In this document: positions 1-64,000 of the stretch, one piece after another | Layout: the number at the start of each line of letters is the position of its first letter | Position numbering within the stretch: the stretch's first letter is position 1 | Assembly (NCBI GenBank): GCA_002104905.1 | Contig: MCFE01000138.1 | Span: 62,001-126,000, forward strand | Length of the DNA: 64,000 nt | Direction of reading: 5' to 3' | From: Basidiobolus meristosporus CBS 931.73 | Lineage: Eukaryota; Fungi; Basidiobolomycota | Notes under the pieces: model-generated | What the model was told of the DNA's origin: nothing | Database searches by the model: none | Seen by the model: the letters and a program-made list of their open reading frames with translations, nothing else | Made by a program: the position numbers and the translations under genes

Positions 1-1460
1 CTCTCCTAATGGGGTTAGACTTGGCAGCCAGAGCAAATGTTTCCTTAATGTCTAGTCCCTGGATCTGGGAATATCCATTGGCCACCAATCCAGCCTTGTG
101 CGTATCAACAACACCATCTGAGCTTATCTTGAGCTTGAAGACCTATCTACATCCTATTGGCTTTCTCCCATCTGGTAAATATGCCAGTTTTCACGTTTTT
201 GCCTTGATGATTCATTGGTACTCCTGCTGCATGGCTTGTTGCCACATAGTATCATTTGGACTTTGCATTGCTTGTTCCAGATTCCAAGATTTGGCACATA
301 AGGCAAGATAAGCTTCTTCATGATCATTGGATGTTTGCCACCAGGATTCAGTGGCATTTCTAACTCTGGTGTATATCCTAACTGGGATAGTTGGCTCTGA
401 TCTGGAACTAGTAGAATTATCATCTGTATCTGGCTGAACTTGGTATGTATCTTCTTCATTTGTATTGCTTGTATCATCAGGTAGCAGGCCAATGATTTCA
501 GTATCTTTCTGATATTAATTTTCCTCAAATACAACATCCCAGCTCTTGATCAGCTTCTGAATTCTGCCATCATACACTCTATACCCTTTAGTATTGTCAC
601 AATACCCAGAGAAGATCCTTTTTCTACTCTTTGGTTCCAACTTGGAGTGTTTCTTGTCAGCGATGTGATAAAAAACAGCACAGCCAAGGATCTTGAGATG
701 CTGGAGGTCTGGCTTCTTGCCGGTGTATGCTTTCAAAGGGTGTAGAATCATGTAATGCTGGAGGTCTGGCTTCTTGCCTGTGTATGCTTTCAAAGGGTGT
801 AGAATCATGTAATGCTGTTGTTGGTCATCAGTTTCTGATGGATACCATAGTAGCAATAGATTCAACCCAAAGCTTATAGTCCATTCCCTTATCATGCTGC
901 ATAGATATTCCCATTTCTACTATTGCTCTATTTGCACTGTCTGCTACTCCATTTTGCTGTGGAATATGAGAACAGTAATCTGTTGAAGTATACCAGTAGA
1001 TGAGCAGTATTCCCCTCCATTGTCACTTTGTAATACCTTCAGTTTACACCCAGTTTGTATTTCTGCCATGTTCTTGAAGTGCCTTACAGATATTCAATTT
1101 GATCAGAATTGAGTAATTTAGGTCCAAAACAAGCTGATTTTCACCAATTGGCTCATTTTTGTTCCCCATTGTGTCCTGGTCTCCTATGCCATGTCTTCCA
1201 GTTGGTTTCAGCAGATTAAGCAGTGTCAACATATGCAGGTACAATGATCTTGCCTTGTAACTTGTATTTGTTGCAATCTCTGATTTCCAAAGCTAATTTT
1301 TGTCCATTTTCACTCAATATTGAGCAGCTCAGCTTAGTAAAAAAATTGCAGTCCTTGAGCAGTTGCATTACTGACTGAGAGTAGGTTCTTAGCTTTTCCA
1401 GATATGTAGAGTATGTCAGTCAGTTTTGCTGTTGTTGCCCCTGAGCTATTGCTCATATTT
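1..1460 (-). mobile_element. Degenerate Ty1/Copia pol remnant (gag-pre-integrase, post-integrase SH3-like region, start of RT)
   Basis: Minus strand 1-310 reads WQQAMQQEYQ*IIKAKT*KLAYLPDGRKPIGCR*VFKLKISSDGVVDTHKAGLVANGYSQIQGLDIKETF (Copia RT start, W codons mutated to stops). ORF 515-895 has LGCAVFYHIADKKHSKLEPKSRKRIFSGY..TKGYRVYD. About 1150-1460 has WHRRPGH and LTDILYISGKAKNLLSV-like segments. Confidence 0.9.
698..817 (+). repeat. 57-bp in-frame tandem duplication inside the Copia remnant
   Basis: atgctggaggtctggcttcttgcc(g/t)gtgtatgctttcaaagggtgtagaatcatgta starts at 698 and 755, with one mismatch; the translation repeats LQHYMILHPLKAYTGKKPD. Confidence 0.95.
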
Positions 1461-1653
1461 AGTTGTATAGACCCACTGGCAGTAACCTCCTGTGCAGAGT
1501 TATCTCCCAGATAAACCTTTCTTACAGGAATAGTCTGTACTATCTGGTACTATATTTGAATGTTAGCCCTGAAGTAGAGCCTATACAAAGCACATATGAT
1601 GCCAGAAAGTTCCAGTGGACCAAGATAGTGCCATGCATTTTTGTGATATGTTA

Positions 1654-1940
1654 CAAGCCTGTGCGGCTAGATTCAGAGTGCCATGGGTATTGTGTATCAG
1701 ATGCATATTTTCAGTCAGTCTGTGATTGCTCACATCAGGTACAACGCTGATCTCAAAAAAAAGGTTCAAAAATGGATATCCCCAGCCCAGTTGGTGAAAC
1801 ACAAGGGCTGCTTTGCATGAGGATGAGGGACTGTATTTCCCATTCTATGGCTAATTGATGGTCCACCCAGCCTCCCTGACATACTATGGCACTATTTGGC
1901 ACTTATTGCTCAATGTGGCACTATCCAATGGAACAAGTCT
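1654..1940 (+). mobile_element. Terminal fragment of an AGACTTGTTCC-TIR (PHIS-family) element
   Basis: Ends in ggcactatccaatggaacaagtct (reverse TIR) with clustered GGCAC motifs, flanked by AAT; homologous to 13430-13716. Confidence 0.75.
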
Positions 1941-2099
1941 AATAACCATGTTGATTGAATATTCTGAGGTGTAAAGATTGTGATGTCAAAAACTAGAAGA
2001 TTTACATGTTGTTTACCAGAAGGTATTGTGATCAGGAGTATAGCATTCATGCTTTGATAGTGCTTACTAACAAAGGTATGAAGCTTGTTACAGAAGGTC

Positions 2100-2570
2100 T
2101 CAAATATGTTTACAATGTTTGCAGTCTTTTGAGCAGCTAAGCTTGCCAGCACATATTCCAGATTACCAGTACTTGATTTACTCATTCAAGGTAAGTTCCT
2201 ATCAGCATTGGGTAGGTGGAGTATGTCAGTCAGTTATGTTATCCTAACCCCCAATTTATCACTCATATTCAATTTATGGAGCTACCTGCGGAAACTCTCA
2301 GTGAATAATTGTTTCACCACTACATACTTCCTGTAGGAATAATCTTTTAGTTGCAAAACCAATTCCCTCTAGCTCAAATACATTGTCCTGCTGCAAAGCC
2401 AATACAGTACTCTTTACTACAGTTTCATGCATTCACTTTTCCTGTCATAAAATGGCTATTACTCTGTTTTGCAAAGTTTGCTTACTCCATTTGTACTTTG
2501 TAGCTACTTGTTAGTACATGGACTCTCTTATCTGGCTACCTTGCATTATATTGTAGCCACACCAAATAGA
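2100..2570 (-). mobile_element. Second Copia protease-region remnant
   Basis: Minus-strand segments SHFMTG, ELEGIGFATK and LTDILHLPNADRNL resemble the Copia protease region; heavily degenerate. Confidence 0.55.
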
Positions 2571-2940
2571 AGTTCTGATCTGATACTTGAATGTCTAAGT
2601 TGGATCAGTTTTTTGCCAAAGCATTTAGTTTCATGATTGGCCTAATGGTATTTCAGCAACATATGTCAAATTAGCAGTATTTAGTCAGCAAATAACTCTG
2701 CAGATTCTTTTCAGACAGAAATCAATACATAAGGTATGATCTAACTGGGTATTGATAATGCAGTTGAATGAGTTGGCAGCCACAACCTACATTAGGAACT
2801 ACAATTAGGCAGCAAATGATCTGGCAAATATATAGAAGGAGCTGCTGGTACATCAACAAAGATAAGTTCAAGTATTAGTGAATCAGATACCAGCTCAAGC
2901 TTCCTATTCCTCTAAAACTCTCAATTCAAGACTTGTAACA
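2571..2940 (+). mobile_element. Solo LTR of the same Gypsy family as 5763-6131, opposite orientation
   Basis: Its reverse complement aligns end to end with 5763-6131 (tgttacaagtcttg...ccagcagctcctt...ttgccagatca.ttgctg.ctaattgta...ggttgtggctg). No PBS or PPT is adjacent. Confidence 0.85.
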
Positions 2941-3119
2941 TATAACTTCTTATTATCTGTCAGGTTCCACCAGTCTCCATATGCATTTGCTGCTCCTTAA
3001 TAGGAGTATAAGCTATACATACACATTCATTTAGCGGTAGAGTGAGCAGGGTATTATATTTGTATTGTCAACATTGGCCAACCCCTTTTGCTCAGTGTTG
3101 CCATTCCTATAATGGGTTG

Positions 3120-3800
3120 TGAAATATAATATGTAGGCTGCTTCTTCTTTTTAAGCAGCTATCTTCTCCAGTAGAGCTTGCTAGTAGCTGCTTTTGCTAT
3201 GAAGATCCTCTCTGAGGATTATCAGGCTGCCTTGACTTCATTTGGAGCACACATTTGTTCAGACTACCAAGCGCAAACAATGCTCCACAAGGCATTAAAT
3301 GTGTTTTTACCATTGTTGAAATTTAGCAACCTCTTATTTTGCTCCATTTGGATCACTTTCTGGTCCTGTCACTATAAACCATATATTTTTCTCCTACATT
3401 GCTACATATTGATTCAAAAGCCTTTCTAATTTATTCCCTCTTCAAAACAACCTTCATGTGCTGTTTATTTGGGTTTGGCTTGTTTTCCTATTTCTTGATC
3501 CCAAGATTCTCTGTGCTCATGGTGGATATGCATCTTAACTCTCAAAAGTCTATGATTTTTCCATTAAACAGATTCTGCACATGGAGGCTGTTTGTTTTGT
3601 ACTGTTTGCTGGTGGAGGTCTTGCCTAGAATAAATACAGGCTATCAGGGTTCATTATTTGTTGCAATCTGAGAAGTGATTCAAAATATGGATTATGTTAA
3701 GAAATAATGATAAGACCAATAATCAGAAGTTAAGTTGCATCATCTTAGTAGTAATTGGGTTCTTCACTGACTGAGACAGGGTTGCAGGGGTTGAGCCAAC
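3120..3800 (-). mobile_element. Highly degenerate Copia gag-pre-integrase/integrase remnant
   Basis: Minus-strand fragments NPVSVSE (cf. NLLSVSQ), CRICLMEK (cf. CxxCxxGK) and LLNFNNGK (cf. LRSDNGGE) occur in the expected order. Confidence 0.45.
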
Positions 3801-4332
3801 CTTTAGCTGTGCAATGAAACCAAATAATTCAACCCTCCAGCAGTTGATGCTAGTGATTAGTTACACTTGGTCTCCAGCTGGAGGATGCTATGGGCTTAAG
3901 GTTTTACCCACTTGTTGGTGCTCTAAGATTAGCTCAGCATGATTTTATGCGCAGGTTAGTCAGCTCTAACTCAATTCTAAGAAAACACCCTCATTTTTGA
4001 CAATCTCTCACCTTTATCAACATAAAGTAACATGGCCTTAAGGAGAATATCATGTATATGTACTATTTTACATCTATTTGGTGTAGTTTCATAATGTGCA
4101 GCACTCTTATGTCCAGAACTGCTATGACTAAGAGTAGTCTATGCATCTTATATTCATCATTGATGGTGAATTTTGCCCAGCACTTTTAGTCCATTCCACT
4201 CCTAGATTGTGTTTGATGTCCCAGCTTTACAATATGCGTGCTCATATGTTTTGCTATTGTCAGGGCTGAGCATCTATTTGCTGCAGTGTACAACTACATC
4301 TCTATTTTGATAATATGTTTCTACACCAGAGC

Positions 4333-5630
4333 TGTTGAAATATTGGACTATTTGGTATCATTCAGCAGCTAAGAATTTACTTGACAACTCTGGACTAGTC
4401 TTGGTCACTGTGGGACTAATTCACAGCCCTAATTTTGTCACTTTCTTCAGATCTACAATCTTATTGTTATTCCCCTATAGCCAGGATCAAATTAGCACTA
4501 TTACCAAACATTATGTATTAACCCTGAAACTGTTACAGACTGCTCCTGAATATTGGGAAGCCCTCCTTACTTAGTATTACAGGTGATTTGCTTCAACAAA
4601 GGTATAAATATTGAGCTTCTTTACAAATAAACTATAGTTCAAATATTATCACTATATTTTGATAAGTTCCTTATCTTCAAATCACTTCTTAAATTGCAAC
4701 AGATTATGAGCCCCAATTGCCTTAATCTACTCTCAAGATGACTTCTACTAGCAAACAGAACAATACCAACATCTTCCCTGCAAAGGAGAGGTTTGTTGGG
4801 CAGAGCTACAGACTTTGGAGAATCAAGATGCAGACCCACCCAGAGGAAAGAAAGCATTTGAATATAGTAACAGGAACAGAAGTTGAGCCCAGTGGAACAG
4901 CAGAAGAAGTGAAGAAGTTTCAAGAGAAGGAGAGAAAGGCCTTCAATGCCATAGGGATTGATGTGCAAGATTCCTCCATTGGACAAATCTATGCCTCAAA
5001 TACTGCCAAAGCAGCATAGGAATCCTTAGAGAAGATCATTAAAGCAAAGTTGGTATCAACTAGCTTTATCCAGAACAAAAGTTCTTCAACATGAGGAAGA
5101 AGCCAGATGATGACATGCTATAACTCATTTCCAGAATGGAGACACTTGAAGAAGAACTTTATAGTATCAATGCTGGTGTAGATGATGAAGAAAAGATACT
5201 CTGTTTGCTTTGCAGCCTACCAGACAAGTATGAGCCTCTCATACTTTCTTTTGAAGGTAGAGAAGACAATCTGACTTTAGACCATGTCAACAAAAGACTT
5301 CTTCATGAAGAACTCAGATGTAATGATCAAGCAGAGAAAATTGAAAATAATGCTTTATTCAGCTCAGAAAGGCACACAGAAAAGAAGGGAAAGCAACAAA
5401 TCCAAAGAAAACCTGGTTGCTGTACTACTGAAAAGAGCCAGAGCACTTGGCAAGAGAATGCAAGAAGAACCAAGCAGACAAAAGACAGAAACTAGAGCAG
5501 GAAAACCATGCAACTACTGATGAACACTTACTTGTAACTGTACAAGAGAGTGCAAGTAACCAAAGTTATGAATGGTATATTGACTCTGGAGCATCACAGC
5601 ATATTTGTGGTATAGAGGAATGATTCAGCA
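4333..5630 (+). mobile_element. 5' part of a Ty1/Copia element: LTR (4333-4701), PBS, gag and protease start, truncated
   Basis: TGTTG...CAACA termini. Gag-like ORFs (YRLWRIKMQ; EEKILCLLCSLPDKYEPLILSFE...LTLDHVNKRLLHEE) and the protease motif EWYIDSGASQHICG at ~5570-5610; stops and frameshifts present. Confidence 0.85.
4702..4713 (+). promoter_or_regulatory. Copia primer-binding site of the internal (half-molecule) tRNAiMet type
   Basis: GATTATGAGCCC directly follows the CAACA LTR end; one mismatch to the GGTTATGAGCCC-type PBS of Ty5/copia-like elements (recalled). Confidence 0.65.
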
Positions 5631-5762
5631 ACTCTATACCTAGAGGTTTCACCTGATACCTATGAACACTCTTTTTCCACTTCTTAGCTCCTATCTTGAG
5701 AATTTTTTGCCATTGAGTTGGGGCCACATATTGGTACCTGCATAAAAGCCAGTATTTTGTTG

Positions 5763-6131
5763 TGTTACAAGTCTTGGTATAAGAGTTGTAGAGGAATAGG
5801 GGAGTTTAGCCAGTATTGTATTCACTAAAACTTAAACTGATTTTTATTAAGGTTCCAGCAGCTCCTTATATACATTTTGCCAGATCAATTGCTGACTAAT
5901 TGTATTTCCTAACATAGGTTGTGGCTGATGACTCATTTGATTGCATCATCATCACCCAATAAGATCCTACTTACTATATCTATTTCTGTCTGATAAGGGT
6001 CTGCTGATTCATTTGCTGACTAATGCTACTGATTTCATAGTTAATTTTGATATACTGATAACCTAAACATATACTAATTGATTTGACTAAAAACTGATCT
6101 AATATAAACATTCAAGCGGCAGATCATAACA
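5763..6131 (-). repeat. 3' LTR of the Gypsy element (369 bp)
   Basis: TG...CA termini (tgttac...ataaca), adjacent to the PPT; paralogous to 2571-2940. Confidence 0.85.
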
Positions 6132-6141
6132 TTCTCCCTTA

Positions 6142-9100
6142 CTAAAGTTGAGAGGGTTCTTCTGAATCTCTTTTCTTGTGATACCAATATCTTGATGGTT
6201 CAGTATTATCAGCAAATCTTGCAAGCTTGAGTCTGTCCCTATGCACTAAGTCTTCCCGGATATTGCCTTGTTTGTCCACCAGTTGGTTAGTTGCAAATGG
6301 ACATTCTCTGATGATCTTGAATGGTCCTGTCCATTGTGGCTCAAACTTCTTCCAAGTGATGTTTCTTAGCAATACAAAGTTCCCTACTGTCAATGCTTCT
6401 GGTGTTATAGTCTTATCAAATCTCTCCTTCATCTTTTCTGCAATTTGAGATACTTTGGTATGTGCCTCTTGACATCTTTGTTCCAGTTGCTGGTGTCTAC
6501 TTGGCTGACTGAGTTCATCTTCTAAGGTGTCTGTAAGTTTTGGTTGTGTGAGATCTCCTGGAATCCTTGGTTCACATCCATAAACTGAGTAAAATGGTGA
6601 TTGCTGGGTGGTGTTGTGAACTCTGACTCTGCATGCAAAGAGTGCTTGGTCTATATACTCATCCCATCTACTGACAACTCCATTTGCATACTTGGTCAGC
6701 ATTTTTCCAAATAATCCATTAAACCGCTCAGTGACTCCATTAGTTCTGGGGTGATATGCCAAGGTTTTCAAGTGTCTGATCTGCTGCATTTCCAGGTAAG
6801 CCTCTAATGTCTTTGCCATAAATTTGGCACCTCTATTGGATAAGATCTCCACAGGGCATCCAAACTTCATCAGGATCTCATGGTAAATGAAACTTGCAAC
6901 TTCTTGTTCACTGGCTATTGGTACAGCTTTAGCAACTGGCCATTTAGTGGTGTGGTCAATTGCTACTAGGATCCAACGGTTGCATTTCCTGGTAGTTGGA
7001 AGTCTTCCAATAAAGTCATTTCCCCATCTCTTAAATGGTCTTACAGGCTCCAAAGGGAAGAGTTTGGCAATTCTTTGTGGCTGGCCTTGATTGATTTGGC
7101 AGTTTGGGCATGTTTTCACTAGCTTCTCAATTTCTTGTTTCATTCTGGGCCACCATGCTCTGGCTTTCACAAGACTATAGGTTCCATCAATCCCAAGATG
7201 TCCATATCCATTGTGTAGCTTATGTATTAAATCCAGGCAAGCAACATAAGGACAATAGGCAATAGGGCTTCCATCAACAATTTGGTAGAGTGTTTCATCC
7301 TGTACAATAAATTTGCTGGCTTGATCACGGATTATCTTCTTGATATCTTCATCCACCTCATTAGGAATGGCTTGGTCCTCCAAGTACTTTGGTAATAGGC
7401 TAGGCCAATCTGATTCATGCGCCAAGTTGAGTTGTGCAACTTGATCTAATCTTGATATGGCATCAGCAACTGTGTTGTTTTTTCCAGGACAGTAGACAAT
7501 CTCCAGGTCAAATTGCTGAATGTATTCACTCCATCTTGTCATTCTTCTAGAGAGTACCTTCTGAGTAAATATATACTTGAGGGAGGCATGATCAGTCTTC
7601 ACAGTGCATTTGACTCCTTCAATATAGCATCTCCATGTCTTCAAACAGTGTATTATAGCAAGCATCTCCTTCTCATGGACTGGATAGTTTTGTTCTGCTG
7701 AGTTCAGCTTCTTGGATTCAAAGGCAACAGGGTAGTCCTTTCCCTTGTGTTCTTGACTCAGCACTCCACCAATGGCATTATCTAAAGCATCTGTGCACAG
7801 AGCGAACTCTTTTCTGAAGTCTGGTATTCTTAAGCTTGGCAGCTTAGCAAGTTCATTCTTGAGTGTCTGGAAGGCAGTCTCACAAGCTATGTCCCACTTG
7901 TAGGTATTGTCTTTCTTGAAGATATCAGTTAAAGGGCCTGCAATACTTGCAAAAGACTTGACAAATCTCCGATAATAGCAAACCATTCCAAGGAATGATC
8001 TGAGTTCTGATATGCTATGGGGCTGCTTCAAATTCTTGATTACTTCCACCTTCTTGGGGTCTAAGGTTACTCCTGTGCTATTCACTATGTGTCCCAGGTA
8101 TTCTACGTGTTCCTTGAAGAATTCACACTTGGCTAGCTTGACATAAAGCTTGTTCTCTCTTAGCTTCTTCAAGACCTTTTCAATGTGCACCAAGTGATCC
8201 TCTTCTGTCTGCTGTATATTGGTATATCATCTAGGTAGATTATGACAAACTTGTCTAAGTACTCCTGGAAGACAGTCTGCATCAGGGTCATGAAAGTTGC
8301 AGGGGCATTGGTGAGACCAAAACTCATGACTAGGCACTTGTAATGTCCATATCTGGTCCTGAATGCTGTCTTAAGGATGTCTTCTGGCTTCACCCTAATC
8401 TGGTTGTATCCTGACATGAGGTCAATCTTGCTGAAATTAGTGGCTCCATTAAGTTGGTCCAAAAGCTCATCAATCCAAGGTATGGGGTACTTATTCTTGA
8501 CAGTAACTGAGTTCAGGGCTCTGTAGTCAATGCACATCCTAAGTGTTCCATCCTTCTTTTTCACAAAAAGCACTGGTGCTCCCCGGGGTGACTTGCTGGG
8601 CCTGATGTATCCTTGCTCCAATAGCTGATCAGTTTGTCTCTTCATTTCCTCCAATTCCAATGGACTCATTCTGTAAGGTGTCTTGCTCACTGGAGGGCTA
8701 TCTCCTGTGTCAGTGGCATGATCCACATCTCTGATTGGTGGTAGGCTTACAAGCTCATCAGGAAACACGTCCATATATTTCTTCAAGAGAGTCTTGACCT
8801 ACTGGGGTGCTGGGGTAGCGGAATCCTCCTGTAATACAGCCATGAGGAACATCTGGGTACCTTTTCTAAGTGCTCTACAGAACTGGGTCTTGCTAAGTTC
8901 ACTTGTCGCACACATACTGGAATTGACCAAGTTGAAATCCAGCCTGGCAGGGAATAGCTCATAGGTCTTGTTGTCTTTTTGGATCTGAGTAGCATGGGTT
9001 CTCCAGTTGATTGTTGGATTACAACAAAATAGCCAGGTTTTTCCAAGTACAAGGTCAAACTTGCAGTTCCCAAATATATAAGCCTGTAGGTCTTCTTCAT

Positions 9101-10274
9101 AGTCATTGATCTTCATTCTTACTGGCTGGGTAATACAGTTGATTATGTGAGAGTTCCCATCAGCTGTGGAGACTGAAGTTGATTTGGTAGGTTCCAAATT
9201 GATTCCAGCTTTCAAGGCAGATTGCTCTGATATGTACTCATGCGGTGCTCCTGAGTAAATCATGATCTTGGCAGGCACTCCATTGATTACTCCATTTAAG
9301 TACAATAACTTCCCTGAGTTTGAAATCATTTGGGACAAGTACTCTTCTGTCATATTGAAGGTGAGTTCCAAGTCTTCTTTAAGCTCATCTTCTACATTAC
9401 TGTGTTCATGGGACTCAGTATGGTTGAAGGTTCTTGTTGGCTGGTGTCCATTTCTTCTCTGAGGGCAGTACTTTGCAATATGTCCTTGCTGGTGGCAATT
9501 GAAGCAAAGTCCTTTCTTCTTACATTCTTCTGGGGTAGGTTTCCTCTGCATAGCAACTATTTCCATTGGTACTGCTTCTGACTGTCTTTTTTCATAATGA
9601 TTGTAGCCTTTCTGATTAGTCACTGTAGGCTTCCCAACTCCAAACATAGCTGAGTCATAGTCAATGGCAATCTTGATGGCTTCTTCAATAGTCTGAGGTC
9701 TTTGGTAATTCACTTCCTTGCGAGTTCTTTCTTTCAACCCATCAATAAAGTATTCAACTTGATCCAAGGGGTCCATTCATTCAATTTGTCCAAGTAGACA
9801 TCTGTACTCATAGATGTATTCTTGTACCATTCCTTTCTGTCTGAGTGTCTTTAACTTCCTTCTTAGTAGTGTCTGCTGGTGTGGAGGTTCAAAAGCATCC
9901 TGAATTTCCTACACAAACTCATGCCAGGTAGAGATTGTAGAGCATCCCATCATAGTGGCTGACCTGATTGTGTTGTGGTACCACTGTAAAGCTGCATCTG
10001 CCAGGTAAGAAGCTGCATAATGCAACTTGCTCTCTGGAGCAATTCCTTTAGCTTTAAAAGCTTCTTCAATCTGAAAGAGCCAAGTTCCCAGGTTTTCATT
10101 GACTCTGCCATGGTACCGGTTGACCTTCACACTAAAGTTGCTCTTGAGAGGGCTTTGCTGGCTCTGAGCCATAGTAGTCATTCCTTGTTGCTGTTGGCTG
10201 AGGATCTGGAGTAACTGTTGCTGTTGGGCCAGGATTTGCTGCATGGCATTCTTCCATTCTTGATTGTCCAACAT
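6142..10274 (-). pseudogene. Gypsy gag-pol, disrupted
   Basis: Zinc knuckle CFNCHQQGHIAKYC; protease IYSGA (D to Y); RT YLDD; RNase H; integrase HHCC and DDE with SDRG changed to SNRG; GPF motif. In-frame stops at 9909, ~9779 and 8799, and a frameshift near 8200. Confidence 0.93.
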
Positions 10275-10320
10275 CTTGAGGGTAGTTTCTTCTTTCTTCA
10301 GGAGGGAGGTTTCTGGTTAT

Positions 10321-10331
10321 CACTGATACCA
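10321..10331 (-). promoter_or_regulatory. Gypsy primer-binding site (tRNAiMet 3'-end type)
   Basis: TGGTATCAGTG lies one base after the LTR-terminal CA. Confidence 0.85.
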
Positions 10332-11109
10332 ATGTTATAAGTCTTGGTATAAGGCAGAGTTTCATTATCAATTATAGTTAATGCATAAAGGGTGATGAAA
10401 ACAGGAACAATATTGCTTGGTGTATTGAGGATCAGAGTTTATGAGGGTAAACTTATATCCAGTCTTATCTGGAAGCATACACTAGTCACCTAAATCATGA
10501 TACACCAATGCTGCAGCACAGGAGATTAGAGCCTCTCAATTTTGAGTATTTGAGCAAAATGATAAAAAATTAATTGATTATATGTGAACAACCTGATACC
10601 CAAGCACTTTGGAGCCCCACATAGCTTAAGCTATCAAAAAAGAAGCAAATAGGTGAAACACAACAAAAATGAACTCACAAAATGGAAGAAAATACACCTC
10701 AAATATTTGGGTTACATCTGCAAAACTCATGATATTAAGCATAAAACACTGCCCTATATTCTTTTCAGCATAATGATATGGTGAAATAAGATAACAGGTC
10801 CATAATAGATATACTAAGACAAATGTTTATGACAAACAATTATCTTCAGATTCCTCAACAGATCCTTGCTATACAGTAGTGCTTATTAGTAAAAGAAGTT
10901 TCAGCACAATATTTTGTGCTGCTATTCTATTTTAGACCTAAAATGGACTCATAACAACTGTGGAAAGTCTCATAGTATTTTTTTACACAGCTAATGCTAA
11001 GGTACTCCCCAGAGTTCCTCATAACATGTTCTACACAGTGTAAATTCATCTGTTGTGGTCACTGAAGTGCAAGTATGGCCTATAGGTCAGATGACATCAA
11101 GAGTCAGAT

Positions 11110-11427
11110 TCTAATTATGCTCAGGAATGTGCTGTCCAAGTGCATAAGATAAATGAAAATTGCATCATCAATCAGCTGATGTCTTGGCAACTGCTCAGTG
11201 GTTGATTAGATCTCAGATGACTAATCACTTGGAAAGCCTTAGCTGATCAGTTGAGGACGTAATGACCACATGTAAATTGATCAGGTGTGACAGCTAAAAA
11301 TAGACTCTGAGGTGGGATAAGTTAAACTGTAACTGGGATTTGTTATCTTTGGGTTAGGGAAAATCAGTTAGGGTACAAGATTTTCAAACGGATAAATTGG
11401 CAAAGTTTTATATGTTGATGCACAACA
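11110..11427 (+). mobile_element. Partial copy of the ~695-bp TGTTG...CAACA solo-LTR family
   Basis: Matches one half of 21607-22292, 50233-50927 and 51861-52556 (gatcaggtgtgacagctaaaa...gggttagggaaaat...tgttgatgcacaaca). Orientation is arbitrary. Confidence 0.85.
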
Positions 11428-12015
11428 CAATGAAAGCTACAATTTCTCACCCATATATCACTTCTGACAAATGTAAAATGCTTTCTCATTGCCACCAATT
11501 GATGGCACTAATTCACAGCAAATGAGTAAAATTCTCACTTGGGTGGTCTTTGCCACCATTGTACAGTCACAGTTAGTGTACAATAGTATCCTGGAAGTGA
11601 TCAGATCAGTGTCTTTGAGCATTTAACTAGGTCAGAAACAGCTCAAGCTACTTTACTGATGAGGACACATATGTATTTATGCCAATGCAATCCAAGTTGT
11701 TGAACCTTAGGCAGCAAAAAGAGTCTTGGAATGCCCTGCAATAAATCTTTGGTGAACTAAAAAGACCAATGAGTATGAGTCTTTTACAGTGGGTCAAGCT
11801 TTGGACTCAGTGAAGTCTGCACTCAAGCCAAATCAATAAAATGCACATAGGCATACAAAGCAACCATACTGCATAGAAATACTCATCCCATTAGCCATGT
11901 TAACTCTTCAATACTAGTCAAGGCTCTTGTGACTAATTATCAGTTTTCACATACCAGATGGCCCTAAAAGCTGCATTTTGTTATGCAAAACTTGATGAGG
12001 ATGGCAATACATACT

Positions 12016-13716
12016 AGACTTGTTCCATTGTGCCATTGATCATAGTGCCAAAAAGTGCTGTATATTTTGTTATTAATTTGATATTTAGGGTCATATGCAT
12101 GTCAATTTTGATGCTAAATTGGCACTATATGGCACCATCTGGCACTCTGTAGCATGATCAGGCACCGTCTGGCTTGCTATGGCACTATTGGGCACCATGA
12201 TCAGCTGGAATGATGTAACAAGTCCACTAGCCACACAGGATTGTAGAGCAAGATAACTCCATCTGGTATGCAGGCCTCAAAAATCATTTTATGAATTCCA
12301 GCAATCTCTAAGAGCTTGCAAGTAAGATAGATTCATTTCAGAAATCTTTGGATTTGCAAAAAGGCACATCAGAGTATGGTATGTATTATGAGTATAATAG
12401 TTTCAGTCCAGTACTCTAGACCATGTACTTTAACTACCTCATCATAGCCTCAATTGAGAAGAAGACTCTTAGGATAACCAAATCACCCAATGAGCTTAGT
12501 TTGAAATGTCAAAATTAAATAACATAGTAGCTTTGTGGGAATACAGATTTGTATACATAGTTTTACCCATATTCCTACTTTGAGGAAGTCTAAGTGCATT
12601 CAAGATTTACTAACATAGTTGCAAATGAAATATTAAAACTGGTAGATACCTCAATGGAAGCCAGCCTTAGCTTGATCAAGGATCAAGAGGACCTGGTGTT
12701 TTTGAAGAGGTCAGACTATCTTTATCCTTATTTGAATGGCAGTTGCATATTTGTAAGACTAGTAATATGCTCAAATACTTCATATTCAGTTGGAGTAGAC
12801 AGTCAACATAATCAATGTTAGGGATATAAACAAATTACCACTGTTAAGCCAATTTTTAAATGCCTATAAAGAACAAGACCCCAGGTTAACAATAGTACCA
12901 CATATTAATAGATTTCAGGCTGACCAGAGTGAGGACTCTACCTAGACTCTAGGCTAACAAGTGCATTTTCTTGACCTTCACTACAGGTTAGCACAAGTAT
13001 TACCTCAATCTTGACTTCTGTTTACAGATTCTATTACCTCCACCTGGACTCCAAGCAAACAAGTGTATTACATCAGCCTGGAGTGCAGTTTATCCAATGT
13101 ATTACCATATCCTGGCATTCTGGCTGACAAGTGTATATTCTCAAGCAGAATTCCCACTAAACAAATTATTTTCTTCAACCTGAACTAGAAGTAAATAACC
13201 CTGCTCCAGAATTTGGTACAATCAATTAGGGATTCTATCACCTCCACCTGTACTCCAGGTCAAAGATTCTATTACATTCACCTGAACTCCAGGCTAACCA
13301 GAGGATAAGGTTAACCTGGACTGCATGTTAACAATAGTACAACTTTACCCAGGGTTGCAGGTATACAGGTGTACCACCTCAGCCTCAATTTTGGGTCAAC
13401 AAGATTTTCCCTTAAACCTGGAACCTTGCAAGCCTGTGAAGCTACATTCACAGTGCCATGGGTATTATGTACCAGATGCATATCTTCTGTCCTTCTGTGC
13501 TCTTACACATCATGCACAATGTTGATCCCAAAAAAAAGGTCAAAAAATGGATTTTCACCAGCACAGTGAATGAAACACAGGGGCTGCTTTACATGAAGAT
13601 GAAGAACTGTGTTTCACACTCTGCGGCCAAGTATAGGGCAACTTGGGCTCCCTGGCACACAGTGGCACTACTTGGCACTTGTGGCTCAATGTGGCACTTT
13701 CCAACAGAACAAGTCT
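12016..13716. mobile_element. Possible non-autonomous AGACTTGTTCC-TIR element, or two separate end fragments
   Basis: Forward TIR agacttgttccattg at 12016 with GTGCC/GGCAC subterminal motifs; reverse TIR gaacaagtct ending at 13716. Flanks ACT and AGT both fit ANT but differ from each other. Confidence 0.5.
12860..13430 (-). repeat. Degenerate satellite units in reverse orientation
   Basis: Recurrent cctggactccagg/aacaagtgtattac motifs are the reverse complement of the satellite unit found from 13800 onward. Confidence 0.7.
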
Positions 13717-15045
13717 AGTACTTACTCCAATATAACTTACTTGGCAAGGGTTTGACCACAATTTGGACACAATACTAGCCGCTATACTACCTTTGCTTTG
13801 ACCCAGAAGGCCAGGTATTAGTCATACACTTGTTGACTGGCAGTCCAGGTTTAGGTCATACATTTGTCAACCTGAAGTCCAGGTTTAGGTCATACATTTG
13901 TCAACCTGAAGTCCAGATTTAGGTCATACATTTGTCAACCTGAAGTCCAGATTCAGGTCATACACATGTGAGCCTGCAGTCCAGGTCTAGGTCCTACACT
14001 TGTTAACCTGGAGTCCAGGTGTAGGTCATACACTTGTCAAACTGGCATCCAGGTGTTAGTCATACACTTGTTGACTTGCAGTCCAGGCTTTGGTCATACA
14101 CTTGTCAACCTGAAGTCCAGGTTCAGGTCATACACTGGTGAGCCTGCAGTCCAGGTCTTGGTCCTACACTTGTTAACCTGGAGTCCAGGTGTTAGTCATA
14201 CACTTGTTGACTTGCAGTCCAGGCTTTGGTCATACACTTGTTAACCTAGAGTCCAGGTCTAGGTCATACACTTGTTAACCTGGAGTCCAGGTGTTAGTCA
14301 TAAGACTTGTTCCATTGTACTGTGCCAGGGCACATGGCGCAATCTGTGGTTGTAAAGAACAATTGGGCGCAATATTATAGCCACCAGAAGGCAGGATTGC
14401 TCTTGGACAATTTTGCACTATGCGGGACAATCTCGCACACTATGGCACAATCTGACACAATGAGGTTGGCACGGATGATTGCGCCCACTTGTAATGTTTG
14501 CATCACATGCGCAATTGGATACCGCTATAATGGCAGGTAAAATCTGGTATTTGGATATGTTTCTTTAATGTGAATGGAAATAAATGTGTATCACACTATA
14601 AACTACACTGATACTTACCATTTTGGTTACCCTCACTCCAATTGGACAGTATCTCAGTGGTTAATTGGTCCAAAAGTATCCTGAAGCTGGCAGCCCCCAA
14701 TTGGCTCATTGACTACTGAAAAAGCTACCTGATTTGCCATCAAATATCCCATTTTGCCCATTGAGCAAGTAAATCCCTGATCCTAGTGATTGGACAAGGT
14801 GTCATAGCTAGCACGCAAGCGATTGTGTAGGTGCAAAACAGATCCAATAGCTGCACTGGTATTACAGATGACGTATATATATGCAGGGTGTTTATTTATA
14901 GGGGTTCTGTCTCAAATGTGAGACAACCTTGATATTACTTATATCAAAAATTTGATGATCACTGATTTGCGATGGCTTGATTTGGATTGCAAAAAAAAAG
15001 GGTTGTTGGGATCATTACAAATGTAAGCAATTCAAAGCAATTGCA

Positions 15046-16183
15046 TCATCTTCTCCTGGGTTTTTTTCTCACAGGGATTACTACTGAAGCATTTGGTAGT
15101 GACTCACTTTGCACACCTATACTACTTCCTGGCTGACTATCATCTTGGCTACTTGTGTATTTGTAGGCAGTATTTTGCCTCCTAGTTGATGAGTGCAATG
15201 CTGCAGCTTGGTTGTGCTGAATTGCTCCAACTGAACCAACTGAATCGGCCTATAGTGCCACACGCTGATGCGTTCTTTTACTTACCAAGGGCTCTGGTGG
15301 TTGAGGCACTGCATGTTGGTCATCATCAGTCAGTTCACCAGAAGTAAGTCGCTGATGGTCAGGCAAAACGGCACGCACAGGCACACCTTGACGCGTTGAG
15401 ATGGCCCTTGGCTGAGTTTGATGTGATGCCGCATGTTGACGCGACTTGGTCCGCTCCAATGGACTTGTGTCTAATGAGCAGTTTGGCAAGTTCTTGTAGT
15501 TTTGCTCTGAAGCGCGTGCATTGACTTGACACAGGGCGTTCTGGTAAAGGGTGTTGGCGTGGTCTGGACTGACGTGCACCGGCGTGCTGTGGTTGTAAGA
15601 GATGGTAGGGAATCCAGCAAGGCGTGCTGGCGCAATCTGGACAATGTTGCTTGCGGTCTGTATTCTTTCTCCTGAAGCTCACCATTTGATTCCTCAAGGT
15701 ATTCACTTACCCTCTGTCTGATACTTTGGAGCTGCTGCCTGGATGACTCCTGTGTATATTGCTCTTGGAAGCCACTTAGCTCTACTAATATATCACATAG
15801 TACATTAGTCATTTGAGGCAAAAACTCATTCAAAATCTCTTTGGTTCCCAAAGTTGAGGCACAAACGGACGTGTCCGGCCTGTACTGTGCAAATTGCACG
15901 CAAAATTGTTCCCGCACGGCTTCTTTGTTAAATCCCCTCACTCTCAGCTCATTCTTGATTTCAATACTTGTCTTGTTATATATCTTTTTACATACATAGG
16001 CTGGTATCTTGATGTAGAACTCATGCCACAGCTTTCTACTCAAATTCTTCCATCTTTGTCAACTTTTGAGGTATCTAGTTCTGCTAGATTAATCAGTAGT
16101 GCCCAAATATCTGTATGAAGGCTCATCATAGACACTTGGGCCATACTAAAATCATTTGGCAAGAACTCAAACGGATCCAACAT
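15046..16183 (-). pseudogene. Myb/SANT-like accessory ORF of PHIS copy 1
   Basis: Homolog of 26075-27229. Two 1-bp deletions (~16050 and ~15470) and a CAG to TAG stop at 15250 split it into the ORFs 16040-16276, 15471-16043 and 15250-15579. Confidence 0.8.
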
Positions 16184-16635
16184 TGACTTCTCCGGTCCGG
16201 ACCACGCCTGTGAGCTGGGGGATGGGTTTTGTCTGGGTTGTACTAAAGATGAGTTGAGGCTTGGTATGGGGACCATAGCAACAGATTTGGATACCTATAC
16301 GGCAGTATATTGGCATCAACCTGGTCTTATATGAAGTATATATGAAAACTAATGTGATTGTTGAATTCTCCATATATTATGCATGATGCATCTTGGATCA
16401 CGTTGACACGGATCAGATCACATCAATTGCAGATTTCTGATTTGATTATAGACCTATGATAAAAGCATCAATAAAAGTACCAAGGCATTGTTTGCGGATG
16501 ATTTTTGCAACATAATGATGGGATACATGGCAATTGATGGAGATTTAACCATAATGTATTAAAAATCAGATAAATAACACAGATCATGCCAAATCAATTC
16601 TAACCACCTCCATACAATCATCCATCAATTTTAAT

Positions 16636-17520
16636 ATGACTTACTCATCTGAATGGTCTTTTCTCATCAATCCCATCACTACCACTGGATTTCCTTTTGA
16701 CACACTGGAGGAGATCTATTCCAAGTACTGTGGACCATCAACCCCAATCTACTCAAGGAGATCCCTTGTTAAGCTTCCCTGCTATTACAAGAACTATTGC
16801 CCTACAAGGTTTCATCCCACCGTCCATGGCAACAAAAGTCCTAGAAGCTTTCATTCCCAGCTGACAGCAATGGAGAACCACCTTGCAGAGGGTATGAATG
16901 ACTTGGAGCAAGCTTGGAATACTAGGTTCAGTAGCTCCAATAGACTTCCATATCCCAGGGTGTTCAGCAACAGGTTCCATATCAGGAGTATTTTGGATAC
17001 CTTCCCAGTGAGGATTGGCAGACCTTCTAGAGGGTAGAGGCACTTTTATTCTGGCAAGTACAAGGCACACTGTGTGAAGTTTCAAGCACTGTCTGACATT
17101 GAGGGTAACATCATCTGGTTTAGTGGGCCATTTGCTGGAAGTAGGCATGACAAAGCACTCTGGGTAGAGAATCATCCTGAATTCAGTAGAGGGGAGAAAT
17201 GTATGGCAGACTTAGCCTATATAGGAGAGGATTGTCAGAGATTAGGATGTATTACAGCTTATAGGAAGCCAAGGAATGGTGTGCTTAGCAGGAAGCAGAA
17301 GCTCTACAATGAGATATTTAATCATTTCAGAGTAAGGGTAGAGCACACATTTGGATATCTGAAGAGATTCAGCATATTGGCAGGTAAATACAGAGGAAAG
17401 TCATATATAGGAGAAAACAGCAGAATAGGTAAAATAATTAAAATACTCATTAATGCACAGTTTGTTCATACAAGAAGACATCCACTGAGAGAAATGTGTC
17501 TGGAGCATTATGAAGAGTAA
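16636..17520 (+). pseudogene. DDE_Tnp_4-type transposase of copy 1 with one premature stop
   Basis: Same 885-bp length as 24739-25623; CAG to TAG at 17035-17037. Confidence 0.93.
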
Positions 17521-18858
17521 ATAAAGCAAGGAAAGCACTATTCTGAGCAACATAAGTAAGATTGAGTAAAATTACCAGTAACTGTATCATACCACTGGCA
17601 TCATGGTAGAAATTATAGTGCCAGATAATGCTGTAGAGTGCCAGATTGATCCGGCACCATAAACAGGCTGGCACTAAGTGGCACTATCCAACAGAACAAG
17701 TCTACAAACTTGTTGACCTGTAGTCCAGGTGTTATTCATACACTTGTTGACCTGGAGTCCAGGTGTTAGGCATACACTTGTCAGCCTGAAGTCCAGGTTC
17801 AGGTCATACACTTGTGAGCCTGCAGTCCAGGTCTAGGTCATACACTTGTTAACCTAGAGTCCAGGTGTAGTTCATACACTTGTTGACCTGGAGTCCAGGT
17901 GTTAGTCATACACTTGTTAACCTGGAGTCCAGGTATTAGTCATACACTTGTTAACCTGGAGTCCAGGTGTTATTCATACACTTGTTGACCTGGAGTCCAG
18001 GTGTTAGTCATATACTTGTTGACCTGGAGTCCAGGTGTTAGTCATACACTTGTTGACCTGGAGTCCAGGTGTTATTCATACACTTGTTGACCTGGAGTCC
18101 AGGTGTTAGTCATACACTTGTTGACTTGCAGTCCAGGCTTTGGTCATACACTTGTTAACCTGAAGTCCAGGTTCAGGTCATACGCTTGTGAGCCTGCAGT
18201 CCAGGTGTAGGTCATACACTTGTTGACCTGCAGTCAAGGTTTAGGTCATACACTTGTTCACCTGGAGTCCAGGTGTAGGTTATACACATGTTATCCTGGA
18301 GTCCAGGTGTAGGTCATAAACTTGTCAACCTGGAGTCTAGGTTTTGGTTATATAGTTGTTAACCTGTAGTCCATGCTCAGGTCATACACTTGTGAGCCTG
18401 CAGTCCAGGTGTAGGTCATACACCTGTAGATCTGGAGTCCAGGTGTAAGTTATACGCATGTTATCCTGGAGCTGAGGTGTAGGTCATACACTTTTTGGCC
18501 TGGAGTTGAGGTGTAGGTCATACACTTGTTGGCCTGGAGTCCAGGTTTTGGTTATACAGTTGTAAGCCTGGAGTCCAGGTTCAGGTAATATACTTGCTAA
18601 CCTGGAGTCTGGGTTTAGGTAATACACTTGCTAACCTATGCACAAGTTATCCTGGAGTTGAGGTGTTGGTCATACAGTTGTTAACCTGGAGTCCAGGTTC
18701 AGGTCATACACTTGTGAGCCTGGAGTGTTATATTACATTGTACACTTATTAATTTGGAGTCCAGGGTTGGGTAAAATACTTGTTATTGTGGTATTTAGGT
18801 TGATGCAAACCACATGTTTTCCCGGTGTAGTGGGGTTACAGTGACACCCACTGACAGA

Positions 18859-19765
18859 TGTGATAATTCCTATATTTTCTACTTCTCTATTTCTCTACCA
18901 CCCTTATTTTAGTTTGATCCCATTTGTCTAACTTGATCAGTACTATCCCATAAGCCAGCCAACTATCACAGCTGCTTACCTTATTGCATAGGTTAACCCC
19001 CACTTTATGTAAGATTACTAGCTATAAGTGCTTCTATATTAGGCAAGTACCCACACCAGTACCCATAACACATGATCAATCCGTGTTACCATCCCTACTA
19101 CTTTCATACCATATATGGTATCCCTATGTTACACAGGTTTCATAATACTGATTCCTGATTGGTTTGATGTGCTGTGCCTCTTGGAACCTTCCAGCACATA
19201 CTTGAAACATTCTAAGCTCATTCTGATGTCATTAAGATTTCTATTGATATCCAGAACCTTCTGGAACACCATGATTAGTAATCACTTAGACAGTGAGAAA
19301 AGTATATAAGGGAGGCTATCCCTCAACAATAGATCATCATCCCTTTTATCAATATACCAACTTGTTGATTAGTGTGATCACTGCTACCTGCTGCTACCTG
19401 AATTTCCAACCCCAGACCACAGAACACTTCCAGGAAGCCGCGCTGACAGCCAACTGACCTTGGAGGCACTACTTGTGAGGAATACTCATATTAGGTATCT
19501 TTTATTATATTTGATTTTTTTCCTAAGTTTGTTCTTGTACAGGCAAAGACACTTTTCTGTCTTTGTAACTATTGACCACAGCTGCATTCTTATCAAGTCC
19601 CTGCTGGTGGAGTTTACAGTTGTTTTGACTTTGGAAGCCTTAATACATTGTCATGTCAAAGGACACTGAACCCAGCACATACTTTTGTTAAGACACCAAC
19701 TAAGTTGGGGATTGTAGCTCAATAGTTTTTCCTTGACAAGCTTTGTGGCTTTATTCCCCATGACA
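18859..19765. mobile_element. Non-satellite insertion in the satellite, possibly a solo LTR
   Basis: About 0.9 kb of unrelated non-coding sequence with TGTGA...TGACA ends and an internal TATATAA; TSD not convincing. Confidence 0.3.
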
Positions 19766-19899
19766 TTAGATTAGAGACGGAACCCAAGTATTCCTAGCAA
19801 GCTTTTGCCAGAGGTTATTGCTCCCAGTGAATACCCCACACACAAAACACTTGAGAAGTGTTGGGTGTATTTCTCCCCTTGGACATATACACCACCACC

Positions 19900-22800
19900 A
19901 CACTGGTATTCAGGTTGATGCAAAACACTTGTTAGCCTGGATATCAGGTTGAGGCAAAAAATGTGTCAACCTAGATTTCAGGTTGAGGCAAAATATATGT
20001 CAGCCTAGATCTAAGGTGGAGGTAGTACACTTGTTAACCTGGAGTACAGGCCTAACTAATACACTAGCTTACGTGAAGCCCAAGCTTTAGAGATACACTT
20101 GCAGACCTGCAGCTCATGCTTGGGCTATACATTAGTTAATCTGGGGCTCATATTTTGGTGTTTACCATGTTAGCCTGGAACCCAGGTTTTGGTGATACAC
20201 TTGGTAATCTGGAGTCCAGGTGCAGGTCAAACACTTGTTGACCTGGAGTCCAGGTCTAGGTCATACACTTGTTGACCTGAAGTCCAGGTGTTGGTCATAC
20301 ATTTGGTAACCTGGAGTCCAGGTTTAGGTAATATACTTGCTAACCTGGACTCTGGGTTTAGGTAATACACTTGCTAACCTGGAGTCCAGGTTTATTTAAT
20401 AAAGACTTGTTGTCATGCTGTCCTGGATTTGGTGATAGACTCAAACTCCTTAGCCTGCAGTGCAGATCAAGTTGATAGACTTGCACTTGTTAACCTGGAG
20501 TTCCAAGTGAGATGATTAGGTTGGACTTGTTGACCTGCAGTCTAGGTTTAGGTATTTTAATTGGACTGTTGTGGCCATGCAGTCCTGGTTTAGGTGATAA
20601 GCTCAGACCTGTCAATCTGGAGCTCAGGTTGAGGTAATAGACTTAAGTGTGTCAATCTGGAGTCTGGGTGGAGGTGATAAACTTTGTCTTATTAATCTGC
20701 AGCCCAGGTTTAGGTGATTGACTGGGGCTTGCTGACCAGCAGCCAGACTTAGTTGATAGGCTTGGAACTGTAAGTCTGGAGTCCAGGTTGAGGTGATAGA
20801 CTTAAACTTGTCAACCTGGAGTCTGCATGGAGGAGATAAACTTTGGCTTGTTAACCTGGAGTCCAGGTCTAGGTAATTGACTTGTGCCTGTTGACCTACA
20901 GTGCAGCTTTAGGTAGTTGACTTGTACTGTTATTGTCCTGCAGTCCAGGCTTAGGTGATGGACTCAAGCCTGTTAGCCTGCAGTGCAGGTAGAGTTGATA
21001 GACTTTGACAGGCTAACCTGGAGTCCAGGCTGAGGTGATTTACTTGTACTTATTGACCTGCAGTCTAGGTTTATGTAATAGGCTTGGGCTGTTAATATTG
21101 TGCAATTCAAGTTGTGGTAAAAAACTTTGACTTGTTGACCCATAGTCCAGGTTGAGGTAATAAGGCTCAAACATGTCAACCTGGAGTCCAGGTGCAGGTG
21201 ATAAACTTTGGCTTGTTGGCCTGGTGTCCAGGTTTAGGTCATTGACTGGGACTTGTTGACCTGCAGTCCAGGTTTTGGTGATAGACTCAAACTCTTAGCC
21301 TGCAGTGCAGGTTGAGTTGATAGACTTACACATGCTAGCCTGGAGTCCAGGGTGAGGTGATTAACTTGGACTTTTTGACCTGTAGTCCAGGCTTAGGTAA
21401 TAGACATAGATTTGTTGAGCTGCAGTCCTGGTTTAGGTGATAGACTCAGATGGTTAACCTGGAGTCCAGGCTTGGTAATAGACTCAGATTTGTTATACTA
21501 GAGTGCAGGTGTGGTGATAGACTTAGACTTAGTGACCCATAGTAAAGAATTAGTTAATAGACTTGGGCTCTTTGACCGGCAGTCCAGGTTTAAGCATCAG
21601 ATATGGTACTGAATTCAAGAGAAATATGTAATAAAACTCTTCCATGGTTTGACTGAACCAAAGGGACAATTAAGTGCAGAATCTTTGAATTGTCAGAGAG
21701 TGGTGGAAGTATTAGCAGAAAGATTCTGGTCTAATATTGGTCTTGGATATAACTGGGTTGGCTGTAAAGGCAATGAAGTTGGTTTACTAGGCAGGCTAGG
21801 TTTAGTGTTCTTGGGAGTGCTGGATATGCTAGGCTGGGATAGAAATTAGAATAGGATTATTGAATTCTTATTTTTCCTGAGACACAATCTAAAGTTCTGT
21901 TGAGAGGCACACTAAACCAGAAGGTTCTGTAAACTTTATTTATACTTTTCTGATCAAGTTGAATTAGTAAGCACCAAGAGACTGGACTAATTGGAATTTG
22001 TTTGGACACTGATAGGCACAAAAGATACAGGAAAATTGCATCATTGGCATCTGATATCTTGGCAATTGCTAAGTAGTTGATAGAGCTCAGGTTTGCAAAG
22101 GCTTAGTTGATCAGCAGAGGATGTAATAACCACATGGAACTGGATCAGGTGTGACAGCTAAAAGTGGGTTCTGAGAAGTGATAAGATAAACCAAAACAGG
22201 GATTAGTTATGTTTGGGTTAGAGAAAATCTGTTAGATACTAGATTTTCTGATAGAGTAAAATTGGCTAAGTTTTAAATGTCAATGCACATCATATAAACT
22301 TCTCAACCTGGAGTCCAAGCTTATGTGATAGATTTAGATGTGCTAACCTGGAGCTCAGGTCAAGGTATTAAACTTAGACTTGTTAGCACAGAGTCCTGAT
22401 TTAAGTAATAGACTAGACTTGTTGACCTGCAGTCAATGTTGAGGCATCAAACTTAGACTTGTCAATATGGAGCTTAGACCTAAATAGTAGCCTTAGACTT
22501 GTTATGCTGGAGTCCAGGTTTAAGTGATAGGCTTAGACATGTTTGCCTGGAGTCCAGCTTGAAGAAGGACACTTTTTTGCCTGGTGGACAGGTGGAGGTA
22601 TTGTATATACTCTTGTTAACCAGGGGCTTAGGTACAAGTTTAACTCTTGTGGACCTGGAGCCCAAATTGTGTAATACTTTTGTTAACATTGGGTCCAAGT
22701 GTAGCTAATACCCCTGTAAGCCTGGGGCCCTGGTCATGGCATTTTACTTGCTGACAGAATTATGCCATGGTAAAACTCTGGAAACCTGGGGCTCACATTT

Positions 22801-23250
22801 TGGAAATACACATATAGACTGGTGGTCCATGCAGTAACAGAACTTTTTTAAATCTGGTATTCAGGCTGAAGCAGTCTGCATGTTAAACTGTGGTCAATGC
22901 TGTGGCTATAGTCTTGTTAACTTGGAGTCCAGGCTAGGGTAATATAAATGTTAACTTTTGGTCTGCTCCTGTTCACTGGGAATTATGGTTGAAGTAGTAT
23001 TTTAGCTCTACTTAGGCCCTAGTGTTTCCAGTATTCTGTGTAACCTAGAAACAGGTTTAATTGTTACTCCTGTTAGCCTAAGGCCCAGGTTGAGGTAATA
23101 CTCTTGTAATGTTGCTGTCAAGGCAGAGATAACACTCTTATCAACCTGGGGTCCAGTTTGGGGGAGTGTAGTAATACTCCTGTAAGCTTAGAGCACAGGT
23201 TGAGGTAACATACCAGCCAATCTGAAGTCACTGTTGACTTATTGCTCATG
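19900..23250 (+). repeat. Satellite continuation: degenerate 34-bp units, a 40-bp unit block (~20400-22560), then a degenerate tail
   Basis: Core starts at 20775, 20815, 20855 and 20895 (period 40), consensus cctggagtccaggttgaggtgatagacttaaacttgt(t/c)aa; interrupted by the solo LTR at 21607-22292. Confidence 0.9.
21607..22292 (+). mobile_element. Solo LTR of the ~695-bp family, older copy
   Basis: Aligns along its length with 51861-52556; flanks TATGG/TATAA form a degenerate 5-bp TSD. Confidence 0.85.
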
Positions 23251-24738
23251 TTAATTCAGAGTCCTGGTTTAGACAGTATTCTTATATCACTGAATATAAG
23301 CTTACTGAGTAAGAAATATGGAGGCGGATATGGCAATGTTGAAAGCCATTAGTATAAGCTGCTCATGAGATTTAACAAAAATCTTTGTTGTAGCTGTTAA
23401 TCAAAACAATCCCCAATATTTTTGATTGGCTCTCTGCCATTGCTTACACCTTCTGATCCAGAACATTCCATCATCTCCTACACTTTGATAAATTGATTAG
23501 CTACTGCCTCTTCTTTACACTCCTTACTTTCTAACTTAACTAGTGTGCTTACTTCTCCTGCATATAAATTGCTTTAATTCCTTTGAAACTCCAGTTGTCA
23601 CTCAATAGGTTATTGCACTGACCCAATAACATCTCAATGCCAAATACCAGCATTAAGCCCAATCTCACATTAAGTGAGTAGCTCTGTTAAAACTCAACAT
23701 TCAGTAGTTGTCTCTGCAATGACCCACATTGCCCTAGATTTTAGTGAGGACACTACAGCTTTATCCCTTCAATTGCTCCTTGTTTGCATACTCCCAAGTT
23801 GTTGCCACAACTGCAAGGTCTTGACCCTCACCTGTCATTTATTGCACTAAATCCTTGTAGTATTCAGGTGCATTGTCTTCCACACTGCTCTCAAAGAAGT
23901 ACTTCAGCCTCTTGGTGTGGCGGTTATTACTCCACTGCATTGTAGATCAGCTGGCTACTCATTGTTTACAGGCACTCTTTTGTTAACCTGGCATTTCTTT
24001 ACTACTGTTTCTGAGCTCTCATCCCTGCTCATAATAGGCTCTTGAGGCTACAGGCATTTAACTCTGGCACTCTTGCTCTTCCATATTGGATAGCTTTGAC
24101 TATTCTTAAAATACATTCTTAGTCTACCAATGATGGCCCAAGATCTGTATACTTGTTTGACTCCAGGATAATGATCATAGTATAGGTCAAGCACATTCAG
24201 CTTGGCCTTGAGTTCCTGATGGTACCATGGTGTGCCAGTCTTTTGATGATGGCATGCCAAACTCCTGGTGGCCTCTTGAATTCTTGCCCACACTTGTTCA
24301 TTGTACTCTGTAGCCTTACGCGTCTTAAATTATTTTTGCTTTTTAAGCTTTGTGAATACTGGGGCTTCATACTTCAATGCTGTCATAGACTTCACCGTGA
24401 GCTTTATTTTTTGTCACTGTAGTTATGCTTCAAGAAATGTGCTGTACTCCTCTGCTGTTGCATTGGAAAATTGCTCAATTGTGGTCCGCAACAATGGGCA
24501 ACTTAAGTTCTTTCTCTGCAAAAAGATGCAGCTTGCTTTACCTGAGGAACATATTAGACTTGCTCCGTTGGATAGTGCCACATAGTGCCAGCCAGTTTAT
24601 AGTGCTGGATTGATCTGGCACTCTACGGCACTATCTGGCACTATAATTTCTACCATGATGCCAGTGGTATGATACAGTTACTGGTAATTTTACTCAATCT
24701 TACTTATGTTGCTCAGAATAGTGCTTTCCTTGCTTTAT

Positions 24739-25623
24739 TTACTCTGCATAATGCTCCAGACACATTTCTCTCAGTGGATGTCTTCTTGTATGAGCATACT
24801 GTGCATTAATAAGTATCTTGACTATTTTACCTATTCTGCTGTTTTCACCTATATATGACTTTCCTCTGTATTTACCTGCCAATATGCTGAATCTCTTCAG
24901 ATATCCAAATGTGTGCTCTACCCTTACTCTGAAATGATTAAATATCTCATTGTAGAGCTTCTGCTTCCTGCTAAGCACACCATTCCTTGGCTTCCTATAA
25001 GCTGTAATACATCCTAATCTCTGACAATCCTCTCCTATATAGGCCAAGTCTGCCATACATTTCTCCCCTCTACTGAGTTCAGGATGATTCTCTACCCAGA
25101 GTGCTTTGTCATGCCTACTTCCAGCAAATGGCCCACTAAACCAGATGATGTTACCCTCAATGTCAGACAGTGCTTGAAACTTCACACAGTGTGCCTTGTA
25201 CTTGCCAGAATAAAAGTGCCTCTGCCCTCTAGAAGGTCTGCCAATCCTCACTGGGAAGGTATCCAAAATACTCCTGATATGGAACCTGTTGCTGAACACT
25301 CTGGGATATGGAAGTCTATTGGAGCTACTGAACCTAGTATTCCAAGCTTGCTCCAAGTCATTCATACCCTCTGCAAGGTGGTTCTCCATTGCTGTCAGCT
25401 GGGAATGAAAGCTTCTAGGACTTTTGTTGCCATGGACGGTGGGATGAAACCTTGTAGGGCAATAGTTCTTGTAATAGCAGAGAAGCTTAACAAGGGATCT
25501 CCTTGAGTAGATTGGGGTTGATGGTCTACAGTACTTGGAATAGATCTCCTCCAGTGTGTCAAAAGGAAATCCAGTGGTAGTGATGAGATTGATGAGAAAA
25601 GACCATTCAGATGAGTAAGTCAT
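24739..25623 (-). CDS. PIF/Harbinger-like DDE transposase (DDE_Tnp_4 family), 294 aa, open
   Basis: Motifs ILDTFPVRIGRP (D), YSGKYKAHCVKFQ, GPFAGSRHD, MADLAY (D) and RVRVEHTFGYLK (E). Confidence 0.93.
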   Translation of the reverse strand: MTYSSEWSFLINLITTTGFPFDTLEEIYSKYCRPSTPIYSRRSLVKLLCYYKNYCPTRFHPTVHGNKSPRSFHSQLTAMENHLAEGMNDLEQAWNTRFSSSNRLPYPRVFSNRFHIRSILDTFPVRIGRPSRGQRHFYSGKYKAHCVKFQALSDIEGNIIWFSGPFAGSRHDKALWVENHPELSRGEKCMADLAYIGEDCQRLGCITAYRKPRNGVLSRKQKLYNEIFNHFRVRVEHTFGYLKRFSILAGKYRGKSYIGENSRIGKIVKILINAQYAHTRRHPLREMCLEHYAE

Positions 25624-26074
25624 ATTAAAATTGATGGATGATCGTATGGAGGCGGTTTGAATTGATTTGGCGCCATCTGCGTTATTTATCTGATTTTTAA
25701 CACATTATGGTTAAATCTCCATCAATTGCCATGTATCCCATCATTATGTTGCAAAAATCATCCGCAAACAATGCCTTGGTACTTTTATTGATGCTTTAAT
25801 CATAGGTCTATAATCAAATAGGAAATCTGCGATTGATGTGATCTGATCCGTGTCAACGCGATCCGAGATGCATCATGCATAATATATGGAAAATTCAACT
25901 ATCACTTTAGTTTTCATATATATTTCATATAAGACCAGGTTGATGCCAATATACTGCTGTATAAGTATCCAAATCCGTTGCTATGGTCCCCATACCAAGC
26001 CTCAACTCATCTTTAGTACAACCCAGACAAAACCCATCCCCCAGCCACAAGCGCGGTCCGGACCGGAAAAGTCA

Positions 26075-27229
26075 ATGTCGGATCCGTTCGAGTTCTCACC
26101 AAATGATTTTAGTATGGCCCAAGTGTCTATGATGAGCCTTCATACAGATATTTGGGCACTACTGATTAATCTAGCAGAACTAGATACCTCAGAGAGTCAA
26201 CAAAGATGGAAGAATTTGAGTAGAAAGCTGTGGCATGAGTTCTACATCAAGATGCCAGCCAATGTATGTAAAAAGATATATAACAAGACAAGTATTGAAA
26301 TCAAGAATGAGCTGAGAGTGAGGGGATTTGACAAGGAAGCCGCGCGGGAACGGTTTTGCGCGCAATTTGCACAGTAGGGGCCGGACGCGTCCGTTCGTGC
26401 CTCAACTTTGGGAACCAAAGAGATTTTGAATGAGTTTTTGCCTCAAATGACTAATGTACTATGTGATATATTAGTAGAGCTAAGTGGCTTCCAAGAGCAA
26501 TATACACAGGACTCATCCAGGCAACAGCTCCAAAGTATCAGACAGAGGGTAAGTGAATACCTTGAGGAATCAGATGGGGAGCTTCAGGAGGAAGAATACA
26601 GACCGCAAGCAACATCGTCCAGATTGCGCCAGCATGCCTCGCTGGATTCCCTACCATCTCTTGCAACCACAGCGCGCCGGCGCACGTCAGTCCAGACCAC
26701 GCCAACACCCTTTACCAGAACGCCCCGCGTTGAGTCAACACGCGTCGGGTCAACGCGCGCGCTTCAGAGCAAAACTACCAGAACTCGCCAAACTGCTCAT
26801 TTAGACACAAGTCCATTGGAGCGGACCAAGTCGCGTCAACATGCGGCATCACATTGAACTCAGCCAAGGGCCATCTCAACGCGTCAAGGCGTGCCTGCGC
26901 GTGCCGTTTCGCCTGACCATCAGCGAGTTACTTCTGGTGAGCTGACTGATGATGACCAACATGAAGTGACTCAACCACTGGAGCCCTTGGCAAGTAAAAG
27001 AACGCGTCAGTGCGTGGCACTACAGGCCGGTTCAGTTGGTTCAGTCGGAGCAATTCAGCGCGGCCAAGCTGCAGCATTGCACTCATCAACTAGGAGGCAA
27101 AATATTGACTACAAATACACAAGTAGCCAAGATGATAGTCAGCCAGGAAGTAGTATAGGTTTGCAAAGTGAGTCACTTCCAAATGCTTTAGTAGTAATCC
27201 CTGTGAGAAAAAAACCCAGGAGAAGATGA
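26075..27229 (+). pseudogene. Myb/SANT-like DNA-binding accessory protein of PHIS copy 2 (~384 codons, two in-frame stops)
   Basis: ORFs 25886-26377, 26408-26857 and 26891-27229 share one frame. WKNLSRKLWHEF...ANVCKKIYN resembles a Myb/SANT-like helix-turn-helix; basic C-terminus VRKKPRRR. Both stops are sense codons in copy 1. Confidence 0.75.
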
Positions 27230-29299
27230 TGCAATTGCTTTGAATCGCTCACATTTGTAATGATCCCGACAACCCTTTTTTTTTGCGATCCAAATCGAGC
27301 CATCGCAAATCAGTGATCATCAAATTTTTGATATAAGTAATATCAAGGTTGTCTCACATTTGAGACAGAGCCCCTATAAATAAACACCCTGCATATATAT
27401 ACGTCATCTGTAATACCAGTGCAGCTATTGGATCTGTTTCGCACCTACACAATTGCTTGCGTGCTAGCTATGACACCTTGCCCAATCACTAGGATCAGGG
27501 ATTTACTTGCTCAATGGGCAAAATGGGATATTTGATGGCAAATCAGGTAGCTTTTTCAGTAGTCAATGAGCCAATTGGGGGCTGCCAGCTTCAGGATACT
27601 TTTGGACCAATTAACCACTGTGATACCGTCCAATTGGAGTGAGGGTAACCAAAATGGTAAGTATCAGTGTAGTTAAAGTGTGATACACATTTATTTCCAT
27701 TTACATTAAAGAAACATATCCAAATACCGGATTTTACCTGCCATTATAGCGGTATCCAATCGCGCACATGATGCAAGCATTACGAGTTGGCGCGATCATC
27801 CGCGCCAACCTCATTGTGTCAGATTGTGCCATAGTGTGCGAGATCGTCCCGCATAGTGCAAAATCGTCCATGAACAATCCTGTCTTCTGGTAGCTATAAT
27901 ATTGCGCCCAATCATTCTTTGCAACCGCGGATCGCGCTGCGTGCCCTGGCACGGTACGATGGAACAAGTCTATTGCTCTCCACATCCCTATGAGAAATAA
28001 TTAGCCTCCAGGGTGGATCTTACTCAGAACAATCATCAGGAACCCACAATGGGGCTGTCATGAAGTTGACAGCTAGCCATTATTGATTTGCTGCTTATTA
28101 TTACTGCAGGATTATAACAGCATTTTGCCAAATTTACTGCCAAATAAAGCCAAAAACTTAGCAGTGCTTATACAGTGTTCGAGAAGAATTGCATGGCATT
28201 CTGATAGTCTAAATATGCTCCACATCTATTTGAGCAGATCTAGGTGGCCAACACATGCAATTGCCTTATACAGCAAGAAACTTGACAGTGTTTGGATAGC
28301 CTAATTATAGACATCTGCTGGCATTGCCACAGCATTATAGCAGCTTAGAACTAGATCTTTATAATGCCCCTATACCATTTTATGCAATGGTATTTTCTTT
28401 TCTGCCACCTCATGTGCCATTCATAATTCCACTTTATAAACTTCCACTTTATTTGCTTGCCAACAACTACCTTGGATATACTACTTATAATGAAAAGCAA
28501 AATGCCATGGCATCCTGCATACTAACCACTACATACAGGCACACCTGCTGCAATTGACATACTTTTATCACCTCCACTTTCTGGCTTTTGAGTGTGATAC
28601 TTGCTAGGTTGCCACATACCTTGTATTGCTGCTGACATATGCATCTTATAAATATATGCTGATTTGCCACCCTTTTTGCCATGAACACCTCCTGCATATC
28701 TGCAAAGAACCTCTTGGTACTAAGCCAATGTGCTCCTTGTCCCTGCTGGATTTTAGTTCTCCTTATTGGTGTGCTCTGGCTCTTGTTTGTGTGAGTTCTG
28801 TATGGAATGGTGTAGTTATTGGCTTGTGACTAAGACAAGCCCAGCATACTTTGGTAAAGTTGTCCTAATAGACACTATTTCCTTGTTGTCTCAAACCCAG
28901 CCATGCATAACTCAACTGATTACCTACATATTGGGGCTGTCCAATTTTTTAATGCCAAAGGTATAGGTATTTCCATGTGCACATCTGTCTGCATTATCTT
29001 CCAACTAGCCCTGGCTATCTACCATGTGCCAACTCATCACATCCATGATGGTCTTGAAGGTTTTATATTCTTGATGAGATTGGGCTATGGAAGTACCTGC
29101 AAATTGAACTGTCTTCCTATTTCCCCTCACAAACACTCCATAGGATGCTTCCAAAAGGTGAAGCAAGGCCCAATATTATGCATGCACTGGGCAAGATGGA
29201 GTAGGTAATGGATACAGTAGCAGCAGAGATCTACATTCCTATAAGAAATAATTATGATGATCATGCCAAAAGGCTACACAAGTTTAAAGTCATGTGACT

Positions 29300-31080
29300 A
29301 AGATGTTTTGATCCTGTCAGAACACCATGCAAAGACTGTCAAAAACAACTGTACCTCAAATTCCACAGAAACCTTAGTCAAAATTTTTCATCACATCAGC
29401 ACATATGTGGCTTTGATTAGTTCTCTCCCAATTATCTCACTTCCTGATCCAAGAAACTCAGTCACCTCCTACATTTGTGTTTGTTGATTGCTATTGCCTC
29501 TGTTTCACACTTATATGATTTATTCACATCAAAACTTCAGTTGTGCCTCAGTTGCTAATTGTATTGACCTATGCAAGTCCCTGTTTCCTGCACAAACACT
29601 AAGCCTAACCCCACAGTCAATGACTTTGGTGGGAACCCTATGGCTTTATATCACTGTTGATTTACTGGTTCCCATATGTGCTGGTCCTCAGCTGGCAGTG
29701 CAAGGTCTAGCACCATATCTGCCAGCCATTGCAATAAATCTTTGCTCTATCCAAGTGCATTTTCTTGAACACTGCTGTTGAAGAAGTGCTGCAGCTTCTT
29801 GGTGTGCCTATTAATGCTCCAAAACTCCACTGAAGGCATTGTGATAGTCCCATGAGTTCTTGACATTTTTACTTTGTCTCTTGGTATAATCTCCACTCTG
29901 TCAGTAATGGAGGACATGGAGGCGGTGGTAGACAAATTGCCTTTCTCTGTAAACCCATCTACCTCACTAGATTGTGCTCAACTGGCTGTGCTTCCAACTC
30001 CTGAAAGATCAGCTGTTTTCTGGTTAGTAATTCTTCTTGGTTATGATGATATTCAGTCTGTTCTGGGGTTACAGAGTTATTTGACAAGAACTGCAGCTTT
30101 TTCTCACATTTGCCTGTCTCTAGATTGGGTAGACTTTTTTCCCTTTACCTTCTCCTTTATGACGAACAGGTCATCCACTGCTACTTTGTCTGAGTGCTTC
30201 TTGTATTGAACTATGCTTTCTCCTTGATAAATGCTGCTCTGATGCATCTGATTGCCATGCTTGTTCCTTGCTGGCACTCTCCTGGAACCTGACATCTCTT
30301 TTCTACTTGTTTTGAGCTCCCAGCCCTAGTTGTGATGGGTTCCTGAGGTAGCTGTTGGTTTTTATCACTGTCAGATCCTTGACTGCTACTTTGACTCCGT
30401 GTTCCTTGAGTGGACTACTCTTTTTCCTTGATAAATGTTGTGCTGGTGCATCTGTGTCTGCCTGCTTGTCCCTTGTTGACACTCTACCAGCTACCTTTGA
30501 TGCTTGTTTAGAGCTTTTGGTTTGGCTTCTAATGTGCTCTTGAGGAGACTGCTAGTTCTTAGCCATTGCACTCATGTACTCCTGCCTTTGATAGTTTCTG
30601 CTATTCTTTAGATACTTTCTAAGCATACCAATACTGGCCCAAAGTTTGTTTGCTTGTTTGAGACCTGCATAATGCTCATGGAACAAGTCAAGTGCATTCT
30701 GCTTGGCCTTGTGTTCCTGATGGTCCCATGGTATCATGGCCTCAAGGTGAAGGCATGCTAGACTTCTTACAGCCTTTTGAATATTAGCCCACTCTTCATC
30801 ATTGCACCCAACAGCTTCACGGATCCCATGCTGTGATAGGTTTTTCTGTGGGCCCTATCTTTTGACACTGTTGTTGTGTTTGAAAGACTATGCAGTTCTC
30901 CGCTGCTACTAAATTGGGAACCGGCTCAACTCTTGGCTGTAACATTAAGCTACATGGGTTCCTACTTTGCTGCAACAATACTACTTTCTCTACCTGGCAT
31001 ATTGATTGCTCTTCTCTCATTATTTGCTTATCCTGCTTTGGATCTATTTCCTGATTTCCCTTGGCCATTGAAAATATCCT
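29300..31080 (-). mobile_element. Inverted copy of the CACTA accessory ORF and end region, with an internal expansion
   Basis: Minus-strand MIPWDHQEHKAKQNALDLFHEHY and TITMPSVEFWSINRHTKKLQHFF match 34958-35679; 29310-29400 matches the reverse of ~36000-36100. Confidence 0.75.
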
Positions 31081-31562
31081 ATCCGCCAATGCACCCCCTA
31101 TGGTCTTGCGGGTGGATCAGATCCAGATCATCCGTCAAGATCCTGTTCAGAGACCATTATAATAACAGCAGCTTGGAATTAGTGACCCTCCTGACAATCT
31201 TATAACAAGATCATGACGGTGTTTTGCAAATTTTTCAGCCAAATAAAGGGATAAAACTTGACAATTTTTGATTGGTGCTGTGACAATATTTGCATGTTAT
31301 TGTTGTGGTCTTTCAGTGCTCTACTACTATTTTAAGTGGATCCAGTGGGCCAGGACTTCCAATTGCCTTATATGGCAAGAAACCTGATGGTATTTTGACG
31401 GCCTTACAGCGGGACTCTGATGGCTTTTTTCACGGCAGTATGACAGCCTGCCGCTGGTTATATATAATGCCACCGTACCAATTTACTCAATGGTATTTCA
31501 CTTTTCTACATCCCCTTGTGCAATTCATATATTCCACTGTAGAATCACCTTTCTTTATTTGC

Positions 31563-34066
31563 TTACCCACTACTACCTTGGGTATTCCACATATAGTTTG
31601 AATCAAAAAAAACTATGGCCTCCTGCTTACTAACCTCTACAAACGCGCACACCTGCCGCAATTGACATACTTCTATCACCTCAACTTTACTGCTTTTTAG
31701 TGTGAAACTTGCAAAGTTGCCATATACCTTGTACTGCTGGTAGCATATACATCTTGCAAACATATGCTTGGTTATTGCCACTTCTGCCCTGAATACCTCC
31801 TGAATATTGGCAAAGAACTTCTTGGTATTTAGCCAATATATTCCTCCTCCCTGCTGGATTCTAGTCCCCCTTATAGGTGCGCTCTGGCTTTTGTTTGTGT
31901 GAATTCTGTATTGAATGATGTAGAAGTTGGCTTATGACCACAAGAAATCCAGCATATCTTGGTGGAGTTTCCTGATAAAAGTTAGTTGCTTGTTGCACCC
32001 AACCTAACTTTGCATTACTTAACTGATTACCCACGCATTGGGGCTGCTTAGCTTCTTAATGCCATAGGCATAGGTGTCTCCATGTGCACATTTGTCCTCA
32101 GTGTTTTCCAACTCTTTCTGGCTGCCCTTCATGTGCCAACTCATCACATCCATGATGTACTTGAAGGTAATACTCTTGATGAGATTGGGATATGGTAGTA
32201 CCTGCAACTTGACTTGTCTTCCTAGCTCCCTGCACATCTGCTCTATAGGAAACTCCCAAAAGGTGAAGCAAGGCCCAATATTCTCCACACACTGTGCAAG
32301 ATGGAGTAGAGAATGGATACAGTAGTGGCAGAGATCTACATGTTCAGCTTTATGTTTGTAGTATAGCCACTCAAATCCCATCACAAGCTCCTCACACCAC
32401 AGCTGTAGATGCGTCAAGTTGGCATTGGTGATCTGCTTCTGGATAAATATTCCTACAATGTCCACATATGACTCCCAATGCTTCCAATGTACTCTTGGTA
32501 GGAATAGCTTCAGATCACCACTTGAATAAATACATATCCAGATCATCCAGTCTTTGCATTTGTATTGTTGCATATGCGTATGAATATTAATTGTAGCCCG
32601 TGAGAAGTACTTAGGGTAGCGGATACTCTGTAATATCTTGCCAATTTTTTCAAATTTCTCCGGTATCTCAAAGGGCTCATTTAGCTTGCAATGCCCCATG
32701 TACAACTTGGTCATCAGTATAGGGATATTATTGAAAAGCAAATGCATTGCTCCTAGTGGAAAGCTTTTGCTCCAACAGATACCCTCTATCTTAAGTATCT
32801 CTGGTTTCCAATTGATACCATATTCTGGCCAATGGCTTATAGCTTGCCAACTTTGCTGCAATTGCATGCTTACTTCTGTACGTTCTCTCTGTGGAAAGAT
32901 GATGTTCTTAGTGCTGGTGTTTGGGTAATAATAATGTGTGTGAGTTCTGGAGTAAATCCCCTGGATCTCACACATTTGACAGCAATACCATCCATTGTGC
33001 CTGGAAAAACCTGCTATCTTGCTGATGGCTGGGGTATCTCCAATGCAGATAATAATATGCACTTTTACATGATGGCCATTCACCATTATCCTGCTGGAAA
33101 GCATACAAAATACATTAAGCAATGGATACAGGTAGCTATCTGGGTTGGATGGTGATTTAGGCCCAGATACCAGTGAGACTACCATCAGATTATTGCTCTG
33201 ATACTGTAAGATGGGTGGCAGATTCAGATTGACAAGAATCAGTGGCCAGTAGGATTTGCTGGATGAGTACTTGCTTAATGAGAATCCTTCCAGTGCTAAA
33301 GCAAAGGCATGGTCATACATACCTTCAAAGTAGCCCTTGCTTCTTAGCTGTTTGTAATGTTTGCCATTGAATATACTGGATATGTTTGCGCATGATTGAT
33401 ACTGAGTGTGGTGCTGTATAGCTTTGCAATATTTGTTGGGCTGCATCAGCTTCCTCAGACGGGGTATGACTGGAATATACCCGGAGTGTGAACAATGTTT
33501 TCCCTCAATGGTGGTGGATTCCTGACAATTTGGACATGTTGCAATGGTAGCATTTTTGGATATGAATGCCATGCAACTGTTAACACATGCTGGAATTAGG
33601 ACAGTCTCTGGATCATATGTTGCCAGCAGCATGACGGTTGTCCACTTGTACCATGTACATGGTAAGTTGCATCCTGTTATGATTTTGGCAAGAAGCAGTA
33701 ATAATTCTCAAAGCCCCCATTACTGATATTAGTGAAAACGCACTACTTCTCTAGCCACAACATCACATCATTCACCAGTAAATGAATTACTGGGCTCACT
33801 TGGCTCCATAAAGTATCCTTGGCATTTGTCTCAATGGGTGTTGTCTCATCGCATATAGGGATTTGACCGGGCTCATACATGGTACTGTTGTTAGGGGAGA
33901 TAGGCTCAAAATCCATCAGGGAACCTTCTTTGTCAGAGCTATCACTCTGCATGCCATATTCAGAAGGCTGAGGTGAGCCTAAAGGTGTCACAAACTCACC
34001 TGACTCAGTTTGCACAAGTTGACAAAGATGGCCAGGTGCCAATATAGAAGTATCACTGGCTGGCAA
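31563..34066 (-). pseudogene. CACTA/EnSpm-type (Tnp2-like) transposase with a few lesions
   Basis: 537-aa open segment with PACVNSCMAF...CPNC, SYWPLILVNLNLPP, ICIGDTPAISK..GF..HNG..CC..C and IHSLLHLAQCVENIGPCFTFWEFPIEQ; stop/frameshift near 33740 and 32019. Confidence 0.85.
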
Positions 34067-34472
34067 GATAATGTTGGTACAGTAGTGACCAATGAATGGT
34101 CAAATATGACTTAGGTGGCAAAACACTGGTGGTGATCATTGTAATACTTCCTATGCTGTCTGCATGCTTCATGGCTGAGAGGCTTGCCACAATAGCCACA
34201 TGGTCTTTTTTCTCTTCTCTTACGGCATTGAGTCAAAGTAGTCTTGTCCATGGGGCAAACAGTTGACCTTCAACAACGTAATGCTATTATATCAATTTTT
34301 GGTCAATACTCATGTGAACTTAAGACAGTCTTGTATTTGAGACACTACACCTTCATGAATGTAAGATTCAATGATGACCCGCCATAGTAAGCATTACAAA
34401 TAAAGTTGTGGCACCGCATACACATGTATATGTTACACTATTTCCCCTTTGGTTTGACTCACTTCCATATAT

Positions 34473-35679
34473 ATGCCGCCAAAAAATAAAGCAAAGTCAT
34501 TTGGTTCTCAACCAAACTGCACCACTGACAGCAACAGAAGAACGGTTGGACAACAGCTTGCTTTGACATTCAGTGCAACAAGTGGGGCTACATCCAAAAC
34601 AGGCCCTGCGGACAGTGTGCCCACTGAAGGTATTAATGCGGACTCCGCAGGCTCTCAGTCAAGTAGGCAATTGAGAACCTCTGCAGAGCCACAAGCTGAC
34701 TGTTAAGCTCAGGCAGATGAGAATGTAGCAAATGCAGTACCCTCTGTTGAAGATCAGCAAGTGGCCATGATAACATCACCACCACCCATATTAGCAAGTA
34801 TGTTTTCAGCTCATACTAAAGCATTAATGAAGCAATTAGGTGCAGTGGCTGATAGGATAGATGCAATGGCCCAGAAAATCAGGAAGTAGCTCAGAAACAG
34901 GATGAGCGGATAATACATGTAGAGCAATCAATATCCCAGGTAGAGAAAGCAGTATATTTGCTGAAAAGAAGGAGCTCAAGTAGCTCAATGTCACAGCCAA
35001 GAATTGAGCCATTTCCTGATGTAACAGCAGAGGAACACTGTACAGTCTTTGAAGCACAACAACAGTGCCCAAAGATAAAGCCCACAGAAAAACCTATCAC
35101 AGCATGGGAGGGAGATAATGTGGTGCTTATACCAAAGCCTAAAAATCAAAAGACATTGAAGATCTGTGAAGCCGTTGAGTGCAATAATGAAGAGCGGGCT
35201 AATATACAAGAGGCTGTCAGAAGTCTAGCACACCATCACCTTAAGGCCAGCATACCATGGGACCATCAAGAACTCAAGGCCAAGCAGAATGCACTTGACT
35301 TGTTCCATGAGCATTATCCTGGATTCAAACGGGCAAACAGATTTTGGGCCAGCATTGGTATCCTAAGAAAGTATCTTAAGAATAGCAGAAACTATCAAAG
35401 GCAGAAGAACAACTGACAGACAAGGCTACAATGTCAACAGCTCAAAAGACTATCACAATGCCTTCAGTGGAGTTTTGGAACATTAATAGGCACACCAAGA
35501 GGTTGCAGCACTTCTTTAAGAGCAGTGCTCAAGAAAACGCACTGGAATATTGCAAGGATTTATTGCAAAGACTGGCAGATGAGGAGCTAGACCTTGCAGT
35601 ACCAGCTGAAGACCAGGACATGTGGGAACCAGTGAATGAACAGTGGCATAAAGCTGTTGGGTTCCCACCAAAGTTGTGA
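34473..35679 (+). pseudogene. Uncharacterised accessory ORF of the CACTA element
   Basis: Divergent from the transposase and broken into several ORFs. The block PWDHQELKAKQNALDLFHEHYPGFKRANRFWASIGILRKYLKNSRNY recurs in two further copies in the window. Confidence 0.65.
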
Positions 35680-36139
35680 AACCAGAGCGTTACAGCAGAA
35701 ATACTTATTGAGTGGTGGATTTTAATGGAGTTACTTGTTGAGTGTGGGGTTGGACTTAATGTTAGTGTAGGGAATAGAGACTTGTATAGGTCAATACAGT
35801 TGGCAATTGAAGTACAACTGAAGTTTCAACGGAAATAAATCAATTTGTAAGCATGAAAAGTAAGAAAAGCGGCTGAGTCAGGAAGTAAGGAGTGTGAAAA
35901 AGAGGCAATAGCCAATCAATTCACACAAACATAGGAGGCAATAGAGTGTCCGGGTCAGAAAGTGAGCAAATTGGCAGGGAACCAATCAAAAGCCACTTAC
36001 ACATTGTTGTGATGAAAAATTTTGACAAAGTTTTTGTGAAATCTGGGGTGCAATTATTTTCAATTGTCTCTGGACGGAGTCCTGACAAGATCAGTACCTC
36101 TCAGTCATGGGACATTAACTTTGTGATGGCCTTTTGATG

Positions 36140-38100
36140 GGATCATCTCAATAATTTTTCATAGGGACCTAATTGCCTCATTAAGGCTTTGATATGAGCT
36201 GACAACATACTTGCTAATACAGGTGGTGGTGATGTTGTAACAGCCATTTGCTGGTCTTCAACTAAAGATACTGCATTTGATACATTCTCATTTACCTGAG
36301 CATTATGGTCAGCTTGCGGCTCTGTAGAGATTCTAAATTGCATACTTGACTGAGAGGCTGAGGAGTCCACATTATAGCCTTCAGTGGGCACACCATCAAT
36401 ATGGCCTTTTTTGGATATGGCCCTACTTGTTGCACTGTATGTCAAAGTAAGCTGTTGTCTGACTGTTCTACCGCAGTGGTCAGCAGTTGGGTATGGTTAG
36501 GAACAAGATGACTTTGCTTTATCTCATGGCAGCATATCTATGGAAGTGAGTCAAACCAAAGGGGAATAATTTTACATATATGTATGTATGTGGTTCCACA
36601 ACTTTATTTACAATGCTCACTATGGTGGGTCATCATTGAATCTTACATTTACGTAGATGTAATGTCTCAAATACAAGACTCTCTTAGACTCACACAAGTA
36701 TTGACAAAAAAATGATATAATAGCATTATGTTGTTGAGTATCAAACTGTTTGCCCCATGGACAAGACTACCTTTATTCAACACCATAAAAGAAGAGAAAA
36801 AGGACCATGTGGCTATTGAAGCAAGTCTCTCAGCCATGAAGCACTCAGATGGCATAGGAAGTATTACAAGGATCACAGCCAGTGTTTTGCCACACAAGTC
36901 ATATTTGAGCATTCATTAGTCACTACTTTACCAATAATATCTTGACAGCCACTTGATACTTCTATAACCGCATCCAGCAGTACTTGTCTCCTTGTGCTAA
37001 CTGAGTCTGGTGAGTTTGTGACACCTTTAGGCACACCTGGGCCTTCTGAATATGGCATGCAGAGTGATAATGCTGAAGAAGAAGAATCATTGATGGTTTG
37101 TGAGCCTATCTCCCCTTACAACTGTACTCCACATGAGCCTGGCAAAATCCCAATATGAGATGAGACAACACCGGTGGAAAAAACTGCCAAGGATATCTTA
37201 TGGAGCCAAGTGAGCACAATAATTCATGTACTTGTTAATGATGAGATGTTGTGGCTAGAGAAGTGGCATATCACCACTAATATCAGCAATGGGGGCTTTG
37301 AGGATTTACTACTACTTCTTGCAAAAAGCATTCTGGGATGCAACTTACCAGGTACATGGTACAAGTGCACAACCATCATGCAGCTGGCAACATACAACCC
37401 AGAGACTGTCCAGATACTAGCATGTGCTAATAGTTGCATGGCATTCACATCAAAAATGCCACCATTGCAAGGTGTCCAACTTGTCAGGAATCCATCATCA
37501 TTGGGGGAAAACTGTATTCACACTCCAGATGTACTCCAGTAATACCCCATTTAAAGAAGCTTATGCAGTCCAACAAACATTGTGAAGGTATTGAGTACCA
37601 CACTTGATACCAATCAAGCACATACATTTTCAATGTAGATAATGACAAACATTACAAACAACTAAGAAGTAAGGGCTACTTCTAAGGTATGTGTGACCAT
37701 GCCTTTGCCTTGACACTGGATGGGTTTCCATTGAACAAGTACTCTACCAGCAAATTCAGCCAGCCAATGCATATGGTACCAATGGTATGCTGAATCTGGG
37801 AGCTTAGCAAGCATCAGGCTGGAGTACAAGTTTGTGAGTGTAACATAAGTGCGCTAGTTGTGGCAGGTATAAGCATAGGTTCAGGTAAATCAAGAAGAAG
37901 CAATAGTTCAGTTATATTTTAACCATGTTTGGATTATCAATGGTATAAATGGGTAAATAAAGGGGAAATGCTCATATTTCTAATATATTATCAGTACAGT
38001 GGGTACCTAATGGAACAAAACAATTTGGGCCATTTTATGGAGTTGGTAGCATATAGTGACCATTAGATAGCAAACTAAAATAATATTAAGACCATAACAA
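36140..38100 (+). mobile_element. Inverted, internally deleted derivative of the CACTA element
   Basis: 36143-36445 matches the accessory ORF 5' part; 36870-37780 matches the transposase N-terminus (MQLATYNPETVQILACANSCMAF), then jumps to a weak match to the C-terminus. Confidence 0.75.
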
Positions 38101-38994
38101 GGCTGTGATAAGGCTATGGAAGCACTGCTGATGTACCTTTAAGTTTTTCTCCAACAAAAGGATTTCGGATGGTGAAGACTGTTGAAAGTGCTGTAAGATT
38201 TGTAGTTACACCTAGTTATTCACCTAACCTAGTCACTTAGATCATTACCCACAAGTCTTGAAGAACACTGACCAAATTTCTTGCAAGTATTTGCTTTGAA
38301 TATTTTCACCAAAACATCAGGTACCCAGAACATGAAATTCTGATGAGTAGTCCAAGCAGCCCCAAGCTTAGCCTATGTGCTCTGGAGACCTTCCTAAGCA
38401 TATTCTGTATGCTTGTCTTGCCTATAACTTGTAAAAGTATAAATACTACTTTGACATTCAATAAATCACCAAGTGAATATCACACAGTCTACTTATTCAC
38501 CTGATCACTTCCAATATCTCCCAACTCTCACAGCTAAGAGTACCCAGACTCTATGGTAAGGCTGTATTCAGACTACTGAGTAACCATTGGAGCATCATTA
38601 ACTTCTCATCAGAAATGGATTCCTTTGCAGTATAGATTAGAAAAATACCAGGAATCTGTGATGAGACTGCTTAGATACTTACAAGAAGCTGCCAAGACTT
38701 CATGAGGAAAAAAGCTTGCAATTAGCATTATAAGGCTGTCAAGACATCAAGATGAGTTGGCTGAAATCTAAGCTAGCCGGATTTGTATGGAGATAGTGCA
38801 AAATCTTCACCAAGTGATTCAGATCCAATCCATCTGAATTCCAAGATTCTTTTATAGGGAACTTGACTTAGTTGTACCTTAGCAAGTGTCCCCATTAGCT
38901 CTCCACAATACACATATGCATATTCTTTAGCATGGCTGTTACAGAATCTCTTCAGTGCTTCGTTATCATATGCTTTAATACAAAATTCAGCAAT

Positions 38995-39303
38995 GCCAAC
39001 AATGAACCATTAAAATCATGTGCACCAACATACTATGAACTAAAGTCCCCAGACGCCTATCGATTGCCAGACAACGCTCACACAAATTCTGCGCAGAACA
39101 CTGAGACACTTTCCAACCAGAATCAGTACGACCAGGTGCAGCAAGTGGATCAAACATTGTACCAACCAACTGCGCCGACATTTGTGCAATCGTTTACTCC
39201 CGACGAGGATGACACTCATGACTCGAGTGACGACGACGATCAACCATCGTGTAAACGTTGTCAACGACGCTACTGTAGACGTGGATACAGAGGCGGCTAT
39301 TGA
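38995..39303 (+). pseudogene. Secreted family A paralog A1, signal-peptide region missing
   Basis: Has TLSNQNQYDQVQQVDQTLYQP and an RRGYRGGY tail; homology to A4 begins only at ~38995. Confidence 0.7.
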
Positions 39304-39970
39304 TATGAATAAGTTTAATAAATAAGATAATGTAATATATAACCGACATCACTCCAGTTTCTGACAATTGACACTAGGAAAAGTCACAAAAGAGACATGA
39401 CCACAGGGATGGGTGGAACAATGGCGAGTATGAACAGATGTTGAAGTAAGGGAAAGAGCCGATCAAGCGCCAATTTGCACAATTACAATAGGGATGCATA
39501 TTAGTTATGTGCTGGTAATGGTAGTGAGCAATAGTTGGGCTTTGGTATTTTCTCACTCTGCTGATACCAATAAGTATGAGTCAAAAGTTCCAGATTATTG
39601 GACTTGACACGCACCGAATTCTCCTTACATTATGATGGATTCTACCCTCTATAATAGCTGATTCTAGCTTGGAATGGCGATACACTCAAGGAGACCCAAT
39701 TTCCATATTGACTAAACCCATAGAAAACTTATTGAATAAGCTACCCATTACCTTCCAGCAGTACTTCAAGACGTTTCTCACCCCTCTCCTGGATTAGTCG
39801 ATGGACTTTGGGTCATCAGAGGGAAGTGCGGAAATTGGCATGGTGATGAGTTTGTCAAATACCCTTGTTTTCATGATGGTAACGACTATATTTCTGTTAT
39901 CACGTAAAAGGCGAAAAACAAAATGAATAATGGGACTTTATTGGATTTGGGCTCAAGTGCAGTCGGTGTG

Positions 39971-40549
39971 TCATTGAGTGTCTTCCATGGGCTCAGTATA
40001 CTGTGAGTCCTGATCAGCACAGTCATCGCCACATTGAACATCTTCCATGGGCTATGTGTACTGTGTATCTTGGTCAGAGCATCCTTCAACGCATTGGGTG
40101 TCTACTACTGGTGTGGAGTATGTCTCATCTTGTGCAGGCTGAACCATAACAATGGGGTAACCAGAGCCATCTTCGGAGTGTTCAGCACCCTTCTGTTTGG
40201 CGTACTCGGATGCGCTGGCTGAGCCTTCTACTTCGAGACTAGGGCCTGCTTGAAACTGAACATCGAGAATCTTGTCACTGTTGGCGTTGGCAGTGTTCAG
40301 ATTGTCATGCTTTCTGGTCACGGTGGTGAACACCTGACGCAACAATGGCACTTGGACGTTTAGCGTTTCAACAGAGGGCTGAGCCTGGGCTTGCTGGTAG
40401 CAGTTGCTTGCTTGGTCCGAGCATGAATACCTGCGATAACGGACTCTTCTATGCTCACGGTTGCATGATTCGGAGCATGGGACTGGAGCAGAAATGGTGG
40501 CTTGAAGTGAAGCAAGGCCCAAGATCAATGATACAATAAATGTACGCAT
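39971..40549 (-). pseudogene. Secreted family B paralog B1 (192 codons, one late stop; may yield a 165-aa product)
   Basis: Signal peptide MRTFIVSLILGLASLQATISA; GAG to TAG at 40052-40054; the frame continues to the same stop as B2. Confidence 0.8.
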
Positions 40550-40869
40550 CTTTGAGAACTACTGAGTTCATTGCTGAATTCACTCTGGAATATATAGCAT
40601 GGGAACCATCATAACACGGTTACTACATTGATGGTAGCAATAGTTAGTTAACTTTGATCAGATCTTAAATTAGCATTCCCTCTACCATCATCGACTCAAT
40701 CGCATTGATATCGCGTGGTTTCCATGATTACAGTACGATAAATACACCAATATATACACATATGCTTTTGATAATATTTCACCTGTAGTAGGGTAATTCA
40801 CGAATCACGGCTGATGATGTTTCATATTAATATAGGGTGACCAAATGAAATGTTTATTTAATCAATGTA

Positions 40870-41412
40870 TCAATTCCCACTGAAATATCTGATCTTGAAG
40901 TACTTATGTGCCGACCTCTTGTACTTCTTCTGGCCTCCGCCATAGCTATGGGCGGCTGGCTGGGTGATGATGATCCGGGGCTGTTGCTGCTTAGGCTGAT
41001 AGAGGGTCTGGTCGATAACCTGCGCTTGGTCAAACTGATTGGAGTTTGACAGAGCATCAGCATCACTGGATGAGTGAGCGTTCACTCTGTCCAACAATGC
41101 CTTTCTTGGCTGCATGTCGGCTATATTGAAGTTAGGCATGTTGTAGGATGACTCTGGCTGAGTTGAAGTGTCATCCATTGAGTCTTCACCTTCGCCTTCA
41201 TCTTCACCCCCATTCTCACCCATATAGTCATCACCCTCGTCCTGTTCCGGCTGATAGTCATCTGCAGGCGATTGAGTTTCTTGGTAGCAAGGACTTACTT
41301 GCTCCCCGCACAAACTGTCACCATAGCTAACCTGAGAAGAGGTATCTTCTGTGGCAGGGAATGCATGGATAGAAGCAAGGTACACTGCGAGTAAAGTCAG
41401 AGTAAGCTGCAT
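40870..41412 (-). CDS. Secreted family C protein C1, 180 aa, uncharacterised
   Basis: Signal peptide, acidic N-half, N/Q core, basic C-terminus; open frame; paralog at 57455-57979. Confidence 0.88.
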   Translation of the reverse strand: MQLTLTLLAVYLASIHAFPATEDTSSQVSYGDSLCGEQVSPCYQETQSPADDYQPEQDEGDDYMGENGGEDEGEGEDSMDDTSTQPESSYNMPNFNIADMQPRKALLDRVNAHSSSDADALSNSNQFDQAQVIDQTLYQPKQQQPRIIITQPAAHSYGGGQKKYKRSAHKYFKIRYFSGN

Positions 41413-42350
41413 TTTGATGAATAGCGTAAAACCAGTCGTAAGCTCACTTTATAGTGGTAGTTGGCATAGTCTACTATACTACACCCTATATCTGACTCAC
41501 TTGAGGCCATGAATTCACATGCTATGTCCTGCTTCTGTTGCCCATCAACTAACGACTTGTGAAGATATGAGCTCACAAAGATAGACAAAGGTAGTCCCTT
41601 AATCAACCAATGGTGTTTATTTTGTTCTATTACAATATAGTGTTTCTCCAGTTGTAGGACGTTCATCCTTGGCCCTATTAGTCGGTGATCATTGATTCAA
41701 ACAACCATTTAGATATTGGCATGGTTTAGTTATTAGCAATCAAGTTAGATTAGCTTTAAGAACAAATGGTATGGATAATCGAGATTTATTGAATTAAGTG
41801 CGGTTGTCGGTACATTGAGTGTCTTCCATAACGTCAGCATATGCCAGCAAAGTGATGGCGACTTGAGGTGGTTGATGCAATGCATGATGCTAAATCGTAA
41901 ATCTAGCTCAGTATACTACCAAATGATGACTGGTAAAATATCAATTCATTCATAATCCCAAAACACTCACTAAGATTGCTACAGGTTACTATATAACAAG
42001 AGTAGCTTAGCGCCCTTCGACAATGAAATCAAGAACTACATAAGAACGAAGCCATTCCTGTGTGCTCACCTCAAGCCATTCCTGTGTGCTCACATTTTGG
42101 TTTGTCCCTTCACTACCGCATATGTCATTCCAAAGTGGTATAGCAAGCCCAGAATTGAAGAGGAATGTACTGAAGTGATTGGTCGCCTGGATTACGGTTT
42201 CAATCAACCCCTATTCACTGATGATTAACTTTACTCACCTTTGCTTCATAATTTAGTAAACTGGGTTTGGTAGCTGATGATCGTTGATGAATCTAGCAAA
42301 CCATACATAAAAGCAGCTGCTTGCCTTCCAGTGTGTCATCAAAAGCCAAT

Positions 42351-42757
42351 ATGCAGCGCACTTTCCGCATTCTATCCGCCTTTGTATTCCTATTCGGTGT
42401 ATCTTATGCATCGCCCATTGCAACGTATGACAACTAGCAAATAGACCAATGGACTTTGGTGGCAATGCCGACAATGGACCATTAGTGTCATATGCACCAA
42501 CATACTGTCAACTAGAGTACCCAAACGCCTATCCATTGTTGGACAACGCTCAGACGAATTCCGCACAGAACGCTCAGGCACTTTCCAACCAGAATCAATA
42601 TGAGCAAGTGCAGCAAGTAGATCAGACATTGTACCAACCATCTGCATCGACATATGTGCAATCATTTACTCCCGATGAGGATGACACTCAAGACTCGAGT
42701 GACGACGACGATCAGCCATCGTGTGAACGTAGACGTAGATACAGAGGCGGCTTTTGA
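42351..42757 (+). pseudogene. Secreted family A paralog A2
   Basis: MQRTFRILSAFVFLFGVSYASPIATYDN followed by TAG and a frameshift before the 42449 ORF; otherwise collinear with A4. Confidence 0.8.
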
Positions 42758-42784
42758 CTCAATCGGATCATGTAAACACTAGTT

Positions 42785-42862
42785 TGGCATTCATAATAAA
42801 TCCTATCGTATATGGCATTCATAATAAATCCTATCGTATATGGCATTCATAATAAATCCTAT
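42785..42862 (+). repeat. 28-bp tandem triplication containing AATAAA, downstream of A2
   Basis: tggcattcataataaatcctatcgtata starts at 42785, 42813 and 42841; single copy at the paralogous site ~46723. Confidence 0.9.
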
Positions 42863-43265
42863 AAAATAATCGCTACTTCTGTAAACTATCCAACACACAC
42901 ATTTCTTCTGCAAACAAGATTACACCAACTGACATCAGAGGAGACGTGACCACAGGGATGTGTGGAATGAGCATCACGAACATTTTGGTTTTGTTCTCAC
43001 CAATTTGCGAACAATAATGATTAAACTACTAAAATGGAAGTGACAAGCAATCTACATAAATGAATGATGGTATAGGTAATGAAGTGCGTAGATCGATGAT
43101 ACATCGGTTTAATTGGCTGTGAATTGTTTATATACATATTTTTGTGGTTTGATGATTGGCCACATAGAATAGCTATCAACTTACTCAGCTGGGCTTCGGT
43201 TGCTGATGATTGCAGATAAACACAAAAGCAACTTTTTGCATCCCAGTGTGTAACTAAGTGCCAAT

Positions 43266-43652
43266 ATGCAACGTAATTTCCGCATTTTATCCACGCATTT
43301 TATCCACCTTGGTACTCCTATTCGGAGTATCCTATGCATCGCCTATTGCTACATATGGCAACCAATAGGTAGACCTGGGTGTCCAAGTGGACTATGAGAC
43401 TGAACCATCGATGCCATATGCGCCGACAGGTTACCAGCTGGAGTCCCCGATCACCTATCCCTTGTTGGACAATGTTGAAACTAATTTCGTACAGAATGCT
43501 CGGGCACTTTCCAACCATCTACGTCGACATATGTGCAATCATTTACCCCAGACGAGGATGAAAACCAAGACTTGGGTAACCACGATGATCAGCCATCGTG
43601 TAGACGTTGTCAACGACGCCACCGTAGACGTAGATACAGAGACAGCTATTGA
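43266..43652 (+). pseudogene. Secreted family A paralog A3
   Basis: 13-bp duplication in the signal region, premature TAG, and a 49-bp deletion between two ccaacca repeats that removes most of the core. Confidence 0.8.
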
Positions 43653-44318
43653 TGAAAACAGGTTGTTGGTATTTCTACATTTTATAACTGTTGTGATACC
43701 AGCATAATAAATGGGGTAATGTATCATATAATCGATGTCACACCAGTTTCCCTATTCATGTAGACTATCAAGTACACACAATTATCGTGCAAATAAGCTT
43801 TCAAATATGAACACTGAAAAAAATGTTACATAAGAGATGTGCCTACAGGGATGGGTGGAATAACGGCGAGTATCAACAGAGGTTGAAGTAAGGGAAAGTG
43901 CCGATCAAGCGCTAGTTTGCATAATTATAACACGAATCGCTCGTCTGTGGTGCATATAATATGTGCTCTCAGGATACCATGTTTTCTGGTAATGGTAGTG
44001 AGTAGTAGTTGGAATTCTTGAGATAGCGATACACTCTAGGATGCCCGATCTCCATATTGACTAAGCCCTCGTTGAGCTTATTAAATAAGCCACTCACTAC
44101 CTTCAAGCAGTACTTCAAGACGTTTCTTACCCTTCTCCTGAATTGGTGACTGGACTTCGGATCATCAGAGCGAAGTGTGGAAATAGGCTTGGTTTTAAGT
44201 TTGTCAAACGCTCTTTGCTCCCATGCTGTTAATGGCTATATTTCTGCTCACATATGAGGCGAAAAATAAAATGAATAATGGAACTTTATTGGATTTGGGC
44301 TCAAGTGCAGTCGTTGGT

Positions 44319-44897
44319 TCATTGAGTGTCTTCCATGGGCTCAGTATACTGTGAGTCCTGATTAGCACAGTCATCACCACATTGAGCATCTTTCATGGGC
44401 TCAGTGTACTGTGTATCTTGGTCAAAGCATCCTTCGATGCATTGGTTGTCCACTACTGGTGTGGAGTATGTCTCATCTTGTGCAGGCTGAACCATAACAA
44501 TGGGGTAACCAGAGCCATCTTCGGAGTGTTCAGCACCCTTCTGTTTGGCATACTCGGATGCGCTGGCTGAGCCTTCTACTTCGAGGCTAGGGCCTGCTTG
44601 AAACTGAGCATTGAGACTCTTGTCATTGTTGGCGTTGGCAGTGTTCAGATTGTCATGCTTTCTGGTCACGGTGGTGAACACCTGACGCAACAATGGCACT
44701 TGGACGTTTGGCGTTTCAACAGTGGGCTGAACCTGGACTTACGGGTAGCAGTTGCTTGCTTGGTTGGAGCATGAATACCTGCGATAACGGACTCTTCTAT
44801 GCTCACGGTTGCATGATTCGGAGCATGGGACTGGGGCAGCAATGATGGCTTGAAGAGAGGCAAGGCCCAAGATCAATGATACAATGAATGAACGCAT
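44319..44897 (-). pseudogene. Secreted family B paralog B2
   Basis: MRSFIVSLILGLASLQAIIAAPVPC... with an in-frame TAA at the codon that is CAA in B1; same 579-bp length as B1. Confidence 0.82.
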
Positions 44898-45236
44898 ATT
44901 TGAGAACTACTGAGTCCATTGCCAAGTACACTCGGGAATATATAGCATGGGAGCCATTATAACATGGTTGCAACATTGATGGTAGCAATAGTTAGTTAAC
45001 TTTGATGAACTCACGCTTTATCAGATTGAAAATCAGCATTCTCTCTAATATCGTCGACTCCATCGCATTGATATTGCGTAGTCTACATGATCAATGTACG
45101 ATAAATAAACCGATACATACACCAATAAATACATATATACTTATGATATTTCAGCCGTAGTATGGTGATTCACGAATCACGGCTGATGATGTTTCATATT
45201 GATTTAAGGTGGCCAAATGGCATGTGTATTTATTCA

Positions 45237-45750
45237 ATGTATCTGTTCTTGAAGTACTTATGCGCAGATCTCTTGTACTTCTGGCATCCACCACGGCTAC
45301 GGGTGGCTGGCTGGATGATGATGATCTAGGGGCTGTTGCTGCTCAGGCTGATAGAGGGTTTGGTCGACTACCTGCGCTTGGTCAAACTGATTAGAGTTCG
45401 ACAGGGCATCAGCATCACTGGATGAGTGAGCGCTCACTCTATCCAACAAGGCCTGTCTTGGCTGCATGTCGGCTATATTGAAGTTGGGCATATTGTAGGA
45501 TGACTCTGGCTGAGTTGAAGTGTTATCCATTGAGTCCTGACCTTCGCCTTCATTGCCGCCCTCATTCACATCCATATAGTTGTGATAATCTTATAATGAA
45601 TATACATTGATACCCTTGACTATCACTACTCCTATGACTCTATAATTTCAAAGCAACACAACACTCGGTTAATGTTACGACTTGAAGATTTATCTGGTGC
45701 AATAGAGGCCAATTGGGTATAGGCGATGTATGAAGCCTGTGAAGTGATGG
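45237..45750 (-). pseudogene. Secreted family C paralog C2
   Basis: Core ALSNSNQFDQAQVVDQTLYQP retained; start codon is ACG, the N-terminal region is disrupted, and the 3' end is frameshifted or deleted. Confidence 0.75.
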
Positions 45751-46290
45751 TGAGTTGCGTTTTTGCTAAACCTACCCAAGGTGGTTGATGCAATGCATAA
45801 TGCTAAATCGTAAATCAGGCTCAGTATACTATTGACTGATGGCTGGTGAAGATGTTAATTCATTCGTAATCCCATAACACTCACAAAGATTGCTACAGGT
45901 TGCTATATAACCAGAGTAGCTTAGCATTCTAAAACTATGAAATCAAGAAGACCGAAGCCATTCCTGTGTGCTCACCTCAAGCCATGAGTCACTTTCGCTT
46001 GTCCCTTTGCTACCGCATATGTCATTCCAAAGTGGTATAGTAAGACCAGTATTGAAGAGGATTGTTTATTTATTTTTCTTGATGTACTAACGTGATTGGT
46101 CGCCTGGATTACGGTGTTAATCAACTCTTACTCACTGATCATTGCAATGAAAGTGAAATGGTGATTAACTTTACTCACCTTTGCTTCATAATTTAGTAAA
46201 CGGGGTTTGGTAGCTGATGCGCGCTGATGAATCTAGCAAAGCATACATAAAGGCAACTGTTTGCCTTTCAGTGTGGCATCACAAGCCAAC

Positions 46291-46695
46291 ATGCAACGCA
46301 CTTTCCGCGTTCTATCATCCTTGGTATTCCTATTCGGTGCATCTTATGCATCGCCCATTGCAACCTATGACAACCAACAAGTAGACCAGGGCATCCCAGT
46401 GGACTTCGACAATGAGCCATTAATGTCATACACACCAACATACTATCAACTAGAGTCTCCAGACGACTATCCATTGTTGGACAACGCTCAGACTCATTCT
46501 GCACAGAACGCTGAGGCGCTTTCCAACCAGAATCAATATGAGCAAGTGCAGCAAGTCGATCAGACATTGTACCAACCATCTGCACCGACATATGTGCCAT
46601 TGTTTACTCCCGACGAGGATGACACTCAAGACTCAAGCGACAACGACGATCAGCCATCGTGTGAACGTAGACGTGGATACAGAGGCGGCTTTTGA
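46291..46695 (+). CDS. Secreted family A protein A4, 134 aa, uncharacterised
   Basis: ATG at 46291, signal peptide MQRTFRVLSSLVFLFGASYA, open frame, N/Q core, acidic linker, RRRGYRGGF tail. Confidence 0.88.
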   Translation: MQRTFRVLSSLVFLFGASYASPIATYDNQQVDQGIPVDFDNEPLMSYTPTYYQLESPDDYPLLDNAQTHSAQNAEALSNQNQYEQVQQVDQTLYQPSAPTYVPLFTPDEDDTQDSSDNDDQPSCERRRGYRGGF

Positions 46696-46994
46696 CTCAA
46701 TCCGATCATGTAAACACTTGTTTGGCATTCATAATAAATCCCATCATAAAATCGCTATTTCTGTAAGCTATCCAACATATACAAACAAGATTACACCAAC
46801 TGATATCAAGAAGAAACAGCGTAGACGTGACCACATGACAAGCAATAAGAATACTTCTGTCAGGCATATTGGACGGCAAAACCTATATGCTCACAGCATC
46901 ATGAACATTCTTTTAATGACTCCTCACATGATTCATTTTCGCTTTGTTCCCACAAAACTACGAATAATAACAAATAAACTACTAAAATGGAATG

Positions 46995-47045
46995 GTGGTG
47001 AGCAATCGTGGTGAGCAATCCTGGTGAGCAATCGTGGTGAGCAAT
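46995..47045 (+). repeat. 13-bp tandem repeat x4
   Basis: (g/c)tggtgagcaatc x4; only one related copy at the paralogous position ~43040. Confidence 0.9.
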
Positions 47046-47151
47046 AGATGGAAGATTGTTGATCAATGGTACATAGGTTCAATTGGCTGGGGATTGTTTG
47101 ATGATTGGGCACCTACAAGAGCTATCAACATAAGGAAAACTTTACTTAATG

Positions 47152-47222
47152 AAAACCAAGACTCGAATGAAGATGACAATCAGACATCATGTTACCGTAG
47201 ACGTAGATACAGAGACAGCTAA
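47152..47222 (+). pseudogene. 3' fragment of a family A gene (A5)
   Basis: ENQDSNEDDNQTSCYRRRRYRDS matches the A3 C-terminus. Confidence 0.65.
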
Positions 47223-47619
47223 TGATATGAACAGGCCTAATACTATTGTGATCCCACTACAATAAATAGGTCAATGGATCATGTAGTCATTACTACTCCT
47301 ATTCATGTAAGCAATTAGCAAGTAGAGCAGTCTCCGTACAATGCCATATATGCCGAACTACTGGAGTCCATTGCTTTACAGCTCTCAGGAACTTGACCAG
47401 ATATTGTATCAACTATCTGCGCCAGCTGACTTATCCATTTTGACTACTCAGAAAGGTACTACTGGCTGATATTGCGGGACTGCTTTATTCTGCTCTAACC
47501 TTACTCTTGTTCCTGTGCTGGCATGGATCATACTTCTGCTATTACATATTAAGCAAGCAATATATAATCAACGCAAATCTAATGGCTTTAAGGTCATTCC
47601 CCAGACTCAATATAGTGCT

Positions 47620-47850
47620 CATTTTGTTTAGCACACTCATTGCCATATTGGGCATCTTCCATGGGCTCTGTGAACTGTGTATCTTGGTTAGAGCATCCAT
47701 CAATATAACAGGTGTCTTCATCTGCTATGGAGTATGTCCTATATTGCACAGGCTGATCCATAACAATGAGGAAATATTTGTCATACCTGAATGAACTGTC
47801 TTTACCTTCTTACTCAGGCCAGGGCCTGCCTGGAACCTGACATCAGCTCT
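47620..47850 (-). pseudogene. Degenerate 3' fragment of a family B gene (B3)
   Basis: gggcatcttccatgggctctgtgaactgtgtatcttggttagagcatcc and caggccagggcctgcctggaac align with the B1/B2 3' half. Confidence 0.65.
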
Positions 47851-49899
47851 TCTGTCTATCCCCAAGAGTTAAAGGCTGGGATCTGTATCCTTAGGCTCAT
47901 AACTACCTACAATTGCCATATAAGTCTCTTATTTGTTGCAAACAACAATACTGCTCTCTATGCAGCCAAGATACATAGCCTCAGGCTGTGGCCTTCAGAG
48001 GTCTTCAGCCTGAGGCTTCAATATGTCTATAGTCTGCAAGCACAAACCTCAGTGACTAAAAGATCCCAATGGAGACCCTTTTATGCTGAAATCTAACTTC
48101 AGGCTTCCATCCACCAAGGGCCTGAATGTGAGGCTTTTACTTGCAAAAGTAGTTATTGGAGGTGCCTGTCCAATGATAGCCTTGGCTTGATGTCTGTATT
48201 TGCAAAAGCCATCAGTCTAGCATTCCTCTCCATAGGTGTCTCAACTTGAGGCACTCATTTATCAAGTACTGCAGCTCACTGATTACATTAGAAAAAGCCT
48301 TGACATTGAGCTTGTAATGGCCAAACCTGTATTTGTGGCTCTCTCAGACTAAAATCAAGGCCTGAAGCTCTAATCATCTGAAACCTGAGTTCAAGGCCTT
48401 GCAGAAACAAGCCTTGACTTAATGTCCTTGGAGGTTGACAATCTGAAACCAAGGCTCTTTCCAAATGGATATCTTGGCATGAGACTCACACTACCCACTA
48501 CTCTGAGTTGCTACCCCTAAATGTTGAAACACTCATGCCATCTTGTTGCCTGACTGAAAGTCTTCAAGCCTTTCAATGGTGCAATGATTTGCAATCTACT
48601 CAAAACAAATTTCTCCCTCAACCAAGACCTTTCAGCTAATACCATCCCTAGTAGACATCCCAGTAGTTTTGCTGCAAGGAAGAATTACAAGTGGTACTGT
48701 GATGCTATTTTTTTACCTAACAATGCATGAGATTTGCATATTCTTTTGGGTGAGACAATGTGGCCATAAATTAAGCACATAGAAGTGCTTATCACAGCAA
48801 TGGGGCTTGAGGCTATGAAGCATATATCAAGACCCCAACTTGAAGACAACAGTGATATAAGAAGCTGTAAATATTTTAAAGCTAAGTGTACCAATATATA
48901 AGATGCCATCAAGTATCTGCCATGTCATAGTCTTGCAGCAAGTGTACTCTTAGATTATCAGGACCCAAAGCCAGGTGATTTATATGCAACCTGCTCTTTA
49001 TGCAATATACAGGAGCCAGGCAAGTAGGTGAATGTCAGTTTATAATTGATACACTAAGGTAATATATTGGCAATGCCATAAACTCTCAGTCACTAAATGG
49101 CAGGGATGTTAAACCAAAGGCAATAGACCTCTCAAGAGCATGTTGATAGTCAGCCAGGGAGCCATGAGTACAAAGCTGGAAGACATCAAGTATCAGGAAG
49201 GGCACTACCCAAGCAGTAGCTGCATTGTGGTACTCATAAAGAAATGGGCAAAGAACCATATTCAGAATTAATGATACTGGCAGCAGTGAAGTTATGAGAG
49301 AATAGTTAGCTAGGCCAAATCATCAAGGTTCTAGTTATTGCTCAGTGTATCCATACAAGTAGACATCCATAACAGGGATGGTTATGGACCACTAAGAGGA
49401 GTGAATAAACAAATAATAGTCCAACCTTAAATACATGAGCGCCACTGCAAAGAATTCCTGCTTATGTACTGTACAACTGAGTGATTGTGGCTTTATAGTG
49501 CCATACTGTGCCACACAGTGCAGTATGCTCCCAGGTTCTAGTATGCTTAGTCTTTTCCAAGAGATTCTTTGTCATTGGGTGAAGGAAGTGAAGGTAGCTA
49601 GCATTCAGAACTTTGACAATTAAACTCCACTTGTGGATGTCAGGCATGTTTTAGGGCCAAGTTTGCAACCTACTTTGACCATGTAAAAAGTAATTTGTTG
49701 CTGCAGGAGGATCCAATCCGTGTTTGCCACCAGGACCCCACATTGATGCCACTGCAATACTAGCAAGTACTACTTGTGCTGCTCTCAATTGAGTTATGGA
49801 GGCGTTGTAATAGCATTGCTGACTAGACTTCTGATGTGGTACAGAACTTGGCAGTGCTTTGCAGTGGTTACAGTCATAATACCACAAACATGTGGCTTG

Positions 49900-51550
49900 T
49901 CAGTGTAGTACTTATAAACTTACTGTATGAGTTGCATTGCTGGTAAAATATGCCTTTCACAAATGTACATCTAGCTGCCATCACTTGGCAAAGAGTATCT
50001 GCTTAATATCTCAAAATACTCCCAGACTCCTGGCTAATAAACTTCCTTTCCCTACTCCATACTGGTCCTCTGTATGAGTGTAATGCCATTCCTTTTTGTG
50101 TAAATTGCTTTCAAAAGGTATTCAAGTTGGCTTGCATGCAAAAGTTACCTGACATACTTTGATATAGTTGTCTTCAGAAGTGATACTTTGTTGTTGTGCC
50201 AAGCCAGGCCTTGCCTTATTTGACTTACTACATGTTGTGCATCAACATTTAAAACTTAGCCAATTTTACTCCGTCTGAAAATCTAGTACCCTGACTGATT
50301 TTCCCTAACCCAAACATAACAAATTCCAGTTACAGTCTATTTTATCCCACCTCAGAATCTATTTTTAGCTATCACACCTGATCTATTTTCAAATGGTCAT
50401 TATGTTATCAACTTATCTGCCAAGCCTTCCCAGGTGATTAGTCATCTGAGATCTATCCAACCACTGTGCAGTTGCCAAGACATCAGTTGATTGTTGATGT
50501 AATTTTCATTTATCTTATGCACCTATGAACACCCAAATTGATTTCAATCAATCCAGTCCCTTGGCGCTTACTAATTCAACTTGATCAGAAAAGTATAAAT
50601 AAAGTTTACTGAACCTTTTGGTTTAGTGTGTGTCTCAACAAAATTAAGATTCTGTCTCAGCAAATATAAGAATCCAACAATTCCATTCTAGTCTCTATCC
50701 AAGCCTAGTATATCTAGCACTCCAAAGAACACCAAGCCTAGCCTGCCTAGCAAACAAATATCATTGTCTTTATAGCCAACCCAGCTATATCCAAGACCAA
50801 TATTGGATTGGAATCTTTCTGCTAATATTTTGCCACTCTCTGACAATTCTAAGATTCCGCACTTAATTGTCCCTTTGGTTCAGTTAAACCATTCAAGAGT
50901 TTATTACACTTTCTCTTGGATACAACACTACACATTTACTGAGGCTATTGTGCATTTCAATGCCAAAGGGATATCTGCTTACTTCTTGTCCACTGTACTT
51001 GATGTTCCTCCATCAGTCACTCTGTGGATTGCAGATGTACTTGAATGTAGTATTTCTCATGGGACTTGCATATGGCAGAACCTGTAATTTTTTTTGCTTC
51101 CTATCTCCTTACATATCCACACCTTAGGAGACTCTAGGCAAACATACATCTGTGTTCTCTAAGCATCTAGTAGAAAGTAGAGTAACCATACATCAGAGAT
51201 TTATATATTCATACTTATGCTTGCAGCAAAACCTCCCAGGTCTTGTTGAAAGCTCTTTACATAAAATCAATAAATGAATCAAATTACCATTGGTTGGCAG
51301 CTTTTTGGCACTTTCTCCTACACTGTCAACATATGATGCTCAATGCTTCCAATGAACCCAGAGTAAAGTAGCTTTAAATGGCTAGTGAGATGAATATGTA
51401 TGTAGCATCTCCAAAAGAGTTAAGTGCCTTGTGGATAATAATGGACTTTGCCACACATATATGTATCTTAACTGAAATATTCTGTAGCTAGTAGTAAGTA
51501 TTAGATGTACCTACTGCTCTGACATTTATAGCAATTAGATAGAACATGTT
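49900..51550 (-). mobile_element. Degenerate CACTA transposase fragments split by a solo LTR
   Basis: 50933-51090 matches 32040-32200, and 51340-51370 (caatgcttccaatg, HWKH) matches 32470-32500. Confidence 0.55.
50233..50927 (-). mobile_element. Solo LTR (695 bp) with perfect 5-bp TSD CTACA
   Basis: TGTTG...CAACA termini; CTACA at 50228-50232 and 50928-50932; inverted relative to 51861-52556. Confidence 0.92.
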
Positions 51551-51860
51551 TGGCCAGAACTGCATCCAGTACCTCAGTACCTGAGCTTCAACTCAAGGGA
51601 CAGTCACTGAGAGTACACAAGGATACAAGTGTGCCCCTGTAACAAGCAACAAAAGAGGCATTATCATCAGGTGTTTAACTTTGCTTGTCACAAAGCTTAG
51701 TTGAATGCAATCTAGCAATCAGGTATATGACTAAAGACAAAATATCACCTAGAGATGCTCTCTCAGCTCAGTACCAAAGATATAATCATAATATAGTAAT
51801 ATTGCTCTATTAGTAGCCTACAACATGGTATCAAGCAACTCTACTGATAAAGTAAGTCAG

Positions 51861-52556
51861 TGTTGTGTTTAAGAGAGAGGTGTGATAAGACTCTTGAATG
51901 GTTTAACCAAACCTAAGTGACAACTAAGTGCAGAATCTTAGAATTGTCATAGAGTGGTGGAAATATTAGCAGAGAAGTTCTGGTCTGATATTGGTCTTGT
52001 ATATAGCTGGGTTTGGCTATAAAGACAACAGAGTTGGTTTGCTATGCAGGCTAGGCTTGGTGTTCTTGAAAGTGCTAGATACGCTAGGCTTGGGTAGAAA
52101 CTTGCACAGATTTGTTGAATTCTTGATTTTGCTGAGACACAATCTTAAATTTGTTGGGACACAAACTAAACCAAAATGTGCAGTAAGATTTGATTATATT
52201 TTTCTGATCAAGCTGAAATAGTAAGTGAAAAGAGACTGGACTAGTTGATATCAGTATGGATGTTGACAGGTGCATAAAATAAATGAAAATTGCATCATTG
52301 ATCAGCTGATGTCTTGGCAACTGCTGAGTTAGATAGATCTCAGAAGACTAATCACTTGGAAAGGCTTAGTAGATCAATTGAGGACACAATGTCCACAAGA
52401 AAATTGATCAGGTGTGACAGCTAAAAATAGATTCTGAGAAGTGATAAAATAAACCATAACAGGGATTAGTTATGCTTGGGTTAGGGAAAATTGGTTAGGG
52501 TCCTAGATTTTCTAATAAGGTAAAATTGGCTAAGTTTTAATTGTTGATGCACAGCA
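51861..52556 (+). mobile_element. Solo LTR (696 bp) with perfect 5-bp TSD GTCAG
   Basis: TGTTG...CAGCA termini; GTCAG at 51856-51860 and 52557-52561. Confidence 0.92.
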
Positions 52557-55349
52557 GTCAGTACTATAGAGTACCTGAGATATTGCAGAGGCACTGATGC
52601 ATTGACCATTGGCTTCCTTTGTTTCCAGCCATGCACTCTGAATGTATCCTCTATCTCATTCACTAGCCCAGGTCAAGTACATCATTGACTAAGTGTAACA
52701 AATTAAACAGTGGAAGTATAAAGCTGGTGTGCAATACTTAAACTGGTAATATGGTATTACTTGCATGCACTCAACATATCTTTGGCACAGCTGTATGCAT
52801 TACTCTCTGAGCAGAGGGAGCAAAGTGCAGCTACAGCAAAAGGAGCACTACTTTGCTGTTGTAATTCACTGATATGCAGCTATAATCACCCTATTATGCT
52901 TGCATTGAGGTATATAGGGTGACCTTGTTGGCAGTAAGTGTATACATATGGAGGTCATTAGGGGTCTGTTGACCAGCATAAGCACTTAGTGTAAGCCCAT
53001 TTGGTATTGCTCTTAAACTCCAGTACAGCAATTTGTTCACAATGAAAAATAGCTACCAGAGAGCTTAGTTGGATAATGTACACAATTGTTGGTGCCTTTT
53101 GCATCCTTCTCATCCTAGTTATAGTATTAATGCTTTGAGAAAAAGAACAAGAAAGGACCATCTGAGTACCATAACATTTCAGCTGAGTACAAAGTCTCAC
53201 TTAACTTACAGTGGTCACCATGTAAGATACTAGCTATTTGGCAGACATACTTTTCAGGTGGAAACAAAACCAACTAGAATTAATACCAAATCCAATCATC
53301 AGCTACTCTCTACTTGCTACTATAGTTGCAGCTAGAAATCTAAAGGAAAAACACCAGCAGAATGCCAGCAAAATATCATTGGAATGCCAGTAGAATACCG
53401 GCTGATTATCAGATGAGTTCCAGGTCTGGGATATCTCATAGCAATGTGACATCTATGCTTTCTTTACACCTAGGTTGTTATTTACAAATCTTTGAGAGCT
53501 CTAGCCATTGATCTTGTATAGAGTCACTCAGCAAAAGTATCAGATATCTAAGACATGAAATATCTGAGAGTTGACATAACAGCTGCAAGCTTTGCACACA
53601 TGTTCTTAGAACCATCATCATTGAATTCTTCATGTTTGCATTGCCAAGACCATGTTGAAGCAAAGATAATACTCTTACGTTTGATGAATGATTAGGAGCA
53701 GACCACAAGTTTTACTTGTTCTCCCATTCACTTCCAGTATCTCTGAGACTCTTGAAATATTACACTCTATAATCTGCACAACCACTCTTATTTTCATCAA
53801 ATTTGCTTATGTTCAACTATTTGTGTCCTCACAAGAGCCCAAGTACTTCTTCAGCCTACACACCGGTGCTTTTACTTTGCAAGTTATATCACTACACCTT
53901 TGACATCTTGAGTTTGTTGCTTAGTTTAATTCCTAGACTTTTGAATAGTGTTGGTTTTGCCATTGTTGCCTTGCCTGAAGTCAAACAAGTCATCTTATTA
54001 GCCATATAGATGCTGTTGTTCAAGGCTGCACAACTGAGTACTATTGGAGTGACCAATGTGAGCTACCAAAGGTTCACTATGTGTTCCTCAGGTGCCCAAG
54101 CCAACTAAGCAGTATGAAGTGCTGTGATAGCAGCACTGAGCACAGTTGTCTGGTTAATAGAACTTCTCCATTATATGGATTGACAAGTACTCATCATTGT
54201 CAGAATTAAAGTCATTGTCCTAGTCAAAGCACATCATTTATTCAATCAGGCCATCAGTCTATACTTCAAAGCTGGAACTTTCAAGTTGTTCAAGTCTCTA
54301 AAGTGTTGCGTCAGCTGTGGGCTAAGTATTGGCATTGTAGGTGCAGTGACAAGCTGAGATGATAGATCCAGATTGAGGATGCAATCACTGCAACGGTGGG
54401 AAGAAAACTGAAAGCAATGTCAGTACATCTGACACGGCAGGTTTGTTCATTCACTTCAATGAAGCCTTGTTGGATGAGGAATAGATGTACGGTAACACTA
54501 CGCATCCTCAATATTTCAGTGTCTGCGTTCATATGCTAGGCAAACTCCATACATTCTGATGAATCATCGTGTAGATCTTCTATGCTACTCCGTCATAAGA
54601 TGAGCTATAGAAAATTGAGTTGGTAATCTCCAGTATAACGGTGTCAAACACTTTTCTTCCGGATTGCGCATTTTCTTTGGAGCATCTACTTACCCATTGG
54701 CCATAGTTATTGAGATGGGATTGTGGTATACAGCATTTTATGCAAAGTTGTGTGCCCACTTAAACATTCAGTTATGTGATCCCACTCTTGATTTAGCCTG
54801 AGTGTTGCTATTTCTTAAAAATGAACCTTATGCCTAGCTGGTGATTCTCGTAAGTGAGACAGTGCATACACGAAATAGTAATCAGCATTTAATGTCAACC
54901 AAATGCTTTATAGTATAAAGCTAGAAGTAGATCTGAAAAAAGAGAAAGGCGACGTTGGCGATAGTGATGCTTAGATGTTCTTGGCGCAACAGTTCGAGTC
55001 CTTAGTACGTGTCTGATATTCGGAGCCACTACAACATGACTTAAGCGTTAGTAAGAGTGGCCGAATGATACTTATATGCTGCCCTTGTATATTGTTGATG
55101 TGACACCACTTTGTGCTGCATATCCAATACTATACGAGATAATCCCTACTCCACCATGCCACTAAATTCCTTGAAAGTTACTGTTTCCGCACTTGCTCCT
55201 CTCCCGCAGCAATCTTTGTTACAACCGCAAATATCATTACCGCCCTTTTGCTGGGTAACCCCACAGACTAGGCTTAAGTTCTCCAGGCTTTTTCTGTCTT
55301 CTAAAAGCGACCCAGGGCGACAAAAAATACGTCAATCCCATTAGTTGCA

Positions 55350-55600
55350 TCAAGAACACGCTTTGCCACGCTTCCACTCTGTGTACCTAGGCTTTGAGAA
55401 AGCTCCTGGATCATCCTCACGCATTCTGCGAACCTTACTTCCTGTCCAGAATGAAGATGCAAATTCTTCACTACACGTCTTTACGTTTTTATATAGCTCT
55501 ACATACTCGGGGGTTGCCGTAGTATTGGGTCGGTTGCGTTCAAGAGGAGCGGCAAAAGAGGATGCAAGTATCATAGCACTGGCTAAGAGGATATCTTGAG
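55350..55600 (-). CDS. Possible small secreted protein; start and exon structure unresolved
   Basis: Hydrophobic ILLASAMILASSFAAP leader downstream of TATAAA; CpG-retaining; a Cys-rich frame lies downstream (~55150-55300). Confidence 0.3.
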
Positions 55601-56130
55601 TAGACACTCCTCTACAGCCTTTATATTCGTTATTATATCTTCTTGGTTTGTAAGTCACACAACATGCAACTTTAATATTAATCACGCTTGGGAAGAACCC
55701 AGGGATGATTTAAACAGTCTAGTTCATCCGGTATAAAGTAGCACTTTTCTAGGATTGGATTCATTACTAAGCCGTATCTCTTACATTTGTGCATCGATAA
55801 CAACAGTGTCGTGAACGACCATTACTCACTACTCAGTATCATCTAGACAATTGCTCCGTTTACAACTGGTTTATTGACCATTACATAGGAAAAGATCTAT
55901 GTACTTCGTCTTTGAGGCATCCATTGAATTTCAGTTTAATTTAGTCTGCCAAACCCGGGATTTTGTATTTATTGATCGTAAATTCAATTGCCATATCTTC
56001 ATTATGAAAAGACACTGATGGGTAACGACAAAACAATAGGTAAAGATACTTTATGCTGCTTGCTTCGAGTGATGGTAGTACTTCAAGAATATTTCCTTTC
56101 AAACTCTTTCGTATGGACTAAGTACAAGCT

Positions 56131-56212
56131 GGTGAGGTGGCCGAGTGGTCTAAGGCGCTGCGTTCAGGTCGCAGTCTCTTCGGAGGCGTGGGTTCGAACC
56201 CCACCCTCATCA
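56131..56212 (+). tRNA. tRNA-Leu(CAG), intronless
   Basis: Acceptor stem GGTGAGG/CCTCATC, D-loop TGGCCGAGTGG, anticodon stem CTGCG/CGCAG with loop TTCAGGT, long variable arm, GGTTCGAACC T-loop, TTTT at 56217-56220. Confidence 0.97.
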
Positions 56213-56582
56213 TCTATTTTACTCTTAGCTTGCACAAAAATGATAAGAGGAAATATCACAATGCTAACAGTCACTGAGCAGTCTGTCAATCTCGAATCTT
56301 TGTGTTACCTAAGTCAATCCGGTAACCCTGCCAGACACACTCTCTAATATCAAACTTTTCGGTGGAGGGCAGCATCACTAAAGACTGAGGGTGAGTATGT
56401 TAGTACGTAAGCGAAAATCTAATATTAATGCCCGCAGCTCTGATCATGATACAGGTGTGTGCAAGTAAAAAGCTAATCACAAGTAACAACAAGTATAAGA
56501 ATGTCATTTGGATTTTATTGATTGAGAATTTTCAGTTGTAGCGTGGTGATGACTACCTACATCTTCAGCTCATGTCATCGCA

Positions 56583-57080
56583 CTAATTGTATTGAACGTT
56601 TTGCTCTGGACAATCTTCTACGCATTGCATCTCTGCCACAGGGGTTGTGTATTGTATATCTTGGGTGGGCTGCATCAGGACGTAGGGAGAGAAAGAACTA
56701 TCTTCCAAGTGTTCCGCTCCCTTTTGCTTAGCATATTCTAATGCATTGGCCCTACCCTCCAGTTCGAGACTGGGCCCTGCTTGATACTTGACATTGAAGC
56801 CTTTGTTGCTGTTGGCGTTAGCAATGTTCAGGTTATCGTGCTTTCTGGTCACCGTGGTGAAAACCTGGCGCAATAACGGGGATTCGACATTCGTCGTCTT
56901 AACGACAGGCAAAACTCGAGCGTTTTGGTAGCAACCGCTCGCATACTGTGCACATGGTAAGCTGCGATAATGAACCCCTCTATACTCGCGAGTACATGGA
57001 GAAGAACAGCCGATTGGGGCAGCAACGGCAACTTGAAGAGCGGCAAGGCTTAGAATCACTGCTACGGTAGTAGAGCGCAT
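56583..57080 (-). CDS. Secreted family B protein B4, 165 aa, diverged paralog
   Basis: Signal peptide MRSTTVAVILSLAALQVAVA; 18-aa identity PLLRQVFTTVTRKHDNLN with B1/B2; conserved cysteines. Confidence 0.85.
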   Translation of the reverse strand: MRSTTVAVILSLAALQVAVAAPIGCSSPCTREYRGVHYRSLPCAQYASGCYQNARVLPVVKTTNVESPLLRQVFTTVTRKHDNLNIANANSNKGFNVKYQAGPSLELEGRANALEYAKQKGAEHLEDSSFSPYVLMQPTQDIQYTTPVAEMQCVEDCPEQNVQYN

Positions 57081-57122
57081 GCTGAAGAATAGCTGAGAAA
57101 TAAGCTAGTTGCATAGGCCGCT

Positions 57123-57136
57123 ATATAGCATGGGAG
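57123..57136 (-). promoter_or_regulatory. Conserved TATA-containing motif of B genes
   Basis: tatatagcatggga (reverse TCCCATGCTATATA) lies ~43 bp upstream of the ATG in B1 (40591), B2 (44941) and B4 (57123). Confidence 0.7.
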
Positions 57137-57454
57137 GCTATATAATAAGGTTAAGTCGAGGGCATAAAGTGAGTCTTGTTAGATTGCGCATGTTTTCCAT
57201 TCTGTTATTGACTTTATCGAGGAAGCCTGTAACATATAAAACACATGCACTGGAATGACAGCCTCTGTATATATATATATGGTTCTATCACCGCTGCCCA
57301 TACTTCTCTTCAATACTCACAATGACATTGTGTACAACGATAAGTGCCACTGTTTCTGTGTGTGCATATCAGAAAATTCTTGAGTACTTGTACATCATCA
57401 GCATACCGAGTAATATGTTGCTCATTTTATTTCGTAAGTTTACTTTTACTAGAC

Positions 57455-57979
57455 TTAATGTCTGTTTCCACTGAAATATCTAACTTTGAAGTGGCGACGA
57501 GCAGATCTCTTATACTTCTTGTACCCACCTCTAAGCGCACGCGCTGCTGGCTGAGTGATGATAATTTGTGGCTGTTGCTGCTTGGGCTGGTACAGGGTTT
57601 GATCAATGACCTGCGCTTGGTCGAACTGGTTTGAGTTGGACAAGGCATTGGCTTTACTGGAGGAATGGCCATTGATTTTGTCCAGCAAAGCTTGGGATGG
57701 TTGAAGATTGGAAATATCGAACCCTTGCAACCCAGAGAATCCTGGCTGCTCACCCGAAGTCTCGCTTGTCTGCATTGGCTCACTCATCTCCGAATCATCC
57801 CCCTCCTCAGTTGACGGCTGGTATTCTTGACTGGGGGCCGAAGTGTCCTGATAACAAGCACCCTGTTGTTCGACGCATGGCTCATTGGTGAAGGCTACCT
57901 GGGAGTCACCGAGTGGGGTAGCGGAGATTGCTTGCAACGAAGCGATGGCGGAAGCTAGCAAGAGGAAGGAAAGCTGCAT
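57455..57979 (-). CDS. Secreted family C protein C3, ~174 aa from MQLSF, diverged paralog
   Basis: Signal peptide; 26-aa identity ALSNSNQFDQAQVIDQTLYQPKQQQP with C1; basic C-tail. Confidence 0.88.
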   Translation of the reverse strand: MQLSFLLLASAIASLQAISATPLGDSQVAFTNEPCVEQQGACYQDTSAPSQEYQPSTEEGDDSEMSEPMQTSETSGEQPGFSGLQGFDISNLQPSQALLDKINGHSSSKANALSNSNQFDQAQVIDQTLYQPKQQQPQIIITQPAARALRGGYKKYKRSARRHFKVRYFSGNRH

Positions 57980-60162
57980 GACTGGCTGGTGGAGTCTCAT
58001 GCGAATTTTGACGATTTATATCACCTCGATCCCACTCAATTAGGCTTTGTTCATAGCACTAGCTTTATGCGAGCTAGATTGATTTAACCTTTGCTACTTT
58101 ACCTCTTCGTACCAAGGCTTCAAAGTGTGAAGAATGAGGGAGATCTGGTCAATGATATCCTTAATATCGTTCAAAATTCTCTCAGTTTTTGCAATAACTA
58201 TCCGTGTTAGTAAGGACTTTGGTAATTTTTTACTAATGAGCTTGAGGGTTACCGTCGAGAAAGTCCAAGGTCATTGCGGTCAATTTCAATGGGGTTTGGT
58301 ACTCCTTTGTATCAGTGTAGTACTGTAAGCTTAACATGCACTTTTGGTATTGTTATTCCATCTTTAAGGCAAGTATCTCTTACGATAGTCCTGTCATTGC
58401 CTGGAAGGTATTGTCCTTTGGTAGTGCTGTTTTCTTGCTATACACATGCTTAAATATATTGCTGATCTGACCCTGCCTCAACTGGAGAGCAGCCACCACA
58501 GTCAAGCTTTGGGGCAGGCTTATTAAATTAACCTGTTATTACAAGAACCTAGGGTTGTCGCTGATTGGTGAACAATACGACTGTCATGGGGTGTACAGCA
58601 CAGTACAGGCGAGAATAAATTGATCAGCTGTTTGCCAAGAGTTGGGGATATTGAGTGGATAGTGCTTGGGATAGTTGAGGCTGCCTTGGAATTTCTTGTT
58701 GTAGTACACGCGTTTTCAATTAGTTATTTGTCAAGAAACAAGCCAAATGTGACTGTTCACTTTATTCGTGTTACGCTTTATCTATGCTGCTACAATCGAT
58801 AGCTTGGATGGCGATGCTTTCTTGCAAGACACATGCACTTATCTATTGCAAACTTTACCCTGCCACAGATGGAGTACAGCGTCGGATTAAGAGCTCAGCC
58901 ACCGACTACCACGGTCATTCTTTTGGGCAGGTCGATTATTTAACCTGTTATTTCAAGAACAGACTCATTGCTGATTGGTGCAAATCCTTGTCACCAATGA
59001 CCGGCATGGTGCATAGAGACGGTGCCGGCAAGAAGGAAATATTCATGGATGTGTTTAGCTAGTACTGGTTTCCTCAGGTAATGTTGCAGATTTGGCCTCA
59101 ACTGTAACCATTCATGATTTCTGGATCATTTCTCCAAGCTTGGCCTAAGACTCAGCACTTTAGGTGGGAAGCCGCTATACTTAGTAGAAAAGGGCACATG
59201 AAGCAGCCAACACTAAGCCACCACCTGGATAAGGTGATATAAAGCAGCAGGTGTGGGCTTGTCAGTCTCAAGACTTATTGCACTCCACTTTCTCAGCCAT
59301 GGTATCCGATCAAGAAGCCCGTTTGTATTCTGCCGATGTCAGAGAAGAAATTGCCAGAGCCAAGAGAGCTAACAACGGGAACTACGCCTCAGTCACAGTC
59401 AAAGGGATTCGCTGGACTTGGAGAGGACCCGGAACTGGCGAGCTGTCCTTCAAGCAGATCCTCGAAGGAAGAAAGGGGACCGCCTGCGTGGATAGCCAGA
59501 CATGGGTAATCTCGTAGGGTTTGGTTGGTGCCTACTTAGCCGGTGGACTCTTGGAGATATTGCTGTTATGGATATTTAGCTGAAGCATTGTGAAATAAAT
59601 GAGTTCAAATCCGCGTTCCTTTGACCCAGCTGTATTATGCTCATTGCACTGTGAGCATCTAACATATGTGTGAACTGCTACTTTGATCAGATATACGTGT
59701 ACAACTGCCGTGTACAGGCATCCGTTCCAGCAATCAGTATCGTGTTGCACGCTCCGCACTTCTGAAGACAATCCTTTTCTGTTGCGGTCAATATGATATG
59801 GCACCCCTGAGGTCTTTGCTTTTGCCTTAGTAGCGTTGGCTTCCTTTAGAAAAGGCTTTGTTTAATTTCTGTTACCAAACAACCTAGAACTCAACGTATA
59901 TCCTAAATAACCTTGAGACCGTTAAGCATCTATCAGCCGGACGCCACTTTGAATCTGCAACAGCTATTGCGCTGATCTTTGTAAGTGCTGAAGAAATCAA
60001 CGTGTTTCTAAGCAGGAAACATAGATTATCTAGAACTCTTATTTTGAGTACTCCTGCAGCCATATAGGTATTTTGCTAGATTTGTTTTACCCTGATATCA
60101 CGCAAATACTGTCTATTGGCAGTTTATGTATTTGGGAGCTTGCCTGTAGTCTAAGTGATCCT

Positions 60163-60211
60163 AATAGGGTGAATAGGGTGAGTAGGGTGAATAGGGTGAA
60201 TAGGGTGAATA
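60163..60211 (+). repeat. 9-bp tandem repeat (AATAGGGTG)x5
   Basis: Five consecutive units, one with a mismatch. Confidence 0.95.
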
Positions 60212-60593
60212 ACCTTTCACAAGATTTGGTAATATGCTATCATGAAATTCACACACAAGTATTACTGTTGGAAGCACTAGTCTAGGTTGATGATTCTATA
60301 AACAGAATAGCAAGCATCAAACAGAAGCACTAAGACTAATTAGTGATTATAATGGGATCCCAGGCCCTGACCTTATGGGAATAAATAGTCACATACATCT
60401 ACTAGTGTATTTATACTTATTGTCCAGCATCCACCAGAGGTTTTTGACAGAGTAGCACTTTTATTTATACCGTTGTAAATGATGTGTAGCATGTATGGTT
60501 AGAATACCCCAACATACACTGTTTACTTCTTTATCCAGCTACTTTGTATACTTGCATTATTTCTAGCATTCAACATTGAACGTATTGGATTTA

Positions 60594-60776
60594 TTAATCA
60601 TCAGATACAGCATCTTTGGCCAGACTTGCATCCAGTGTCCCAGAACACGGATCTCCAACGCACAAGGAGCCTCTTGAGTTCCCTTGGGCTTGGCACGAGA
60701 GAGCATCTACGGAGCCGGAACTGGAGCTGGCCACAAGGAAGGCGACCATCAAGGAGACTGCAAATTTCTTCATCAT
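60594..60776 (-). pseudogene. Defensin-like peptide copy 1, frameshifted
   Basis: Matches copy 2 up to GSLCV; a 22-bp deletion at an AAC microhomology then removes Cys3 and shifts the frame. Confidence 0.88.
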
Positions 60777-61874
60777 TGTTTTGATTGAGAGCTTAGTGTG
60801 TGAATGATGTCTAGCAGCAAGGTTAGCTCAATATATAGGCGTCATTTCCCCATTGTTGCACATACTTTCGTCGATAGTCGCTGTGGCTAGCTCTACATAT
60901 GGTTGTGCAAGAGAAGAAGGTTACCTGGGTAATGTAAACCAGCTCAGAAGGTTACCTTGGTAATGTAAACCAGTTCCAGGAAATTATATGTATTGATGGC
61001 CAACATCAAAAGAGCAGTAGCATTGAAATGGTATTTCTCGTATGGCATAGTGTCACCTCTTTATTCAAACATATAAATGATGCGGCAATAATATGCAAAA
61101 TCAAAGGTAGCAATCCTTGAACTGGGCTGCTCATCACATTTTGTGCCACACAGCTTTTGCCGTGCAATACACTCATCTACAAAGAATGTTCTAAATGCAG
61201 TACCACACGGCTGAAAGTAAGCCTTCCCTGTTAGTTTCAAGTGTAGAACTACTTTGCCGATAGTTCATTAGATAATTTATTAGGTAGATACAACATCTTT
61301 GGTGTCCCGGAATACCAACCTTTGACCAATACCTGAAGGGCGCAAGTAGAGAGTGTCAGCACAGCTGGCCTCAATAATAGCAGGTAAGGAGAGTTGCAAC
61401 ATGTAAAGTAACCAAGTACTCTTGAAGCATGTGCAATATAGGTCATTACGTACACTGCTAATTATCCTTCCTCTGTGCAAAGCACTCACTCAACGGTTGT
61501 TGTGGCTAGGCAGTCTGTAACAATGGAATATGTAAACCAGCTCTATACACGAATAACAATGTAATGGTTACATTCACTCTACTTATTGACAGTTATAGCA
61601 ATCATGATATACAGCATTGTTGCTTATACAGTGTAAATGATATATAGCACTGTGGCAAACAACAGTTCAATAGATGGTTCCCAATACAGTTGCACATATT
61701 AAGCCCCAAAGATGAGACCAGCATATTTTGCTATACTATTGACTCCCATTATACTGCTATATAGTTGCTTCTTGCTTCTTAAGCACTAATCTCCGTATAT
61801 ACAATACGGCTTGTCTCTAGCATCTGCATTGTCATGTGTACGTTCCACATTGAACGTACTGGATTTATTAATCA

Positions 61875-62072
61875 TCAGATACAGCATCTCTGGCCGGACT
61901 TGCATCCGGTATCCCAGAGCACGGATCTCCAACCGGTGGGGCAGCTACCGGAAACGCACAAGGAGCCTCTTGAGTTCCCTTGGGCTTGGCACGAGAGAGC
62001 ATCTACGGAGCCGGAACTGGAGCTGGCCACAAGAAAGGCGACCATCAGGGAGACTGCAAATTTCTTCATCAT
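61875..62072 (-). CDS. Secreted six-cysteine beta-defensin-like peptide, copy 2
   Basis: Signal MMKKFAVSLMVAFLVASSSSGSVDA plus LSCQAQGNSRGSLCVSGSCPTGWRSVLWDTGCKSGQRCCI (C-x10-C-x4-C-x12-C-x5-CC); TATATA ~55-60 bp upstream. Confidence 0.85.
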   Translation of the reverse strand: MMKKFAVSLMVAFLVASSSSGSVDALSCQAQGNSRGSLCVSGSCPTGWRSVLWDTGCKSGQRCCI

Positions 62073-63149
62073 TGTTTTGATTGAGAGCTTAGTGTGTGAA
62101 TGATGTCTAGCAGCAGGGTTGGCTCAATATATAGGCGTCATTTCCACATTGTTGTACATACTTTCGTCGATAGTCGCTGTGGCTAGCTCTACAAATGGTT
62201 GTACATGAGAAGAAGGCTACCTGGGTAATGTAAACCAGTTCCACAGAGCTGCAGCATTGAGATGATGTTAATACACAAAAACAAATTGGCAATCCATGAA
62301 CCGGGTTGCTCATCAGACATGCTATTGTGTAGTGGTAGTCCTACACCAATAAAGCATCTTTGGCCTCTAACTGGAAAGTAAATCAAGACCTCAAGATGCA
62401 TAGACAATCTCGATAATTACGTTTACTGTAACATGTACATTCCATGACTGTTGTGGCTAAGCAGTCTGTGACAACGGAATGAGTGTGGGTACATTGATTA
62501 CAGTCAAATCTACCATTTGAGACTTAAAGCGGTAATGATATTCAATCGGGATATGCAAAGTCCTAGGTAACACTGTCGCTTATAAAGCATAAATGAATCT
62601 TGATTTTTAGGCCTAGATGCTGCTATTTGCAATAACACGCAAGTATTTGATATAACTTTAGTGTTTGTAACGATTTGCATTGATTTTGCTACAAGTAAAT
62701 ATAGATATGAGATTGCTGTCCCACTTGGGAATTGAAATATGTTGTGTTCTTTACGACGACTTAGCCGATAATTCATTAGATAATTTATTACGTAGATACA
62801 ACATCTTTGGTGTTCCGGAATATCAAACTTTGACTTACGCCTGAAGGGCGCAAGTAGAGAGTGTCAACACAACTGGCCTCCATAATGGCAGGTAAGGAAA
62901 GTTGTAATATGTAAAGTAAGCAAGTCCTCTTGACGCATGAGCAATACAGGACATCATGTACACTGTTACTTATCCTTCCTCTGTGCAAAACACTCACTCA
63001 CATAAAGAGGAGGCTAGCATATTTTGCTACACTTTGGCCATAGTTACTGCTTGCTTCTTAAGCGCCAATCTCCGAATACTCTGTCCTGTTTCTAGCATCT
63101 GCATTATTGTGTGTAAATTCAACATTGAACATATTGGATTTATTAACTA

Positions 63150-63347
63150 TCAGATACAGCATCTTTGGCCAGACTTGCATCCAGTATCCCAGAACACGGA
63201 TCTCCAACCGGTGGGGCAGCTACCGGAAACGCACAAGGAGCCTCTTGAGTTTCCTTGGGCTTGGCACGAGAGAGCATCTACGGAGCTGGAACTGGAGCTG
63301 ACCACAAGGAAGGCGACCATCAAGGAGACAGCAAATTTCTTCATCAT
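63150..63347 (-). CDS. Secreted six-cysteine beta-defensin-like peptide, copy 3
   Basis: Same layout; the mature peptide differs from copy 2 by one residue (L/F). Confidence 0.85.
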   Translation of the reverse strand: MMKKFAVSLMVAFLVVSSSSSSVDALSCQAQGNSRGSLCVSGSCPTGWRSVFWDTGCKSGQRCCI

Positions 63348-63491
63348 TGTTTTGATTGAGAGCTTAGTGTGTGAATGATGTCTAGCAGCAAGGTTAGCTC
63401 AATATATAGGCGTCATTTCCCCATTGTTGCACATACTTTTGTCAATAGTCGCTGTGGCTAGCTCTACAAATGGTTATGCAAGAGAAGAAAG

Positions 63492-63545
63492 TTACCCGGG
63501 TAATGTAAACCAGCTCAGAAGGCTACCTGGGTAATGTAAACCAGT
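63492..63545 (-). promoter_or_regulatory. Palindromic TTACCCGGGTAA motif in a 31-bp tandem pair, upstream of the defensin-like gene
   Basis: Related motif starts 145 bp from the ATG in all three copies (60921, 62217, 63492); duplicated with period 31 in copies 1 and 3. Confidence 0.55.
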
Positions 63546-64000
63546 TCCACAAAGCTGCAGCATTATGGCATAGTGGTACAGAGTTAATGTGGTATTAATA
63601 CACAAAATCAAAATCCATAAACCGGGTTGCTCATCAGATATGCTATTGTGTAGGGGTAGTTCTACACCAATAAGGCATCTTTGGTCTCTAACGGGAAAGT
63701 AAATCAGGACCTCGAGATGCATAGACAATGTTGATAATTACGTTTACTGTAGCATGTACATTCTATGGCTGTTGTGGCTAAGCAGTCTGTAACAATGGAA
63801 TGAGAGTGAATACCGTTTGAGACTTAAAGCGGTAATGATATTCAATCAACATATGCAACGCCCTAGGTAGCACTGTCGCTTATAAAGTATAAATGATATA
63901 TAACATTGTTGCACATGGTCTGCGATAAACACTAGCTAGAGAACCCCAAAAATACCGATGAATCTTGATTTTAAATCTAGATGCCGCTATTTGCAATAAC

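Follow-up and report, generated by a model that had tools for sequence, protein, structure and literature searches.

Introduction

Several described systems share features with the three secreted protein families considered here, which we designate A, B and C. The curli subunits CsgA and CsgB are secreted and Gln/Asn-rich, and adjacent genes encode distinct subunit types, an arrangement also proposed for A, B and C; however, curli carries five imperfect Ser-x5-Gln-x-Gly-x-Gly-Asn repeats and relies on a dedicated export machine, whereas each chain described here bears one module, with no such pattern, no predicted strands and no sequence relationship to curli. The prion-forming domains of HET-s and HELLP are likewise fungal, short and polar-rich, but they are cytoplasmic, with a pair of 21-residue pseudo-repeats in each chain and NLR genes as partners, whereas A, B and C carry signal peptides, have one module each and lack an NLR neighbour. 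Precursors of the defensin, cathelicidin and myticin type also combine a signal peptide with segregated acidic and basic Cys/Tyr-rich blocks; in A, B and C, by contrast, species differ at the cleavage site, constraint is tightest on the modules (M1 and M2, defined below), and the tail of C is highly conserved rather than diversifying. Basidiobolus meristosporus is the richest strain for Kex2-processed repeat proteins (PMC7329392). These and the Ustilago repellents are, like the products considered here, fungal secreted precursors, but their tandem repeats lie within one protein, separated by Lys-Arg, whereas here each gene encodes one module and alignments reveal no conserved dibasic sites flanking M1 or M2. 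A further point of reference is the Rosetta-stone pattern, in which sequences fused in one case are split in another, classically taken to argue that they are functionally linked.

Basidiobolus, the genus of the frog-gut fungus studied here, diverged early, is gut-associated and occasionally pathogenic, and its secreted proteins are, to our knowledge, almost unstudied; our literature search turned up no work on the secreted or wall proteins of Basidiobolus and no mention of the locus tags of the A, B and C families. Here we tentatively propose, with appreciable doubt, that the locus under study belongs to a large set of tandem arrays encoding a secreted system peculiar to Basidiobolus, in which two unrelated modules would act as partners.

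Results

Gene copies in the subtelomeric array

The window, by which we mean the whole 64,000-nucleotide stretch that was analysed, is subtelomeric DNA of B. meristosporus CBS 931.73. Open reading frames and tblastn bore out the positions first assigned to its A, B and C copies, of which only A4, B1, C1, B4 and C3 retain intact ORFs; the signal peptides of all three families appear typical on inspection. B1 (40052–40549, minus strand; 165 aa) comprises a signal peptide, a basic N-terminus with four Cys, M1 (HMM match 40223–40351, E 1.5e-30) and an acidic C-terminus with a Cys-x3-Cys pair, and stops earlier than the 192-aa B copies of another B. meristosporus array (L006). C1 (40870–41412, minus strand; 180 aa) encodes a signal peptide, a Cys-x6-Cys motif, an acidic body, M2 (40993–41112, E 2.2e-27), an Ile-rich stretch and a basic Tyr/Lys/Arg tail. 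A4 (46291–46695, plus strand; 134 aa), identical to database protein P0056, has a signal peptide, an acidic N-terminal part, M2 (46474–46578), an acidic stretch and a short basic tail. The type-2 genes lie further along on the minus strand: B4 (56583–57080; 165 aa; M1 at 56754–56882, E 1.7e-31) is 60% identical to B1, and C3 (57455–58000; M2 at 57584–57703, E 5.2e-27) has annotated relatives that begin at its second Met (174 aa).

The remaining copies are partial or disrupted. A1 (38998–39303, plus strand) retains M2 (39070–39168) and aligns by tblastn with residues 40–126 of A4 at 76% identity, with unrelated sequence upstream and no recognisable signal-peptide region. A2 (42351–42757, plus strand) is recovered by tblastn as two pieces in different frames, the frame changing near 42446–42461; it is publicly annotated with an intron (P0069), and the P0069 row of our A alignment omits the frame-change stretch. 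A3 (43294–43607, plus strand) is degenerate and frameshifted, with tblastn pieces at 60–65% identity in two frames and the end of M2 lost from the ORF translation. On the minus strand, B2 (44319–44897; M1 at 44571–44699) has an in-frame stop at codon 53 in translation and is also publicly annotated with an intron (P0036); C2 (45239–45581; M2 at 45345–45464) is a fragment that lacks the N-terminus and changes frame before the tail, as judged by tblastn and translation; and B3 (47669–47856) retains no more than a short piece from the C-terminal region of a B gene, matching B1 residues 92–165 at ~40% identity (tblastn) and visible in blastn as a pairing of 44359–44508 with 47625–47774. Two segmental duplication units were delimited by blastn, one containing B1, C1, the divergent C/A spacer and A2 (39668–42810) and the other B2, C2, the spacer and A4 (44017–46748); 39668–41228 pairs with 44017–45580 at 86% identity, and 41866–42810 with 45779–46748 at 83%. 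One such unit could by itself yield co-amplification, an observation that counts against a partnership of modules.

Two modules rather than one shared core

The preliminary description held that A, B and C contain one gapless 35-residue core, with L1, L2, L16, N20 and P35 in common. These residues are literally present, and for A and C the shared core is confirmed by BLASTP (E 6e-12), by hhalign (98.2%, E 2.8e-14, 47 columns) and by HMMs, the A-core model matching every C protein, and vice versa, at 1e-12 to 1e-17. The 35-residue stretch itself is identical at 21/35 positions (shuffle z 10.9). We refer to this core as M2, which spans 40–47 residues and ends in a conserved DQTLYQP; A and C are homologous over M2 only.

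The core of B does not belong with it. Neither BLASTP nor hhalign aligned the B core with those of A and C, no HMM cross-matched, and the alignment gave way under the shuffled controls that the preliminary description had itself named. With the LL and P anchors removed, the interior of the B versus A/C alignment was shuffle-like (z −0.4 to 1.0); the register originally chosen for B ranked only 2nd–10th among 111 offsets, and shuffled B sequences reached an equal or better best offset in 54–100% of trials. Homology of the B core with the A/C core is thus rejected by BLASTP, by hhalign with both family and module profiles, by HMM cross-searches and by two shuffle designs. The core of B is instead a separate module, M1, of about 43–55 residues running from PLLRQVFTTVTRKH to QAGPSLE.EG; profiles of M1 and M2 that included the B. 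ranarum sequences gave an hhalign probability of 0.3%, and on this evidence the two modules are unrelated. A search for a relic of M1 in the N-terminus of A detected none, and B and C have in common a short N-terminal Cys-x6-Cys motif (hhalign E 1.2e-4). The cores are, as first noted, the most conserved parts between paralogs, although the identities are higher than the 26 and 18 originally counted: 30/35 for C1/C3 and 28/35 for B1/B4. The supposed three-way hidden core therefore resolves into a two-way homology and a chance alignment. Native proteins have one HMM match each, to M1 or to M2, the sole multi-copy case being P0076, an unverified gene model with three copies of M2.

M1 and M2 in single reading frames of Basidiobolus ranarum

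The two modules meet in the sister species B. ranarum, where uninterrupted ORFs encode M1 followed by M2 in both A-type and C-type forms (P0055, 813 nt; P0079, 1086 nt; P0083, 879 nt; P0087, 771 nt; and locus L002, positions 860–1642). P0079 matches B4 of the window over M1 (E 2e-15) and C3 over M2 and the tail (E 6e-23). In the M2 tree, the A proteins of B. meristosporus and the A-type two-module proteins from B. ranarum form sister groups (96/79), and the C-type two-module proteins cluster with C (98/98). Both halves of the Rosetta-stone pattern were found, with M1 and M2 in one ORF in B. ranarum and on adjacent, separate genes in B. meristosporus; Rosetta-stone pairs have this arrangement in common with the present system, but represent an inference rule and not a protein family. 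Because the sister species joins both modules in a single protein, they probably work together. A further joined form occurs in B. meristosporus (L005), where the C-terminal part of B runs in-frame into mature C, with one frame change in the upstream B part. Close linkage of M1 and M2 is not universal, since a B. ranarum locus (L007) contains nine C-type copies in 11.7 kb from which M1 is absent, and the choice between fusion and fission is unrooted because no outgroup carries the modules.

Co-amplification, constraint and linkage

In B. meristosporus the genes are co-amplified as C>B><A triads or C>B pairs: L006 contains at least six triads, L008 and L009 contain pairs, and B/C pairs with consecutive accession numbers occur on eight further contigs. 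More than 100 distinct protein sequences of the system are annotated in this genome, and sequence clusters comprise 32, 23, 22 and 12 distinct members; B4 belongs to the 23-member cluster (90% identity), and P0122 (174 aa, from the same contig as C3) to that of 22. The fixed triads and pairs co-amplified on many contigs, together with the M1–M2 ORFs of B. ranarum, support the assignment of A, B and C to one system, on grounds other than those of the preliminary description.

All of the genes are under purifying selection, and the modules are their most constrained parts, with dN/dS of 0.12–0.34 for whole genes, 0.08–0.11 for M2 and 0.14 for M1. Synonymous sites have diverged at least as far in the modules as elsewhere, ruling out DNA-level constraint or gene conversion as the source of core conservation. 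The tails behave differently from one another (C, dN/dS 0.05–0.22; A, 0.90, nearly neutral). Differences between type 1 and type 2 in M1 and M2 did not look compensatory on inspection.

The arrangement could also reflect linkage without partnership, in which A, B and C would be independent orphan small secreted proteins, with a role for instance in interactions with the host or with gut microbes, that became neighbours through repeated copying of one segmental unit, with the two-module proteins as incidental products of domain shuffling. The duplication units do cover all three genes, the region is transposon-rich, the L007 array carries C alone, and domain shuffling is frequent in the family, as the L005 chimera illustrates. 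Incidental shuffling, however, fits poorly with two kinds of two-module ORF, both placing M1 ahead of M2 and with several copies intact, and mere linkage with the persistence of both triads and pairs under purifying selection, or with type-1 and type-2 genes that have diverged in parallel (~60% identity for B, ~57% for C) yet remained adjacent. We regard linkage alone as unlikely, though it deserves to be taken seriously.

Charge blocks and the possibility of a peptide precursor

In A and C the body is acidic and the Tyr/Arg/Lys tail basic, and B is their mirror image, with a basic N-terminus and an acidic C-terminus. Such acidic bodies with basic ends would suit pro-proteins that yield a cationic peptide of host-defence type by release of the basic, Tyr/Arg/Lys-rich end, namely the tail of A and C and, in B, the N-terminus with its Cys residues; the acidic parts together with M1 or M2 would be conserved pro-regions that neutralise, fold or sort the peptide. 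In B. meristosporus C and A, Lys-Arg stands ahead of the tail, an array of defensin-like Cys-rich peptides lies 2.6 kb away, and B4 weakly matches Pfam Myticin-prepro (PF10690; 17.3 bits, E 0.0057, under the gathering cut-off of 28.5; no match for B1). Every C copy of B. ranarum nevertheless has Lys-Lys at the putative processing site, selection on the C tail is strongly purifying and not diversifying, and the A tail is nearly neutral, with P0055 having no basic tail at all. Release of a peptide would also leave unexplained why M1 and M2 are retained in cis or as neighbours, and we consider such a precursor rather improbable.

Composition and predicted structure

The preliminary description further envisaged that A, B and C share an N/Q-rich core whose stacking, as a beta-solenoid or a curli- or HET-s-like functional amyloid, builds a mixed polymer. 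Enrichment in these residues stands for A (Q+N 0.37) and not for C (0.23) or B (0.20), and the cores include 4–5 acidic residues. Q/N-rich prion-like domains extend over ~60 residues or more, with marked Gln/Asn enrichment and few charged residues; the module, at 35–47 residues with Q+N of 0.20–0.37, does not fit this description. The alternating N/Q face described for positions 18–34 lacks beta-type hydrophobic periodicity, the hydrophobic moment at 160–180 degrees lying below the shuffle mean, and the only periodicity seen is a weak helical one (z about 2). AlphaFold2 with family alignments returned low-confidence coils without strands (mean pLDDT 52 for C1 and 38.5 for B1). Neither B nor C, modelled singly, yielded a fold, an observation that also tells against a partnership of modules. 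The stacked tandem pseudo-repeats of curli and beta-solenoids were not found, each native protein having one M1 or M2, no internal repeat and no predicted strands. Although the core is truly common to A and C, is the most constrained part and reaches 37% Q+N in A, and although the proteins carry signal peptides and their genes are co-amplified, a mixed amyloid is hardly credible, being unsupported because of the predicted disorder, the absence of beta periodicity and the single module per protein, in addition to a B core that aligns no better than chance and C and B cores of only about 20% Q+N with several Asp/Glu.

Relatives of the system

The earlier impression that the proteins belong to no named family holds in Pfam, PDB and profile searches. 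Pfam and PDB sequence searches with the window proteins, their relatives and the two-module proteins gave nothing above threshold. The CBM1, C2H2 and SCP labels that UniRef assigns automatically to some members were set aside, as B1, B4, P0032, P0046, P0058 and the queries from A and C all lacked the corresponding Pfam match. A profile search with the C alignment among 1.84 billion representative proteins returned 28 matches, and every one that was looked up came from Basidiobolus; with relatives of M1 sought by word-indexed search only, the system appears confined to this genus.

Discussion

Our preferred reading, of a Basidiobolus-specific system with partner modules, envisages that after secretion M1 chains would associate with M2 chains, driven by module recognition and charge complementarity, to yield large amounts of an extracellular material, be it wall, spore surface, adhesive or mucilage, with gene amplification serving dosage. 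Both the physical association of M1 with M2 and the nature of the product are what we infer; we would guess that the partner modules enable secreted chains of opposite charge to associate. Sandcastle-worm cement and mussel foot proteins are oppositely charged, disordered secreted adhesives rich in Tyr and Lys/Arg. A, B and C may be likened to them in secretion, predicted disorder, charge blocks, Tyr- and Lys/Arg-containing segments and multi-copy genes, but there is no homology and the comparison is one of analogy. Basidiobolus forms adhesive-tipped capilliconidia (PMC13370150). A bolder version, which we offer as a distinctly speculative and improbable whole, is that M1 and M2 form a split recognition pair that unites disordered secreted chains of opposite charge in a new fungal extracellular material, such as the capilliconidial adhesive or a spore-surface layer, and that fission or fusion occurred between the sister species.

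The number of distinct sequences in one genome, the purifying selection and the lack of relatives elsewhere together suggest that the system probably has an important genus-specific role. The occurrence of the modules in both cis and trans yields a concrete hypothesis, that M1 binds M2, and presents a naturally occurring case of one protein divided between adjacent genes.

Conserved modules of families A, B and C

The preliminary description of this locus proposed that three putatively secreted protein families, A, B and C, share one N/Q-rich core of 35 residues. Between A and C a common core (module M2) is borne out: A4 and C1 are 60% identical over the 35 residues, the sole part aligned by BLASTP (E 6e-12), the two family profiles align over 47 columns (98.2% probability, E 2.8e-14), and core HMMs of the two families each recover the whole of the other family, at 1e-12 to 1e-17. 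The LL anchor varies in M2 outside the C family. The claim did not extend to B. BLASTP of B against A and C gave no match at the cores, and hhalign left the cores unaligned, matching A and B profiles just over a 12-column Arg-rich stretch, and C and B profiles at an N-terminal Cys-x6-Cys-Tyr-Gln motif (E 1.2e-4). Profiles restricted to M2 and to M1, the conserved module of B, gave a probability of 0.3% with B. ranarum sequences included. The score of the ungapped B versus A/C alignment comes from the LL and P anchors; its interior lies at shuffle level (z -0.4 to 1.0), the claimed register takes 2nd to 10th place among 111 offsets, and the best offset of shuffled B is equal or better in 54-100% of trials. 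A single A/B/C core was rejected on these grounds; the families have two modules, M2 in A and C and M1 in B.

The preliminary description was right that conservation is highest in the core. Nei-Gojobori dN/dS estimates from intact copies of the window and of loci L006 (B. meristosporus) and L007 (B. ranarum) are 0.12-0.34 for whole genes, 0.08-0.11 for M2 and 0.14 for M1; the tails give 0.90 in A and 0.05-0.22 in C. Core identities reach 30/35 (C1/C3) and 28/35 (B1/B4). Synonymous divergence is not lowered in the modules, and the constraint therefore acts at the protein level.

Gene copies and genomic setting

Searching the window by tblastn with the intact genes as queries revealed four copies of A, four of B and three of C. 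A4, B1, C1, B4 and C3 are intact, whereas A1 is without its signal-peptide region, A2 and A3 carry frame changes, B2 is interrupted in frame by a stop at codon 53, and C2 and B3 survive as fragments. Two units, at 39668-42810 and at 44017-46748, are segmental copies of one another (83-86% identical), each carrying B, C, the divergent C/A spacer and A. B4 and C3 form a second subtype (type-2; 60% identity for B4 vs B1, 57% for C3 vs C1) without an A partner. An inverted repeat of ~700 bp (50233-50929 and 51859-52556; 82% identical) occupies the gap between the type-1 (B1/C1-like) copies and the B4/C3 pair.

The window has few ORFs and a G+C of ~41%, and transposons flank the cluster (6142-9776 (-), 24739-25623 (-), 16636-17520 (+) and 32019-33632 (-)). 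They comprise a Ty3/gypsy element (pol and gag), a tnp2-type (Transposase_21) ORF, and PIF/Harbinger-type DDE_Tnp_4 transposases, one intact and one broken, each beside a companion ORF. A conserved 72-residue ORF (59251-59517 (+)) recurs at the B. meristosporus loci L008 (8441-8659) and L009 (8443-8661), lying ~1.3-1.4 kb upstream of each type-2 C>B pair in divergent orientation. Because it shares its C-terminal WVIS with the tnp2-type ORF at 32019-33632, type-2 pairs may have been copied along with a transposon fragment.

Relatives and two-module proteins

The closest database matches of A, B and C are hypothetical proteins of B. meristosporus CBS 931.73, one identical to A4. A profile search with the C alignment across 1.84 billion representatives returned 28 proteins, and all those looked up are from Basidiobolus. 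Several B. ranarum proteins carry M1 followed by M2 within a single chain. In the A-type (P0055, P0087, P0090 and L002 860-1642) the C-terminal end is A-like: it has an acidic stretch and a Cys pair, often with a tail rich in Arg as well; in the C-type (P0079, P0080 and P0083) both ends resemble C. In P0079 the M1 part aligns with B4 (E 2e-15), and M2 together with the tail aligns with C3 (E 6e-23). For P0055, P0079, P0083 and P0087 the gene is three times as long as the protein, plus one stop codon, and L002 860-1642 reads as a plain ORF, so that all five are uninterrupted frames rather than merged gene models. At B. ranarum locus L002, the A-type gene (860-1642 (-)) and a C-type gene (5900-6985 (+)) are divergent and 4 kb apart, recalling the divergent C/A layout of the window.

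In a poorly resolved M2 tree of 40 columns, the A-type two-module proteins form the sister group of the B. meristosporus A proteins (96/79), and their C-type counterparts group with C (98/98). C-type proteins run Cys motif, M1, M2, tail, an order not expected from simple C-into-B read-through; tandem duplication with complementary module loss is therefore tentatively favoured.

In B. meristosporus, separate A, B and C genes have been amplified jointly. At locus L006 there are six or more C>B><A triads, spaced ~3.2 kb apart; C>B pairs occur at L008 and L009; and eight more contigs carry B and C cluster members whose accession numbers are consecutive. Copy numbers were estimated from database clusters, which at 90% identity contain 32, 23, 22 and 12 distinct sequences. 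Public C-into-B models P0010, P0020 and P0021 look like merged neighbours. At L005 26-1127 (MCFE01000194), the C-terminal part of B is joined in frame to mature C without its signal peptide; the upstream B part has one frame change, bridged by an intron in public model P0077.

Structure, charge and possible function

The proposed beta-solenoid or functional amyloid found no support. AlphaFold2 with family alignments gave C1 and B1 mean pLDDT values of 51.9 and 38.5 and no strands, with a single short helix after M1 in B1; these models are weak evidence that C1 and B1 are disordered, since the input alignments were shallow. M2 positions 18-34 have no beta-type hydrophobic moment; a weak helical one is present in M1 and in some of the A core. 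The charge blocks of A/C and B are mirror images: A and C combine a body of ~-20 to -25 with a tail of +3 to +9, whereas B is basic at its N-terminus, which bears four Cys, and acidic at its C-terminus. The spacers of relatives differ in composition, some being Asp/Glu-rich and others rich in Met or His. In C-type variants from a 50-kb B. meristosporus contig (P0076, P0078) and from B. ranarum (P0079, P0083), Met-rich or His/Lys-rich repeat spacers replace the Asp/Glu-rich body, and the composition of these runs suggests possible metal binding; the P0076 model has three M2 copies.

Pfam, structure and literature searches for a known function of A, B or C found no Pfam family, solved relative or paper. 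Automatic UniRef names on P0040, P0049, P0060, P0061, P0021 and other members cite CBM1, C2H2-type, SCP and C3H1-type domains, none of which appeared in Pfam scans of other family members.

The cis/trans pattern of the modules, together with co-amplification, is taken as evidence that M1 and M2 may act together. A live rival is that cationic peptides are freed from acidic pro-proteins, as the acidic/basic layout would fit and a defensin-like array lies close by; however, the Lys-Arg site differs between species, and the modules bear the strongest constraint. That array (60594-63347 (-)) comprises three tandem copies (60594-60776, 61875-62072 and 63150-63347) of a putatively secreted peptide of 60-65 residues with six Cys in defensin-like spacing and no Pfam match. 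Another possibility is that A, B and C are adjacent merely through duplication as one segment. Purifying selection across so many nearly identical copies hints at a need for dosage, compatible with an abundant extracellular product.

Follow-up and report, generated by a model that had tools for sequence, protein, structure and literature searches.

A tandem array of three gene copies in the window

In this study, we analyzed a window of 64,000 nucleotides (contig MCFE01000138.1, positions 62,001 to 126,000) from Basidiobolus meristosporus CBS 931.73; all positions are counted from its first letter. Using a repeat finder, we detected three minus-strand gene copies with start-to-start spacings of 1296 and 1275 bp. 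The copies were 93-96% identical over 300 nt, and the repeat unit was at least 300 nt long. Reading of the open reading frames (ORFs) showed that two copies are intact, in agreement with an earlier sequence-only reading that had described three copies at these distances. The features of the array were as follows.

63150..63347, minus strand: copy A, intact intronless gene for a 65-aa precursor, from ORF reading and paralogue alignment (putative signal peptide, residues 1-25, 63273-63347; mature 40 aa, 63153-63272; stop codon, 63150-63152)
61875..62072, minus strand: copy B, intact gene for a 65-aa precursor (putative signal peptide, 61998-62072; mature peptide, 61878-61997)
60601..60776, minus strand: copy C, pseudogene (frameshifted 60-aa ORF, 60594-60776)
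63398..63410, minus strand: TATA-like box of copy A, CCTATATATTGAG in gene orientation, about 55 nt before the ATG
62123-62135 and 60827-60839, minus strand: TATA-like boxes of copies B and C
63139..63144, 61864-61869 and 60590-60595, minus strand: AATAAA of copies A, B and C, 6-11 nt past the stop codon
63486..63547, minus strand: two units of a 31-nt upstream direct repeat (repeat family D5), core GGTAATGTAAACCAG on the plus strand
60915-60976 and 62211-62241: further 31-nt repeats, two units and one unit, respectively
61287..61316, minus strand: decayed gene 3'-end remnant in the B-C spacer (..QRCCI, then AATAAA-like sequence; repeat family D3)
62795-62824: second decayed 3'-end remnant, in the A-B spacer

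The precursor consists of a hydrophobic N-terminal signal sequence ending in Val-Asp-Ala, followed by a 40-aa peptide that begins about two residues ahead of the first Cys (C1). This layout suggests cleavage of a signal peptide after Val-Asp-Ala and secretion of the product. The mature peptide has the framework C-x10-C-x4-C-x12-C-x5-CC-I, with Trp48 and Trp53 and a net charge of +3. A 40-aa peptide with this Cys spacing, two Trp residues and a positive charge had been claimed before, and the ORFs gave the same result.

An alignment of 14 copies, including those of the paralogous loci described below, was used to examine the array further. In copy C, 22 nt are missing at the junction 60659/60660, right after Cys39-Val40, which causes the frameshift; the deletion is bordered by a 3-nt AAC microhomology. 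The TATA-like box was kept about 55 nt before the ATG in 14 of 14 paralogues. The AATAAA was also common to all copies, and the sequence further downstream diverged rapidly with indels. The 31-nt upstream repeat differs between paralogues in its number of units and is a candidate cis-regulatory element.

The JGI models of these genes contain a GT-AG intron that drops the final Cys-Ile and appends 12-13 residues, and model P0004 joins two adjacent genes and ends in CCI. We rejected this intron because its "exon 2" is not conserved, differing by indels and frame among paralogues, because it is absent in the last copy of every array, because P0004 itself keeps the CCI end, and because homologues elsewhere end at CC-[IV]. 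Judged by these comparisons, it is the unspliced reading of 65 aa that is conserved.

Paralogous loci and purifying selection

The last 8 kb of the window was 97.6% identical to contig MCFE01000763.1 of the same assembly, and three further contigs aligned with it over kilobases at 93-98% identity. The locus is therefore one of several segmental duplicates. The window and the four paralogous loci together hold 14 copies, 11 of them intact. The copies sit in threes, with one array reduced to two by a contig end. The frameshifts are independent, and different arrays have lost different copies; loci L001 and L003 contain one frameshifted copy each.

Since upstream-type sequence runs to the window edge, it had been proposed that the array may continue. 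This was not borne out by L003, whose sequence shares 97.6% identity with the last 8 kb of the window: the 9.3 kb past the equivalent of the window edge contain no extra copy, so the array probably stops at three copies. Locus L002 likewise holds only three.

We then calculated pN/pS over the 11 intact copies. The ratio was about 0.19 for the precursor and 0.17 for its mature part, which indicates, at the level of the coding sequence, real genes maintained by purifying selection. A look-up of the exact 65-aa products returned no record in the assembly collection and no transcript evidence.

A peptide family in four fungal lineages and some arthropods

A full phmmer scan with the 44 C-terminal residues against 1.84 billion representatives gave 25 matches. 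Among them, the two top matches, P0005 and P0006, as well as P0017, P0021, P0023 and P0025, were discarded as repeat-driven and lacking the Cys framework. The remaining matches and those from a profile word search were taken as the family. Its signature is C-x(9-12)-C-x(4-7)-C-P-x-G-[WYF]-R-S-V-F-W-D-x-G-C-x(5-14)-C-C-[IV], and the loop lengths are 9-12, 4-7, 12-20 and 5-14. The six Cys (in 20 aligned homologues) and Val51 were invariant, and Pro45, Gly47, Asp54 and Gly56 were nearly so. The CC-[IV] is the exact end of 30 of 34 mature domains, and the remaining four extend two residues beyond it. Each domain has 2-7 aromatic residues. The net charge has a median of +3 and spans -3 to +6, with nine of the 34 members at zero or below. 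Most members have an AxA-type signal-peptide end 2-3 residues ahead of C1, and the ascomycete members have a propeptide ending in KR or AR.

Members were found in Basidiomycota (Pleurotus eryngii, P. djamor, Leucoagaricus, Coprinopsis and Cyathus), in Mortierellomycotina (Benniella and Mortierella) and in Ascomycota (several Penicillium, Aspergillus lentulus, A. sclerotialis, Thermomyces, Fusarium chlamydosporum, Aphanocladium and Pseudocercospora musae). The mature peptides of Aspergillus lentulus and Aphanocladium album are identical. Arthropod members were found in the sciarid flies Bradysia odoriphaga and Pseudolycoriella hygida and in the springtail Orchesella dallaii. A word-based protein search yielded a single cluster, that of B. 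meristosporus CBS 931.73. The host of the window, which had been called apparently fungal, is indeed Basidiobolus and not an animal; the peptide is not an oddity of this fungus, as its family spans four fungal lineages and some arthropods.

Searches of existing collections were also performed. The family had no Pfam match; in particular, no defensin model, including those for beta-defensins and big defensins, matched the window proteins at E<=10 or 20 members at E<=1. A sequence-profile search of the PDB was empty. The ESM Atlas yielded nothing usable for the window protein, and the neighbours that it gave for an ascomycete member were all below threshold. The PAF/AFP antifungal proteins (PF11402) gave no Pfam match and appeared only as a weak language-model neighbour (0.75). 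A literature search of incomplete coverage found no description of the family, so that a prior account elsewhere is possible. These comparisons of sequences indicate that the peptide is no orphan and that its family was previously unnamed.

Predicted fold of the family

To obtain a predicted structure, we modelled two members with AlphaFold2 from shallow alignments of 37-38 sequences. Model 1 covers the 44 C-terminal residues of copy B (61878-62009; 38-sequence alignment) and reached a pLDDT of 84.9 and a pTM of 0.58, with two paired strands containing C2 and C5/C6. Model 2, of a sciarid peptide, reached a pLDDT of 77.4. DSSP assigned no helix of four or more residues in either model. The two modelled members are about 50% identical to each other and gave the same exclusive match list.

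Foldseek with model 1 against the PDB matched almost only beta- and alpha-defensins and sea-anemone defensin-fold toxins, with a best E of 0.38 and TM values of 0.50-0.59 to hBD-1. In VIA-align against 48,161 PDB representative chains, all 22 matches of model 1 with Z>=2 had the trans-defensin fold. They included crocodile, avian, human and mouse beta-defensins, alpha-defensins, both big defensins, crotamine, platypus defensin-like peptide, sea-anemone peptides, tick carboxypeptidase inhibitor and helianthamide. The 20 matches of model 2 were likewise all of this fold. The best match had a Z of 3.1 (36 residues, 2.8 A), a low absolute score, as expected for a peptide of 40 residues. The alignments of model 1 covered 28-39 residues at 11-30% identity, and those of both models 28-40 residues at 11-32%, with about 8-10 identical residues in the best ones; such structure-based identities would fit aligned Cys residues. 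CBM1, knottin and CS-alpha-beta structures were absent from the Foldseek and VIA-align matches, and the BFVD viral fold library gave no match.

These models predict a small beta-sheet fold whose only structural likeness is to the beta-defensin (trans-defensin) type, and suggest three disulfides, C1-C5, C2-C4 and C3-C6. The beta-defensin-like nature proposed from the sequence thus held for the predicted fold, which is the only one that both models matched, and did not extend to membership in a defensin family of Pfam. The peptide had also been set apart from CS-alpha-beta defensins such as plectasin, and we came to the same view because it has no CxxxC/CxC framework.

Comparison with known defensins

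Vertebrate beta-defensins (hBD-1/-2, AvBD3/AvBD11 and CpoBD13) were the best structural matches of both models, with Z of 2.8-3.1 and rmsd of 2.1-3.0 A over 33-36 residues. They share with the family the six Cys with a terminal CC, the Pro right after C3, a size of about 40 aa, a precursor of signal and mature peptide, and tandem gene arrays. They also share with the sciarid members a phase-1 intron that directly precedes the mature-peptide region, whereas the Basidiobolus genes are intronless. The loops of beta-defensins follow approximately C-x6-C-x4-C-x9-C-x6-CC. The C2-C3 and C4-C5 loops of the family fit this spacing, but C1-C2 (9-12 residues against about 6) and C3-C4 are longer; crotamine and the sea-anemone members of the fold also vary in loop length. 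The family further differs in having no detectable sequence homology to vertebrate beta-defensins, a strongly conserved, aromatic C3-C4 loop, many members that are not cationic, and hosts that are fungi and a few arthropods rather than vertebrates.

Big defensins carry a hydrophobic N-terminal domain before their beta-defensin-like domain. Those of oyster (Cg-BigDef1) and horseshoe crab share the Cys framework of the C-terminal domain with our peptide and were among the structural matches (6qbk, Z 2.2-2.3; 2rng, Z 2.0), but the peptide has no such N-terminal domain and no Pfam match.

Plectasin, copsin and eurocin are used against competing bacteria. Like the family, they are small secreted fungal peptides with six or more Cys, some with propeptides, but their CxxxC/CxC framework is absent here, and their alpha-helix is absent from the predicted models. 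By analogy, the fungal CS-alpha-beta defensins are likely the ecological counterpart of this family.

A probable extracellular role in defence or competition

The most likely reading, which we regard as probable, is that of a secreted peptide family with a predicted beta-defensin-type fold and an extracellular role in antimicrobial defence or competition. The array would consist of tandem paralogues of an intronless gene that encodes a secreted, disulfide-rich peptide, two of them working and one dead. Removal of the 25-residue signal peptide after Val-Asp-Ala would release the 40-aa peptide with six Cys and a terminal Cys-Cys-Ile, which may then act outside the cell on other microbes. The setting would be substrates rich in microbes, for example gut contents, dung, compost and soil. 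Decaying, microbe-rich substrates are common to the carriers, and the precursor has the layout of secreted defence peptides. The members with a net charge of zero or below (9/34) argue against a simple cationic membrane-disrupting peptide. Together with the conserved C3-C4 loop, these neutral and acidic members point to a specific target rather than charge-driven membrane damage. The nearly invariant loop probably recognizes one conserved target, instead of the peptide acting through charge alone.

Known proteins of the beta-defensin fold are antimicrobials, toxins or enzyme inhibitors. The main rival therefore accepts the fold and gives the peptide another function: it could poison or deter arthropods or nematodes that graze on the fungus, bind to an ion channel, or inhibit an enzyme. 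The non-antimicrobial proteins of this fold (crotamine, sea-anemone toxins, helianthamide and tick carboxypeptidase inhibitor) were among the structural matches, and both the charge range of -3 to +6 and the conservation of the C3-C4 loop across phyla, which suggests a specific protein or ligand target, would suit such a function. However, fungus-feeding arthropods themselves keep the gene, which is odd for an anti-arthropod toxin, and the shared decaying substrates fit microbial competition. We consider this rival unlikely, though the most serious one.

The predicted fold itself may be wrong. The peptide would then have a different, possibly new disulfide-rich fold, and its likeness to beta-defensins would be that of a shared Cys pattern, by which AlphaFold2 may have been steered. 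The weak Z and E values, the alignments of 37-38 sequences and the long C1-C2 loop are consistent with this. We nevertheless judge it improbable, as two members of only about 50% identity gave the same exclusive match list at pLDDT of 85 and 77, and the layout of beta-defensins is matched by the Pro that follows C3 and by the placing of C2 and C5/C6 in strands.

UniProt automatically names P0001-P0004 and P0035 "CBM1 domain-containing protein", which raises the reading of a divergent stand-alone CBM1-type module that binds cellulose or chitin through its aromatic residues. CBM1 has a wedge fold with four Cys, a 9-residue loop and two disulfides, C1-C3 and C2-C4. The size of the peptide, the first half of its framework (C-x10-C-x4-C with Gly) and the 2-7 aromatic residues per domain resemble this module. 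In contrast, the peptide has six invariant Cys, a terminal CC and a C3-C4 loop of 12 rather than 9 residues; Pfam CBM_1 (PF00734) did not match the window proteins at E<=10 or 20 members at E<=1; neither model matched a CBM1 structure; and homologues in other fungi do not bear the name. CBM1 identity was rejected on the Pfam and fold searches and is very improbable. The public annotation of these genes is wrong twice, in its mis-spliced models and in the name CBM1.

Finally, a non-functional origin as chance ORFs in a subtelomeric repeat or as decaying pseudogenes, which the frameshifts in one of three window copies and in one copy each of L001 and L003 might suggest, is strongly disfavoured by the pN/pS of 0.19 over the 11 intact copies, the promoter and polyadenylation motifs kept while the flanks diverge, and homologues with six invariant Cys in distant fungi and arthropods.

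Arthropod genes and probable horizontal transfer

We next examined whether the arthropod copies are genuine. In P. hygida the gene is part of a 192-Mb chromosome, and in B. odoriphaga it is on a contig of 2.8 Mb. A phase-1 GT-AG intron interrupts both sciarid genes in the Asp codon that immediately precedes the mature peptide, and the Bradysia intron holds stop codons; P. hygida was represented by exon 2. L007, a Logan contig found in several runs, has an intron of the same place and phase, and over 106 nt its coding DNA shows 74.5% identity with the Bradysia gene. No other relative outside Basidiobolus comes closer than the mature peptide of L007 (77% identity). Because of the chromosome and megabase-scale contigs and the sciarid spliceosomal intron, the sequence data indicate that the arthropod copies are resident animal genes and not contamination. 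A possible link to the sciarid salivary antimicrobial peptide BhSGAMP-1 was also considered and found unsupported, as the word search with the P. hygida protein returned only itself.

A maximum-likelihood tree was constructed from 34 mature domains (43 columns). An ascomycete-type clade, which includes Cyathus, was recovered with support of 97/97, and the Basidiobolus, arthropod, agaric and Mortierella sequences formed a polytomy, so that the tree favours neither direction of transfer. Horizontal transfer between fungi and fungus-feeding arthropods is likely, in either direction.

In the reviews and primary papers covered, fungal defensins have been placed only in the cis (CS-alpha-beta) superfamily (PMC8877149), and trans-defensins have been listed only as animal peptides (PMC5234102). 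We tentatively propose, as a possibility that we hold to be somewhat doubtful, that the present family is the first trans-defensin family (C1-C5/C2-C4/C3-C6) native to fungi, occurring in four lineages and shared with sciarids and springtails by horizontal transfer. If this is true, either animals did not invent the beta-defensin fold, or an immune-type effector has passed between fungi and arthropods feeding on them. Were a conserved fungal family to have a beta-defensin-like fold, the origin of that fold would have to be reconsidered, and the antimicrobial repertoire of fungi would gain a new scaffold. The fungus gnats and the springtail that carry the gene, with its introns in the sciarids, provide a compact case of probable gene exchange between fungi and arthropods.

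Structure of the array and its spacers

The spacers of the three-copy array and the region upstream of each copy contained the following features.

61287-61316, minus strand: decayed remnant of the 3' end of a peptide gene (..QRCCI and an AATAAA-like stretch)
62795-62824, minus strand: a second remnant of the same kind
60915-60976, 62211-62241 and 63486-63547: 31-nt direct repeat, core GGTAATGTAAACCAG

As each spacer carries one decayed 3'-end remnant, today's 1.3-kb array unit may have been derived from two older, shorter units. The 31-nt repeat was present as one or two units 140-200 bp upstream of every ATG in the array, and the number of units differed across the 14 paralogues in the window and four further Basidiobolus loci. 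This repeat is a candidate regulatory element.

Surroundings of the array

The following features were located around the array or elsewhere in the window.

60165-60209: short minisatellite made up of five units of 9 nt each (TAGGGTGAA/G), directly downstream of the array
56583-57080, minus strand: 165-aa ORF neighbouring the array
56131-56212, plus strand: tRNA gene (Rfam, 55.7 bits)
6142-9776, minus strand: Ty3-type gag-protease-RT-integrase element
24739-25623, minus strand: DDE_Tnp_4 (Harbinger-like) transposase
32019-33632, minus strand: tnp2-family (Transposase_21) transposase

The minisatellite units contain a telomere-like TAGGG. The tRNA gene sits in the interval that separates the peptide array from the secreted-protein arrays. 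The array is flanked by the 165-aa gene and by 174/181-aa genes, and the same flanking genes were found in the paralogous loci L001-L003. The 165-aa ORF matched the Pfam mussel Myticin pre-proprotein model below threshold (E 0.0057, 17.3 bits; cut-off 28.5), and this match is probably due to chance.

Relationships within the peptide family

Homologues from arthropods and from a Logan contig were as follows.

L005:10001-10268 and L013:10001-10285: sciarid flies (Pseudolycoriella and Bradysia, respectively)
L007:196-453: Logan contig
L006:12954-13142: springtail

The Pseudolycoriella, Bradysia and Logan homologues all have a phase-1 intron that interrupts the Asp codon directly before the mature peptide. 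This common intron and the springtail homologue point to horizontal movement of the family between fungi and arthropods. Among fungi, the mature domains of Aspergillus lentulus (Eurotiales; P0045) and Aphanocladium album (Hypocreales; P0046) are identical, and the basidiomycete Cyathus striatus (P0039) falls within an ascomycete-type clade. These sequence relationships suggest either extreme constraint on the peptide or transfer among fungi.

The public gene models of the Basidiobolus members (P0001-P0004 and P0035; GCA_002104905.1) are mis-spliced or fused, and their UniProt label, "CBM1 domain-containing", was not supported by the Pfam model.

Three tandem family domains were observed within one precursor from an AT-rich eukaryote (L012:433-843; P0008). 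In the metagenomic protein P0012, the family domain forms the C-terminus of a module of ~130 aa.
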